From assembly GCF_001194135.2 (NCBI RefSeq), contig NC_068984.1, positions 133,648,390-133,712,389 on the forward strand: a stretch of 64,000 nucleotides of DNA. The letters run 5' to 3'. The notes below the pieces were generated by a model that was given only the letters and a program-made list of their open reading frames with translations, was not told the DNA's origin and did not search any database. This stretch comes from Octopus bimaculoides. Its lineage: Eukaryota. The translations under genes and the position numbers were made by a program. Numbering within the stretch: position 1 is the stretch's first letter; each line of letters opens with the position of its first letter. This document shows, piece after piece, positions 1 to 64,000 of the stretch.

Positions 1-175
1 AGCTGTACTCTTCCCATCGATGACAACAGTTGTTCTGCGAAAACTATCAGTCTCATTAATTCTGGACATTCCACAAATGCGTGCAAGACGGTTTCCCTGT
101 CCCGCCCGCACCTCGGACATGTCGGCGATACGGCACTTCCATGCCTTGACAGTTTATCACGAACAGGTAATTACC
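1..175 (-). mobile_element. Tx1/L1-type LINE ORF2 C-terminal fragment (zf-RVT zinc knuckle), 5'-truncated, runs off the window
   Basis: Minus-strand frame reads LPVRDKLSRHGSAVSPTCPRCGRDRETVLHAFVECPELMRL. This is the CxxC...H...C motif of L1/Tx1 ORF2. A stop lies immediately upstream. Confidence 0.75.
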
Positions 176-1148
176 ACTCAGCCACTCCTGCACCTGTAGA
201 AAAAAAAAATTAAATATAAAAGAGGGGGTGTTTTTGGTGGGGTACAAAAGAAAGTCTTGCCGTCCATTTTAATAAATTAGAAAAACCACCACTGGTCGAA
301 ATCTTGGCTACGCCCATGATTTTAGTTTACGATAAATATTGTCATATACAAAGGCCTAAGTAAATATATTTGAATTTCAATGTGTAAAAACTCATTATAA
401 AACCTAGAAACTATGAAGTAAATTAGATCGTTGTTTAAATTATATTTTGTGTATGTTTACATATTTGCAGACAACAGTTTTAAAGTTTTGTTGATCTTGT
501 CATGTCAAGGACAAATCCAAATTTAAATATGTCCAACATATATTCTTGTTTTACAAATATCATTTTCCTTCTTTCATGTTCCTTTCACACGTTTCATCTC
601 CTTTTTTCACATGTTCTTTTCCCTTCAGGCTTTTTCGTGTGTGTGTGTGTTTTGTTTTTTTTTACCTTTGTCTCTTCCTTTTTACTTCATTGTAGTTTAT
701 GAATTGAGCTGTCTTTAACATCGGTATTCACACGATATATTCACATAAATATAGGAGGACACCAATGTTTATAGGTGTATATTTATATTACATATATATT
801 GTTAAAAACAGCTGTATCATTAAACCATTAAACACGAGTCTTGAATTCACAAGCTGTTTACTGAAATGGAAAAAAAGACATAAATCATCGTGGCCGAATA
901 TACGAAAAGGATAAGGAACTCGTATATTTGTCAATAAAGTGTGGCTATATTAATCAAAGTATACAATGTTATAGATCCATTTCAGTCGATCAGCATCTTA
1001 GATACTTTGGACCAAAGAACATAACTCTTGATAAAGCAATTGCTCAGTTGGCCTATCACAACTTCGTTTCGTCTTTATTTCAACACCAAACATTTTTCAC
1101 CTCCAGCAACAGAAAGCAATCACCATGTTTTTTTCCATAAACGTCATT

Positions 1149-1761
1149 GGCACTGTCATGCTATTAGCTGTCAGAAGTGAAAGTGCTCACTGCTAGTGAA
1201 GTATCTGTCTGTCTGCCTGCATGCCTGTTGCTGGCCCGTCGAGTCTTTGGCTACTGACAGCTAATACCATGACTGGCCGGAGCGAGCTATATGTCTGTCT
1301 GTCTCTCTCTCTATCTATCTATCTATTACTCGAAAGTTATTGGAACAAATTTGACACCTATATCCATGTGTTTGAAAACACAACACAGAGTATAAGGGTA
1401 CTCGCGTCCGCGCTAGCTAGTCGTGAGTGGTCGATCCTATTATTTTTAAACTTCAAACTTCATTTGTTTTCTATTTTGATAAATTCTCTCTGTTGAAAAT
1501 TATATTTTTATATTTTAAATAATTTGCAATTTCAGGAAATATGTTTTTATATTAAATTTGTGTTTTCTAATAAGGTGGACGAGTGATTGATAGATAGATA
1601 GATAGATATCAGTAAGTAAGTAAGCCAATAGCTCGCTCCGGCCAGTCATGGTATTAGCTGTCAGTAGCCAAAGAATCGACAGGCCAGCAACAGGCAGACA
1701 GACAGATACTTCACTAGCCGTGAGCACTTTCACTCCTGACAGCTAATAGCATGACAGTGCC
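1149..1761. mobile_element. Non-autonomous DNA transposon (MITE) with ~140-bp TIRs and 8-bp TSD
   Basis: GGCACTGTCATGCTATTAGCTGTCAG... at 1149 is the reverse complement of ...CTGACAGCTAATAGCATGACAGTGCC ending at 1761. Inverted identity runs about 1149-1290 vs 1628-1761. The same 8-mer ACGTCATT flanks both ends (1141-1148, 1762-1769). Confidence 0.85.
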
Positions 1762-2585
1762 ACGTCATTTCTAAAGAGCATATAATATTTGTAAACTGTG
1801 TTGTCATCCAATATCCAGATATTTAATACTCAGTGCGTTACCGATCAGTAGGATCGACGGAAATAGGTCTATAATACTACATACTTTGATATACGTCGGC
1901 GCAGGTGTAATTGTGTAACTACAGGCGTAACTGTGTAGGCGCAGGCGTGGCTGTGTAGGTGGAGGGGTGGCTGTATGGTAAGACGTTTTCTTCACAACCA
2001 TGTGGTTCTGGGTTCAGTCTCACTGTGCAACACCTTGGGCTAATATCTTCTGCTATAGACCTGAGTCTGATGTCTTCTGCTAAAGCTTTGTGAATAGATT
2101 TGGCAAACGGAAACGGAAAGAAGCCCACCATATATGTGTGTGTGTGTTATTTGTGTTTCTTTGTTTTGAAATTGTGTGATAGTTGTAAACGATTTTCAGT
2201 GTCATACAAGTTGTATCATTCATTTCCATTATTCTGCGAGAATGTCTCTGGCCATGGGGAAATATTACCTTGCTTGAAGAAAAATTTGCCTTGATAAATT
2301 TCATCTGACTCATGCAAGCATGGAAAAGTAGACATTAAAATGACGATGATATATATATGTAGAAACTACATTTTATTTTCCTGGCTGAGATTCGAAACTG
2401 AATCTAAGAATTCTTGTTCATAGGATCCACCTGCTATTTGCTGACCAAGCTGGAAGATTTCTTTGTCCTGTCAAACTGATTGATGAGTTTCCACTCGACC
2501 CCCTGACCTGGCTGTGTCATGAAAAGTTCAAATGGACAGCAAGTGACCTAAATGAACATAAGCTATTCTTATAATGGTATAGCCT

Positions 2586-2970
2586 GTGGAGGCGCAATGG
2601 CCCAGTGGTTAGGGCAGCGGACTCGCGGTCATAGGATCGCAGTTTCAATTCCCAGACCGAGCATTGTGAGTGTTTATTGAGTGAAAACACCTAAAGCTCC
2701 ACGAGGCTCCGGTAGGGGATGGTGGTGAACCCTGCTGTACTCTTTTACCACAACTTTCTCTCACTCTTTCTTCCTGTTTCTGTTGTGCCTGTATTTCAAA
2801 GGACCAGCCTTGTCACACTGTGTCACGCTGAATATCCCCGAGAACTACGTTAAGTGTACACGTGTCTGTGGAGTGCTCAGCCACTTGCACGTTAATTTCA
2901 CAAGCAGGCTGCTCCATTGATCGAATCAACTGGAACCCTTGACGTCGTAAGTGACGAGTGCCAACAACAA
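2586..2970 (+). mobile_element. tRNA-derived SINE, family C (other copies ~28797-29163 +, ~35226-35500 -, ~43180-43495 -)
   Basis: tRNA-like head TGTGGAGGCGCAATGGCCCAGTGGTTAGGGCAGCGGACTCGCGG with A/B boxes. Body is shared among copies and ends in an (ACA)n tail. Confidence 0.8.
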
Positions 2971-4516
2971 TGGTATATCCATCCTTCTAGCTACAATGGG
3001 CCATTATAAATACCAGTTCCATAGGCAGACACAGACAGTCAGCGCAGTGAGCTGAGAAAGACCAGGTAGATAGCTATTGACTCAACAGAGCAACGGGGTA
3101 GAGAGAAACACAGCAGAAGCAACAGGCGAATGCACACATAGATACAAAGAATGTCTTTGTACTGTTTCATCCCATCAACATTCTCTTTCCTCCATTTTAC
3201 TATGCACATTTGTCTGTGTACATAGCTTTGCCACCTCGAAGTAGTTGGCTGCATTAGGTACTGGCATATTTCCTCATATTTCAGATCAAGCTTTCAGTAT
3301 CCCAACAAGTGAATGCAACTATGACCAAATAAATAATGTAAACTACATTCCTATTCTTTTGTCATTGTTTTTCGTCAATACCGGTCCAACATCATCTGCT
3401 ACACCTGACAGAATGATTTGAGTAAGATATGGCCTGTTCCCCCATCTTACGACAGTAGCAAAGCAGATGACACTTTTATGGGGGTAGCACTGTTGAATCT
3501 GCTCTATAAGTCTGTTATGAAGGGAGCCACAACCTCAAGGGCTGCTCCAACTGGCATGCACTCTAGCTATGCCACTGACTTAGAAGGCAATAATACGGTG
3601 TAAGAATTGACTCATATTGTGACGACTCATCCCAGTCCATGCTAATATGGGAAATGAATGTAAAAGTGTTGATGATTATCATATTATAGTCTGTACATTG
3701 GATTCTTCTTTGTTTCTGGCTGCTTCTACTGACCTTCTTCAGCGTCTTCTCTTCCAAAACACACACAATTATTGACCATCTACAATGTTAACAAGAACAG
3801 CAAAAAATCCTTTTCACAAAATAATTTCCATTGCAGCAATCATCAGAAACTCATTAAGATGCCTTATCCATATGTACAAATTCAGACAATACATCATCGA
3901 CAATCTTTTGTTGCTATTGATTTTATTGATAGTTGGTAGAAAATATAAGTTTAATTGCAGTATTCAGGTATATTAATTGAGACACTTTTATGGATCATAA
4001 TGTGCAGTTCCATTCACAGGTTTTAGCATTGTGTGGTTGTTTAGTCCTGAAGGTACAATCCATGGGGAAAAATGAGTGGTGTAAACCATTGTAAACCATT
4101 TTGAAAAAGCCATGAGATATAAGCTACTTCTGTCTTAAAGGTATAATTTGTTAAAAACATATTGGATCACTATAAGTATATGCTTATATTTACATATGTT
4201 TATATATGTATCTATAGGAAGCACTTGTTAAGAACCACGATTTTAGCCATGTATTGTGTGTAGAGAAAGTAAAATACAAGACCGCTTCTTTGACATTTAT
4301 TGTGAAACACACATACATACATACACACACAACACAAAAACACATGCACACACACACAACACCACATACACACACATATACACACACACGGAAAGAAAAA
4401 ACTAGGTTATGTTCCTGTTAAAGGATATTTTCAGGGTCTCTGTTCATACCAGTAGCACAGGTTTTGCAAGTTGTGTTTAGATTGTGTGTATATAACAGTT
4501 GTAAGTTACAGGTTAA

Positions 4517-4736
4517 CCCATCTGATACCAACCTGCCTGAGACAACCCTGCTTTTATGATACTTCTTTCCTGTTTCAAAGGAATCTAATTTAAAACCTCT
4601 CACCAAAATTTCACATTGGTTTATGTCCCAAACACCAGCTTTATAATAACAAAGTTTTTTATTACTAGATTCTTCATTGTTTTCAAAATCAGTCAAAACA
4701 AAGTCAGGGCTGTGTCTTTTAATGATATCAAAAGGG
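4517..4736. mobile_element. piggyBac-like MITE (TTAA TSD); related copy 63641-63851 and partial copies near 20.2, 31.5, 36.2 and 62.2 kb
   Basis: TTAA|CCCATCTGATACC ... GATATCAAAAGGG|TTAA. Second copy TTAA|CTCTTTTGATACCAACCTGCC ... GAAAGGG|TTAA. Confidence 0.6.
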
Positions 4737-5039
4737 TTAAGGAGTAATGTAAAGTTGTATCATATGCATTGGAGTCACTAGCATAGCTGGAGGTGTAAGG
4801 GGGTGATCTGCCCTGGGTGGCACTTTTTTAAAAGGGGCAGTACTTTTGGGCCTGTTGTAGGCAAAATGTGTTTTTTGTGGGGTCCAGGGGTGACAAATAG
4901 GACTGCCCTGGGTGGTACACACTCTAGCTACGCTAGGAGTTGGAGTTTATGTTATTAAAAGTGACAGCAAATAGGTTGTTAATGAAAATAATGGGAAATG
5001 TCGTGGTAATGTAATCTAACTTTGGGGTACATCAGATTT

Positions 5040-5432
5040 CGTAGAAGACCTGTTGGGGCAAGCGAAAGCGAAATCGTGATGGCACCTGTGCCCAGTGTCA
5101 CCTTCCTGGCATTTGTGTCGGTGGCACATGTAAAGACATTCAAGCGAGATAGTTGCCAGTGCCGCTGGACTGGCTCCTGTGCACGTGGCATGTAAAATAC
5201 ACCATTTTGAGCGTGGCTGTCGCCAGTACCGCCTGATTGGCCTTCGTGCTGGTGGCACGTAAAAGCACCCACTACACTCTCGGAGTGGTTGGCGTTAGGA
5301 AGGGCATCCAGCTGTGGAAACTCTGCCAGATCAGATTGGAGCCAGGTGCAGCCATCCGGTTCACCAGTCCTCAGTCAAATCGTCCAACCCATGCTAGCAT
5401 GGAAGGCAGACGTTAAGTGATGATGATGATGA
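5040..5432 (+). mobile_element. RTE-type LINE 3' end / partner element with (GAT)n tail; copies at ~8815-9260, 15520-15966, 16650-17070, 43500-43690(-), 44060-44290, 44308-44482(-), 55420-55660
   Basis: Shared ...AGGAAGGGCATCCAGCTGTAGAAACTCTGCC...GTCCAACCCATGCTAGCATGGAAAG(C/T)GGACGTTAA followed by (GAT)n. Clade assignment is inference. Confidence 0.7.
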
Positions 5433-5749
5433 TGTCTGTAAGGGAAGCGCTGATGGCAGATGCTGCATTCTGAGAGGAAGCTTCTAATCCAAGAAATGAA
5501 GAATAGAGAAAGGTGTTAGGTGAGTAACTTCCCAGATTCTCATGCAGAACACCAACAATGTTTTTATGACATCAATGGTAGCAACATTGCTGTTATGGAA
5601 GTTTTCAAAAGTGTGAGATTACTAATGGCATAGAAGAACAAAAATTCCAATAGATCTGACTTTATGAAAGACATACGGATGACCACCGAGGAAGCACATA
5701 CAACAGCTCTGTACTTAAAAGAGTGCTCATGCTGTTGTTGCCATTTTTT

Positions 5750-5955
5750 TGTTGTTGCTGCTGCTGTTGTTTTTCTTCTTCTTCTCCTTCTTCTCCTTCT
5801 TCCCTTCATCCCTTCATCTTCTTCCCTTTCTTCTTCTTCTTCTTCTTCTTCTTCTTTCTCCTTCTTCTTCTTCCCCTTCTTCTCCTTCTCCTTCTTCTCC
5901 TCCTCCTCCTCCTCCCTCCTCCTCCTCTTCTTCCTCCTCTTCTTCCCCTTCTTGC
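5750..5955. repeat. Compound (TTC)n/(TCC)n polypyrimidine-polypurine tract
   Basis: About 200 bp of almost only C and T on the + strand. It generates the spurious low-complexity ORFs at 5564-6010. Confidence 0.9.
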
Positions 5956-7639
5956 TATTGAGGCAGATGCAGTTTATGTGCACTTAATTCAATTCAACTC
6001 TGTTAATTGAAAATAAAAATAATGTTAATGGTTCGAACCACTGAAGTTCTCCTTGATTTTTCAGCCTCAACGGTCAATAAAATGAATACTAATCACGTAC
6101 TCACTTGATGTTATCTCCTTCCTTTAAAGAGGCTTTTTTTTTTCTTCATGTCTTGAGCAAATACTAGAAATCATTACTTTTCTCATAAAAGTAGAATGGT
6201 ATAAAATTAAGGGTTTCTGACGAAGTAAATGAGACGCATGTACGAATGTTCCAGGATCAATTAAATGGATAGGTTTACTGTGAAACAGGCTGTTGCACAC
6301 AAATCAACATGTGTAATGACCAGATCAAATGGTAGGGCAGGCTGAAATGTGTCATCGTCATCATCATCATTGTCATCGTCATTATTATTTGATGTCCACT
6401 TTTCCATGCTTGTCTGGCTCAGAAGGAATTGGTTGAGACAGATTTTCTATAGCTGGATGCTCTTCCTGTCACTAACTCTCACCTGTTTCCAAGCATGATA
6501 TAAAATTTTCTCAGAGCTAGTTTGTTTTCACAAGAGACTGGAAATAAATAAGTTTATTTGTATGATGATGATGATCATCATTTACAAGCATTACCTGATG
6601 TCTAGACAAGGCTATGCTCAAATACACACACACAACACACACACATCACATACATACAACACACACACACACTCACACACATGCACATACAACACACACA
6701 CAAACACATACAACACACGCACCACACACACACACACACACACACTCACATATATATATGACAGACTTCTTTCAATTTCTGTCTACTAAATTCACTCAAA
6801 AGGTTTCAGTCAGCCTGGGGCTATAGCAGAAGTCACTTGCCTATGGTGCCACACAATAGGATTGAACCCAACACTACATGGCTGGGAAACAAACTTCTTA
6901 ACCACACATCCACATCTACATCTACATGGGAAAGTCTTAATAACATTTTTGTTATTACTAAGATGGTGAACTGGCAGAATCATTACCGTGCCAGGAAAAT
7001 TGCTTAGCCGCATCTCTTCCGACTTCATGTTCTGAGTTCAAATTCTGCCGAGGTCAATATTTTCTTTCATACTTTTGGGCTCAGTAAAATGAATATCATT
7101 TGAACACGGGGGGTCAATGTAATTGACTCAACCCCGCTCCCCCTAAATTACTGGCCTTGTGCTAAAATTTGAAACCAATATTATTGTTGTTACCAAGGTG
7201 GCAAGGTGGCAGAATTGTTATTATGCCTAGCAAAATGCTTCCAACTTTATGTACTGAGTTCAAATTCCACTGAGATTAACTTTGACTTTCATCTTTGTGG
7301 GGTCAATTAAATAAGTACCAGTTGAACACTTGGATCGATTTATCCCTTACCCCAAAATTGTTAGCCTTCTCCCAAAATTTGAAGTCAATATTATTGTTGT
7401 AATCTCCTTGTTCATTCTCACTGACAGGGTTCAATAAACAAATCACGCAAGTTTGAAGAAATCCTTTGAAATTCATTTCAACCTAGATATCTTAAATATC
7501 TTGATGTCTTCCATTGTGTCTAAACCTTGAGCAGATAGAATGTGAGGAAACCAAACTTAGCAGAAGTTATATGAAACACAAACATATTTCATATCATTTA
7601 AGTTGCTCAGCAAGTACATTGCTTTATTTATTTGTCTTT

Positions 7640-8005
7640 TATCTTTTACTCGTTTCAGTCATTAGACTGAGGCCATGCTGGAGCACCGCCTTAAAGAGCT
7701 TTTAGTCAAACAAATCAACCCCGGTACTTTATTTTTGAAGCCTGGTACTTATTCTATCGATCTCTTTTGCCAAACCACTGAGTTACAAGGATATAAACAA
7801 ACCAACACTGGTTGTCAAGCAGCGGTGGAGGACAAACACACACATAAATATATATATATATAATGAACTTCTTTCAGTTTCCATCTACCAAATCTACTCA
7901 CAAGGCTTTGGTTGGCATGAAACTGTAGTAAAAAAAAACACTTGTCCAAGGTGCCATGCAGTGGGATTGAACCCAGAACCATGTGGTTGGGAAGCAAACT
8001 TCTTA
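7640..8005 (-). mobile_element. CORE-type tRNA-derived SINE, family A (more than 15 copies, e.g. 16085-16478 -, 23490-24013 -, 34351-34730 +, 48225-48570 +, 59205-59510 +)
   Basis: tRNA-like head (GTGGCTGTGTGGTAAGAAGCTTGCTT...GGTTCAGTCCCACTG), then GGCACCTTGGGCAAGTGTCTT resembling the MIR/CORE core GACCTTGGGCAAGTCACTT, an internal (TA/TG)n microsatellite and a common 3' end. Confidence 0.85.
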
Positions 8006-8228
8006 TTTCTTTATTGCCCACAAGGGGCTAAACATAGAAGGGACAAACAAAGTGATTAAGTCGATTACATCGATCCCAGTGCGTAACTGGTACTTAATTT
8101 ATCGACCCCGAAATGATGAAAGGCAAAGTCGACCTCTGCGGAATTTGAACTCAGATCGTAACTGCAGATGAAATACCACAAAGCATTTCACCCAGCGTGC
8201 TAACGCTTCTGCCAGCTCACCGCCTTCT
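8005..8228 (-). mobile_element. tRNA-derived SINE, family B (copies e.g. 6970-7190 +, 25680-25875 -, 33945-34172 +, 47555-47770 -, 49575-49765 +)
   Basis: Shared GAGCTGGCAGAAACGTTAGCACGC...GAGTTCAAATTCCGCCGAGGTCGACTTTGCCTTTCATC...AAGTACCAGTT sequence. Confidence 0.8.
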
Positions 8229-10877
8229 TACCACACAGCCATGCCTGCACCTATTTGTTTATTTATTTACTTACAGGGTGATCATATTTTATCTGTACAA
8301 CTTGCACAATTTATTGTATTCTATTGTATGCATGTGTTGCATGCAATGAATGGAGCCATTGTGGAAGTGTTATGATGTTTCTAATAAAAACTCTATATGT
8401 TTGCCAATAAACTCTGCTGAGTCATCCTTATTTTTCATTTTTGTCTAAATTTTTCAATTGGCAAATGTAATTTTAGTGACAACCTGTATTTAATGTCATG
8501 TGTATTTACTGACAAACTAACCCTACAGCAAAGAATACTGACAGTGGATGCCACTAAAAGGTCTTAGCTTGAACTACACATATATAGTAAGAAGCAAATA
8601 GCCTTTTCTCACAATAAATGCAATCAACTTCACAATTTGTGTCTTTCTTATAACTGTTTTGCACTGTTTTATTTCATTAGAGAAGGGCTCCAGAAAAAGG
8701 TGTCCAACAAATAGCCTGCTCAGACATATTCCTGTAAAAAATTACAAATGACAGGACATTCAGTTTCTGAATTGGAAATATGAAAAGAAATATAAATGAA
8801 ATCATTGAACCATATTCAATGACTGGCACCTGTGCCAGTGGAGCACTAACAGCACCGTCCAAGCATGATCATTGCCAGAGCAGCTGTCTGGCTTCCGTGC
8901 CAGTGACACGTAAATAGCACCATTTGAGCGTGATCGTTACCAGTGTCGCCTTACTGGCACGTTAGAAAACAATTGAGTGAGGTCATTGCCAGTGCCGCTG
9001 GACTGGCTCTTGTGCAGGTGGCACGTAAAAAACACCATTTTGAGCGTGGCCGTTGCCAGTACCGCCTAACTGGCCCTCATGCCGGTGGCACATAAAAGCA
9101 CCCACTACACTCGAAGTGGCTGGCATTAGGAAGGGCATCCAGCTGTAGAAACTCTACTAGATCAGATTGGAGCCTGGTGCAGCCATCTGGTTCATGAGTC
9201 CTCAGTCTAATCGTCCAACCCATGCTAGCATGGAAAGTGGACATTAAGCGATGATGATGATGTTTATTGCACTTTGAAATCTTTGAAATCAAGAAGAATG
9301 ATAAAAGTAATAGCCCAAGAACTTAAGTAAAAATCAACCTGGATAACATGAACAGGTTGAAAGTAGCTGAAGTGGTTGAAACATATTTTAACGGGTTGGA
9401 GGACCTGTTTGTATGAAACATGAGTCTAAAGATGGTTTCACTGTGAGAAATAACATTTTGAAATCCTTAAAATATCTCTATTGATATTGGTTTCAAATTT
9501 TAGTGCAAGGCCAGCAACTTGGAAAATGAATAAGTCAATTATATTGACCCCCAGTGCTCAACTGGTACTTATTTTATCGACTCTGAAAGGATAAAAGGCA
9601 AAGTTGACCAAAATGCCACTAAGCATTTTTTCCAGCAAACTAACGATATCTTTCTATCGATATTAAAGATCATTTGAGATGCTTACCTTTTATATCCAAT
9701 GAGGTACAATAGGTTTACACCTTTTATAAGTGCTCCAATCTTTACAAGTATAAAAGATTCTTAAGAGAGATTTTATTCAAGTCCACATGGAAACATTTCT
9801 CTTAATGGAACTATCAATGTACATGTGGCGTATTCAATTGAAAATTGACAATGACATACCTGCTCAATGACTACCAACAGCAGCATTACATGTAATCAAG
9901 TCTTCCATTAAATAATTACCTGTTACTTTATTTCTGTTGCAGAGATGTTTGAAATGTCTGTCACTAAATGACTTGCACCTGGATTAACATATATACTATA
10001 GCTATGCAAAAGAAAAAATCAAATATACAAAATATCTACTTCTAAGTTGAACTGATCTGAACAACAGACAATTCTTGGTGTGTATAATATAGAAGTGACA
10101 ATTCACTCTTTTGCTTCTCAAGATTGGCTGCACATTATTATATAACCAGTAAAGTGAGTTGTTTATCATTAGGGCATTTTTACCACCGACTCATGGCAGC
10201 ATTCTTACCAACAGCTATACAGAACATTACTGACAATGGTTTTGCACCTATCTAGCTTACTCTTTTTTACTGACCATTACAACAAACATTACAACAACCT
10301 ATTGCTAAGAACAACTTCATTTGAGTTATACAGCTCACACGTCTTCCTTTCCTTGCGTGGTTCCTTTCACAAGTTATATGAACGTTGGTAATATGTACAG
10401 ATGCACAATTTATAGTTATAAACCACTGCAGCTGATTCAACTATCATAAACCAAAAGCTGTTGTGGCATACACACGTTATAGTAACAAGCCACTACAGCT
10501 TGCAATCCTGTTACAAACCAGAACTCATTGCAACTAACAGTTAAACCTTTTCTTTCAGCTAGTCTCAATACAAGACATGTATTTAGCTGAAAACCCAGAA
10601 CAGTAATTTCATTTCTGCTCATTTCCTGAAAAAGTATGTTTACCTCTTTCTCTTTTTTTTTGTCCTCATGCTGCTCCAAGAGCATCCATAATTCGCTTAC
10701 ACCTGGTACATGTTTTCTACACATGAATTAACTTAATCATAACACACAAGCACAGGTGTGACTATGTGGTAAGAAGCTTGACTGAGTGCAGATATGAATA
10801 GCATATGGGAACCGGGATTAAGGAAGGATAGAAAAATATTAGATTTATAAGCCCTAAAATTCACTTCCTAATTGCCC

Positions 10878-11172
10878 ACAGGTATATGGTGTAGTGGTTA
10901 AGAGTGCAGGCTACTAACCCCAAAATTCCGGGTTTGATTCCAAGCAGTGACCTGAACAACAACAACAACAACAATAATAATAATAATGATAATAATAATA
11001 ACATCGAAAAATACCTTAGGAATGAGAACCCAGATTTGAAATTTCGAAGAAGGCTGGAGGATATATCAGCCGAAATGTTGTGTTAACAACAAGCAAGATG
11101 AGGACAAATATCCGTCGAATGTAAATAATGTAAATAATGCACATAATTCCTCATCTCGTAAATATAGAACTG
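10878..11172 (+). mobile_element. tRNA-headed SINE with (AAC/AAT)n linker and Penelope-like 3' tail
   Basis: Head GGTGTAGTGGTTAAGAGTGCAGGCTACTAACCCC...GGTTTGATTCC. Tail has GAAGAAGGCTG-N10-CAGCCGAAA and repeated ATGTAAATA. Confidence 0.55.
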
Positions 11173-11266
11173 TAATACCAACAACTGCTTTATGATTATT
11201 TCAAGTAGTTGTTTTCTCTCTCTCTCTCTCTCTCTTTCTTTCTCTCTCTCTCTCTCTCTCTTTCTT

Positions 11267-11327
<61 letters not shown>

Positions 11328-11711
11328 AATCTTATATAGAAATGGCAATTTGTTTGTCTGTCCGTTACCATCTTGCTGCCTAAACCAGTGAACAAATCTT
11401 CACGAAACTTTGCATGCATGTTAAACTAACATCCACTTCAATAACAGGACTTCAATAATTGGATTTCAATAAAAATCGATGATGGGTTCCCTAGTGGGGT
11501 TGGGCGAATTATATGATAAAATAAGAAGGGTGCAAAGAATATTAGTCTGAAGGAAATGTAGTTGCAGAAGTGAGTGTGACTGATATCAGGGAATGGGAAA
11601 ACAGCATTGTGTAAGTGACAAATATGGAGTGGTAATGAGATAGTAATATCAATGCAGCTGTCATATACACAGGACATTGCATACATACTTTCATAAATAC
11701 ATAGATACGTG

Positions 11712-11743
<32 letters not shown>

Positions 11744-11934
11744 AGTAACTTTTAAAATGCTGAGAAAGGAAGAGAAAGGTGGGCATGAGAAATATGTAGC
11801 TTTAAGGAGAGAGGGGTTAAGTGGCTTTTCTGCTGTCTATCACAAAGAAACACTCACACACAGACACATGTACATACATACATATGTCAATTATACACCA
11901 TTTTAAACTTGTGATTACTTGTGTACATTTGTAA

Positions 11935-11991
<57 letters not shown>

Positions 11992-13161
11992 GTCCTATAA
12001 CTGTCTGTCTCTCTACTTTTGTAGGGTCTTCTCTGTTGCTGTCACCTATTGTGAGATTTTAAAATTATGTCAAAATTTTCAAATTTGGTATATTGAAATA
12101 ATTTTCCACTTTAAATCCAATTTTGTTATTTATTTGTTCCAGAAAAATTTCACAAAAAGGTTACTGAGGTTTAAAGTTTTTATCAATTTTACCTAATCAG
12201 AAAACAGGATTTGGAAGCTGGCATTTTGTGCATGATAGCTGTCTATCACAAAAATGAAAATAAAATCATTAGAAGGAGAAATTTTTTATTAAACAAACAA
12301 AAGCAAAGCATTACAACGATCAAAGTTGTAAGAACTTCTGAAGTTTTAATGAATAAAGCCATGTGAAATGATCGAACAGTCATGTAAATAATTTTAAAAA
12401 GGCAAAAATCCTCAACGAAGTCTTTTAGTGAAAAATTGCACAAATCTGTCCTTATCAAGAGGTTTGTCTATTGGGGAAGTCATGGTCTGACATGGAATAA
12501 ACAAAAATTTATATAAGACATTCTATTGTAAAAATTGCCCGGCAAAGATGGGCTATTCAGCTAGTATGTATATTCTTTTATTCTTTTATTTGTTTCAGTC
12601 ATTTGACTGCGGCCATGCTGGAGCACCGCCTTTAGTCGGGCAAATCAACCCCAGGACTTATTCTTTGTAAGCTTAGTACTTATTCTGTTGGACCCTTTTG
12701 CCAAACTCATTAATGCCTTTTCCTCATTGATAAATACATCAGGCCATAACAAATCAAGCTGTTACCTGTATTTACCTAACAGTTATACAAGAAACATGAG
12801 TATTCACTCACAATTTACTGTGGTGCAGTTCAGCGTAACAAAGGAAAGAACGAAAAAAAAGAACACTAAAAGATCAAAGTTATTACAGCCATTTAAATCT
12901 ATTATAATGTTAACTTCTCCTTTATTCCAAAACATACACAACCTGATTATATTAACAAATAGGTAGTTTTCAAACCATTCACCAACAGCGAGGTGCAGAA
13001 TGCACAAAAGATAGATTAGTTACAGGCCAGTAGAGTGTATGAGACTCTGAAGCAAAATAATGAAATATATATGTCTATTGCTTCATGAAAATGCAAATAA
13101 TTTTCTGCATGACAAAGGTTTTTTTTTTTCCTTCTATGACATTTCTATTTCTAGAAATATA

Positions 13162-14346
13162 TTGGATCATCCATAAATAGTGCATTTTTTTCAATTGCAT
13201 GAACTACAAGTTGGAGTGGGATGGGATAACTACGTGCATATAAAAGTAGGAAGTAATTTTACCTTGATTTTATTCTTAGTGCAAATTTTGAAGAGTGCAG
13301 TTCGATTTTAAGTTTGTTTTTTTTTTCAAAGCTATAATTGAAGTGACAAGGAGCATATTCAGCATATTTTGCTTTATGAGTTCAATAATGGCAACAACGC
13401 AATGGAAACTGCAAGGAATATTAATGCAGTATATGGAGGTCGGACAATAAGCATAAGCCAGTGTCAATGGTGGTTCCAGAAATTCTGAGCCAGAAACTAC
13501 AGCCTAGAAGACGAACCTTGTCCTGGAAGATCTGTAGAGCTTGACAAGGATGTCCAGCAAATCCTTGTAACTGTTGAGGAACTAGCGGAAAAGCTTGGAT
13601 TTGGTCATTCAATCATTCATCGACACCTATGTGCCATTGGAAATGTCAGTATATTCAGTCAATAGGTTCCTCACAAACTTTCTGAATCTTATTGCATGTA
13701 GAGAGTGAATGTATGCTCCTCTTTGCTGTCATGTCTCATGAATGAACCTTTTTTGGACCGAATAGTGACTGGTGACAGGAAATGAGTTCCCTCTAAAAAA
13801 TATCAACCTCCAAAGACAGTGGGTAGGGAAAGGAGAAACACCAGCACCCCAGGCTAAAGAAGGTCTTCAATCACATAAGGTGTTGTTATCTGTTTGGTGG
13901 GATATGAAAGGTTTAGTCCACTTTGAACTTTTAAACCCAAACCAAATGATAACAAAAGAGATCTACTGCGAGCAGCTTGAGTGGCCTAAGTCAGCGCTAG
14001 ATGAAAAATAATACCTTTGGTTTCAAAGCAAAAGGTGTTCTTCCATCAGCATAATGCTTGGCCACATACAGCAAGGATGACATTCCAAAGGCTGGAGCAG
14101 TTTGAATGGGAAATGATGCCCTACCCACCGTATTCACTGGTTATTGCCCCATCAGAACAGTACTGGAGGAGTACTTTTTGTGACAGACAAGTGAATTTTG
14201 GAAGAGAGGCCTTGCAAGTCTACCAGATAGATGGAAGAGCATTGTAGGAAATGAAGGAGAGTATATTTTAGATTTAAAAATAACTTTATTTTATTTTTCA
14301 AAAATAAAAGAAGTATAAAAACCACATTATTTATGGGATGACCCAA
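13162..14346 (+). mobile_element. Near full-length decayed mariner (DD34D-type) transposon
   Basis: TA|TTGGATCATCCATAAATAGTG and TTATTTATGGGATGACCCAA|TA TIRs. Broken transposase motifs: VPHKL (WVPHEL), IVTGD-K, KVLLSVWWDMKGLVHFELL, HQHNAWPH, YPPYSLVIAPSE (YSPDLAPSD). Multiple stops and frameshifts. Confidence 0.9.
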
Positions 14347-14768
14347 TACTTCTACAATACATAATTACCAAACTATTTCTATACTAGTTTTAGTCATTGG
14401 ACTGTGCCATGCTGAGGTATTGCCTTTGAATGTTTAGTTAATCATACCAACCTCAGTACATATTCTAAAGTTTAAGTCTGGTATTATTTTATCAATATTT
14501 ATTTGTTGAACTACTAAGTTACAGGATATAAATAAACAAACATAAACAAGGATATATTAAAGCAGTGTTAAAAGTTCACTTTCCAACCACATGGCTTTGG
14601 GTTCAGTCCTACTACATGACACCTGATACCTTGGGCATGTATTTTCAGCCAAGTCCTTACAAGTGTATTTAATAGACAGAAACTGAAAGAAGCCTGCTAT
14701 GTATACAATAAATAAATAAATGAGCAAATTAATTAATAAATGAATAAATATATATATAGATGTAGATT

Positions 14769-14802
<34 letters not shown>

Positions 14803-17080
14803 CAGATAGACAGGGAGATAGAGAGATAGGTAGATAGATAGATATAGATATACCCACAATACATGCATCTATATATACTTATATAATATATTTACATATG
14901 TAAGTATATATTTAAGTACATGTATGTGTGTGTGCATGCGTGCATGCATGTGATGAGTGTCCTAATCATATAAGTGGTGCCTTTCATTTTCAACCTTCCA
15001 TGAAATCATGCTTAGCCATGGGGAAATCTTAGTATACTTGAAAACAGGAGTGGGTTGGTAAAAGGAAAGGCAATCTTTCTGAACTAATCCAAGCAAGTAT
15101 AGAAAAGGGAACATAAAAATGACAATGACGATGCTTTATTCATTCATGTGAATAAGACTTACAAATACAAAAATAATACCCAAGGAGTAGGATACATTGT
15201 ATTCTTTAATAGATACTTTAATCTTTTTATACCTTTCACTTGTTTCAGTCATTAGATTGTGGCCATGCTGGGGCACCACCTTGAAGAATTTTCTTAGTTG
15301 AATGAATCGATCCCAGTCCTTATATGTTTTTTTAAAGCCTAATACTTATTCTATAGGTCTCTTTTGCCAAGCTACTAAGTTACAGAGACATAAACACACC
15401 AACACCAGCTGTCAGGCATTGGTGGGGGACAAACATCAGTTGTCACGCAATGCTGGCAGGGGACAAACATAGACACAAACACATACACATAAATATATAC
15501 ATATTTGACTACTGACTGAGACCTTTGGAAGTGTGCTGTGCGTGAGAAGACCCGGCAAGCCAAGTAAGATCGTTGCCAGTGCCCCTGGACTGGCTCTTGT
15601 GCGGGTGGCACATAAGATGCACCATTTTGAGCGTGGCCATTGCCAGTACCGCCTGACTGGCTCCCGTAGGATTTTCGAGCGAGATCGTTGCCAGTGCCCC
15701 TGGACTGGCTTGTGCGGGTGGCACATAAAAGATACCATTTCGAGCGTGGCCGTTGCCAGTATCACCTGACTGGCCTTCGTGCAGGTGACACGTAAAAGCA
15801 CCTACTACCCTCTCTGAGTGGTTGGCGTTAGGAAGGGCATCCAGCTGTAGAAACTCTGCCAAATTTAGATTGGAGCCTGGTGTTGCCATCCGGTTTCACC
15901 AGTCCTCAGTCAAATCGTCCAACCCATGCTAGCATGGAAAGCAGACGTTAAATGATGATGATGATGTGTGTGTCTATATATAAATATATATATATATAGA
16001 AGTCCACCCAGACTTGTACCCTGGATGGAAACCTCTTAGGTGCACCCATGGTCATTTGTGACAGACAGAGTCGAGTTATATTACTCTCTTTTACTCATTT
16101 ACTTGTTTCAGTAATTTGACTGTGGCCATGCTGGAGCACTGCCTTTAGTCAAGCAAATCGACCCCAAGACTTATTCTTTATAAGCCAAGTACTTATTCTA
16201 TCGGTCTCTTTTGCTGAACTGCTAAGTTACGGGAACATAACCAGCATCAGTTGTCAAGCGTTGGTGGGGGGACAAACACAGAAACACACACACACACATT
16301 TATATATATATACAAATATACGGCGGGCTTCTTTCAGTTTCCGTCTACCAAATCCACTCACAAGGCTTTGGTCAGCCTGAGGCTATAGTGGAAGACACTT
16401 GCCCAAGGTGACACACAGTGGGACTGAACCCGGAACCATGTGGTTGGTAAGCTAGATACTTACCACACAGCCACTCCTGCGTTTATTTAATATTTTATCA
16501 ACTCTGGAAGAAAGAATGGCAAAATCAATTCTGGTAGGATTTGAGCTTATAACGTAAAGGGAGATAACTAAATACAACAAGGTACTTTGCCCCACGCTCC
16601 CTTGTTTTTGTCGCATCAGCTCCTTTGTAAAGTTTAAGTGAGACCGTAGCCGTGGCCTATGCAGGTGTTGTGTAAGTAGCCCATTTAAGAATACCCTTCA
16701 ATCATTGGACAATATATGGTACTTGAGAAGATCTGTTGAGTCAAGTGAAATCATTGTCATGGCTGATGACAGTACCACCTGACTGGCACCCGTACTGGCG
16801 GCATGTAAAAAGCACCATATGAGCATGATCGATGTCAGGCCTGCCCCTGACTGGTCCCATGCCAGTGGCATGTAAAAAGTGCCATTCAAGCGTGGTCGAT
16901 GCCAGTACTGCCTGACTGCCCCCCCCCCATGCTGATGGTAAATAAAAAGCACTCACTACACTCTCAGAGTGGTTGGCATTAGGAAGGGCATCCAGCTGTA
17001 GAAACCATGCCAGATCAGATTGGAGCCTGGTGCAGTCTCCTGGTTTGCCGGTCTTCATGGAAAACGGACATTAAGCAATG

Positions 17081-17398
17081 NNNNNNNNNNNNNNNNNNNN
17101 NNNNNNNNNNNNNNNNNNNNNNNNNNNNNNNNNNNNNNNNNNNNNNNNNNNNNNNNNNNNNNNNNNNNNNNNNNNNNNNNNNNNNNNNNNNNNNNNNNNN
17201 NNNNNNNNNNNNNNNNNNNNNNNNNNNNNNNNNNNNNNNNNNNNNNNNNNNNNNNNNNNNNNNNNNNNNNNNNNNNNNNNNNNNNNNNNNNNNNNNNNNN
17301 NNNNNNNNNNNNNNNNNNNNNNNNNNNNNNNNNNNNNNNNNNNNNNNNNNNNNNNNNNNNNNNNNNNNNNNNNNNNNNNNNNNNNNNNNNNNNNNNNN
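17081..17398. other. Assembly gap (others: 19334-19590, 23744-23793, 49259-49356)
   Basis: Runs of N, mostly flanked by microsatellites or repeats. Confidence 1.
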
Positions 17399-18579
17399 GT
17401 GGTGGTGGTGGTGGTGGTGGTGGTGGTAGCGGCGACGACGACGACGACGACTTCTAACACAAACACAAGGCCTCATAGTTAAGTGCAGGAATATAATCGA
17501 TTATATTTCCCTCAGTACGTGACTGGATTTGATTTTATCGATCTTTGGAAGGATGAAAGGCAAAGGTGACCTTGATGGGGTTTAAACGTAAAAGGCCATA
17601 ACTAAAAATTTGAATCAAACATTTTGATACGATACTAATTTTGTCAATCCACCACTCTTGTAAACTTCGTAATAACTGAGCCAACAGGGTAGCCTGTATG
17701 TGGTCGCATGGCCTGCTAGAAATAGCAGTGGATAATGCAGGCTCAGACATATGAAAATGAAACAGTCTTGTCATGGCTGGAATGCTTTTAATCATTAGTC
17801 AGATTAACCAGGACTGACCTAGGACTAAACAACAACACCAGCAATAACAACTTGGACATTATTATTGTTGTTGTTATTTCACATCAGGTCAGCACTCATG
17901 AAGATCTGTTATCAATAGTGTTCTGTCCATGACCAACTCGTCTTTATTTTTCTTCAGACTATTTCAGACTATATACCTAAATATGTCCCTTTTCTAAAAT
18001 GATAGTATGTGATTTAAAAATGATTTTGTTGCTATTTCTAGCAGGCTGGTTAAGTGATCGTGTAGCTTCCCTCTCCCCTGCTGTGTTGTGATTGTGGCCT
18101 TATTAAACATTGTTTTATAAAATATGTGTCACAAGTTTAATTCACAACATGCCATATATATAAATAATACATATAATAGACAGATACAGTGAAAGAGAGT
18201 ACTCGATGTACACATATACCTACCTACCTACCTACCTACCTACCTACATACATACATACATATATACATCATATATACATACATACATACATACATACAT
18301 ACATACGTACGTACGTACATACATACATACATACATACATACAAAAATACCCTGTTGTTGATGTTGAGATTCCAATAAAAGAACTTTGGATCTGGGTTAG
18401 AAACTGGTTCTTTCTTTATTGGCAAGAAATCTTGAAATAAACTGAATAATGACATATATACATGAAGATTACATGCCTCTAAATGAAATATTACTCCTGG
18501 TTTTGTTTTTAATTTTTCTGATAAGATTACAATTGTTTTAATGTTATTGCACACTTTCACCCAGTTCATGTGTGTGTGA

Positions 18580-18613
<34 letters not shown>

Positions 18614-18673
18614 GTCAGATAAGTACTTAGCATACATGTGGAGTAAAGTGGATACATTCATTCATTAGTGATT

Positions 18674-18750
18674 AGTCCTACTGATAGCTCAACCTATTTC
18701 AACAAGTCTAGCTACAACAGCTAAACTCACTTCATCAGGAACACAGGACT
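18674..18750 (-). ncRNA. Degenerate type I hammerhead-ribozyme-like motif (with inverted, more degenerate partner at ~18770-18830 +)
   Basis: Minus strand: AGTCCTG-TGTTC-CTGATGA-[13-bp stem II with G-U pairs, loop GTTGT]-GAAA-TAG-GTTGAG-CTA-TC-AG-TAGGACT. The core-proximal part of stem I is mismatched. Confidence 0.4.
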
Positions 18751-19037
18751 TTATACATGTATGAGTTATGGGAGCCCTGATGAAGTGAGTTTGGGTGTTG
18801 TTAGGTTTGATGAAACAGACTGAGCTCTTCGCAAGGCCATTAGTAAATGCAGGTATGGGCATAGCTGTGTGGGTCAGAAGTTTGCTTCGGAGCCACATAA
18901 TTTCAGATTCAGTTCCACAGAGTAATGGCTTTTACTGTATAACCCAGAGCCAATCAGGGCTTTGTGAATGATTTTGGTTAATGGAAATCATGCAACATGT
19001 GTGTATGTATCTGTGACAATGTATGTCCATGCTTGTT

Positions 19038-19082
<45 letters not shown>

Positions 19083-20996
19083 ATGTGCATGCATGCATGC
19101 AGATGCCTTTATTTGCAAGTGGTCATTCAAAGGTCATTGCTCAGTCATGCATTGAAAGAGTGAATTTGAACTAGAAACAATAAAACTTCTTTCTTTCAAT
19201 TTATTTCTTTATTTCTATTTACATTCATACACACACATACACACACACATCATCATCATCGTTTAACGTCCGCTTTCCATGCTAGCATGGGTTGGACGAT
19301 TTGACTGAGGACTGGTGAAACCGGATGGCAACANNNNNNNNNNNNNNNNNNNNNNNNNNNNNNNNNNNNNNNNNNNNNNNNNNNNNNNNNNNNNNNNNNN
19401 NNNNNNNNNNNNNNNNNNNNNNNNNNNNNNNNNNNNNNNNNNNNNNNNNNNNNNNNNNNNNNNNNNNNNNNNNNNNNNNNNNNNNNNNNNNNNNNNNNNN
19501 NNNNNNNNNNNNNNNNNNNNNNNNNNNNNNNNNNNNNNNNNNNNNNNNNNNNNNNNNNNNNNNNNNNNNNNNNNNNNNNNNNNNNNNNNNTACATACATA
19601 CATACATACATACATACATACGTACATACATACATACATACATACGTACGTACGTACATACATACATACATACAAATATACATTTTCTAGAGTAGTAGTT
19701 TTTCCCTTCTGTCACAGTGGCACCAGTCCCCAAGAGTGAATTGTAAGGGTATTGATGTCACTAAAGTAGAAAAATCTATAGCTACTTTCTGCAAAGTGAT
19801 TTGTTTTTATTGAATAAACTGCTGTCACTAAAGTGGAAAAATCTATGGTTATTTATCATTGAAGAGAAGCTATTACATTTTTTAAGAAGTCGAGACGTTT
19901 GTAATTTGAAAGATGGCCTCTTCATGCAGGATTGCTGGGAAGTGGAGGGACCTCCTTGTATTGAGCTTCCGTATCTTTTGTAGAAAGGGGGCCCCGATAT
20001 CAAGGGGTCCCTAATATCGAGGCGTCCAGTGCAATTGCCCCCTTGGCATCATGGCCGTGGTAGATGACACATGTCCAAGGTGCCACACAGTAGGGCTGAA
20101 CCCAGAAACATGTGGTTGGGAAGCAAACTTCTTACCACATAGCCACACCTGTGCTTTTTTTTTCAATTTAATTTGAAAATAATGAAGAACTTAGCGAAGT
20201 AACTTAGTCACTATTAAGCTGGTGTTTAGAGCATCTATTAACAAGGAATTTTGAAGGAAGGTTTTAATTGAGATCACATGAAACAGGAAGCTTATGTCAG
20301 AGAACCAGAGACAGTCTCTGGGAGGCTGTTCCCTAAAGGATTAAGAGAGGTCTAGTCACTAATTCTATTAATTAGATGAGTGACTCTACAAAGCCTTTGT
20401 CTTTCCCCCTGTGTAGGGATCATGGTCAATTCACTTATTAAGCATTGTTTTATAAAATATGTGTCACATGTTTAATTCACGACATACCATATGTATAAAT
20501 AATACATATAATAGACAGATATAGTGATGGAAGGTATTTGTAGGACACATTGATTACACACACACACATTCATACATACAAGTTTATTAAAGTATGTCAC
20601 ATTTTTAATTCACAATATGTGTTTGTGTGTGTGTGTGTGTATGTATGTACGTATGTATGTGTGTGTATTTTATCTTTTACTCGTTTCAGTCCATCCTGAG
20701 GTACAGCCTTGGAAAGGTTTAATTCAACAAATCAACGTCAGTACTTATTTTTAGGGCTGGAACATAAACAGTAATTGTGAAGCTGTGGTGGGGGGAAAAA
20801 AATGCCGCCAAATCAGAAAGATCCGAAAACATGACACAAATGCAAACACACACACACACACACAGATAGATACATATGGGGTGGGGAAGGAAAACTTAGA
20901 AAATAATAGATAATTCACCAAATTGCTTATTTCACAACAACAAGCAACTTGACATAGATATAATTTTAACACAAGTTTATAGGAGTATAAAGAGAC

Positions 20997-22160
20997 AACT
21001 TATTCAATATGTCCACCTTCATTGTCTACCACAGCCTTCACACGCCACCTGAAGGCATCACAACTCTTCATGATGAAGTACTCAGACATGGGATCTTTCT
21101 GATTTGGCGGGCACCACTTTTAGGGTTAGGGTTATGAGTATTTTTGCCAAACTTTAACCCTAACCCTAACTCTAAAACCCGAACCCTAACCCTAAAGCTA
21201 AAACCAGTACAAATGCACGAACGATGTCATAAATAACAGTACCACAGATAGTTGTTGTTGACAAACAACAGCACTAATTTTATTCAAGGGAAAAGATCCC
21301 ATTACACCGCCACAACGTCTTGTTGACAAACCACAGCAGTAATTGTTTCCACCTCAATAGACATCAGTGATTGGTTAAAATTACCGAAATACGACAATTT
21401 TAACACAAAATAATTTTTAAAAGATAAAATTTTCTCAACACTAAGAGTAAAAGATGTTTTCCATGACACATTCTACCAGTGTCCCAAGTTTGAAAGTGTT
21501 TTGTTAAGAAAACAAGTGGCGCCTGCCAAATCAGAAAGATCCCAGACATGTTGTTCCACTCTTCTTTCAGGATTGGCTTAAAATGATCAACACTTGGATG
21601 TGAAGTTCTGTCGGTAGAGTGCTCCAATTTACCCCCATATGGCATAGTCCAGAGGGTTCAAGTCTGGACTGGAAGAAGGCCAGAAGTTGGCAGGTCAAAA
21701 GTCAGAGAAGCTGTCTTCGCAGAATTTCTGCACTTCCTTTGTCATACGAGCAGGTGCACCATCTTGGGTCGACACATAATTACCGTTCGGGTAGTTAGAC
21801 TTCAGCCAAGGCAAAACCTTATATCACAGGACTTTATAATAAACTTGAGCCCCCACCTTTTCCCCAGACTTGAAAATATGGAGTGGCATCTTTTTTCCGT
21901 CAGACACCACAACTCTGAGTATCATGACTTGAGATGGGTGCTTGGTCCTAAAGATGTGCCTTACTTCAGAAAGTGATTTAGCAATCTTCCATTTCGACAC
22001 TCCTATGAGCGTTTGTAACCTCGTTACCATTGTTATAATGACACTATTATACAGTGGGAGGTATCCTTCTCACCACTGTTATGTCCCACTACTACACATC
22101 AGTGGTTGTGTGAGATACGAATCCTTATTGCCACTGTTATGTCCTGCATTATGACGACGT
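20997..22160 (-). mobile_element. Decayed Tc1/mariner transposase of maT (DD37D)-like type, interrupted by a MITE
   Basis: Fragments RTKHPSQVMILRVVVSDG, LPWLKSNYPNGNYVSTQDGAPA, FWPSSSPDLNPLDYAIW and terminal KAVVDNEGGHIE*. Subfamily assignment is inference. Confidence 0.8.
21090..21543. mobile_element. MITE with ~28-bp TIRs, 6-bp TSD and internal TTAGGG/TAACCC repeats
   Basis: AGACAT|GGGATCTTTCTGATTTGGCGGGCACCAC ... GTGGCGCCTGCCAAATCAGAAAGATCCC|AGACAT. Removing it rejoins the maT transposase (…WNNMS/EYFIMK…). Confidence 0.85.
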
Positions 22161-22319
22161 ATTTCGTCATCTCTGCGGGACTAGCCCAAACAGCATACCT
22201 CGCTGACTGACATTATTGACTGTGTCAGTCCACTATTTATTAGTAGTGGACTAGCCCACTTCTCACCTGGGGGCATCCACCACAACAAGATCTAAAGCAA
22301 TTACAATGAATATGGAGAC

Positions 22320-23422
22320 TGGTTCATTTACATTTTTTTAAAAATTTAATTATTTTTAGTGTTAATTATACAGCATAATTGGTTTAGATATGGCTGACAA
22401 GTGTTTCTGCTGCATAGGCAATTAGCAGTTGCATTTGCATCCATCTATTTTCGACTAGGTACTTTTATTCAAAGCAAAGTGTATTTATGCATGGCTAATG
22501 TATTTTGCTAGGTTATTAAGGTTTTAAGTAAAAAAAAGTGGGGGGGGGAATTGAGGTGGAGATTTAGAAACTTCATATGGTTATAAAAATTACAGTGCGG
22601 TGGACTCATCCCAACCTGAGGTTTAAGTTTAAAACTAAGAGTTGTAGACCTTAAAATAGGTCAAAGTGTATTTCTCAATGTTTTGTAAAACAAGCAGGTA
22701 CTACATCAGATCAAATATAATCAAATTAAATTCTATCAGATTAAATTATATATATGTGGGTATAAGAAACTTATTTATGTGGGCAATTTGAGAACTTTCC
22801 TGTCTGATTGAGTTTCAGATTATATTCAGTTTGCTATGATTTCTAAAAACGATATTTTAATTTAATGAGATATTTTTAAAAAGATATTTTAATTTAATGA
22901 AATATTTTTAAAAAGATATTTTAATTTTATGAAATTAAATTAAAATATCTTATAAGATCCTTATACCACATGTATCTAATTGAATCTGATAAAATCTAAT
23001 TTGATTTTGTTTAATCTCATTTGGTACCTGCTGTGTGTATAAAACATTGAGGAATACACTTTGACCTACCTAGGATCTAGAACTCTCAGTTTCAAACTTA
23101 AACATAAGGTCGGGATAAGGTCAACCACACTGTAATTTTTATAGACACGTCAAGTTTCTAAATCTCCATCTCATTTCCTTTTTTTTCTATCTGAAACCAT
23201 AGTAACCTGGCAAAATACATTCGCCATGCATAAATACACTCAGTTTGCTTTGAACTACATTTGTGACAGATCCAGGTGCCTAGTTAAAAACAGGTAGATG
23301 CAAATGCAATTGCTAATTGCCTATGCAACAGAAACGTGTCGGTCACATCTAAACCAATTATGCTGTATAATTAACTGTAAAAATAAAAAAAGTATGCAGA
23401 TGATATGTTCACAATGAAACCA
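22320..23422. repeat. ~1.1-kb foldback palindrome (probable non-autonomous DNA element)
   Basis: The left arm (e.g. GCATAGGCAATTAGCAGTTGCATTTGCATC; GGTCAAAGTGTATTTCTCAATG) is the imperfect reverse complement of the right arm (GATGCAAATGCAATTGCTAATTGCCTATGC; CATTGAGGAATACACTTTGACC). The centre is an AT-rich tandem repeat. Confidence 0.8.
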
Positions 23423-23704
23423 AATTCATGACCACATGGTTGAGGCACAGCCATATATATTATGATGATGATGATGATGATGATATATATACTCTCTCTC
23501 TTTTACTTGTTTCAGTCATTTGACTGTGGCCATGCTGGAGCACCGCCTTTAGTCGAGCAAATCGACCCTAGGACTTATTCTTTGTAAGCCTAGTACTTAT
23601 TCTATCGGTCTCTTTTGCTGAACCGCTAAGTTACAGGGACGTAAACACACCAGCATCGGTTGTCAAGTGATGTTGGGGGGACAAACACAGACACACAAAC
23701 ATAT

Positions 23705-23743
<39 letters not shown>

Positions 23744-23881
23744 NNNNNNNNNNNNNNNNNNNNNNNNNNNNNNNNNNNNNNNNNNNNNNNNNNGTGTGTG
23801 TTTAAATATATTATTTTATACCAAAAATTTGGCAAAAGAATATAGTATTTTCAATGGATCAGTTTTGAGCTCTATTTAAAG

Positions 23882-23916
<35 letters not shown>

Positions 23917-26900
23917 CTACAATGGGTTTCTTTCAGTTTCCGTTTACCAAATCCACTCACAAGGCTTTGGTGAGCCCGAGGCTATAGTAGAAGACACTTG
24001 CCCAAGGTGCCATGTAACATGTTTAATTTTAATTTTGCAATTTAAATAACAAAACTTCAAACATATCCTATTCCCCACCAAACAAATAATCCAACCTGAC
24101 TAACCCATACTTTTTCAACCCACTCCCACCTTTTTCACCCTCCTAACTTTCCATCCATCCATCCCAACATTTAACAATATTATTAACAAACCAAGTAAAC
24201 TGCAGTACCATTCACCTCCACATCCATTCAAAGCCACATCACCAATCTCATCCCCTAAAAAAAATGAACATGATGACAATTTACTATTTACAAATAAAAT
24301 CAAAACAGCTTGGATGCTGTTACAACTGACTTCCACAACAACTCAAACTGCAGACCTGAAGCCACACCCCAATATAACCCCACCACTTTTCTATGATTTT
24401 TACTGAATTACCCGGGTAGCCATATACTATCTACGTTTTGTGCATCAATTTCAGTCATATTTATAGAATAACATACAACTACTTTAACACAATAGGGATA
24501 AGTGTGGCTGTGTGTTTAAGAAGCTTGCTTCCTAACCATGAGGTCTCAGGTTCAATCCTATGGTGTAGCATCTTACACAAGTTCTTCTACTATAGCTCTG
24601 GGCTAACCAAAGTCTTGTGAGTGGGTTTGGTTGATGAAACTGAAAGAAGCCTGTTGTAGATATTTTCTTTCTTTTAAAACCTTGTATTTAATGTCCATTT
24701 TTAATGCTGGTATGTGTGTGTGTGTGTGTGTGCTACTTCAGGCTAATGACGAGCAAAGACTCAGAAACATGTCCATGAATGCAGGCTAGGCTGGGTGGAG
24801 GAGTTTATCTCCCCTTCGTAAGGATAAGGGCACAGGAAATGTGTCAAGGCCTAATAGGAAGCGGTCTGGCTTCCTAGGGCTAAACAGCAGTAGTATATTC
24901 CCTTATTGGGACTGTCACGTTAAGTTGGCAGTATACAACTACTTTATATATATATAATATAATATATATATATATATAGGGAGAGAGAGGAGAGAGAGAT
25001 GTGTTTGTGTGTATGTGTGTGTTTATGTTTGTGTATACCCTTGTCTCGACATCACATCCCACAATGGTCGTAAATGACCGTCATTGTTATACAAACGATG
25101 TTGTCCATTCCCAGTTATCTGTGAAAAACATGTCTAGCTATGGAAAGACAAGTCGTGGGTTGGTAACAGGAAGGGTACCCTAGTGTAGAAAATGCTCTTC
25201 AACAAATTCCATCAGATGATAAAAGCTAATAGTGCATCCACCGTCTTCACCACTTTGCCTCTGAACTTCAGTATGCAATACAAGGGAAATAACCAGACAT
25301 CATAATCACTAAACGATTACGTCCCTGACATCTATTTAATTTACGCATTGTTTTTACAACCATTTGCTTCTCTGCAAAATCTCACCTGGCATTTCGTTCG
25401 TTTCAGCCAAACAAATTTGGTTGCTATGTTAGTGTCATTCTATCTGTGATTGAAATAAGTAATAAAAATTGCTATGATTTTGCCTGGTTGAGCACGAACA
25501 GCTATGGTACAGCATTTAACACCAATTGGTATAAAGTGTTGATTACTCACTTTCCAGCGCATTACTATCGTACGTACGTACATACACACTTTCATATTTC
25601 TGAGTAGTATATTCATATTGTCGAGCGGTATATTCCAGTCAAAAAGATACCACCAGTTCCCGCCTACAATTCTTTTCTACTCTAGGGACAAGGCCCGAAG
25701 TTTTGGGGAAGGGGGCCAGTCGATTAGATCGACCCCAATACGCAACTGGTACTTAATTTATCGACCCCGAAAGAATGAAAGGCAAAGTCGACCTCGGCAG
25801 AATTTGAACTCAGAATGTAAAGACAGACGAAATACCGCTAAGCATTTCGCCCGGAGTGCTAACCTTTTCCCGCCTACAATTGTATTTGACAATACTGACG
25901 ACTCTTCAAACATGCAGGCTAGAGGCATATAACCTATTTTATGCAGGAGGTGAATGTGCAATCATAGTTAGCCCAGTGGTGATAAAAAAACAGGAATTGA
26001 ACGAAAAATGTGATGAAATTTATCCATTTTGAAAGAGAGGAAAGAAGAGTTGCCTCCCATGGCAATGTGTCCGCTGACTGAAAGAAATCAGCTGCACTTG
26101 TCTAAAAGTTTTCCAGTCTCTAGTCTAAAAAATGGGACCATCACGTTGCCCAAACGAATTTTCTTTTATAAAAGCAGTGAAAGTTGCATGAGGCTCCAAT
26201 TGTCTGTTTTGGCATTGTTTCTATGGCTGGAAGCCCTTCTTAATGCAAACCACTTTACAGAGTGTATTGGGTGATTTTTATGTGGCACCAGCACAGGAAT
26301 AATATTTGTCAACCCATGGCATTTGAGACATTTAGAGTAGCCGGGCCAAACAGTGACATTTTGTCATTGTTGACAGCTAATCTTATCATTTTACCAAAGT
26401 ATCAAATAATGCTTGTGAAAGTGTTTGGCAGCTCCAGTAACTGGGTCTCCTGATCACCTGCAATAATGCTGGGAGTTTTTTTTGAGTAACCTTAAACCCT
26501 TTTAGAAGAAATTACCAGTATGCCCTATTATAGAAAGTAAATGAGGGAGTTAGCCTTTTTCACTCATTTTTAATGTTACTGTCATTTACTTTAGAAAATT
26601 ATATTCTACATGGTTTCTTATTACGATCCACGATTATATCATTGATTGAGCTGAATATTTATGATGAATTTGCCAACTGACATACATTAATTCAACACAC
26701 CACCAAAGTGGAACTCATAAATAAGTATCTGGTGGTCGTGTAGGTAATTAAGTATAAACCACGAAACCTTTGAATCCCTGTATGTTATCTTCAAACATTT
26801 CAGTTACGCTTAACGAGATAATCGTTACATATTCTAAAAGATATTGGTTTCTTCTTAACTTGACACATAAGCGTTACATTTTAGATATTGGGTGTTATGA

Positions 26901-27183
26901 TAGTCATGCCTTCCGAAAATCTATCGAGGCATATGAGGAGAAACTTTGCAATTGAATAAAAACTTGAGCTGAACTTTTACATTTATAGCCTAATCTTCTC
27001 TACGGAATACCTTCCACGCAACAAAAAAAACTGGGGGTTTTTTTTTTAATATAATAAAATTTTACTGTTGATACTTCTTTTTAACTAATTTTTATAGTGA
27101 ACAAAAATATTAACTCGAACTATTAAAATATAAATAAACTTTTGCAAAAGAGTCTCTAACTCTCGTCGATACGAGTGTGCATT

Positions 27184-27730
27184 CGGATCTTTTTTAAAAC
27201 GGTGGCCACATTTTTCATTAACGAAACACTTTGAAACTTGGAACACTGGTACAATGTGTCATATAAAACATCTTTTTCTCTTAGTCTTCTTTAAAAAAAA
27301 AAGAAATCCAGAAGTTATTCCATGTTAAAGTTGTCGTATTTCTGTAATTTCAACCAATCACTGACGTCCATTCAGCCGATATACATTAAGTGCCGACTAC
27401 ATAAACAAACGATTCTGAAACAATTAACCCTAACCCTATGGTTAGGGTTAAAGCAAATTTAAAATGAAAAAAGCAAATAAAACGAAGGTATGGAGATTAA
27501 ATACGCTTTACACCAAAGGAGTAAATATAAACAACTGACTACTTGTCAGTGATTGGTTGAAATTATCGAAATAAGACAATTTTTTACATGAAATAAATTC
27601 GAATACAAAAATATTTTTCTGTTCTATAACACAAAATAGATAAGTATACGAAGTTTGAAAGTCTTTCGGTACCAAAAACACTACGTAAAACATTAATGAA
27701 AAATGTGGCCCCCGTTTTAAAATAGATCCG
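27184..27730. mobile_element. Second MITE of the TAACCC-containing 6-bp-TSD family
   Basis: TGCATT|CGGATCTTTTTTAAAACGGTGGCCACA ... TGTGGCCCCCGTTTTAAAATAGATCCG|GGCATT (TSD 5/6). Internal segment ~27322-27368 matches ~21357-21405 in reverse complement. Contains AACCCTAACCCTATGGTTAGGGTT. Confidence 0.75.
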
Positions 27731-27995
27731 GGCATTCTTCTAAATCTCGAATTCTCTCGTTATTCCTTATTTCTCTATCAACGGTTCATTCTGTTATTGT
27801 TGTTTGTCTCATGTAAGTTCTTATTAACTATTTATTCTTGGTTTCTGTTGTCTATATGTTTGTTATACCTTATCTGTCCATTCAATGTTTAATAGCAGTT
27901 ATCTGAAGTAATTTAAAACGTGTTTACGAAACAAAATGCTCTCTTCACACCGCATTTCTTTACCACGTGCTTGTATATTAAACACCAGTTTACAT

Positions 27996-28040
<45 letters not shown>

Positions 28041-28095
28041 AAGCTGAGCCTCTTTGCTATCGTTCTATCTGCTAAAAATTACATATAGGTATATC

Positions 28096-28189
28096 GGCGG
28101 AGGTAAAGAATATGCACACCACCCGTTTTCGGCGTAACCCTAACCCTAAATGTCGAAAACGGGTGGTATGCGTTTTCGTCACCTTCGCC
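28096..28189. repeat. Imperfect ~38-bp hairpin with TAACCCTAACCCTAA loop
   Basis: GGCGGAGGTAAAGAATATGCACACCACCCGTTTTCGGC pairs with GTCGAAAACGGGTGGTATGCGTTTTCGTCACCTTCGCC. Confidence 0.7.
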
Positions 28190-29547
28190 CACTTGGACAA
28201 AACAATAGATTTTTCCTCTTTGTTCAGAGAGGGAAGGGCAGTGATCATGTTCCTTTATATTTTTAAAGGTTCTCCGTGACTGGTAGGAAGAAATAAGGAA
28301 GTTATCTTAAAATGGGACTCCTGTCCCGAACCTTAAAACAGAGTGAACTCTACTAAAGGTACCCAAGTACCAGGTGGTGGTGGTGCTAGGCGTTGTATAC
28401 TACCCAAAGGTTCAGAATGTAGAGACAGAACAACTAACAAAGCATCCCATCCTATGTTGTAACAATTCCGTCAATTTATTCTCATGGACTGGTTCTTTAG
28501 ATAATGAGCTTTCTAATTATGGGCATTTAATGATGGATAACGAAGGGAAACAAACTAAAAAGAGTAAATCAATGTGAAAGAAAATCAACCGTTAACAAGC
28601 TGTGATGATTGAAAATCGTCAGTAAAGTAAAACTATTACATTATCAAACTGGCGGTCTTTGGCTTTTAAGTACATATAACTGAGGAATTGATAAGGAAAG
28701 AAAATCAATTCCGGAAAGTACAGAATTGGACTTGGGTATCCCGAGTAAGCGAAACGAATATGTAAATGCTTAAAAGTCGGTTATTAAATGTCATTATTGT
28801 GGAGGCGCAATGGCCCAGTGGTTAGGGCAGCGGACTCGCGGTTTCGATTCCCAGACCAGGCGTTGTGAGTGTTTATTGAGCGAAAACACCTAGAGATCCA
28901 CGAGGCTCCGGCAGGGGATGGTGGCGAACCCTGCTGTACTCTTTCACCACAACTTTCTCTCACTCTTACTTCCTGTTTCTGTTGTGCCTGTAATTCAAAG
29001 GGTCGGCCTTGTCACGCTGAATATCCCTCGAGAACTACGTTAAGGATACACGTGTCTGTGGAGTGCTCAGCCACTTGCACGTTAATTTCACGAGCTGGCT
29101 GTTCCGTTGATCGGATCAACTGGAACCCTTGACGTCGTGAGCGACGGAGTGCCAACAACAACAAAATGTCATTATTATAAATTTCTTTTATTTGTGAACA
29201 GCCCAATTCTTTAAAGTTGTTATTAATGTGAAAAAAGAAACTGCTTCGATACTAGATATATCAGCATTAGGATGCTACTGAGAATATTGGTATTTTTTCT
29301 TTTCAAGTTACTCCTACTCCATCACACTTGTGATCAAAGCCCTTCCAGGTATGTCATCCCGACTTACAGAGCTTCCTTTTCAAGGCCAGGAAATATTTCA
29401 CTCTGAACTCCAACAACTACTAACTCTACAAAACTCAAGTGAGATCCACAGTGGGTACCCCTGCACTTAGGATGGGGCTTTAGCTAAACATACAAACATT
29501 GAAATTGCTCAGCAACACCCTCTAACTTCTGGTCTGAAGACATGTCT

Positions 29548-29596
<49 letters not shown>

Positions 29597-31639
29597 TGTG
29601 TGAGTGAGAATCTGCTTCCAAACCACATTTTTCAGGGTTCAGTCCCACTGGATAGCACCATCAGCAACTGTCTTCCACTATGACCCCAGGCCAGTCAAAG
29701 CCTTGTGTAGACAAAAAATTGAAAGACGCCCAACATATGTTTGTGTATATATATATATATGTATATATATATGTGTGTGTGTTTGTCTTCTTGTTTTGAC
29801 ATTGCATGAATTATAGTTGTAAATGATTGTCACTGTGATACAAGCAGTGTCATTTATTTCCAATATTCTGCAAGAACATGTCTGCCCATGAGGGAAATAT
29901 TACCCTGCTTGGAAACAGGTGAGGATTGCTAGCAAGAAGGACATCTGGCCATAGAAAATATGCCTCAATAAACTCCATTTGACCTATGCAAACATGGAAA
30001 AGTGATCATTAGAACAATGATGATAATGACTACAATGGGATTAGCCCTTGGAGCTGGTGGGTTACATGCCACCCTTACTCAGACAATTCCTCTTGTCAAT
30101 TAAATTCCAACCGCCACCTCAGACTCCATAGTAATCATTACCCTCCACTTTTTGTCCTTTTAATCCTAGAATGTCTGCCTTCTAGAATTTCACTTTTGCT
30201 TGTGTCTTTTCCTGCAGCTGTCAACTTGCAACTGTTCAAGAGGAATATTAACGGCTTCGATTTCACCAGTCTTCTGGAGTTTGTGAAAATAATAAGCACA
30301 GCTCCTTCCTCTAGACCAAACCATAAAAAAAAAAAAAACATGGATTCAACAAGGTAATTCTCTACACAATCACTAAATCTACTAAACATTTCCCTCAAAC
30401 CATATTATAACATCTTTAAAAAAAAAAGAGGACATGTCCTAAATATTTTTAAAACAATGGATTGATCATAATTGCAATGCTTTTAATCAGGGTTGACTTT
30501 CGTCAACAATATGTTCTTCCATTTTTGAGAGTGGGGCATAATTTAAGAGGGATGTAATTGCTATTTTCATTGAAGGTCATGTTTTCACATACCAGGCTTT
30601 GACTCATACATAGAAGGCTGTAAATAGAGAAAATTTGGCTTAATCTTGGTGTCTTAGATCATGGTTATTAATTCTCCTGTGTGGTCAGTATGGGAGAACA
30701 ATATTATGTCCATTTATCTTGTAAGAGTATTAAAATATGAAGAGAAGGTAAGCCCTTTTATAAATTAAAGCATTGAAAATTTTATTAATAGGGAGACAGG
30801 TTGATTGTCACAACTAACTAGCTTTGGTTGTTTTAAACTTGTAATGATTTTAAACTCAACAGTGAAAAGAGGGTACTGAATATTCTCGAATCTCATTATC
30901 TTCACATAGATCAAGTTATGTGCTTGATAGACAAAAACTTCATCACAATGAACAGTCTTCAGCTCATTCACATATTTTTCTTTGCCAATTTTACAGTTTT
31001 GACACCCAACAACACCTTGACATTCCCCTCTTGCTACCAATAATTTTTTTTTTGTTTTTACTGTACTAGACAACACACAGATTCTTTCCTTTGTCTTAAT
31101 TTCAGCCTTTTAACTTAAATAACTAACTCGTCTCCTGCACTGAAAAGGCATTAGGTTAAACGTAAGTTGGTGTTCAGATCCTGATGTGTACATATCCTCA
31201 TTTCTCTAGGCAAGACATTATATGATTCAGTCTAACTGAAGAACAAACACTCAGCTTTCTGGGGAGGTGCTATTATAGTCTAGCAACAGAGTAAATTGGG
31301 CTTTTATTTGCTTAATGTTGCAATATATCCAAATGAGTCACTGGTTTTGTGTATGCTTGACTTCATGACAAACAGCACTTAAGCTCTTTCTTTTGGGCAA
31401 CAAAACAATTTTTGTGATCAAATAGATGAAAAATCATTTTGCCAATAAATACAAGTCATCATAAGTTTTGAATTAAAATCTTCCACCAAACCTTGGTCAC
31501 AATTTATGTTCCTAACACTAGCTGAAGTTATTTTACTAAATTCTTTGTTATATTTAAAGTAATTGAAAGAAATACAGAGCATCTCAAAATGAATACAGTA
31601 TCAAAAGCGTTAATGCCTGTTTTTTGTACTTGCATAGGT

Positions 31640-32560
31640 TGGGTGAGTTTTCCAGTACACTGTGTTGCCACTTAATCATTTGTCACCTCCTTCATGAGTT
31701 CAGTCTCCTGAGATTACCATTCATTGCCTTTTCCATGTTTTCCTTCATTTTCTGCAAGTTCTGTCCACTTGGAATTCTTGACATCTTTTTATTCAAATAT
31801 CATCATCCATATGAATTACATGTCTGTATCATTGCAGTTTTCTCCTTAGCTCAGTGCATCTGATTCCAGTTTTTTCCCCCCAGTTGATTTAAGCTCTTTT
31901 GCACATGCATACTACTAACATAACACTTCCAGTGAAGCATATTCAACTAATTTTTTTCCATCTTCTCATCCTCTACTATTCAATGCTGTGTTTCACTACC
32001 ATGCCCTATCACATCAAGTACACAAGCCCCATACAATCTGCCCCTCACTCAGAGATTTTCTTTGTTGGCAGTAGAGGTCATAGCTCCATTTCTTACTCTG
32101 GCTATGTCTTTGGTGCACCCACTTTCACAGCTGTTTAGATCACCTAGGTAGTTAACAGATGCTACCAACTATTTCTACAGATCCCTCTGAGCATAGGAAA
32201 TATTTTATTTTATAGCTTTTTTTACTGCTAATTATTCCTGTAATTTCTCCTTCATACAATGTCCTCTATGAGCCTGCCTGTAATCTCACTGCATTTCCTA
32301 CTCACTTTTAGTTCACATTAGCTACACTGTGTAACATTCCTACTTTTTTACTGTATATTGAGCTTGTTCCCTTCCCAGATGGCAATAATTTTATCTTCAT
32401 TACTGTCAATGTAAACAATATCTTTGCTTAGTTTTAGATTTTGCTTCCAAATTCAAATTTTCTTCTATGATTCTATAATTCTTTCTGAAGGATATCTAGC
32501 CAAAGAAACCATATCCAAGTAAATATTGGAGCTTAGCACAGTCATCTGGTTTGCCAACTT
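31640..32560 (-). mobile_element. Heavily decayed RTE-type LINE RT C-terminal fragment
   Basis: Broken frames resembling PLLTTKGLSLRVKGRLY...LREKLGIR. The same family is better preserved at ~51500-51920. Confidence 0.5.
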
Positions 32561-32875
32561 CTTTTGAACTGTTCAACCCATGCCAGCATCCAAGATGGAT
32601 CTTATGTGGTGATAGTGATGATGATTCAGCTACAAACACTGGGTCATCATATTAAAATAATCAGATGATATTACAGCTAACAAGAAAAGTACTGAATAGT
32701 GATTTGAGACAATCTTCAGTGAATGTAGTTTTTTTTCTTGTAGTTTTGCTTTCCATTTATTTGTATTATTTCTTTGTCTTACGTTAGTTTAAGAATGTAA
32801 TGAGTATTTGCTAATTTGCTTACTATGATCATTTAATAAGTGATTATTGATTTGTCTTATTACAGAGATCAGTCA

Positions 32876-35603
32876 ATGGAGCAACAAAATAAAGACAGTA
32901 ACCAGGCAGCTGCAAGAAAAAGTGCCATGATTTATATATGTGGAGGTAAGTTAGTATTGAGATTACTCTTATTAATTCACATTGTTTCAAATTGATCATG
33001 CAATTATTTTGTAACTTTGAAATGATGATGATGTGATTATATTTTTAGAATAACATTAGAGGGTTGGTGTAAGTGGAATTTTGTCCGACTTCAGATTCTG
33101 AGTTCAAATTCTGTGAAAGTCAGCTTTGCCTTTCATATTTTCGGGGTTGATAAAATAAGTACCAGTTGAACTATGGGGTTGATGTAATCTACTTACCCCC
33201 TCCCTCAAAATTGCTGCCTTGTGCCAAAATTTGAAATCAGTATTGATTCTAAGTTTTGTTTCAAAGCCTTTTCTATAATTCAACAAAATGTTTCTTGTTT
33301 TACTTGTAGAATGCCATCAGGAAAATGAAATCAAAGCCAGAGATCCAATTCGTTGTCGAGAATGTGGTTACAGAATTATGTACAAGAAACGAACAACAAG
33401 AAGTATCCTTTTAAATTTGAGATGGGTCTGGATGGCTTACAGAATACCTGATTTTAGGTAACACTTGGTAATAACTAAAATCAAAACGTGTAGAGCATCA
33501 CTTTGCAGTAATTGGGTATCTTTCTGGGCGAATATTTTTTTACTTTCTACTTGTTTCGGTTATTGGACTGTGGCCATACTGTTGACTCCAGTACTAATTT
33601 TAAATATCTAGTACTTATTGTATTGATCTCTTTTGCTGAAATGTTAGGTTATGAGGATGTGAACAAACCAACACCTGTTGTCAAGCAATAGTGAGCACAA
33701 ATACCTCCACACCCGGATAAGACGGACGATGAGTCTTCTATAGTTTCTGTCTATCAAATTCATTCATAGCACTTGTGAGCCCAGGGTTTATAGTAGACAC
33801 TTGATCAAGGTACTGTGCAGTGGTACTGAACCTGAAACCACGTAGCTGCAAAGCAAGCGTCTTAGCTACACAGCCATTCGTTCTTTCAGAAGTGAGCAGT
33901 GTCAGTAGCATTGTACTGTGTCAGAAACAAATGAAATGAAATTTTAAGGCAGCGAGCTGGCAGAAACGTTAGCACGCCGGACGAAATGCGGTATTTCGTC
34001 TGCCATTACGTTTTGAGTTCAAATTCTGCTGAGGTTGACTTTGCCTTTCATTCATTCAGGATCGATAAAATTAATTACTAGTTACGCACTGGGGTCGATG
34101 TAATCGACTTAATCCCTTTGTCTGTCCTTGTTAGTCCCCTCTAGGTTTAGCCCCTTGTGGGCAATAAACAAATGAAATGATACTTATTCATTTTCCTTCC
34201 AAGGTTACAAAGTTGAGCCTAATTAAACCAGTCTCTACATGTAACCTAGCAAAGAAAAAGATCACATAACTATCATTTTATTTATTCGACATGTTACAGT
34301 AGAACATGTAAGAGAAGAGTATAATTTGATGGCTTTGACATTAATATTTACTGTGGCTGTGTGATAAGTAGCTTGCTTACCAACCACATGGTTACGGGTT
34401 CAGTCCCACTGCATGGCACCTTTAGCAAGTGTCTTCTACTATAGCCTCGGGCCGACCAAAGCCTTGTGAGTGGATTTGGTAGACGGAAACTTAAAGAAGC
34501 CCGTCGTGTATATATATATATATATATATTTGTGTGTCTGTTTGTCCCCCCCAACATCACTTGACAACCGATGCTGGTGTGTTTACGTCCCCGTAACTTA
34601 GCAGTTCGGCAAAACAGACCGATAGAATAAGTACTAGGCTTCCAAAGAATAAGTCCTGGGGTCGATTTCCTCGACTAAAGGCGGTGCTCCAGCATGGCCG
34701 CAGTCAAATGACTGAAACAAGTAAAAGAGTACACCTCTGATCGTGAATGAAAAAAATCAAAAAAAAAAAATCGAGATTCAAAGGGACACAACCTAGTACT
34801 GTAATATATTTAGTGCTATGCTCAGCTGTTAGTTTAATGGTTGACCTTCAATATCAATACTAATTAGAATTTCTTTACTTTTAATGGATGTGTCTTTCAC
34901 TTTTACCAGTTTTGCAGAAACAATTGATCCCGATTATTTCATTTGTTCTTTGCGATTTTGAGAAACCTGTGACTAAGATCACATTTTGAAGGTTTTTCAC
35001 TGCACAATAAACTGATGTGTAAGTTTACAGAAAGTTTTAGGTCATCTGTCTTTTGCTAATTTCTTACTCAATCCAACTTAACCATTGATCGTAAAAGTTA
35101 GTTCTTGTCGACACATTTAATGCACTGAACCATAAAAAACAATAATTATGCAGAGATGGAAAACATATTTGACTTCATTAATGAAACCTAGTCTAAGTAC
35201 AAGTTGAATGTCATTTGTTCCTTCTCGAGCCATGCCTGGCTCATAAGGGCCGGTTTTATTGGTGTGTAAGTTCCCCACCTGGACTGGTGCCTGTCCATCG
35301 CAGGTGAGCTGCTAGTTGCAGGAGGAAAGAGTGAGAAAGTTGTGGCAAAAGAATCAGCAGAAGTTCGCCATTACCTTCTGCCGGAGCCACATGGAACTTA
35401 GATATTTCACTCATAAACATCTGCCTGGTTTGAGATTCGAACCTGCAATCCCTTGACCGTGAGTTTGCTGCTCTAACCAATAGGCCATGTACCTCCACAC
35501 AAGTTGATTGCTATTGTATATCAGGTAAAAAATCAGCTTTTTAAATGATTTCCAAAGTTATGAACCTTAACCCTGTTCAGTGATTGTGTTTGATGCTCGG
35601 TAA
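32876..35603 (+). CDS. POLR2K: DNA-directed RNA polymerases I, II and III subunit RPABC4 (RPB12); join(32876..32945,33310..33402,35581..35603), 61 aa
   Basis: [67 protein letters not shown]...[16 protein letters not shown]...VFDAR is the RPB12 zinc-ribbon signature. Splice phases are consistent. AATAAA at ~35648. The non-coding first exon was not located with certainty. Confidence 0.97.
33403..35580 (+). other. U12-type (minor spliceosome) GT-AG intron of POLR2K
   Basis: 5' splice site GTATCCTTTT is the U12 consensus. Branch point AACCTTAAC (~35563-35571) lies about 10 nt before the CAG acceptor, with no long pyrimidine tract. Confidence 0.9.
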
Positions 35604-36596
35604 CCAGAGAAGGATTCTTTTGCAGCTTCATTTGTAAATAGCCTTGAATAAAGCCATGTATATATAATTTTCATTTACTCAGTTTTGTTATTCATTTTTG
35701 TTGGAAACTTCTTAAATAAGATCAATCGACGATGGTTCCATATCTGTTATTTCAAGCAAACGGTCTAACATTTAGGACAACACATTTTTATTTTTTTTAA
35801 CCTGTCTAATTTCTAGTGTCAGCTGCAATCTCAGGTCAGGTAAAATTTTCCCCCATCACTCCTGAAGATTTTATTTAATGTAATTTATGCACCCCTAAAG
35901 TTTATTTTAATTCTTGTGAGAAAAATGCATAAATTACATGGGTTTTTAGGGTATATCACATTGGAGAAAAACAAGGCACCATGTTCATATAGATTCATCA
36001 TTTATTTACCAAATTGGAAGTTGTGAGAATTATAAAGTAATTCACAGCAAAAATAGGTTTTCTGTTCTTTAAACCTCTTTGATGTTTAAGATGGACTTAT
36101 ATTCACAAGATAGACCAGCTTTCTGTAATAAAGATAAAAAAAGTTTCAATGAATAATGAAAAATATTAAATGTTTAACCCTTTTACAATATTTCTATTGA
36201 AATATACTTTGTTGCGATTAATTTTGAAAAGTGTAATTCTGAGGTTTTAATTGAGATCACTTTGTATCATAGAACCAAGAACAACCTCATCTGGGTTAGT
36301 GTCAAAAGCGTTGACTAATTTGTACACATTTTTCACATGAATAAATCAACTTTTTGTGCGGCAATAAATTTTTAAAATAACAGAAAAAAACAGGTTCTAG
36401 AGTTTGAGATACAAAAGTATTGCAGAAAACTGGTGGTTTTAACTTCTGGATCTTTATTTATGCAATGAAATTTCAGCTTAGAGGAAATTTTAGATTATAA
36501 TACAGTTGGTTAATTTGGGACAAAGTGTTTCATAGCAGAAAGACTCAACCTGAAGACTATGTAACATTTAATGATTTCATGTTTAGCATAAGAATA

Positions 36597-36707
36597 AACT
36601 CGCTCAGTTTTAACTTTTCTTCAATGAGAGCCAGTGGCATTTACTGACAGCAGGCAACTGTCTGCACACGGCACCATCAGACGCAAATTACCACATCATT
36701 GCAAGTT
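36597..36707 (-). ncRNA. SNORD16: C/D box snoRNA U16 (SNORD16), copy 1
   Basis: Minus strand AACTTGC-AATGATGT(C box)-GGTAATTTGCG-T-CTGA(D')...CAGTTGCCTGCTGTCAGTAA...CTGA(D)-GCGAGTT terminal stem. The guide is complementary to the conserved 18S segment CGCAAATTACC. It matches my recollection of vertebrate U16 (GCAATGATGTCGTAATTTGCGTCTTA...ACAGTTGCCTGCTGTCAGTAAG...CTGAGCA). Confidence 0.9.
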
Positions 36708-37505
36708 AGCATCAGGTTTAAACACAACACAGGCATCAATGTAATCGGTATCTCATCAGTTGTCATGGTTACAATAAACAGGCTTGCTTTTGGTGAGAAA
36801 AAGTAAGAGAAAAATAAAACCATATGGATCATTTGCTACTAAACAATTATCATTACTTCTACTGAATATAGTTATGGTGGGCAGTGTAAGTCATAACATC
36901 CTATGTGACATGAATTCACCGGCCAGCACATTTATCACTCAGTCTTATGCCACCAGAATTGAACCACTCATATTTATATTCAAAGGAAGATATGAACTCT
37001 AATCTAGAGAAAGAAACTTTAATCCCTTCACCATTTATTCACATTTTGTAATGTCCACCATTAAAATTGATCTGAATATTGCTGAATTTTTGCAATTTAG
37101 TTTGGATATTATCTTTTCATCAAAACTTCTATGCATACTTGACTATGTTGTTTCTGAAGGGACAAAATTAGTTTACCTGCAAATCTTACTAAAAAAAAAG
37201 GTCAGGAGAAAACCTTTTTTTATTTTATGATGTCCATGTCGCTAATTGCAATTAATTTATTACTAAGACCCATCAAGCTGAGCAAATTCACAGTTGTGGC
37301 AGATACCAGAGTCACGCAGATTTAACATTGTGGCAGATACCAGAGTGGTTAGCGTTCCAATTTTCAAAATAATCTAACCTCAAGTAAATACACTATAGGC
37401 ATTTAAATAAACAAACCTATTTCTTTTTTAGTTATTTTCAACTCAATCATTACAGGACTGAGGTTTTGACTTGGAAGATTTTCAACAAGATGGTAATAGT
37501 AAATA

Positions 37506-37616
37506 AACCTGCTCAGTTTTAACTTATCTTCAATGAGAGCCAGAGGCATTTACTGACAGCAGGCAGCTGTCTGCACACTGCACCATCAGACGCAAATTAC
37601 CACATCATTGCAAGTT
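37506..37616 (-). ncRNA. SNORD16: C/D box snoRNA U16 (SNORD16), copy 2
   Basis: Same boxes and guide as copy 1. Variants: CAGCTGCC, CCTCTGG. Confidence 0.9.
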
Positions 37617-38129
37617 TGATCACCTTCAAACACTACATAGATAATGTGTTATGTAAATGTAATTAAACGGTAAGCTATTGTAGTAATGATATTATGTAAA
37701 CTACAATGACAGCAAAACTTTGTCTACACTCAAGCTTAATCCTTCTTTTGCTGGTTACTATTATGGTAAATAAAGATTATGCAAATTTGTTTATTCCCTT
37801 GCACCACATAAAACTAGAGTTTAGTAAAGTATCATGATAATTTTGTTTGCTTTCCATGCTGGTATGGGTTGAACAACTTTTAGAGATTGTGTTATACAGC
37901 CAGAAGCCTTTGTAATAAACTTCTTACAACGTACATCAGGCTAAACTCTAAATTATTAAAATACAAGAATAAACTTTCCATATTACATAAATTTAAAAAA
38001 TTAATTTTTCAGTTTAAATTAGATTATGCAAATAGTTTCAAATGGTTAAATTTGGGATGAGATGGCTGGTATTGAAAGGTTACTCTGAAAATTACATAAC
38101 ATTTATGCTTAAGTAGACACATTTATATA

Positions 38130-38240
38130 AACTCGCTCAGTTTTAACTTTTCTTCAATGAGAGCCAGTGGCATTTACTGACAGCAGGCAACTGTCTGCAC
38201 ACTGCACCATCAGACGCAAATTACCACATCATTGCAAGTT
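38130..38240 (-). ncRNA. SNORD16: C/D box snoRNA U16 (SNORD16), copy 3
   Basis: Nearly identical to copy 1. Confidence 0.9.
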
Positions 38241-38886
38241 AGCATCAGGTTTAAACACAACACAGGCATCAATGTAATCGGTATCTCATCAGTTGTCATG
38301 GTTACAATAAACAGGCTTGCTTTTGGTGAGAAAAAGTAAGAGAAAAATAAAACCATATGGATCATTTGCTACTAAACAATTATCATTACTTCTACTGAAT
38401 ATAGTTATGGTGGGCAGTGTAAGTCATAACATCCTATGTGACATGAATTCACCGGCCAGCACATTTATCACTCAGTCTTATGCCACCAGAATTGAACCAC
38501 TCATATTTATATTCAAAGGAAGATAGGAACTCTAATCTAGAGAAAGAAACTTTAATCCCTTCACCAACCTTTTTTTTATTTTATGATGTCCATGCCACTA
38601 ATTGCAATTAATTTATTACTAAGACCCATCAAGCTGAGCAAAATCACAGCTGTGGCAGATACCAGAGTCACGCAAATTGGCACCTGTGCCGGTGTCATGC
38701 AAATGGCACCCATTACACTCTCAGAGTGGTTGATGTTCCAATTTTCAAAATAATCTAACCTCAAGTAAACACACTATAGGTATTTAAATAAACAAACCTA
38801 TTTCTTTTTTAGTTATTTTCAGCTCAATCATTACAGGACTGAGGTTTTGACTTGGAAGATTTTCAACAAGATGGTAATAGTAAATA

Positions 38887-38997
38887 AACTTGCTCAGTTT
38901 TAACTTATCTTCAATGAGAGCCAGAGGCATTTACTGACAGCAGGCAGCTGTCTGCACACTGCACCATCAGACGCAAATTACCACATCATTGCAAGTT
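38887..38997 (-). ncRNA. SNORD16: C/D box snoRNA U16 (SNORD16), copy 4
   Basis: Nearly identical to copy 2, with a perfect AACTTGC/GCAAGTT terminal stem. Confidence 0.9.
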
Positions 38998-39536
38998 TGA
39001 TTATCTTCATACAACGTGTATCATATTAATGTAATTAAAACAAAGCAACAGTAGAACAAAGCTGTCAGAGTAACAATATTAACTCCGACTTTATGATGTA
39101 TTGCAACATAGCTATCAGCAAAATCTCACTATGGATAACAAAAACTCACTCCATTTGCTATTGTTAACAATACCCATCCATAAGTAAATTGTATTAAAAA
39201 ATCAAACAGTTATTGGATTGAGTTACAAGAAACACCTAACTTCAGATCAAATAACTGTCATCACTGAAAAACCAAAAGTGAGTACAGTTTGGCCACCAGA
39301 TTACTCAAGACATTAACATTTTCATGAAACAATGATGCTCTACTGCAATAGTTAATAATGATGATATATATATATAGCTGTAAAAGGACTTCCTCAGTTT
39401 TCTTACTGATTCCTATACATTGCATCCTTTTCCTCATGAATTGCTATTTCTATCAGAATTATAACTGATCCTCTCCATGAAATCTTATAACAACATTTCA
39501 TAGACGGGATATTATATTATATTTCAATGTTAAATC

Positions 39537-39645
39537 AACTTGCTCAGTTCCAATGTTCTTCAATGAGAGCCAGTGGCATTGTTGACAATAGGCAGTTGTC
39601 TGCACACTGCACCATCAGACGCAAATTACAGCATCACTGCAAGTT
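39537..39645 (-). ncRNA. SNORD16: C/D box snoRNA U16 (SNORD16), copy 5 (divergent)
   Basis: Stem, C box (AGTGATGC), guide GTAATTTGCG-T-CTGA and D box are retained. The second element is changed to CAACTGCCTATTGTCAAC. Confidence 0.8.
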
Positions 39646-40289
39646 AATGCTCAAAGAAAAACAAAAAAAAACCTTTGTGTTTTCCATATCCAAGACTAAT
39701 TCAATGAGATACCAAATGTCCAACTTAATTACTTTATATGAAAATTCCAAAAATAACTTGGTAGAAATTGATTTGATAATTAATAGAACCATAATTCAAG
39801 TTACTTTTCTGGCTATTTCTGTTGGATGTTCAAGCTAGTATAGATAATATTTTGTGTTGTTTTACAAGATGAATTTCCAACTGCATGCCATTACCAGTTA
39901 AACTCAGAAGTTTGTAGCATGCAAGAGTTACAATACAGCAAAATTTTTAACATTACTTGTCACCAATCCTGTACCTTAACTTAATAGCATGAATTCTCAT
40001 TTACTACACAGTGGGGTATTTACTATACAGGGCAGGGGGGCTCCGAAAGGGGTCTCAGGGAGTAGCACCCCTACCTTCCTGAGCTAGTTTTCCACCACAT
40101 TTCTTAAAATGATCTACCTCGGTTGCAATGGCATTGAGGTAGATCTGGCCACCCCTGTTAACGGGGACAAAACCCGGATTTAAAAAACTAAAACAGGGAC
40201 AAAACCCAGATTTAAAACCTCGTAAAACATTAGATGATGATGAAATGCCTTTTCATTATACACCACAAATGTTCAAAATTATTGCATTG

Positions 40290-40846
40290 GAATGCACTCC
40301 TGGCAACTCTCATGGCTTGACTAGTGCTTTGTGAGAATTTAAAAAGTGCAGCTCCCAAAATTACTGCAGAGCTTAATGACCACCTCGAGAACCCAGTTTC
40401 CACAAAAACTGTTTGCCGGGAGCTGCACAAAGCCAGATTTCACAGGAGGACTGCAATCAGAAAACCACTACTTACAAAAACAAATGTTGCAAAGCATTTA
40501 GAGTGGAGTCAAAACCTACAGAATTGGTCCTTAGAGCAGCAGAAGAATGTTATTTTCTCGGACAAGTAATCCTTTACCTTCATTTTATCTGATCAAATTC
40601 ATTTTATGTTTGTGAAACTGTTTCCGGAGGGAAACGCAATCTTTCAGGATGATAATGCACCAATTCACACAGCTGAAGTTGTTACTGAATGGCACGAGGA
40701 ACATTCTATGAAAACAATTCAAACTTTGTACGAGTCCATACCTCGTAGAATTTAAGCTGTAATTACTGCTAAAGGTGGTCCTAGCCCATATTAAAATAAA
40801 TTTGTTTGAAATTTTAAAGTGTTTCCATTATTTTGTCCAAACCCTG
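40290..40846 (+). mobile_element. Internally deleted Tc1-type transposon fragment between U16 copies 5 and 6
   Basis: ITAELNDHLENPVSTKTVCRELHKARFHRRTAIRKPLLTKTN...VIFSD, QDDNAPIH, IPRRI*AVITAKGGP and terminal AGTGTTTCCATTATTTTGTCCAAACCCTG. Confidence 0.85.
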
Positions 40847-41350
40847 TGTGTGTGTGTACCTCCTTGCCTTGACATTACATAATGTTGTAAATGAATGCCT
40901 TTCCTTTCCAATATTCTGTTAGAATGTCTTCCAATGGGGAAATATTACCTTGCTTGGAAACAGAAAACCATAGAAAACCTGCTTCAATAATCTCTCTCCA
41001 GCCCAGGCAAGCAAGGGAAAGTAGACATTAAAATGGCAATAATTCTGATAGCTATCATTCTCCTTAGATCACAGTCAATACTATCGTTATTTATATTGAT
41101 GTCTCCTTGTCTTTCTACCAATAAATAGACCTCCAGTAAATTCTACCCATATCCACACTAAACATACCAACCTACCATTTGCTCCTTCACTATTATACAC
41201 TTTCCAACCTGAATCTCTCAGTTAACTCACTGAGAAGACCTAAGAGGTACTGTAGATAATTTTTTCTACTTAATATTAAATTATCATACAAAATAGCACC
41301 TAAAATTACAGAATCCTTAAACAAAATTTAATGAATTCTTCGCTTCAATT

Positions 41351-41460
41351 AACTTGCTCAGTTTAAAACTTCTTCAATGAGAGCCAGTGACATTAATTGA
41401 CAGCAGGCAACTGTCTGCACACTGCACCATCAGACGCAAATTACAGCATCATTGCAAGTT
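41351..41460 (-). ncRNA. SNORD16: C/D box snoRNA U16 (SNORD16), copy 6
   Basis: AACTTGCAATGATGCTGTAATTTGCGTCTGA...CAGTTGCCTGCTGTCAA...CTGAGCAAGTT with a perfect terminal stem. Confidence 0.88.
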
Positions 41461-42423
41461 AGCTCAACACTATAGTACAAAAATATCACTAAACAGAGAG
41501 GAAAAAATTATCGTTCATGAAATGACAGGAATATGTTGTAAACTTCGCCTTAATAGAATATTACTAGTGGTAAATACGTCCACAACAAAATACTTTCTTA
41601 CATCTTGTATTCATAGCATATACCAAGCAAATAAAATCAAAAATCTTTTAATTATTCCCAACCAGCATCAATATGGCATTGAAGAGTAAGTTCTCAAATA
41701 AACATTGAATAATATGACACCAGAATAGCGAGTATTCATGTTATATACATTATCTGGAAAAAGTATAACACATGCATGAAATATTACTTGCCCACGTTTT
41801 GTTTCTATATATTTTCTGCAGAAATCGATTATAATCTTCTTTGAGATTTATTCAAAAGCAAATGACTATTCATTTTTGTTTCTAACTGAAAATGCAGGCA
41901 TGACTCACTTTGCAACTACATGGCTTCAAGTTCAGTCCCATTGCATGTCTTTCTCCTTCTATAACTCTGGGCCAAACAATACCTTTTGAGTTTATTTGCA
42001 TGTTTGGGCACATGCACCATTGAGTTTGTGTAACCTCCACCACTGCTCAACAGCTGGTGTTGGTTTGTTTATGCTCTTATAATTTAGTGATTTCAACAAG
42101 AGACCAATAGAATAAGTACCAGAGTTTAAAGGAAAAAGGAAAACTGAATTTTTGCCAAAATATAATGGGTATTTAGTACTAATGGCTAAAAAGACATTAC
42201 ATTATATATCAACTTTATATCCCACTATACTTTTAGCTTTTTTTTTGTCAAGTTATGTTCCAAGTACTACTGTAATATATTGTTATATTTGTTTTACAAA
42301 ATCACTATAAACTTTTAAGAGACAGAGTGCGTTTTTAATTAGAAATATTGTAGCAAAAAAGGATCAACGAAAAGAACTTACCATATTCTGTATACAAGCA
42401 GGCTAAAGCCTTCTTATGTTTTG

Positions 42424-45400
42424 CTAAACGCAATTAAATGGCGGTTCACCACCATCATTATATTTTGCAGCAATGACAGTTCTGATATCTTTCATGGTAG
42501 TCTAAAAATTACAAAAATGTCATTTTGTCAGTAATATATTCAGTGCCTTAAATGAGAAAAATAAAATATTGTAAAGGTTATTACATTTTCTGATTACAAT
42601 TCAAAATGGAAATATTGGATTCTTAGAATCAATAACACTGTATAAGCCATTTATTGTGATCATTTTAGGATAGAGCCTTTTAGATAACATTAAGGAGATG
42701 ATATAACAATATTCTGTGCATGTCTTAGAGCCACTAATTTCCAATAACTAAATGATAATGATGATTTAGTAACACTGAACAAGATTATCATCAGCTGCTG
42801 TCAATTCATTTGAAGTGTGGCATAGCATTTTTACTTATTTCACTTTACATGGTTCAAACTTTAGCAGAAATAGTACAATAGATTCAATACATTATAGCAC
42901 TTAGATTTGTACTTCAGGATATCATCATCATCATTTAACATCTGCCTTCCATGCTGGTATGGGTTGAAAGTTTCTACAGGATCCATGAATTGGAGAACTA
43001 CATCAAACTCCACTATCTGCTTTGAAATGGTTTCTATGGCTGGATGCCCCTCCAAATGACAACAGTTTTACTGAGTGTATTGGGTGCTTTTTCTTGTGGT
43101 GCCAGCACTAGTGAGATGGCCATATAACTAGCAAGATTAAAAAGACCCCCTCAACTGAACGAGAGCATAACTGGTGCTCTGACAGCAACAACATTGAGGG
43201 TTCCAGTTGATCCAATCAATGTTAACAGCTTGTTCATGAAATTAACATGCAAGTGGCTAAGCACTCCACAAACAGGCACACCCTCAACATAGTTCCCAAG
43301 GAGATTCAGTATGGTACAAACTGTGACAAGGCTGGCCCTTTGAAATAAAGGTAATACTCATTTTTGCTGGTTGAGTGAACTGGAACAATATGGAACAAAA
43401 TGTCTTGCTTAAAGTCACAATGCACTGCCAAGAATTGCACTTTGTGACATTACAATCATGAGCCAATACTCTAACCACTAAGCCATGTGCCTTCACTGGG
43501 TCGTCATTTAACTTCCGCTTTCCATGCTAGCATGGGTTGGACGATTTGACTGAGGACTGGTGAACCAGATGGCTACACCAGGCTCCAATTTGATTTGGCA
43601 GAGTTTCTACAGCTGGATGCCCTTCCTAATGCCAACCACTCAGAGTGTAGTGGGTACTTTTACGTGCTACTGGCACAAAGACCAGTCAGTATAGTAAAAA
43701 GAGAGGCAGCATAATGCTAGATGTTGAGTGATTGAAGTAGGATATAGGGGTGGGAAATGGTTTCCTGCTGTAAAGGAGAGACATAGCTACCCCACATAAT
43801 ATAAAGGTGGGTGGAAGTAATTAGGGAGAAACTGGAAAGAGTAATAAAGATGGTGACACCAAGCTATAAGAAGGTAAATAGAAGAGAAAGTAGAAGTGGA
43901 TCAGGAATGGTAGGTAGGTAGAGTTTGCAAGAGCATGGGATAATTGTAAGAAAAGGTAGTGAATTGTAAACAAGGACAATAGTAAAAGAGTTGGAGGGGA
44001 AGGGGGTAAGAAGCAGGAGTGGAGGTGACGACGGCGGCGGGGGGGGGCAGAGATCTGTAGTTATGCCATTTACTGTACTTGAGAAGACATGTCAAGCTAA
44101 GTGAAATTGTAGTCATGACCAATGCCAGTGACATGTGGAGTGGTTGGCATTAGGAAGGGCATCCAGCCATAGAAACCAAGCCAAATCAGACTGGAGCTCT
44201 GTGCAGCTCTCTGGCCTATCCATCCCAGTCAGCCCATCTAACCCATGCCAGCTTGGAAAATGGATTGCTAAATGATGATGATGATGATGATATATATATA
44301 TATATATCATCATCGTTTAACGTCCGCTTTCCATGCTGGCATGGGTTCGACGATTTTCACTGAGGACTGCTGAACCAGATGGCTACACCAGGCTACAATC
44401 TGATTTGGCAGAGTTTCTACAGCTGGATGCCTTTCCTAACGCCAACCACTCCGAGAGTGTAGTGGGTGCTTTTACATGCCACCATATATATATATATATA
44501 TATATTGTGCAAATGTACATTTGTGTAAAATCAACTTGCTTGAACAGAATGTTTGTAAAATTGACCAATAACCCTAAACACCTCAAAGCAGATTATGTAC
44601 ATTTTCTCAATAATAAATGGAATACAAATTACCTTAAAATCAGGATATGGAATCCACTTCAGAGCAAGCAATCTCTTACGATCAGCCTTAGAAACTGATG
44701 ACAAGTATTTGGTAATTGGTTTGCATGTCTTGCAGGGGCCAAATAAGCGGTTTAGTTCTAAACGGATATCTCCTTCACCAACATACAGCGTTATCCATGT
44801 TTTACTAAATTTATACCAGCGAAGTACTATATAAACACCTTCCATGGATGTTGGTCGTGCATCGTACCTCTGAAATGTTGCATTATACAAACTGTCTACG
44901 AATGCTTCTGTTTTCTGTAAGAAGAGAACATTTCAAAATTTACGTTTCACAAAAGATGAAACAGATTTTTAGCTAAGATCCAAAAGCTACATCTAAAAGA
45001 ACATAATACAAAGAAAAAAAAAATCTAGTCAGCACAATCCTGAAATAGCTTCTGCAATATCTGGTTTAACAGATGAACAGTAGAAGTTAATAGTTAACAA
45101 ACATGCTGAAAAATGGAGTGCTTTTTCTTAGACAAGGGATTTCATCAGCTTATTTGCAATACTTACACTGTCTAATGGAGCTTTTGTTTTGTTTACTTGA
45201 GCAGGCGTGATAGTGGCCCCACCAGCTGGCCTAGAAATAACAATAAAATATTAGCATCAGACAAGACTTGGAGAAAAAAGTAGTGGATGCATTTAAATAG
45301 ACTGGTCAAATTAAGAAGAATTTACCCTGACTACTTTCAATACTATTTCACTTTTCTAGAAAGAGCAATATTTCCTTAATAACATTTCCTCATTGATCAT

Positions 45401-46989
45401 AATCATTTAACGTGTTTTCCATGCTGGCATGGGTTGGACGGTTTAACCAGATCCAAAGAGCAGGAGGATTGTGTCAAGTTCCAAAGGCTGCATTGGCATA
45501 GTTTCTGTGGCTGGATGCCTTTTCTAAAGTCAACTACTTTAACATTAATTTTTAAAAAAAAGAAAAAATGCATCGGCCTAGAATTTGAGAAAAAAAAAAT
45601 TATTATTAACTTGTAAGCAAGAAAATTCCACAATATTTTCTCGAAGGCATGTTCCTTTAAATGCACACACACATCAAGTGGCAAAAGTAAAGAAAAATTC
45701 ACTTAGGCTAGATAAAGTTACCAACTGGAAGATTGTTTGGCAATATGGAAATTAGATGTGTTGACTTTCGTTTTTTTAAAGATGTCAGTATTAAAAGTTA
45801 CTGGTACTAATTTATGTTTACATAAGATTAAATTCCAAGTGCATAAAATTTTGCATTTCAAATTTATTAGAAACTGTGCTAAGGGCGAACTTGAAAGGTT
45901 TAAGATTATTCCAACAAAGTATCTTATTTGCCGCAACAAGAAAGCCCGAAGTTCTGACAAGTAATCGGTTTTACTAAGACTGAAACTTGCCATCAAATTA
46001 CCTAAAAAGAATAATTGTATGTAAAAAGTGAACAGATAATGAAACGACGTCAGAACTGGAATAAAAGCTCTAACTCCGAGAGGTAGAATTTCATACAGAG
46101 CTAGCAAGAGATGGATCGTAAGATTGCCATATATATATATATATATAAAAACTTCTTACAATCTTTTTAATCTTATGAGGAGTTAAATGAATTGGATTTG
46201 AGGATAGAAGATAGCTTATTAAGTTAAAGCACAAAACCGGTCATTGTAATACGGTCTCGATCGTTTAGTGAGTATTCACCAAAGTTTTATCAATACTTTC
46301 ATACGGGAAAACTATCATATATCTACTAACGTCATCATCTCTTACGAGACTTAGCTGTCTGTTCAAATGAGTAAAGATATATTATAAAGAAAGAAATACA
46401 TTAATAACTTTTAAAAAATCCAAAGTGTCTGGTAATATTGACACGTGACAATTTCTTAGAACTTAAAATACATTTTCTCAGAGCAGCTATTTATAATACC
46501 TTCTTAGAAGCTCTTCAATTTGAGAGAAGGGAACAATCGGTTATACTGAACCTAATACTTTGGACCATTCTTCTTGAATAGTACCCTATATTTCATCGAT
46601 CCGAAAGGATGAAAGTTGATCTAGGAGGGATTTGAACTCAGAACGTAATGGTGCAAGAATAAATATTTCTTTATAAATTAATAATTATAAGAAATAGAAA
46701 AAAAAAGCTTAACAGAATAAATTTGAAGAATGATGTTAGTTTGAGAATTAAATTCAGTAACGAAGATGATCTCTCTCCTAGTTAACTAATTATTTAAATA
46801 GGACTCTGGGTGATATATGGAGAAATGAAGAAAGAAACTGACGAAAAAGGGAGGGAGAGGATACGAGGAGACATGTGCTGCTTTAGGTTATGTGGCCACC
46901 ATGTTGTAAAATAAAGTACAAAAATTACATGATTTTCAACCAACTTACGGTTTGTAAGCTTGCTTATTCTTTTTGCGTGCCATAGTCAT
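42424..46989 (-). CDS. Uncharacterised small GIY-YIG-like protein; complement(join(42424..42501,44633..44869,45167..45230,46949..46989)), 139 aa
   Basis: Four exons with canonical sites and matching phases (2,0,0): MTMARKKNKQAYKPPAGGATITPAQVNKTKAPLDSRYDARPTSMEGVYIVLRWYKFSKTWITLYVGEGDIRLELNRLFGPCKTCKPITKYLSSVSKADRKRLLALKWIPYPDFKTTMKDIRTVIAAKYNDGGEPPFNCV*. The GVY...YVG...DIR...PPFN pattern resembles the GIY-YIG superfamily. The three 3' exons are well supported; the first exon is less certain. Confidence 0.75.
45722..46001 (-). CDS. Alternative/cassette exon of the GIY-YIG-like gene (ATG at 45993 gives a 216-aa form)
   Basis: Acceptor attattctttttag| at 46001 and donor TG|GTAACT at 45722 (phase 2, in frame with exon 45230). 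Open frame MASFSLSKTDYLSELRAFLL...KQSSSW of 90 aa. Confidence 0.45.
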
Positions 46990-48702
46990 TTATCAATATC
47001 ACAAGAGTTGGTCTGCTTTTAAAAGGTAGAGCGACAAAAAATAGACAAAGTTTGTGGAACTCTCAGAGAACAGGTCAGGTGTAGATGGAGAGCCACGCTT
47101 GAAAAGGAAGGAGGAGATAATTGCAACGTTCAACTACGCCTGCGTCATTATACTATGGAATGAAAGAATAGTCAGAATTGCAGAAGTATGGATGGACAGA
47201 TATTTGGGATTAATTCTCAGCTAATCACGAAATGCAATCTCTAAGTTTTTACTGATTGGAACAGGACTTTATTAAATCTCGAGAAAACCATTGTCGACAA
47301 ATCACATGAAATATATATATATGTAAAAGAAGTAGGAATTTAAGCGTATTCCTCTACTATCTTTGTTTCCTCATAACTATCACAGAAATGGATATTAGTG
47401 GTAGGGAATGAGTGGCACAATTGTGTAGCTATGCCAATTTAAGTATGGATGCTAGTACGACAAATAATTCTAGTTCTTTTCTTGGCGATCATGTTGGTTT
47501 CACTCCCGCAAGTTTTGATTTTCCTTAGGTTTTGCAGTTGAACGATTATAATAATAATGGTTCCAAATTTTGGCTCGGGACCAGAAGTTTTTGAGAGGAG
47601 GGAAATCGATTACATCGACCCTAGTTCTTGACATGGACTTCTTATTTTACCGACACCGAAAGGATGAAACGCAAAGTCGACCTCGGCGGAATTTGAACTC
47701 AGGACGTAAAGACGGATTAAATACCGCTAAACAATTTTGCCCGGCGTGCTAACCATTTTGCCCGCAGCTCGCTTAACAAATTCGTTTTTCGTTTATCGCA
47801 CAATTTTTGTTTTTGTACATCACTTATTCTTTTGCTTTCCGCTCAATCATAGTAGCCAGAGCCTATATGTAACCGCCCGACGTACTAGAAATAATAACCA
47901 AGTCTCCTTCATGAATCAGCAAAAATCAAATCGCTTCCAAACAAATATACTTTTTCCTTAAGCATTTGTATGTAAGAAAGATGGAAATAAATAGATTAAC
48001 GAAATGAAATAACTTTTAAAGATTTTAAAAATTATGTTATAGACCGAAAGTTAAAAAAACAGGAGACGGTGAATATAAAACATGTTTTGTTAAAACATTT
48101 ATTTGATATATAGAGCCATTTAGAAAGTACGAAATTTACTTTAAAAAAGGTTGTGACAGAGGATATAAAGCAGTAATAATTTAGTTCCCAAACCGGTTGA
48201 ATGTGTGGTTTACAAGCTCGTTTTGCAACCATGTGGGTTTGGGTTCAGTCCCACTGCGCGACACATTGAGCAAGTATTTCCTACTATAGTCCCGGGCCGA
48301 CCAATATGCAGACGGGAACTGTAAGGAAGCCCGTCGCTAGTATGTGTATACACATTTGTGTGTTTGTATTTGTCTCCTATCACGGCCTGACAACCAGTGT
48401 TGGTTTGTTTGCGCCCCCGTAATTCAAGGGTTCGGCAGAAAGAGACCAATAGAACAAGTACCAGGCATTAAAAAAATAAGTCATTGGGGGCGATTTATTC
48501 TACTAAACCCTTTACGGTGGTATCCTAGTATGACAACAGTCCAATGAGTGAAACATCTAAAAGATAGAAAATAAGTTTTTCCTTGCATCTCAGCAGAATT
48601 AATTTAGGTCAATAATCATACCAATGTCTTTTAATTCCTTGCTGATATTTGATCATTTCCAGGAACAATTTTAGATCCTGTGATGGACCAGCGTCATCCC
48701 AT

Positions 48703-50451
48703 CCAGGAAATATATATGCCAAAGAAACGGGGAAATCAGCCCTAAGGTCCTTATGGAGTAATGTGGACTAACCATAACCTTTTTTGTTTTTATAATTGAC
48801 ATTAATTTCCACCTTATTCGGTCCTTTTCTAGGACAACCTGTGATGAGGCAGCACCTGAATACCACAAATTGGATAGTCCAAGAATTTTGAGTTCTAGAT
48901 GTGGTCTTCCGCAAAACTACAGCTTTGTGTATTGAATTCTTCTCTGCTACAGATCTTCCTTCACCTTATGCATTTCTTATGCTAAAGCAACAAATAAATT
49001 AATTAGTAAATATGTATCTTTTCCTCAATTTAAAATTCAAATTTTAGATGAACCCAGAAATAGTACAGATCAAGAATTTTTCCACCCTTTTAAATGTTAT
49101 ACATGAGCCAGCAATTCATCATTGAGCCATGTTGTAGACTTTATACATCACTTCCTATGTGTCATTTCTTGAAGTTTGCTCACCTTTTGAGTATTGCGTT
49201 TCAGATCCACACCACAAACATTTGCACTGTCTGAACTTTTTTAGATGTAATTGTAAGGNNNNNNNNNNNNNNNNNNNNNNNNNNNNNNNNNNNNNNNNNN
49301 NNNNNNNNNNNNNNNNNNNNNNNNNNNNNNNNNNNNNNNNNNNNNNNNNNNNNNNNGGGCTGGTAGAATCATTGGTGACCAGTGATGAAGTCACAGGAAA
49401 AAAGTCACAATTTTGGCTGGGACACAATTAATTTATGGTGGCCAGTAATAAAGTCACAGGAAAAAAAGTCACAATTAATTTATGGGATCTGGACAAAACC
49501 CCCTCAGACACACACACACACCCGCCCGAACAAAACCCCTGTGACTTTTTTACCTGGATTCAAGCCATTAGCACGCCAGGCAAAATGCTCAACAGCATTT
49601 CATCAATCTTTATGTTCTGTGTTCACATTCTGCCAAGGTTGACTTTGCCTTTCATCCTTTTGAGGTCGATAAATAAGTACCAGTTGAAGACTGGGATCGA
49701 TGTAATCAACTTATCTCCTCTCCCAGAATTTCAGGCCTTGTGCCAAAATTTGAAACCGATATTCTTATAGTTGTAACCCTTTGAAGCATAGACCAATTTG
49801 AGTTGGCTGAAATTTCCTGTTTCTGAGGTGACATAAAATGTTACTTTTTCCTAACACATTCACTGCTGTTTTCTGTTGCTATACATTCATCTACAGTAGC
49901 CAGATAGCTTCTGTGGTTGCTTGACCGAACCTCCCTTGACAATAGCAATGAGCAAATCATTTGTTCCTCCCCCATTTTTTTTTTTTTAGGAGGCACATGG
50001 CTTAGTGGTTAGGGTGTTGGACTCATGATTGTAAGATTATGGTTTTGATTCCTGGACCAGGTGATGCATTGTGTGCTTGAGAAAAACACTTCATTTTTGC
50101 ATTACTCTAGTCCACTCCAGGGAATATATATGCCAAAGAAACAGGGAAATCAGCCCTAAGGTCCTTATGGAGTAATGTGGACTAACCATAACCTTTTTTT
50201 GTTTTTATAATTGACATTAATTTCCACCTTATTTGATCCTTTTCTGGGACAACCTGTGATGAGGCAGTACCTGAATACCACAAATTGGATAGTCCAAGAA
50301 TTTTGAGTTCTAGATGTGGTCTTCCGCAAAACTACAGCTTTGTGTATTGAATTCTTCTCTGCTACAGATCTTCCTTCACCTTATGCATTTCTTATGCTAA
50401 AGCAACAAATTAATTAATTAATATGTATCTTTTCCTCAATTTTAAATTCAA
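48703..50451 (+). repeat. ~335-bp direct repeat pair (48703-49040 and 50117-50451) on either side of an N gap
   Basis: Near-identical CCAGG(A/G)AATATATATGCCAAAGAAAC...TCCTCAATTT(A/T)AAATTCAA with a few substitutions. Confidence 0.9.
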
Positions 50452-51499
50452 GCTTCTAACCCTACCAAGGAGAAGTGATTATCTCCCTTTTATTAACTGC
50501 CTGATTGGGAACATTGCAGACTCTCAAATTAGTTTATTTTAAAGTTCATATATTTTCTATATGTAGTTATTATATATTAGTGTCAAACTGAAATGAAAAT
50601 GTAAGAAGTAGAAGTATTGGGGTGAAACATTCCAAAAGCAAAACTGTCAAATGAGGTGTGACAATGTACTAGCACCAAATCCTTTTTCAGTGTCAGAAAT
50701 GAAGAGGAAAGGACCTTCACTCTAAAATTATTTTACTTCGGTCAAATCGTCCAACCCATGCTAGCATGGAAAGCGGACGTTAAACAATGATGATGATGAT
50801 GACATTTTAAGTGGACAAAAAGTTAAAGCAAAAGTGACATGCTGTTTAATCTCGGGCTAGCCTTGATCAGGCAGATCTAAGATCAAAAACATTGTAGCAT
50901 TGCTACAATGTTTTCACCCCTGCTCTTCCCTTCTCACGCTTCCTCTTCTGGTTAGTCCCTTGACCATTGACGTCATGGCCCTCTTCCGGCTCATCCCCAC
51001 AGCTATTATACTTGCTAATTATACTGCTGAGGCAACAAAAGCTGTCTGCTATTTCTAGTGAGCCATCCATGCATTTAAGAAAATCTGTTTCCAATGTACA
51101 ATACTTGGGTTCTGACTGCATATAATGAATGCACAGCACTCATTAACAATTGGCAGAATTTTATTTCACTGCACAAATATTTTCCATGTTGGTCATAAAT
51201 TAAAGATGCATCAACAAAGTTTACACACTGAAAGGATAATTGTATAGCTCTTATGAAAAGTTGATAAAGAAAGCTTTGTAATTATGCTGCCAAGACAGGA
51301 GAAAATATACACACTGGTGAACTAGAGTTGCTGTCAAGGTTGATTTAAAAAGTCATGAGAACAATTGTTAAAAGGAGCAAAATGAAAATGTGGCTAGCTT
51401 AGCTGCAGGTGGCCACAAACTGAAGTTTGGCACTCAAAATGTACCTATTTATAAGTTTCGTAAAGGAGTGTTTGAGCAACTTCTTGAAAGATGTATCAC

Positions 51500-51920
51500 A
51501 TGATGTGTTGATGCTTATTGGTCCATCACTTGGCTGATCACATGAAAAAGCTGTTGCTAAGCTGTGATTTTAACCTGGCAATTTCCCAATTTGGTCTCAA
51601 ATCTTGCTACATGTTCATAGTATGTACTGTTCAAGTGCATCTATTACATATGGAGCTTATGTTCTTTGTTACTCTGCCTGTGATTCCACTACATTATATG
51701 TGTATCCATTGGGTTACAGTATATGGAATTTTTACTTACTCCTTTTCTGAGTATCAAGCAAGGCCATTTCTCTGAAGATATCACGGTCCTGTCTTCTTTC
51801 TTACATACTAAAACCTTTGTCTTTGCTAGGTTTACCTTGAGACATTTCAGTTCTAGGCTTATATTTAATGCCTGAAATTTTCTTTCAAATTTCACTATTC
51901 ATTCAGCCATGAGAACTATA
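51500..51920 (-). mobile_element. RTE-type LINE reverse-transcriptase fragment
   Basis: KFQALNISLELKCLKVNLAKTKVLV...KWPCLILRKGVSKNSIYC: RT thumb-region 'GLKVNLAKTKV' followed by a degenerate Cys-rich motif. Confidence 0.75.
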
Positions 51921-52272
51921 TTATCAACAGCCTGTCTTATACTCCTCTGTGATGACCTGTAGAACTAAGATGAATAGGAGAGGACTGACCCTTGATGAAC
52001 TGAACCTTTATACTAAATTCACTAACTGCATCTTTGTATACAGCTTGTACAGTCTCTTACAAGTCTCTCGTAGCTGCCTAGTTTCCTTAATGACCACTAG
52101 ATTACTGTGTGTCTTCTTGTATATAAGCCGAACCAATGTTTCAACGTTGGTGTATATATACGTGTATGTATACACTTTTAAAAATGCCACTTACATATGA
52201 GAACGAGATATATAGCATTAATTAATGTTGCCTAGCTGCGTTGTTTTGCCTCAGTTCAGCCTTGATAAAATA

Positions 52273-52500
52273 TTGGGTTGTGCGGAAAGTTCGTGCTGAT
52301 TTATAGTAGCTTACCTTTCGACTTATTTGCCATGAAACCACCTCAATTCTGGGAAGAGGGTATTTTCAAGTTAAAGGGAAGATGGAGACGTATTGTGCAA
52401 CAAAATGGTTCATATATGGTTGATTATAAATGTAATGGCAAGTATTTATTGACCTTTTTCTTTCCTTTAAAAATCGGCACGAACTTTCTGGACAACCCAA
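52273..52500 (+). mobile_element. Mariner-derived MITE (internal deletion derivative)
   Basis: TA|TTGGGTTGTGCGGAAAGTTCGTGCTGATTT ... AAATCGGCACGAACTTTCTGGACAACCCAA|TA. It retains the transposase C-terminus FWEEGIFKLKGRWRRIVQQNGSY. Confidence 0.85.
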
Positions 52501-53307
52501 TAGATAGATTAAAAGAGTTCGAGATCTAACCGTCACATTTTACTTCGTCATAGTCTAGCTAAAAGTACAATATCCAAAGTATCGTTTCGTTTTTAAGACG
52601 GTAGAATATGACTTGAAAGAGATTGGATTCTAATTCTTGTAGCTCGAGCAACTATGTTGACTCGCTCGATTATGGCGATAATAAAGTTCGACTGCTATTT
52701 CAAGCGAGGCATGGAGATGCTCTCATTACATTGCCTTGCTTCGTTGCAGGTCAAGCATGATCGATATTTGTTCAAAGGTATCTCAGTTTTAACCACACCA
52801 TCCTTTTGTATATCAAAGATACATTGTCCAGTGTATTTTGACAGGAAAAATGTCCTTTGAGGGAAATTTAGAAATATTTCCAGCCGTTCAAACGACCATG
52901 TAATAGCTCTCTCTGCGGTTGACTTGGTTTTAACACTCATCTAAATACCTGTACTTAATGCTTAAACTTGTTACATTAACAGGTGGATAGCATCATAAAG
53001 AGCTAAAATACTTTGCAAACAATGATCTGTAACTTTTTCTTTCGTGAGTTTGTATTGGTTCTCCTTTATACACCTACAGCCCTTAGTCGATCTTGAAACT
53101 GATTTTATTCGAAAAACTTGTTTACAACTTTGTCATTTTAAGAAATAAAAATATAACAGCAAACACATTTTCAAGCCAATGAAAAACACCGACGGAATCC
53201 CCAAATGTATTAATTGTTTATACATATAATAATTTAATATTATTTGAAGTATATAAAAGAAAAACATCATAATCAAAAAAATTAAGGTGCAATGTTGACA
53301 ATAAATC

Positions 53308-53333
53308 GCGGGAAAACCCTCTCAAGTCACGTG
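53308..53333 (+). promoter_or_regulatory. Candidate MSH6 proximal promoter elements: E2F site and E-box
   Basis: GCGGGAAA (reverse complement TTTCCCGC, E2F consensus) at 53308-53315 and GTCACGTG at 53326-53333, about 90-115 nt before the ATG in a CpG-retaining patch. Confidence 0.5.
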
Positions 53334-53422
53334 GCTTTTGACAACGCGGTAGATTTCTGTGTGTCTGTAGTTTGGTTTACAAATACATTCACTAGTGCCT
53401 TCGTTGACCGTAAGAAGTAAAC

Positions 53423-56400
53423 ATGGGGAAAGTCAACACGATATTTTCTTACTTTTCAAAGACACCCAAGAAGACTACCGAGAATCAAGTGCTTTCTCCG
53501 AAGACTCCGAGTAATTCAGGTAGCAATAGCAATCTACAAGCAACATCTAACAACACCACACCAACTAGTAGTAAAAAGACGAATGAGAAAAATGGCGAAA
53601 TTACTCCTGGTAAGACAGAGATGAATTAGCATGTTTTATATTTGCTATGATAAAAAATTAATGTTTAATTTTCGTAAAAATATCAGTAGACGTGATGATG
53701 TGGTAGCCATACATTCGTTGTACAGGGTGTCCAGTAGCAAAGTTATTGATTGAGTACCTGAGAGTGAAATAGAAACATGAGTAAATATAAAAAATATTTA
53801 CAAATTTTCTATCGTCTATATCTATAAAATAAATTATAAAATTTAAAATTTGTGTTGCCCTTAATATTTTGCTGACTTTAGTGGTAGCTTTAATTTTTGC
53901 TTTAACTTGGTTTTCAACATAAAGAAACAAAACTTTTCTTGGACTCGAAGGAAGAATCAATATCTTAGTTCATTGTCTTGCAATCTAATTGGATTTAATC
54001 TAGCATTTTTTTGTCTGCTTTTTCGACTTTGTTTAAATACCATTTATTTTAATGAGAATGGTTTTCTAAATATGACTGAAAACAACCTGCTGTCTTTAGT
54101 GAAAGGGTCTTTTAATTCGATGTCATTCTCATGTAGTGTTGTTAAGTTAAATATGTTTTGGGCCAATACTGGCCGAAATCAATGTATGAAAAAAAAAAAA
54201 AACTTCCACAGTCGATACAAATCTAAGGGAATGCAATGTTATAGAGAAGTAGTTCATTTGATAGTTTGTGAAGGGTCACAAAAGTTTTATTGTTAGTATC
54301 GCAGGCAGTGCCTCCGCACAGACTAAATCGAATGACTGAAACTAGTTAATACCCTTAAAATTTCATAGTTTATAGTAGCGGCGTAGCTAGAGTGTATGAT
54401 CCTGGGACAAGATCTTGATTTTGCTTTTCCGTCGGCAAAGTCTATATAGGCCCAGAAGTGCTGCGACCCTCTCCTCCTCGTCATTACTCTACTGGATTTA
54501 TATAACCTTGTCATTGAGTATCATGGTCCCTTATATTTCACTATTTCACTCTCTACATTCTGATGAATAATTGCCGACTTAATTGAAGTCTTCAAAAAGA
54601 AAAAAAAAAATGCATTTTTCAAGGAGAGGTGCGATTCTGCATTAGCCCGATCTGTGCATTATATCATTTTTCTTCCGGCGAAATTCTGGTTTAAGTAGAA
54701 TCTCTTTATACTATCATTACTTATAAACTGTTGCGTGTAAACAATGTAAATAAAATACCTCGCTACATTCAGAAATATTTACGGTTTGTGAAACACCTTA
54801 ATCTAGGTTTGTTCAGATAAAGTAATTCATATCAAAAATTTGGACCCTGAATTCTTCTCTACCTACACACTGGGGATAGCTGCAAACTGCAGACTACGTT
54901 TTAGTATAAAGAAAATATACCACTTATTCGGTGTCTTTAATTCATATGTCAGAAGAGAAACAGTTTTGAAATATATATCATAGTTCAATCATTGTAGCAT
55001 TGTAGTTATTGCCAGAGAAATAACAACCTGTCCTCTCATCCCCTCTTTTTCCCTTACACTGACCCAAATTTTCCTGCCTCTACAAAACTTAAAAACCTAC
55101 TAGCCAACAAGAAAGCTTCTAGGGGGGTTACTCTATCTGCTAGAAATCGTAGCGAAATATTCACTCTTAATAGGATACATTGGATAATGTAGTTCTCGAT
55201 ACATAGTCTTGAAAGCGACTGTGCAATCTACCCCTATCTACTTCTACTCACTTCATACCTTGAGGGGCCACCTGGACACTTTATCATCACTATCTCTGAA
55301 GCTCCTACTGATCATTCTCACTCTCTCTACTGAAAGTGAGCAGCCATGCAGCTCCTCTACAAGAATCTGTTCTGCCCTCCCACCTCTCATTTTAACCCCT
55401 CATCCCCTGCCATAGAGCTAGTTCCCCTCCTTAAGGGTTTGTAACCTTTTGAGATGCATGGTAACCTCACTAGTGCTGTCGCACATAAAAAAAGCACCCA
55501 GTACATGCTATAAAGTGGTTGGTGTTAGGAAAGGCATCCAGCTGTAGAAACCATACCAAAGCAGACAATGGGGCATGATGTAGTCCTTGGATCCATCGAA
55601 TTCTATCAAACCATCCAACCCATGCCAGCAGAGAACATGGATGTTAAATGATGATGGTGATGATCCGGTGCTCCATTGTATAAAGTAGTGAGTGTGTGGC
55701 TTTCTCTTAGTCTTTAACCAACTACCTATGGGTTGTAGGTCTATTTGATCAGAGGTGATGTGATGTTGCAAGTGACATATTTTTACTTTTTTAATTCCAA
55801 AACAAAAATATACTGTGTTAATGTGTGTTCCTTGAATATTTTAGTTCCTGATTTTTTTTTTGAAACAGTTCCCTTCAATGTTCTTGTTTGAGAGAATTAA
55901 ATTTGACTTCCATTGCAACTTTTCCATAGCATTTTGGGTTGTTTAATGTAGAATGAGATAGAGTGAAGTCGTTATTTTAATTACGAATAAGGTTTCCTGA
56001 AATGGAACTAGTTTTTTCTTTTTCAATTACAGTAACTTACAGTTATATGAACCAACAATGGCGATTTTTAGGAATTCTTCCAGTTTTCAGATAATTTCTG
56101 GGCAATGGGATTCCTACCTTATGTAGAAAAAGAAATGCAATTAAAAAATGTTCTCAAGACGGAGATAATATCTAGTTGTGATGCTGAGTTGAATGATCAG
56201 TTCTTTTATAACAACACTTTTGGTATATTATTACCATGGAAACAGAATTTTTCTCTTGGTGTTTTCAATTAATTCAGTTCCTAATGTTTGTTTTTTTTTT
56301 TCTTGCAGAATTTGAAGTTGGTGATATTGTATGGTCAAAGCTTGAAGGTTATCCATGGTGGCCTAGCATTGTATGCAACCACCCAACTTCTAAGGTTCAC

Positions 56401-57340
56401 ATCAAGAAAGGCAAAGTGACGGAGATTCATGTTCAATTCTTTGATGACCCAATTTCTAGAGCATGGGTTAAAGCCAGGTAGATTTATTCATTTTGCTTAT
56501 TTTTATTGTTTTGTTTCACTATTAAAGGTAAAGGTTACCTTCTAGAGTCAGGCCAACTCATTAGGGCTGGTTTCCATGATTTATAAATTCCCCACCTGGA
56601 TGGGATGCCAGTCCATCACAGTGTTTCACTATTGTTGTAGAACTAATCAAGTTAATAACTCTATATTTATTTCCTCTCATTTTAATGCATTGGGTGCTTA
56701 TATACATCCAGATAGTCTTATATGTTATTGTTGTTTAGGCCTCAAGTCAACCATGATAGAGCAGAACTATGACCAAAGATATTACCCTAACCCTAATGTC
56801 CTTTTTATTTTGTATATCTAAGACTACATTGTCTAATAATTCTTTTCTCTTTAAGACAGTTGGTTGTGAGTGAGAGATATTTGGTTGCTATTTCTTGTAG
56901 AAGTAGGTGTTATACATGGGGATTCTCTTCTGCTGCTTTTCCCTGCAACTCAGTGTTAGTTGTACTCTGCATGTTCATTGAATCTTTTAAAAGAAAGTTA
57001 CTCTTGTAAGTTATGTCCAAAGATTCTCTTCCACTGTTCATCACTACAGCACATAAGTAGACCAATTTCTGACTAGCTGACTCTGAGGTAAATTTCTTGC
57101 CGGAAATGTGTCATAGAATAATGCAGTCCTGAATACACCATTGTTTACTAAAAAAAAACCCCAAAATCATGACTTGAATATAGTTGATCATGTCTGCTCA
57201 GTCAGGGCGTTTTGGGTATAAACACATTTTTCTGATCCCCCTTACATTCTCTCAAGTATTCCTCAGAAACTTTATCTCCTCCAATTTATTCTTAATAAGG
57301 GTACCCATTTTATAAGCATACTCTTATGACACCACTCTTC

Positions 57341-57379
<39 letters not shown>

Positions 57380-59698
57380 TCAGTTTTTATTCGATTCTCC
57401 ATTTTAGATTTGTGAAGCCATTTACTGGGGCTGATGCCAAAGAAGCTAAAACTGGTGGCCAGTTTTTCTCAATGGATATGTCTCAAAGGAAAGCAACCAA
57501 TGATGCTGACAAGGCAGTGAAAATGACAAAAGAAGATAGACTTGGGCTTATTACTGAACTTCAGCCATCTGAAGATGAATTTGAAATGGACGACTTAGAT
57601 GGTGAGTTGGTCTTCAAATATAAGGTGTAGTGATTCTGTTAGGCTGGTTTTTTTTAGATGGTGTGAGAAGGCTGTTGCAATGTGATTGGTAGCATAGACA
57701 GTGTTTTAAAAATAATTTTAGGTGATCTGTGTTAGGATGCATTTGTTGCATTTTGGACAAAGAAGGTTGGTGATAAACAATTCTGACGGAGGATTTGAAA
57801 CCGTATCATGAAAATTGTTTGAAAACAATTATTCGAAAAACAGTTATTCGAAATAAATATAATTTGTGTACTTGATTTTTAATTTTATCGTTTTTGTTTA
57901 AATGAAATAAAAAATTTAGAATAATTAACATTTCGTATAATTGTCCTTTTGAATAATTTTCATTCATTTGAATTTTCCATTCGAATAAATGTTTGTCAAA
58001 TAATTGTTTTGGAACAATTATTTTCGAACAATATTCACATAATCTTTGAAACAGACTTCATGTTTGTTATAGAATCTTATGGAAAAATGTGATTAGAAAT
58101 AAGGAAAGAATAAATATCTAAAGTCTTGAAAAATGGTTACTGCAGGCCTATAAGAATGTTGATATTGTGGTTGACATTGGCATTCGTTTTTTTACACGTC
58201 ACTTTATTGTTATTTTTTATATTGTTTTATTAGATATTTTTGATGAAGAAATGGAAGAAGGTGATTCAGAAAAGAGCAAGGAAAATTTGGATGTATCTAA
58301 TACAGTGAAAGAAAAGAGTTCTAAGGTAGGAGTTTAGAAAAATGTTAACTATAGTTTACCTAACAGCCTCTGTGTCCATGGTTAACCAGTCACTAATTTT
58401 TAATACATTTAATCACACCAGCAAAATCTTTTGTGGCTATATTGCTATTAAATGAAGGTGTATGTCATAGTGGTTTAAATATTCAGCTCATGATCACAGT
58501 GTCATGGGTTCAACTCCTGTACTGGGCAGCTTAGGTCCTTGAGCAAGACACTTCATTTCATGTTGCTTCAGTCTAAAAATGTGATGTCTAGACAAGGGTA
58601 CACACAACAGGTTTCTTTCAGTTTCCATTGACTAAATCCACTCACAAAGCTTTGGTCAGTATGGGGCTATAGTAAAAAAAAACACTTGCCCGAAGTACTA
58701 TACAGTGATACTGAACTGAAGACCACATGGTTAGGAAGTAAGCTTTTTAATCATACTGCCACATTTTTACCTATATCCACTATATGTGCCATGTGTCTAT
58801 AACCAGTATATTTTTGTTAAATAGAATGTGGACCTGTTTTCGATTATTAGTTAGAGGTGTTGCTTTTTTTTGCTTCAGTGTTCTTACATAAATAAATACA
58901 TACATGTCTGTTATCTCTCTGTTTGAAATTTTATGTCAAAGAATTCTTATAAGATTTTAATTTGCTTTATTTTGTAGTCCAAGGAAGATGAAAGCAAAAG
59001 TTCAAAACCACCCAAACGTAATGCAAACAAACGACGCAGAATTATTGTAGAACCAGACAGTGGTGATTCCAGTAAGTTTTTAGTATACTGAATCTTTGTT
59101 ATCTTCTACTCAATACTTGAGATATGCCAATGTCTTTGACTAGTGTCTGTCACTCATGAAGTACACTTGATTGATATTTGGTGGGGAAATGATTCATTAT
59201 GGTCTCCAGTTCAGTCCCACTGCATGGCCCCTTATGCAAATGTCTTCTACTGTAACCTTGGGCCGACCACAGCCTTTTGAGTGGATTTGGTAGATGGAAA
59301 CTGAAAGAAACCTGTGTATGTTCATTTGTCCCCCACCACTGCTTGACAACCTGTATTGGTGTGTTTACATCCCATTAACTTAGAGGTTTGGCAAAAGAGA
59401 CCAGTAGAATGAGCACCAGGTTTTAAAAAATTATTTGTTGGACTAAAATTCTTCAAGGTGGTGCCCCAGCATGGCCACAGTCTAATGACTGAAACAAGTA
59501 AAAGATTAAAAAAAAAACAGCTAAAAAGATATGGCTGGTCTTGCATACTGAGTGATTTGTTTTTTTATATTGGCTTTTCCATGCTGGCATGAATTGGCTG
59601 ATGACTTGCTGAAGTAAATGAATTATTGCTATGCAAGAACAGTCAGATCACCTCCACCACTGAACACATATGCAAAATACAAAGAAATAAATGATTGG

Positions 59699-59737
<39 letters not shown>

Positions 59738-62700
59738 CGTTACTTTGCAGACGTTAAATGATGATGACGATGCTGATATTTGTCTTGTGATAAACCAGTT
59801 TACTTTTCATCATTTAGGTGATGATTACAAAGCTTCCTCTGGTTCTGAGAGCAACTCAGATAGTGTAAGCAGTGGAGTTGATGAGGATAAATTATCTGAA
59901 ACAGGGTCAGAACCTGAGGCGTCACCTGTCAAGGTAGGTGTTGTTTGTTTTCTTTTCATTTCAACTATCTAAAAAGCTCCAGTGCTTTTTTTTTTTTCTG
60001 AACTATGTTTTTCAGATCTCTTGCAGGTGAAACAAAAAAAGAAAAATAGTTAAATAGTAATAGGGGCAGGAGTAGGCCTACAAAGGTCTTTGGTACTGCA
60101 TACTTCTAAGTAAACCACACAAAAATAATTAATTTTGGCTATAAAGTGAAGATACTATTGACTAAAGGTGTTTAAACTTAACTAATATAAGCCATTGCAT
60201 TCTTCTGGACAAAGTTCATGACCTTGTTTTAGTTTTCCTGACAAACTAAAGTTTTGTTCTTCATATTTGTGATGTAAATAGACATCAGCTTTAAAAGCAG
60301 TTTTTCCAAAAAACATACAAGTGTTTGTTTTACAAATTTTTGAAAATTTATTATTCACATCAGCATGGTTAAAATGCTGGTCAAAAATGAAAACAAAAGG
60401 ATAATGAAGGTTTTGAAACAAAATTTGGCATTATTTATTGAAAAATGGAAGTTATGTTCAAACAACTCTGATAATCATCTTGTTTTATCTATGTACAAAC
60501 AGAAAGCATCTCGGAAAAGAAAACTGCCTGGTTCTACTCCTACAAGTGTTCAGAAGTCTTTATCTTCAAGTTCAGTTACTCCAGAACGTTCTCCTTTTGT
60601 TGGATCTATAAGCTCAGCTACAAAATCTAAACTGTCTCTTTTCTCAGCTCCTGATTCTGTAAGTATTTGAATCTTCATCTAAAAAGTGAGATTTACTGGT
60701 GTTGTTCTAATGGTAGTTGATTTGTTATAGGATCTTAATTTCTGTTGACAGAAGTGTTGGGTGTCATGGGTTCAAAAGAGATCAATACTCATTCTATCAA
60801 AATATCCCTTCTCCCTCTCAATTTTCTGTAGAGCTTTATTCCCTTCATTTTTAAACACTCAGTAAATTTCAGCGGAGGTTTAATTTAGTGAGCATGCTTT
60901 GTGCACAGCCAGTCTCACTCTCTTCAAACTTGTGTCAGTCTGGTGCAGGATTTGTATGTAGCTACCTTCTCTCAGATGAGTAGCTAAAGGGACCCATCTG
61001 CTCTGGGTTTGTTGGAGTGTCCGTGAATGACCTTCTGGTCACTGATAGCTGGAACCCTGCCTGACAAGTACTACTACTCTGGGTCAGAGTAGATCTTGGA
61101 ACAATGGTGGCTTTGAGGTGGTTCCACCCTCCTCAAAACGGCACCCCACTACTGGATACAGTTTAAAGTCACCAAGGACTTAAATCATATGATGTTAGTC
61201 ATAACTAGTAGCAATATAAATCCACCCAGTTTAGTACTTTATTTTATATCCCACTTTGAATAAATAGCAAAGTTGATGTTGGTGTAATTTGAATTTACAA
61301 TGTAAAGGACCATAAATAAATCCCACTAGGTATTTTGTTTGATGCCTTACCGATTCTGCCATTCCACCACCATATATGTCTATTTCAGTTTCTTCATAAG
61401 TTTCAACCATTTTTGTTTTAGTCTTCTCCTTCAGCTGGAGACAAAATGGAACCATCAACATATATGCATATGACCTTGGACTTCTTGAAACCAGACAAGT
61501 TGAAGTAAGCATGCTTTAAAAACCTTTTTAAAACCATTTCTGCATTTAATCAACTGTGATTCTAATGTAGTTTATATTGCAAAATTGCATTGTGTTGTTA
61601 GCTTGCATACTAGTGAATTTGACTTTATAGCCAAGGCAGGGAGCTAGTTCAAGATGTCTTGTCATTTTGGATAGCTTCAGTCCATGTTGATCAATTGAAC
61701 CTTTAAAGTAGAATAACCAATAACCAATCAAATACATACTGCTAAGCCACAGAACAATAGCAGCTGATAGAACTGACATTTTGATTACTGGTACTTGTAT
61801 TATTAGTGGTTTTAAATTCTAGCACAACGCCAGCAATTTCGATTGTATCAGCTCCATTACTTAACTGGTTACTTACTTTATGAACCCCTGATGGATGAAA
61901 GGAATGCAAAGGGCCAGAAGAAATGCCACCAAGCATTTTGTCCAGCATGTTTACAATTCTGCCAGCTCACCACCTTTATATTATCAATGTAATTAAATAA
62001 ACATTTCAACAACTATACATCCTAAATCATTCTTTCTATCAATTCTTAAAATAATGAAGAATTTACTAAAAGATGTTTTCCTGAGGCTTAAAACAGTGTC
62101 ATCGTCCTTTACAAGACTGCCACATTATGTTGGCATATTAACATTACTAAAATAGCTTTGCCATTAAGTTGGTGTTTGGAACATGAAATTTTGATGGCAG
62201 ATTTTAATTTAGATCACTTTAAAAACAAGGTTTGTATTGCACAACTAAAGGTAACCTCAGGTGATTTGGTATCAAAAAGGGTTAATAAAACTTGACATTT
62301 TGGTTGTTTTAAGAACAAGTTAGGGGAAAAGATTAATATGGCTGCCTAATTTTCTGAGGTAGCATAGATTGCTAACTGACAAGGTATGTTCTAACAGGCA
62401 ATAAGATAATGGCTGGAATATTCAAGTAACAAATGGCTTTAAGAAAATGTTATTTTTTCATCAATTATTTTGTTTCTTTTTCTCACAAAATCTACAGGGA
62501 CAAAAACGGACGCCTGAAAACTCATCCAGATTATGACAGCCGTACTCTGTATGTTCCAGACTCTTTCAAGAGTAAAGTTACTCCTGTAAGTTATATCCAA
62601 GAAGTCCACCAAAAAATTTGTTAATTTTTGATTTGCAACTCTTTAATTCTTACATTAGTTTTGTTTGATCAACAGGTGTTAATTTAATGTCTGTCTTTTC

Positions 62701-64000
62701 ATGTTGGCATGGCTTAGACCTGAGTAAATTTGAGGCATGATTGTCATGGATGGTTGTTTTTCAAGTGTGGAAATATTATTCTGGAAGACTTTGAAAGCAC
62801 AGAACTAGCAGATAATTGGTTGACAAGAAATGTCACCAAATTTCAGCACCAATAGCCTGAACATAAAATAACATCATTGTAACTCAACTGCAAACTACCA
62901 GTTCAATATAGTCTTTTAAATATTGACACACACATAAAGATGTGAGCATGTCTGTCAAATTCCTTCACAAAGCATTTGTCAGGCTGGGGTTATAGTAGAA
63001 GACTATATCCAAAGTAGTACATAGTGGGACTGAATTTGTAGCTACATGGCTGAGAGACAAACTTTGTAACAACACAACCTTAAGAATTTTTATTAATCCT
63101 TGATAAAATAGAGAATTTGGCAAGAACTATCAATTGAATAGTTTTAAGTTTGACTCCAGTACCTTCTGTGCTTGCTTAAGTTTACCTGGCTATTAGGAAT
63201 AACTAACAGATCATTTGGGATTGTCACCTGAAATAGACCAGCATCTATTCTATCCAGTGGGGATTTTTTCTTTCATCTGTGAATGTAGAGCCAAGCTCTA
63301 GCCATTTCAAGTTTTTGTTGACCTCTCTTCAATGCCTTGGACAGCAAAGGGAATATATATATATCCAGGTGTGTGTGTGCGTGTGCAATAAAAAGGTGGT
63401 AGAAGAGTAATTTGTTGGTTCTGAGTTGAGCTAGCATGGGTTGATTACACTTGGATAGTGTTTGTTGGTGGGAAGGAGACAATATTTATTATTTTGTGAT
63501 CATATTGTCAGAATGTGGGTTGCTTATACATTTTTCTTTTGCTTGTTTATTTGTGACTTTGGGTGTATTTGGAATGTTTGTGGCCTACATGAAATTGTTG
63601 TCAGGTGGTTTGCAAAGAGTTTTATCTCCTATCCCCTTAACTCTTTTGATACCAACCTGCCTGAAACCGGCTCTGTAGTACAGATGTCTTATTTTCATAA
63701 GTTCTGAATTAAAATCTTCCAAACGTTAGTCCCAATTTATGTTCCTAACACTAGCTTAACGATAACTAAGTTGTTTTACTAAATTCTTTGTTATAATTAA
63801 AATTAATCGAAAGAAACACAGCTTCTCAAAAGAAATACAGTAATGAAAGGGTTAATGCATGGGAACCTGAAGATAATCATTTGATAGATGATAATTCTTA
63901 ATTTTATGTAATGATTCTTTGATCTCCAATACAACTTATTCCATTCCAGGCTATGCGGCAGTGGTGGGAGATGAAATCAAATCATTTTGATACTATCCTG
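53423..64000 (+). CDS. MSH6: DNA mismatch repair protein MSH6, 5' part (partial); join(53423..53609,56309..56477,57408..57601,58234..58325,58978..59071,59818..59933,60503..60658,61422..61504,62498..62585,63950..>64000), first 410 aa
   Basis: N-terminal PIP-like box KVNTIFSYF. PWWP domain (FEVGDIVWSKLEGYPWWPSIV...HVQFFDDPISRAWV), then an acidic/Ser-rich linker with KRRR. Then MSH6-typical HMTLDFLKPDKLKDKNGRLKTHPDYDSRTLYVPDSF...TPAMRQWWEMKSNHFDTIL. All splice phases are consistent. Confidence 0.96.
57803..58045. mobile_element. Probable MITE with TTCGAA sub-repeats in MSH6 intron 3
   Basis: ATTGTTTGAAAACAATTATTCGAA at the left is imperfectly inverted by AATTGTTTTGGAACAATTATTTTCGAACAAT at the right. 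Confidence 0.45.

Follow-up and report, generated by a model that had tools for sequence, protein, structure and literature searches.

An octopus protein-coding gene very probably hosts a tandem SNORD16 array in intron sequence past its stop codon

Two kinds of gene lie close together on the minus strand of the window, a 64,000-nt stretch that is part of Octopus bimaculoides chromosome CM046604.1. LOC106880171 encodes an uncharacterised product of 154 aa, and downstream of it on the same strand stand six copies of the small nucleolar RNA gene SNORD16 (U16). The features, in window positions and in the order of transcription from the minus strand, are as follows (a slash in a motif marks an exon border).

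46949 to 46989, minus strand: coding exon 1 of LOC106880171, located by tblastn with the protein; start ATG at 46989
45167 to 45230, minus strand: coding exon 2, by exon mapping
44633 to 44914, minus strand: coding exon 3, by exon mapping; contains the stretch GVYIV...LYVGEG
42382 to 42501, minus strand: last coding exon; CDS 42501-42424 plus 42 nt of 3' UTR (42423-42382)
42376 to 42381, minus strand: 5' splice site ATG/GTAAGT, 42 nt past the TAG; exon end at 42382
36123 to 42381, minus strand: interval of 6,259 nt, bounded by a conserved donor and a conserved acceptor, that would be removed as one or several introns
41355 to 41456, minus strand: SNORD16 copy 6, Rfam 50.1 bits; by alignment the ortholog of O. 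vulgaris copy 1
40174 to 41175, no strand: insertion of about 1 kb specific to O. bimaculoides, with no equivalent in O. vulgaris or O. sinensis
40321 to 40752, plus strand: Tc1/mariner remnant inside the insertion (Pfam HTH_Tnp_Tc3_2, E=6.5e-11)
39541 to 39641, minus strand: SNORD16 copy 5, Rfam 44.6 bits; ortholog of O. vulgaris copy 2
38891 to 38993, minus strand: SNORD16 copy 4, Rfam 51.7 bits
38134 to 38236, minus strand: SNORD16 copy 3, Rfam 53.0 bits
37510 to 37612, minus strand: SNORD16 copy 2, Rfam 51.7 bits
36601 to 36703, minus strand: SNORD16 copy 1, last in the array, Rfam 51.2 bits
35985 to 36122, minus strand: putative noncoding terminal exon (3' end approximate), from Octopus-Argonauta conservation

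The four coding exons of LOC106880171 total 465 nt, or 154 codons plus the stop (TAG, 42426-42424), and their CDS is identical to XP_014785502.1; the first ends at a donor ACC/GTAAGT at 46948. Nineteen homologues were found at E <= 1e-3 in molluscs and transcriptomes. Those outside cephalopods, Solemya and Babylonia among them, reach E-values down to 1e-17, and the 154-aa open reading frame is 76-78% identical between Argonauta and O. bimaculoides. Sequence comparison thus indicates that LOC106880171 is a genuine protein-coding gene whose small, uncharacterised family is conserved in molluscs.

The first-pass annotation had described the protein, with its GVYIV...LYVGEG stretch in coding exon 3, as GIY-YIG-like, a label for which Pfam, PDB-sequence and Foldseek searches all gave no support. 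No match to the GIY-YIG profile (Pfam PF01541 and relatives) appeared at E<=1 with the exon, the full protein or the 19 family members, and a profile search of PDB sequences with the family returned nothing relevant. The supposed catalytic residues are not conserved across the family alignment, which has Y, F or L at Y63, Y, F, C or L at Y79, and R, Q, S, G, A or N at R86. Positions that do not vary are P56, G61, G83, Y105, K121 and W122. An AlphaFold2 model built from 19 sequences (pLDDT 84.7, pTM 0.81) found nothing in the PDB at E<=0.001 by Foldseek (top match E=0.59, TM 0.19). Its predicted strand-strand-helix...strand-helix order would fit the GIY-YIG alpha/beta fold but is not diagnostic of it.

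A SNORD16 guide is expected to pair with 18S rRNA at the site equivalent to human A484, which is expected to be 2'-O-methylated. We assigned the octopus copies with the Rfam RF00138 covariance model, whose gathering score is 45 bits. Five of the six exceed that score (50.1-53.0 bits) and copy 5, with box C GUGAUGC, falls just under it at 44.6. Arrays on the same strand downstream of the gene comprise eight copies in O. vulgaris, seven in O. sinensis and five in Argonauta hians, with scores up to 63.5 bits in these three octopods. All 19 aligned copies retain the boxes, the external stem and the guide GUAAUUUGCGU followed by CUGA. No copy in the alignment departs from box D (CUGA) or from GUAAUUUGCGU, box C is AUGAUG or GUGAUG, and the variants of the 7-bp stem are exclusively G-U wobbles. 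D' (CUGA) does not vary among the O. bimaculoides copies and shows a one-base difference in O. vulgaris copy Ov6 (CUGAC vs CUGAU). Cross-species similarity usually extends just ~3-15 nt past the ends called by Rfam, the one exception being the pair Argonauta copy 3 and O. bimaculoides copy 5, where it reaches ~30 nt on the upstream and 20 nt on the downstream side. No promoter-like conserved block was found upstream of any copy in the cross-species comparison.

What ties the array to the gene is, to begin with, the splice donor just past the stop codon. The first-pass annotation had pointed to a GTAAGT 42 nt after the TAG, and it is there on the minus strand, as are the other acceptors, donors and AATAAA that it listed. 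The weight-matrix score of this donor is 5.67, against 1.8-2.6 for the three coding donors of the gene. Donors scoring at least 5.67 number 36 in 128 kb, or 0.28 per kb, so the chance of finding one within 50 nt of a stop is about 1.4%. Of the candidate splice sites in that annotation, it alone exceeds chance expectation. The distance from the stop to the ATG/GTAAGT motif is 42 nt in O. bimaculoides, 43 nt in O. vulgaris and in O. sinensis, and 27 nt in Argonauta, where the motif is kept although the adjoining UTR carries a 15-nt indel. Beyond the GTAAGT(T) core, the intron sequence has diverged between Octopus and Argonauta.

Further evidence comes from the RNA of a relative. A protein ~50% identical to that of LOC106880171 is encoded by ten Logan RNA contigs. 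Six of them, from six sequencing runs, are spliced CATGATTG/ATTTCATTTACAG, at a junction 28 nt after the stop; two continue into GTAAGTG intron sequence and two stop at the junction. These contigs show that the homologous post-stop donor is spliced in the relative's RNA. The relative's mRNA extends only ~143 nt beyond the junction, and SNORD16 is absent from the readable first 1.15 kb of its intron.

At the far side of the array lies a matching acceptor. Its AG (36124-36123, score 5.3) opens the putative terminal exon, which contains an AATAAA at 36006-36001. Octopus and Argonauta are 77% identical over 157 nt here (E=1e-27), with the first 33 nt perfect; the conservation begins exactly at the acceptor AG, includes the AATAAA and fades past it. 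A 7-nt indel between Octopus species excludes a coding role for the exon. Besides the snoRNAs, it is the sole block in the interval conserved between Octopus and Argonauta. Gene, donor, SNORD16 array and terminal exon are thus shown to be conserved together in four octopod genomes.

From these data, the LOC106880171 transcript very probably runs past the stop codon, through the donor, and hosts the SNORD16 array. Transcription would continue beyond the stop, and the post-stop donor would be joined to the terminal exon (~135 nt, with a poly(A) signal), either directly or via small unconserved exons. The 6.26 kb so removed would carry six SNORD16 genes, each with intact C, D' and D boxes, the rRNA guide and a 7-bp external stem, and trimming of the excised intron RNA would free SNORD16 as snoRNPs. 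A single transcription event could then yield the snoRNAs together with the protein mRNA, and no switch would be required. We infer the Octopus junction 42382^36122, release of the snoRNAs and insensitivity of the spliced mRNA to nonsense-mediated decay (NMD).

The first-pass annotation had proposed a bifunctional locus in which the protein mRNA doubles as snoRNA host through introns after its stop, and in which the choice of 3' end toggles between a stable mRNA and an NMD-destined snoRNA precursor. Hosting through post-stop intron sequence stands; most of the splice details and the NMD toggle do not. Only one junction is demonstrated, and its distance past the stop (42-43, 27 and 28 nt in three lineages) falls within the ~50-nt zone where NMD dependent on exon junction complexes is not triggered; no junction beyond this first one is conserved among the four octopod genomes compared. 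Since every lineage keeps the first junction less than 50 nt beyond the stop, NMD insensitivity is predicted for the spliced mRNA. Such a short distance argues for NMD escape rather than for a toggle, on the assumption that the ~50-nt rule for exon junction complexes holds in molluscs.

The strongest competing account, which we consider rather unlikely, places one SNORD16 in each of several introns separated by small noncoding exons, so that late junctions would expose the RNA to NMD and early polyadenylation would give a stable mRNA. It agrees with the favoured model on the host and differs from it on fine structure and NMD. Metazoan snoRNAs usually reside one per intron, a rule that multiple introns would respect. 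Human snoRNA host genes have documented NMD-sensitive isoforms, which also speaks for this account (PMC4233243, PMC5238794). Yet a conserved distance of less than 50 nt would be purposeless if later junctions triggered NMD anyway, and the relative's mRNA has just its ~143 nt after the junction. Early polyadenylation could draw on an ATTAAA at 42339-42334, just within the intron, but this is not conserved in Argonauta; in all, 23 AATAAA or ATTAAA hexamers occur within 42423-35900.

Acceptor-donor pairs were scored on both strands of 16 inter-snoRNA spacers, and in 14 of them the best sense pair beats the best antisense pair, an excess expected because the transcribed strand is T-rich. Per kb, the interval has 2.1 donor-like and 1.8 acceptor-like sites, the whole strand 2.3 and 2.4, and MSH6 introns 2.6 and 2.7, a density like that of ordinary introns. 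One candidate exon of 234 nt (acceptor 37155, donor 36919) is seen again in O. vulgaris paralogues, but no convincing exon emerges in the short B-type spacers (481-521 nt), and none within 36123-42381 is conserved with Argonauta. Argonauta itself has a very strong donor, CAG/GTGAGG (L002 19138), 98 nt before the terminal acceptor, a sequence that hints at an additional exon there. Between SNORD16 copy 1 and the terminal acceptor, on the other hand, no donor scores above -1.3, and none is usable in either Octopus species.

The individual junctions sketched in the first-pass annotation are not supported. An internal exon starting at 41249 (ctacAG/) and ending at 41175 (ATG/GTAGGT) or 41167 (TTG/GTATGT) would have both donors within the insertion, where O. 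vulgaris and O. sinensis have AAATG/TTTTGT and so lack a donor. A proposed junction CAG/GTAAAC at 37176 has no counterpart in the paralogous spacer between copies 4 and 3, and the spacer lengths are consistent. For a 3' end near 36550 with the AATAAA at 36458-36453, the acceptor scores -0.4; the conserved exon lies further on, outside the range then considered.

For the fine structure, we give one large multi-snoRNA intron just under an even chance, several introns with lineage-specific exons a fair share of plausibility short of that, and it seems improbable that the host model is wrong altogether. If all six snoRNAs shared one intron, the copies would have to be separated endonucleolytically. 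Hirose and Steitz reportedly found that vertebrate box C/D snoRNAs precede the 3' splice site by ~70-90 nt, a spacing not seen here: the last SNORD16 lies 478 nt from the conserved acceptor in O. bimaculoides, ~497 nt in O. vulgaris and 241 nt in Argonauta.

Noncoding host genes and independently transcribed snoRNA clusters are found in many eukaryotes. It is nonetheless highly improbable that the array and the terminal exon belong to a separate noncoding host or to independent snoRNA units, driven by a promoter that lies downstream of LOC106880171, with a protein mRNA that ends early: such clusters are known elsewhere, the 925 nt between the post-stop donor and the first SNORD16 downstream hold several poly(A)-like hexamers, and the Octopus junction 42382^36122 is deduced from conservation, but a conserved strong donor requires an acceptor and the sole conserved one lies beyond the array, the relative's RNA uses the homologous donor, neither the stretch from donor to array nor the upstream sequence of individual copies contains a conserved promoter candidate, and the linkage of gene and array survives the Octopus-Argonauta split despite copy turnover.

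The probable hosting by the LOC106880171 transcript has parallels in known systems. Vertebrate U16/SNORD16 resides in an intron of a protein-coding host, RPL4 (L1). The octopus genes belong to the same family (RF00138), lie on the sense strand of the host, are flanked by donor and acceptor, and have no apparent promoter of their own. In contrast to RPL4, which encodes a ribosomal protein, the octopus host is an uncharacterised mollusc gene unrelated to it, the octopod intron follows the stop codon, there are five to eight tandem copies instead of one, and the last O. bimaculoides copy lies 478 nt, not ~70-90 nt, from the 3' splice site.

The mammalian SNURF-SNRPN/SNHG14 locus (15q11-13; SNORD116, SNORD115) is likewise a coding unit continued at its 3' side by tandem box C/D snoRNAs, with arrays formed by unit duplication and copy number that varies among species. 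The two loci are not homologous. The mammalian SNORD116 and SNORD115 repeats have their own noncoding exons and are orphan guides, whereas octopus SNORD16 is predicted to be a canonical rRNA guide, and its array spans 6 kb compared with hundreds of kb.

Intronic snoRNA clusters also occur in Drosophila and plants. Introns that produce sno-lncRNAs hold two or more snoRNAs each (PMC5054931). Six snoRNAs in 6.26 kb, if this is one intron, would resemble both. Noncoding hosts of the GAS5/UHG type, which are degraded by NMD, and coding hosts with NMD-sensitive isoforms (PMC4233243, PMC5238794) share with the octopus model intronic release and the idea of a spliced RNA that can be regulated separately. 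Unlike GAS5/UHG, the octopus locus has an ORF that molluscs conserve, its only supported junction lies less than 50 nt past the stop, so that the defining NMD trigger is missing, and the terminal exon, far from being of the throw-away type, is the best conserved part of the interval after the snoRNAs. The layout is a real, conserved octopus case of an already known arrangement.

LOC106880171 is best read as a protein-coding gene that hosts an array of SNORD16 (U16) snoRNAs in the intron or introns of its 3'UTR. A protein search matched its C-terminal exons on the minus strand at 100% identity to XP_014785502.1, the O. bimaculoides "uncharacterized protein LOC106880171", and part of chromosome CM046604.1 is identical to window positions 32424-56989. 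The first-pass annotation had proposed that this mRNA hosts the snoRNAs through introns beyond its stop codon. Every motif it named lies where it was placed, and the core of the proposal holds up: the donor, array and putative terminal exon are conserved, and the homologous donor of a relative is spliced. The arrangement is a fresh example of an already known kind of snoRNA hosting. Runs of N in the window (17081-17398, 19334-19590, 23744-23793 and 49259-49356) mark assembly gaps, with none inside the locus under study.

Features of the locus, in window coordinates
53423-64000, plus strand: MSH6 (from 53423), head-to-head with LOC106880171
46989-46949, 45230-45167, 44914-44633 and 42501-42424, minus strand: the four coding exons of LOC106880171
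42426-42424, minus strand: its TAG stop codon
41456-41355, minus strand: SNORD16 copy 6 (Rfam)
41175-40174: ~1 kb insertion, in O. bimaculoides only when compared with O. vulgaris and O. sinensis, holding a Tc1/mariner remnant
40321-40752, plus strand: Tc1/mariner-like remnant ORFs (HTH_Tnp_Tc3_2, E=6.5e-11)
39641-39541, minus strand: SNORD16 copy 5 (Rfam, 44.6 bits; threshold 45)
38993-38891, minus strand: SNORD16 copy 4 (Rfam)
38236-38134, minus strand: SNORD16 copy 3 (Rfam)
37612-37510, minus strand: SNORD16 copy 2 (Rfam)
36703-36601, minus strand: SNORD16 copy 1 (Rfam)
36593-36710, 37506-37617, 38130-38243, 38887-38998, 39536-39648 and 41351-41463: the SNORD16 copies with their external stems
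33279-33458, plus strand: POLR2K/RPABC4 zinc-ribbon exon (Pfam PF03604, E=8.7e-15), convergent with LOC106880171

The post-stop donor is strong and conserved. It reads ATG|GTAAGT on the minus strand; the GT begins at 42381, and 42 nt separate it from the TAG. We compared the orthologous loci of Argonauta hians (L002), O. vulgaris (L003) and O. sinensis, each with 10 kb of flank; the O. sinensis locus was covered by alignment and Rfam. O. vulgaris and O. sinensis have ATATG|GTAAGTTC 43 nt past the stop, and Argonauta has AACATG|GTAAGTTT 27 nt past it. In Octopus-Argonauta alignments the donor is kept despite a 15-nt indel in the adjoining short UTR, while the intron has diverged past its GTAAGT(T) core. 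Scored with a simple weight matrix, which like our other splice-site matrices uses human frequencies and was checked on the splice sites of this gene, the donor reaches 5.67 versus 1.8-2.6 for the three coding donors; donors this strong occur at 0.28 per kb. The orthologue in the gastropod Babylonia areolata ends TAT TGA|GTAAGT, a donor-like hexamer directly after the stop (15154-15162 of that locus), and because of it the post-stop intron may predate cephalopods. Within 10 kb downstream, no SNORD16 was found at the Babylonia or Solemya loci.

RNA from a relative shows genuine splicing of a donor in the homologous position. Searched with a profile, 1.8 billion representatives yielded 19 family members, among them P0022, a 165-aa protein 50% identical to the octopus one and likewise adjoining MSH6, which forms an uninterrupted ORF on ten Logan RNA-seq contigs. 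Six of the ten, from six runs, continue from the TAA through 28 nt, CATGATTG|ATTTCATTTACAG, and then ~70-143 nt more; two instead run on from CATGATTG|GTAAGTG through over 1.1 kb of intron, and two end at the junction. Four of the six junction-spanning contigs end in an A run. One contig, L011, reads through a 15-nt A run, so this run at least belongs to the genome and is no poly(A) tail. The readable part of the relative's intron contains no SNORD16. For Octopus transcripts, exact-protein look-ups with P0001 (the LOC106880171 protein), P0002 and P0003 matched genome records only.

At the other end of the array lies a predicted 3'-terminal exon. By BLAST, with L002 14050-19700 as the Argonauta sequence, only one block other than the snoRNAs is conserved between the Argonauta and Octopus downstream sequences (Argonauta 19208-19355, window 36148-36001; 77% over 157 nt, E=1e-27). 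Its similarity starts exactly at an acceptor AG (36124-36123, score 5.3), stays near identity through ~60 nt in alignments, and includes GGTAAATAAA (AATAAA at 36006-36001), shortly beyond which it decays. We take this pattern as the signature of a 3'-terminal exon, which would lie outside the 36400-42501 interval first assigned to the transcript. The 3' end previously suggested near 36550, with AATAAA at 36458, fares poorly: its acceptor scores -0.4 and its hexamer is one of 23 in the region. A coding terminal exon was considered, as O. bimaculoides-Argonauta differences seemed synonymous and a 6-nt indel in-frame. It was excluded by a 7-nt indel inside the exon that separates O. vulgaris and O. 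sinensis from O. bimaculoides, so the putative exon is non-coding.

The interval between post-stop donor and terminal acceptor could be one intron or several, with internal exons between SNORD16 copies. As one intron it would span 6,259 nt in O. bimaculoides, ~8.7 kb in O. vulgaris and 4,978 nt in Argonauta. Several findings speak for internal exons. In 14 of 16 spacers the top-scoring acceptor-donor pair is better on the sense strand than on the antisense strand, although the T-richness of the transcribed strand would produce this excess anyway. A candidate 234-nt exon recurs among O. vulgaris paralogues, and in Argonauta a very strong donor, CAG|GTGAGG, precedes the terminal acceptor by 98 nt (L002 19138, score 9.3; one comparable site in 128 kb of Octopus sequence). 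No usable acceptor lies between the last Argonauta snoRNA and this donor, which could mark a penultimate exon or a recursive splice site, or be chance. Neither Octopus species has a donor above 0.4 between its last snoRNA and the terminal acceptor by weight matrix. The weight-matrix scan for internal exons returned candidates at background density only: donor-like and acceptor-like sites occur at 2.1 and 1.8 per kb in the interval, compared with 2.3 and 2.4 for the strand as a whole and with 2.6 and 2.7 in MSH6 introns. Identity profiles of O. bimaculoides and O. vulgaris, at 85-100% throughout, reveal no exons because the two are too similar.

The specific internal splice sites proposed earlier are not supported. 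Both donors of the exon from 41249 to 41175 or 41167 fall in the ~1 kb segment that O. vulgaris and O. sinensis lack; at the insertion point these two species have AAATG|TTTTGT. The GTAGGT and GTATGT that resemble donors, and so misled the first reading, arose with this Tc1/mariner-bearing segment. On reading the sequence, and in keeping with the spacer lengths, the spacer between copies 4 and 3, although paralogous, has nothing that corresponds to the stretch containing CAG|GTAAAC at 37176.

The SNORD16 copies are well preserved and still multiplying. Downstream same-strand arrays hold five copies in Argonauta, eight in O. vulgaris and seven in O. sinensis. When 19 copies from three species are aligned, box D and the guide GUAAUUUGCGU are invariant, a single O. 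vulgaris copy departs from the otherwise constant box D', and box C takes the form AUGAUG or GUGAUG. Every copy is enclosed by an external stem of 7 bp, AACUUGC/GCAAGUU, which exceeds the 3-bp terminal stem of Rfam, varies only by G-U wobble and is kept in Argonauta. Long external stems accompany splicing-independent snoRNP assembly. Similarity between species usually reaches only ~3-15 nt past the ends called by Rfam, or ~20-30 nt in the case of one copy pair, and hence shows no sign of a conserved promoter at the copies. O. bimaculoides copies 6 and 5 have their orthologues in O. vulgaris copies 1 and 2; the remaining copies make up a subfamily specific to Octopus and amplified to different numbers per species, and copies 4 to 1 reflect a recent two-copy tandem duplication of ~1.4-1.5 kb with long repeat arms 97-100% identical. 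O. vulgaris also has a degenerate ninth SNORD16-like copy (L003 18374-18480), 78-88% identical to various O. bimaculoides copies and not reported by Rfam at E<=0.001; it lies in a ~1 kb segment that O. bimaculoides lacks, located after the donor and ahead of the first good copy.

Under the host model, the LOC106880171 transcript would carry the SNORD16 array in a 3'UTR intron or introns. If the interval is a single intron, copies would be released by endonucleolytic cuts or yield sno-lncRNA-like products (PMC5054931). We give somewhat less than even weight to the fullest version, in which all 5-8 SNORD16 copies sit in one 5-8.7 kb intron with its donor <50 nt past the stop. Every transcript would then yield a functional, NMD-immune protein mRNA plus a multi-snoRNA intron, from which copies would be freed by endonucleolytic cuts between them, together with snoRNP assembly that takes place on the conserved external stems independently of splicing; alternatively, the intron would also give snoRNA-capped long RNAs (sno-lncRNAs) in a cephalopod.

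Hosts that separate snoRNA from spliced-RNA output via NMD are established for human genes (PMC4233243, PMC5238794). The toggle between stable mRNA and NMD-destined precursor suggested for this gene lacks its defining trigger: in three lineages the only supported junction follows the stop by 42-43, 27 and 28 nt. An exon junction complex (EJC) sits ~20-24 nt upstream of a junction, here within the terminating ribosome's reach, though this is vertebrate knowledge and molluscs may differ. The conserved stop-to-junction distance suggests selection for a stable mRNA, the opposite of a toggle. We know of no studies of NMD in molluscs.

The label "GIY-YIG-like" attached to the protein found no backing, and its supposed catalytic residues vary across the family. 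Pfam gave no match for any of the 19 members, a profile search of PDB sequences gave no relevant match, and two AlphaFold models with Foldseek gave nothing, including no match at E<=0.001 for a confident AlphaFold2 model (pLDDT 84.7). The product is a conserved mollusc protein whose fold family is unassigned.

The MSH6 and LOC106880171 start codons are 6.4 kb apart. In the relative's RNA contig (L005 577-5284), MSH6 and P0022-type ORFs lie on opposite strands only 179 nt apart, which suggests a shared bidirectional promoter with overlapping 5' ends. Downstream, the POLR2K exon converges on the putative terminal exon described here, and the 3' ends of the two genes may therefore adjoin or overlap. 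An abundant short interspersed repeat with the core CCAGCATGGAAAGC (44234-44353, 43520-43680, 42930-43070 and 37848-37870), present in Argonauta too, yields spurious sub-threshold miRNA-family matches (mir-2513, 43.5 versus 89 bits). We found no mention in the literature of this locus's gene identifiers or of cephalopod snoRNA hosts.

For annotation, the true 3' end of LOC106880171 would lie 6.4 kb past its stop codon. A stop-to-junction distance below 50 nt across deep cephalopod splits hints that EJC-type NMD rules constrain mollusc 3'UTR introns. The vertebrate SNORD16 host is RPL4; a conserved rRNA-methylation guide can thus switch hosts entirely, from RPL4 in vertebrates to an uncharacterised, lineage-restricted gene in octopods. 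On the best reading, the locus offers a clean, conserved invertebrate case of snoRNAs housed past a stop codon, with tandem amplification ongoing (5, 6, 7 and 8 copies in four species).

What the first reader, a model, noticed from the sequence alone, without database searches (positions are those of the whole stretch)
42424..46989. Unrecognised small GIY-YIG-fold protein gene with apparently substituted catalytic residues
Seen: four minus-strand exons splice in phase to a 139-aa ORF. None of it is a recognisable SINE or LINE, and only one exon appears in the ORF track. Known: GIY-YIG nucleases have GxY...Y(I/V)G, a catalytic Arg about 8 residues after the Gly (UvrC YVGKAKNLKKR, I-TevI R27), a metal-binding Glu on a late helix, and a C-terminal P-x-x-N. 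Here GVY, YVG and PPFN are present. The Arg position reads DIRL-E-L, and the helix expected to carry Glu reads KTTMKDIR. Inference: a stand-alone GIY-YIG-like pseudo-nuclease, or one with altered chemistry, with a basic N-terminal tail and a CKTC pair. It does not resemble SLX1, ANKLE1 or a Penelope endonuclease in size or layout.
Basis: partly seen in the sequence, partly recalled or inferred. Interest (0 to 1): 0.85.

Follow-up and report, generated by a model that had tools for sequence, protein, structure and literature searches.

The report
Conserved mollusc gene, weak GIY-YIG likeness
The exons belong to a real, already annotated but uncharacterised Octopus bimaculoides gene for a small basic protein. 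It is conserved across molluscs, folds into a confident compact domain that only faintly resembles a GIY-YIG nuclease, and lacks that enzyme's catalytic residues, so it is probably a non-enzymatic binding protein.

Summary
The four minus-strand exons with GT-AG borders exist. Exon 3, however, starts 45 nt further upstream (44914, not 44869). The product is then 154 aa, identical to RefSeq 'uncharacterized protein LOC106880171' of Octopus bimaculoides.

The gene is real:
- Argonauta and the gastropod Babylonia have the same four exons with the same phases.
- dN/dS between octopus and Argonauta is 0.16.
- The Sepia esculenta orthologue is an uninterrupted ORF in 10 RNA-seq assemblies.

It belongs to a small unnamed family: 17 hits among 1.84 billion representatives, covering cephalopods, a gastropod, a bivalve and unidentified samples.

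No HMM library, PDB sequence search or Foldseek search gives a significant match. AlphaFold2 with the family alignment is confident (pLDDT 87, pTM 0.83) and gives the order beta-beta-alpha-alpha-alpha-beta-alpha. Sub-threshold signals point to GIY-YIG:
- Three phage GIY-YIG endonucleases are among the best BFVD matches (E 0.6-0.7).

Across the family, the first Tyr, the catalytic Arg and the Glu are not conserved. The 'CKTC' pair is specific to this octopus.

Best reading: a non-catalytic, probably nuclear, nucleic-acid-binding or adaptor protein, possibly a dead GIY-YIG derivative. In cephalopods it lies head-to-head with MSH6. Interest is moderate to low.

The parts
46949..46989 (-). Coding exon 1 (41 nt, ends in phase 2). 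ATG at 46989, with a second in-frame ATG at 46983 that aligns with the Sepia start. Encodes the Lys-rich tail MTMARKKNKQAYKP.
   Evidence: sequence, GT donor gtaagt. (the same 41-nt exon in Argonauta). (alignment with Argonauta and Sepia).
45167..45230 (-). Coding exon 2 (64 nt, ends in phase 0).
   Evidence: AG/GT borders. (a 64-nt exon in Argonauta, 61 nt in Babylonia, same phase).
44633..44914 (-). Coding exon 3 (282 nt), carrying most of the globular domain. The true acceptor is at 44914.
   Evidence: 154-aa RefSeq protein. (282-nt exon in Argonauta, 288 nt in Babylonia). (omega 0.12-0.13). (98% tblastn match over query residues 35-130).
42424..42501 (-). Coding exon 4 (78 nt including the TAG stop at 42424-42426). 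Encodes the last helix and the YN..GE.PPFN tail. Octopods stop here. Other members continue with an acidic stretch followed by [DN]FS[IL]L.
47047..47168 (.). Upstream block conserved among octopus, Argonauta and Sepia: TTCCATA.TAT at 47150-47160, CG.A.GC at 47138-47144, TCCTTTTC at 47101-47108. It is a likely core or bidirectional promoter.
   Evidence: blastn, octopus against Argonauta, 46950-47168. (three-species alignment). (Sepia transcripts reach the MSH6 5' end through this stretch).
42928..45538 (.). Five SINE-like repeat copies inside introns 2 and 3: 42928-43091, 43500-43690, 44138-44278, 44310-44482 and 45403-45538. They are not part of the coding sequence.

Best explanation
This is the single-copy Octopus bimaculoides gene LOC106880171. 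It has four coding exons and encodes 154 aa. It belongs to a small, unnamed, selectively maintained family found in at least three mollusc classes.

The protein is basic (pI 8.4-9.9 across members). It has three parts:
1. A Lys-rich, NLS-like N-terminal tail followed by a conserved [IL]K[LF]P.G peptide.
2. A roughly 100-residue alpha/beta domain: a helix, a long Trp-rich beta-hairpin, three helices, a third strand and a last helix.
3. A conserved YN.GE.P.FN tail. Most non-octopod members then add an acidic [DN]FS[IL]L peptide, which octopods have lost.

The domain has the element order of a GIY-YIG module and faint profile and structural similarity to one. The family does not conserve the first Tyr, the Arg or the Glu that GIY-YIG catalysis needs.

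I therefore think it acts without catalysis, as a nuclear nucleic-acid- or chromatin-binding (or adaptor) protein. It is most likely a degenerate derivative of a GIY-YIG-like module.

Shown: the gene model, conservation, selection, expression of the cuttlefish orthologue, the confident fold prediction and the absence of catalytic residues.
Inferred: nuclear location, nucleic-acid binding and descent from GIY-YIG.
For: Gene model and annotation.

Single copy, plus two decayed fragments.

Family: 17 hits at E<=1e-3 among 1.84e9 representatives. Named members come from Argonauta, Babylonia and Solemya.

Exon number and phases (2/0/0) are identical in Argonauta and Babylonia.

dN/dS is 0.159 at dS 0.86.

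The Sepia esculenta orthologue P0020 is an uninterrupted ORF in 10 RNA-seq run assemblies. Run identities come from PMC10442824, PMC9538352 and PMC10141105.

AF2 with 19 sequences gives pLDDT 87 and pTM 0.83, and all five models score 85-87.

GIY-YIG hints:
- The element order is beta60-69, beta74-84, alpha85-93, alpha101-108, alpha111-117, beta118-124, alpha132-142.
- hhalign scores 23.0, P=0.0026. It aligns G61 with the G of GIY, Y79-V80-G81 with YVG, and helix 85-93 with the Arg helix. None of 200 column shuffles reach that score.
- BFVD hits at ranks 17, 19 and 28 are GIY-YIG endonucleases, with 89-108 aligned columns, rmsd 4.7-6.1 and TMq up to 0.40 on a query whose first ~50 residues are tail.

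Non-catalytic: column counts (Arg column R in 1/19; GIY Tyr Y in 6/19; Glu region D/E in 9/19). Basic tails and pI are also.
Against: No significant match to GIY-YIG by any method:
- Pfam, PHROGs and NCBIfam are empty.
- The family profile against PDB is empty at E<=10.
- Foldseek against PDB has no GIY-YIG chain in the top 50, and the best E is 0.4.
- hhalign probability is only 2-12%.

The G of YVG is not conserved (10/19), while a Gly two residues later is invariant.

Column shuffling destroys any hairpin-helix pattern, so beating the shuffles does not prove homology.

Nuclear location and nucleic-acid binding rest only on charge and Lys-rich tails. No experiment or expression data for octopus itself could be reached.
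Confidence: 0.45

Rival explanations
1. The domain is an unclassified alpha/beta fold unrelated to GIY-YIG, and the GVY/YVG/PPFN letters are coincidence. The protein is a lineage-restricted adaptor. Its function would lie in its short linear motifs: the N-terminal [IL]K[LF]P.G peptide and the C-terminal acidic F-x-x-L peptide.
For: No significant hit was found in PDB or BFVD despite a confident model. All HMM libraries are empty. The invariant residues (P56, G61, G83, Y105, K121, W122, plus R55, W68, W75, L78) are not the GIY-YIG signature. The hairpin strands are about twice as long as I recall GIY-YIG strands to be (from memory). The acidic [DN]FS[IL]L tail is conserved in most non-octopod members.
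Against: The hhalign alignment falls exactly in the GIY-YIG register and beats 200 of 200 shuffles. The geometrically best BFVD hits include three GIY-YIG endonucleases. The order of elements and a P-x-F-N tail after the last helix match the GIY-YIG layout.
Confidence: 0.4
2. It is an active GIY-YIG-type nuclease with altered chemistry, in which other residues replace the missing Arg and Glu.
For: Y79 (17/19), G61 (19/19) and N152 (10 of 13 present) are conserved at positions matching the GIY-YIG Tyr2, Gly and Asn. A moderately conserved acidic residue (D134) sits at the start of the last helix, and invariant R55 and K121 could in principle supply charge.
Against: No conserved Arg, Lys or His sits in helix 85-93. 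The first Tyr is Phe in most members, and D134 is D/E in only 9 of 19. There is no match to any nuclease family. The catalytic Arg is essential in I-TevI and UvrC (established knowledge, from memory).
Confidence: 0.05
3. It is a domesticated endonuclease domain of a Penelope-like retroelement, which are abundant in this genome.
For: The octopus genome holds at least 149 PF01541 matches over Pfam's cut-off, mostly Penelope-type.
Against: hhalign of the family against 12 of those domains gives probability 0.2%, P=0.3. There is no CCHH-type Cys pattern, no reverse transcriptase nearby, and three introns at positions conserved between cephalopods and a gastropod. The locus is not among the PF01541 hits.
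Confidence: 0.03
4. It is a spurious gene model: chance ORFs with chance splice sites.
For: Only exon 3 is a long ORF. No octopus transcript could be retrieved.
Against: There are orthologues with identical exon structure, omega of 0.16, spliced cuttlefish transcripts, and a confident co-evolution-based fold (one search compared).
Confidence: 0.01

Closest known systems
GIY-YIG nuclease superfamily: UvrC N-terminal domain, and stand-alone ~100-aa UPF0213/YhbQ proteins (Pfam PF01541, clan CL0418)
   Same: It has a small stand-alone domain with the order hairpin, helix, helix(es), strand, helix. A Gly opens strand 1 and a conserved Tyr sits in strand 2. A P-x-[FY]-N motif follows the last helix. 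There is a weak hhalign match in that register and sub-threshold Foldseek hits to phage GIY-YIG endonucleases.
   Different: No search gives a significant score. The first Tyr, the catalytic Arg and the metal-binding Glu are not conserved. The hairpin is long and Trp-rich. There is an extra N-terminal helix and a docking peptide. Distribution is restricted to molluscs and a few unidentified samples. The gene has introns.
Penelope-like element GIY-YIG endonuclease domains (abundant in the same genome)
   Same: They occur in the same genome, and nominally share the same superfamily if the GIY-YIG link is real.
   Different: hhalign probability is 0.2%. The PLE domains keep Y, Y-I-G, R, H, E and N plus a Cys-rich insert. 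This family keeps none of the catalytic set.
SLX1 / ANKLE1 (LEM-3): the eukaryotic cellular GIY-YIG nucleases
   Same: They are eukaryotic nuclear-type proteins. This protein's neighbour in cephalopods is a DNA-repair gene (MSH6).
   Different: SLX1 has a C-terminal RING/PHD-type finger. ANKLE1 has ankyrin and LEM domains. Both match Pfam GIY-YIG clan models and keep the catalytic residues (knowledge from memory). This protein has none of these features.
Archaeal Argonaute PAZ domain (Pfam PF12212 PAZ_2)
   Same: Only a sub-threshold sequence hit: E=0.04 at 14 bits against a cut-off of 23, and P. furiosus Argonaute at E=1.3.
   Different: Only 2 of 19 members match. No Argonaute appears among the Foldseek PDB hits. 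I regard it as chance.

Membership tests
GIY-YIG nuclease superfamily | Significant match to a GIY-YIG clan profile (PF01541 and relatives) | tested here: not met
   There is no GIY-YIG clan hit for P0001 at E<=10, or for any of 19 members at E<=1. PHROGs and NCBIfam are also empty. As a control, phage G gp305 scores over the cut-off, and at least 149 loci in the same genome do too.
GIY-YIG nuclease superfamily | Profile-profile similarity to GIY-YIG alignments | tested here: inconclusive
   hhalign gives probability 2-12%, P=0.0026-0.021, in the correct register, and 0 of 200 shuffles reach the score. True GIY-YIG subfamilies gave only 4-86% with equally thin profiles, so the test has low power.
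GIY-YIG nuclease superfamily | Structural similarity to solved or predicted GIY-YIG domains | tested here: inconclusive
   PDB: no GIY-YIG chain in the top 50, best E 0.4. BFVD: three GIY-YIG endonucleases at ranks 17, 19 and 28, with E 0.57-0.73, TMq 0.25-0.40 and rmsd 4.7-6.1 over 89-108 columns. Nothing is below E 0.001.
GIY-YIG nuclease superfamily | Order of elements beta1-beta2-alpha1-alpha2-beta3-alpha3 | tested here: met
   The AF2 model has E60-69, E74-84, H85-93, H101-108, H111-117, E118-124 and H132-142. The GIY-YIG order itself is taken from memory of the I-TevI and UvrC structures.
GIY-YIG nuclease superfamily | Catalytic Tyr of the 'GIY' strand | tested here: not met
   The Y63 column holds F 10, Y 6 and L 3 of 19.
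GIY-YIG nuclease superfamily | Tyr and Gly of the 'YIG' strand | tested here: inconclusive
   Y79 is conserved in 17 of 19, but G81 in only 10 of 19. The invariant Gly is G83, two residues later.
GIY-YIG nuclease superfamily | Catalytic Arg in the helix after the hairpin | tested here: not met
   The column aligned to the Arg (E88) holds E5, L5, Q3, K2 and R1 among others. No other column of helix 85-93 holds a conserved basic residue.
GIY-YIG nuclease superfamily | Metal-binding Glu in the last helix, and Asn after it | tested here: inconclusive
   D134 is D/E in 9 of 19, and lies two residues out of register with the UvrC Glu when the K-Y pairs are aligned. N152 (P-x-F-N) is N in 10 of the 13 members that reach it.
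GIY-YIG nuclease superfamily | Divalent-metal-dependent nuclease activity | not testable with these tools
   Needs recombinant protein.
Penelope-like element endonuclease | Similarity to PLE GIY-YIG domains with their Cys-rich insert, linked to a reverse transcriptase | tested here: not met
   hhalign probability is 0.2%. There is no reverse-transcriptase ORF around the locus. Conserved introns are present.
PAZ_2 (PF12212) | Score over Pfam's gathering cut-off, and a PAZ-like fold | tested here: not met
   14.1 bits against a cut-off of 23, in 2 of 19 members. No Argonaute appears in the Foldseek results.

The most novel reading that the evidence does not exclude
The family is the first stand-alone, catalytically dead GIY-YIG derivative of animals. 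It would be a mollusc-restricted nuclear DNA-structure-binding protein. In cephalopods it shares a bidirectional promoter with MSH6, and it would act as an accessory or regulator of mismatch repair or replication-coupled DNA metabolism.
Probability: 0.1. Interest if true: 0.6.

Novelty: new variant of a known kind. Interest (0 to 1): 0.35.

Why it matters
If the GIY-YIG link is real, this would be an example of a nuclease module turned into a non-enzymatic binding protein in animals. It would also be a lineage-restricted partner candidate for the DNA-repair machinery, given the head-to-head pairing with MSH6 in cephalopods.

If the link is not real, it is a confidently predicted small fold with no solved or viral counterpart, a modest addition to the list of lophotrochozoan orphan families.

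It also shows that motif letters seen in one species (YVG, CKTC) should be checked against the family before being read as catalytic signatures.

Tried and rejected
- AF2 without an alignment failed (pLDDT 39), so only the alignment-based model was used.
- P0003, a 1114-aa repeat protein at E=1e-44 with 19 stretches, is a low-complexity repeat artefact and was left out.
- The PAZ_2 / P. furiosus Argonaute hits are sub-threshold, seen in 2 of 19 members, and have no structural support.
- TGF-beta-family prodomains and RsmI top the PDB Foldseek list but have TM 0.12-0.21 and rmsd 10-18 A. They are meaningless.
- The 'CKTC pair' as a metal site is not conserved.
- An apparently conserved 67-nt block at 50737-50802 between octopus and Argonauta turned out to be part of the SINE.
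- MSH6 adjacency as a deep synteny signal holds in octopus, Argonauta and Sepia. It is absent within 10 kb in Babylonia and Solemya, so it is cephalopod-level only.
- Further family members were sought with an alignment query and with P0008. These gave only 7 and 1 hits, with no new names.
- Octopus transcripts of the exact protein are not on record or are masked.
- The organisms of several RNA-seq samples (SRR22426710, ERR12047056, ERR6338309, ERZ26859072) could not be identified. P0011 comes from a field metatranscriptome of the red alga Laurencia pacifica, so its host is unknown.
- The C-terminal acidic F-S-I-L peptide looks like an LIR-type F-x-x-L motif. That is only a recollection and was not tested.
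Full report
**Observation.** On the minus strand, the four segments 46989-46949, 45230-45167, 44869-44633 and 42501-42424 are each bounded by AG and GT.

A second in-frame acceptor lies 45 nt upstream at 44914 (tcttcttacag|AAAACA) and has a far better pyrimidine tract. With it, the product is 154 aa and is letter-for-letter the NCBI protein 'uncharacterized protein LOC106880171 [Octopus bimaculoides]'. That protein's contig length (147,805,816) equals that of contig C4 of the window's own assembly. The gene is therefore annotated, though nameless.

The extra 15 residues are conserved in Argonauta hians, in the cuttlefish orthologue and in the wider family. They have omega 0.12 and form a confident helix.

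**Is it a real gene?** Yes.
- A six-frame search of the whole genome finds this locus as the only intact copy, plus two decayed fragments.
- Argonauta (L020) and the gastropod Babylonia areolata (L021) have four coding exons of nearly the same sizes (41/64/282/75 nt and 29/61/288/129 nt) with identical phases 2/0/0.
- Octopus against Argonauta gives dS 0.86, dN 0.136 and omega 0.159, similar in every exon. Intron flanks are only 59-77% identical.
- The orthologue P0020 (165 aa, 50% identical) is an uninterrupted ORF on contigs assembled from 10 RNA-seq runs. Three of those runs are named in papers as Sepia esculenta larval or juvenile transcriptomes: PMC10442824, PMC9538352 and PMC10141105. 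The cuttlefish orthologue is therefore transcribed and, presumably, spliced.
- Octopus transcripts themselves could not be retrieved.

**The family.**
- phmmer against 1.84 billion representative proteins returned 17 hits at E<=1e-3. One of them, P0003, is a repeat artefact.
- Named members are from Argonauta, Babylonia (XP_076456423.1) and the bivalve Solemya velum (KAL5013127.1).
- The rest come from unnamed RNA-seq or metagenome assemblies. One is from a field metatranscriptome of a red alga, so its host is unknown.
- Two more word-index searches added nothing.
- Invariant residues in the 19-sequence alignment A2 are P56, G61, G83, Y105, K121 and W122. R55, W68, W75, L78, Y79 and F93 are nearly so.
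- All full-length members are basic (pI 8.4-9.9). They begin with a Lys-rich stretch followed by [IL]K[LF]P.G.
- Most non-octopod members end with an acidic stretch and [DN]FS[IL]L, sometimes followed by another Lys run. Octopus and Argonauta stop right after PPFNCV.

**Is it GIY-YIG? Sequence libraries.** All libraries are negative.
- Pfam gives nothing from the GIY-YIG clan for the octopus protein at E<=10, or for any of the 19 members at E<=1.
- PHROGs and NCBIfam give nothing relevant.
- The family profile finds no PDB chain of interest at E<=10.

As controls, the same genome holds at least 149 loci over Pfam's GIY-YIG cut-off, none of them here. A GIY-YIG profile I built from tool-derived sequences (A3) also worked. 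Its sources were E. coli UvrC, Cho and YhbQ, phage YhbQ-like proteins and octopus Penelope-type domains. It finds UPF0213, UvrC, endonuclease II and I-TevI chains at E from 1e-23 to 1e-3.

**Is it GIY-YIG? Structure.** With the family alignment, AlphaFold2 is confident (pLDDT 87, pTM 0.83, all five models 85-87). It gives H35-46, E60-69, E74-84, H85-93, H101-108, H111-117, E118-124 and H132-142. From residue 60 on, this is the hairpin, helix, helices, strand, helix order that I recall for GIY-YIG domains.
- Foldseek against the PDB gives no match below E 0.4 and no GIY-YIG chain in the top 50. The top hits have TM below 0.27.
- Foldseek against BFVD also gives nothing below E 0.098.
- However, the hits that combine length with low rmsd include three GIY-YIG endonucleases:
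  - 'Intron endonuclease, group I' (rank 17);
  - Bacillus phage G gp305 (rank 19), annotated as a GIY-YIG endonuclease and over the Pfam cut-off at residues 4-91;
  - a 'GIY-YIG_SF' protein (rank 28; 108 columns, rmsd 4.7 A, TMq 0.40).
- The first ~50 residues of the query are tail, so a TMq of 0.40 normalised on 154 residues understates the fit of the domain. These remain non-significant matches.

**Is it GIY-YIG? Profile-profile comparison.**
- hhalign of the family against my GIY-YIG alignment scores 23.0 (P=0.0026, probability 11.6%) over family columns 56-95.
- It pairs G61 with the G of GIY, Y79-V80-G81 with Y-V-G, and helix 85-93 with the Arg helix.
- None of 200 column-shuffled family alignments reached that score (mean 10.0, maximum 18.5).
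- Other versions of the comparison gave 2-6%.
- With equally thin profiles, true GIY-YIG subfamilies scored only 3.7-86% against each other. The test is weak in both directions.
- With a permissive setting the alignment runs collinearly to the end of the domain, but without confidence.
- Against the Penelope-type domains alone, the probability is 0.2%.

My reading is that a GIY-YIG-like fold is plausible, at roughly even odds, but not demonstrated.

**Catalysis.** Whatever its origin, the family does not keep the GIY-YIG catalytic set.

| Position | GIY-YIG role | Residues across members |
|---|---|---|
| Y63 | Tyr of GIY | F 10, Y 6, L 3 (of 19) |
| E88 | catalytic Arg column | E 5, L 5, Q 3, K 2, R 1, others |
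| G81 | Gly of YIG | G in 10 of 19 (G83 is invariant) |
| D134 | acidic, start of last helix | D/E in 9 of 19, two positions off the UvrC Glu |
| Y79 | Tyr of YIG | Y in 17 of 19 |
| N152 | Asn of P-x-F-N | N in 10 of the 13 members that reach it |

Only Y79 and N152 behave like their GIY-YIG counterparts. No other column of helix 85-93 holds a conserved basic residue. The CKTC pair is specific to O. bimaculoides, since Argonauta has CKTF. An active nuclease is therefore unlikely.

**Mechanism proposed.** I commit to a non-enzymatic role. The protein is small and basic, with NLS-like Lys-rich tails and a rigid, Trp- and Tyr-rich globular domain. It would bind nucleic acid or chromatin, or dock partners through its conserved terminal peptides. 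It is possibly a dead GIY-YIG module. This is inference from composition, fold and missing catalytic residues, and nothing here tests binding or location.

**Genomic context.** On the plus strand of the window lies MSH6, whose product has PWWP and MutS I-V domains. Its coding exons are at about 53291-53615, 56308-56496, 57406-57600, 60500-60664, 61422-61505, 62496-62588 and 63950-64000. It diverges head-to-head from this gene.

The same arrangement holds in Argonauta. In Sepia, transcript contigs join the 5' end of an MSH6 ORF to this gene, with 178 nt between the two start codons.

About 180 nt upstream of the octopus ATG is conserved among the three cephalopods, with blocks such as TTCCATA.TAT and TCCTTTTC. 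This fits a shared promoter.

MSH6 is not within 10 kb in Babylonia or Solemya. The pairing is therefore a cephalopod feature and only a weak functional hint.

It is an uncharacterised, lineage-restricted protein family, of which molluscs have many. What lifts it a little above the ordinary is the confident fold without a significant structural neighbour, the collinear GIY-YIG hints, and the MSH6 pairing.

Noticed in passing
window 53291-64000 (+): This is the 5' part of the mismatch-repair gene MSH6 (PWWP and MutS domains), with coding exons at about 53291-53615, 56308-56496, 57406-57600, 60500-60664, 61422-61505, 62496-62588 and 63950-64000. It diverges head-to-head from the finding's gene. 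The arrangement is shared with Argonauta and Sepia but not seen within 10 kb in Babylonia or Solemya.
   Followed up: partly
L030 2700-3010 (Sepia esculenta transcript contig); window 47047-47168: In Sepia, an MSH6 ORF starting 'METPKK...' begins only 178 nt from this gene's ATG on the opposite strand, on the same RNA-seq contig. Argonauta's annotated MSH6 starts with 'MGKVNTIFSYFSKTPKK'. This suggests an alternative MSH6 first exon and a bidirectional promoter. The stretch contains GCATGCGC in Sepia and conserved blocks in all three cephalopods.
   Followed up: partly
L004 (G000:C4:19471659-19471859) and L005/L006 (G000:C25:3708539-3708714): These are two decayed copies of the gene elsewhere in the octopus genome. 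L004 is 35% identical, carries stop codons, and has the exon 3 and exon 4 parts adjacent without an intron, so it looks like a retrocopy. L005 is 65-68% identical, with a frameshift and a stop.
   Followed up: partly
window 42424-42426 versus orthologues: Octopus and Argonauta proteins stop right after PPFNCV. Sepia, Babylonia and most other members go on for 12-45 residues ending in an acidic [DN/P]F[SC][IV]L peptide, which looks like an F-x-x-L docking motif. Octopods appear to have lost this tail.
   Followed up: partly
window 42928-43091, 43500-43690, 44138-44278, 44310-44482, 45403-45538 (12 matches in the whole window): These are copies of one SINE-like repeat (…GGCATCCAGCTGTAGAAACTCTGCCAAATC…CCATGCTAGCATGGAAAGCGGACGTTAAAC…) in both orientations inside the gene's introns. 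Two of them (44138-44278 and 44310-44482) form an inverted pair. The same repeat caused a false 'conserved block' with Argonauta at 50737-50802.
   Followed up: yes
window 17081-17398, 19334-19590, 23744-23793, 49259-49356: These are assembly gaps (runs of N). The one at 49259-49356 lies between this gene and MSH6 exon 1.
   Followed up: no
window 5564-6010: This long low-complexity stretch reads as Lys/Glu/Arg-rich or Ser/Leu/Phe-rich ORFs on both strands. It is simple-sequence DNA and not evidently a gene.
   Followed up: no
G000 genome-wide: At least 149 loci match Pfam GIY-YIG over the cut-off (2261 first-look candidates). They are mostly Penelope-like-element endonuclease domains with a Cys-rich insert, and many carry stop codons.
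   Followed up: partly
L031 664-2613 (-), Sepia contig SRR20545806_38269: A 649-aa ORF lies upstream of the Sepia orthologue on one contig. It is not MSH6 by tblastn, and the 5' ends of the ten Sepia contigs diverge about 85-100 nt before the ATG. This suggests chimeric assemblies or several transcription starts.
   Followed up: no
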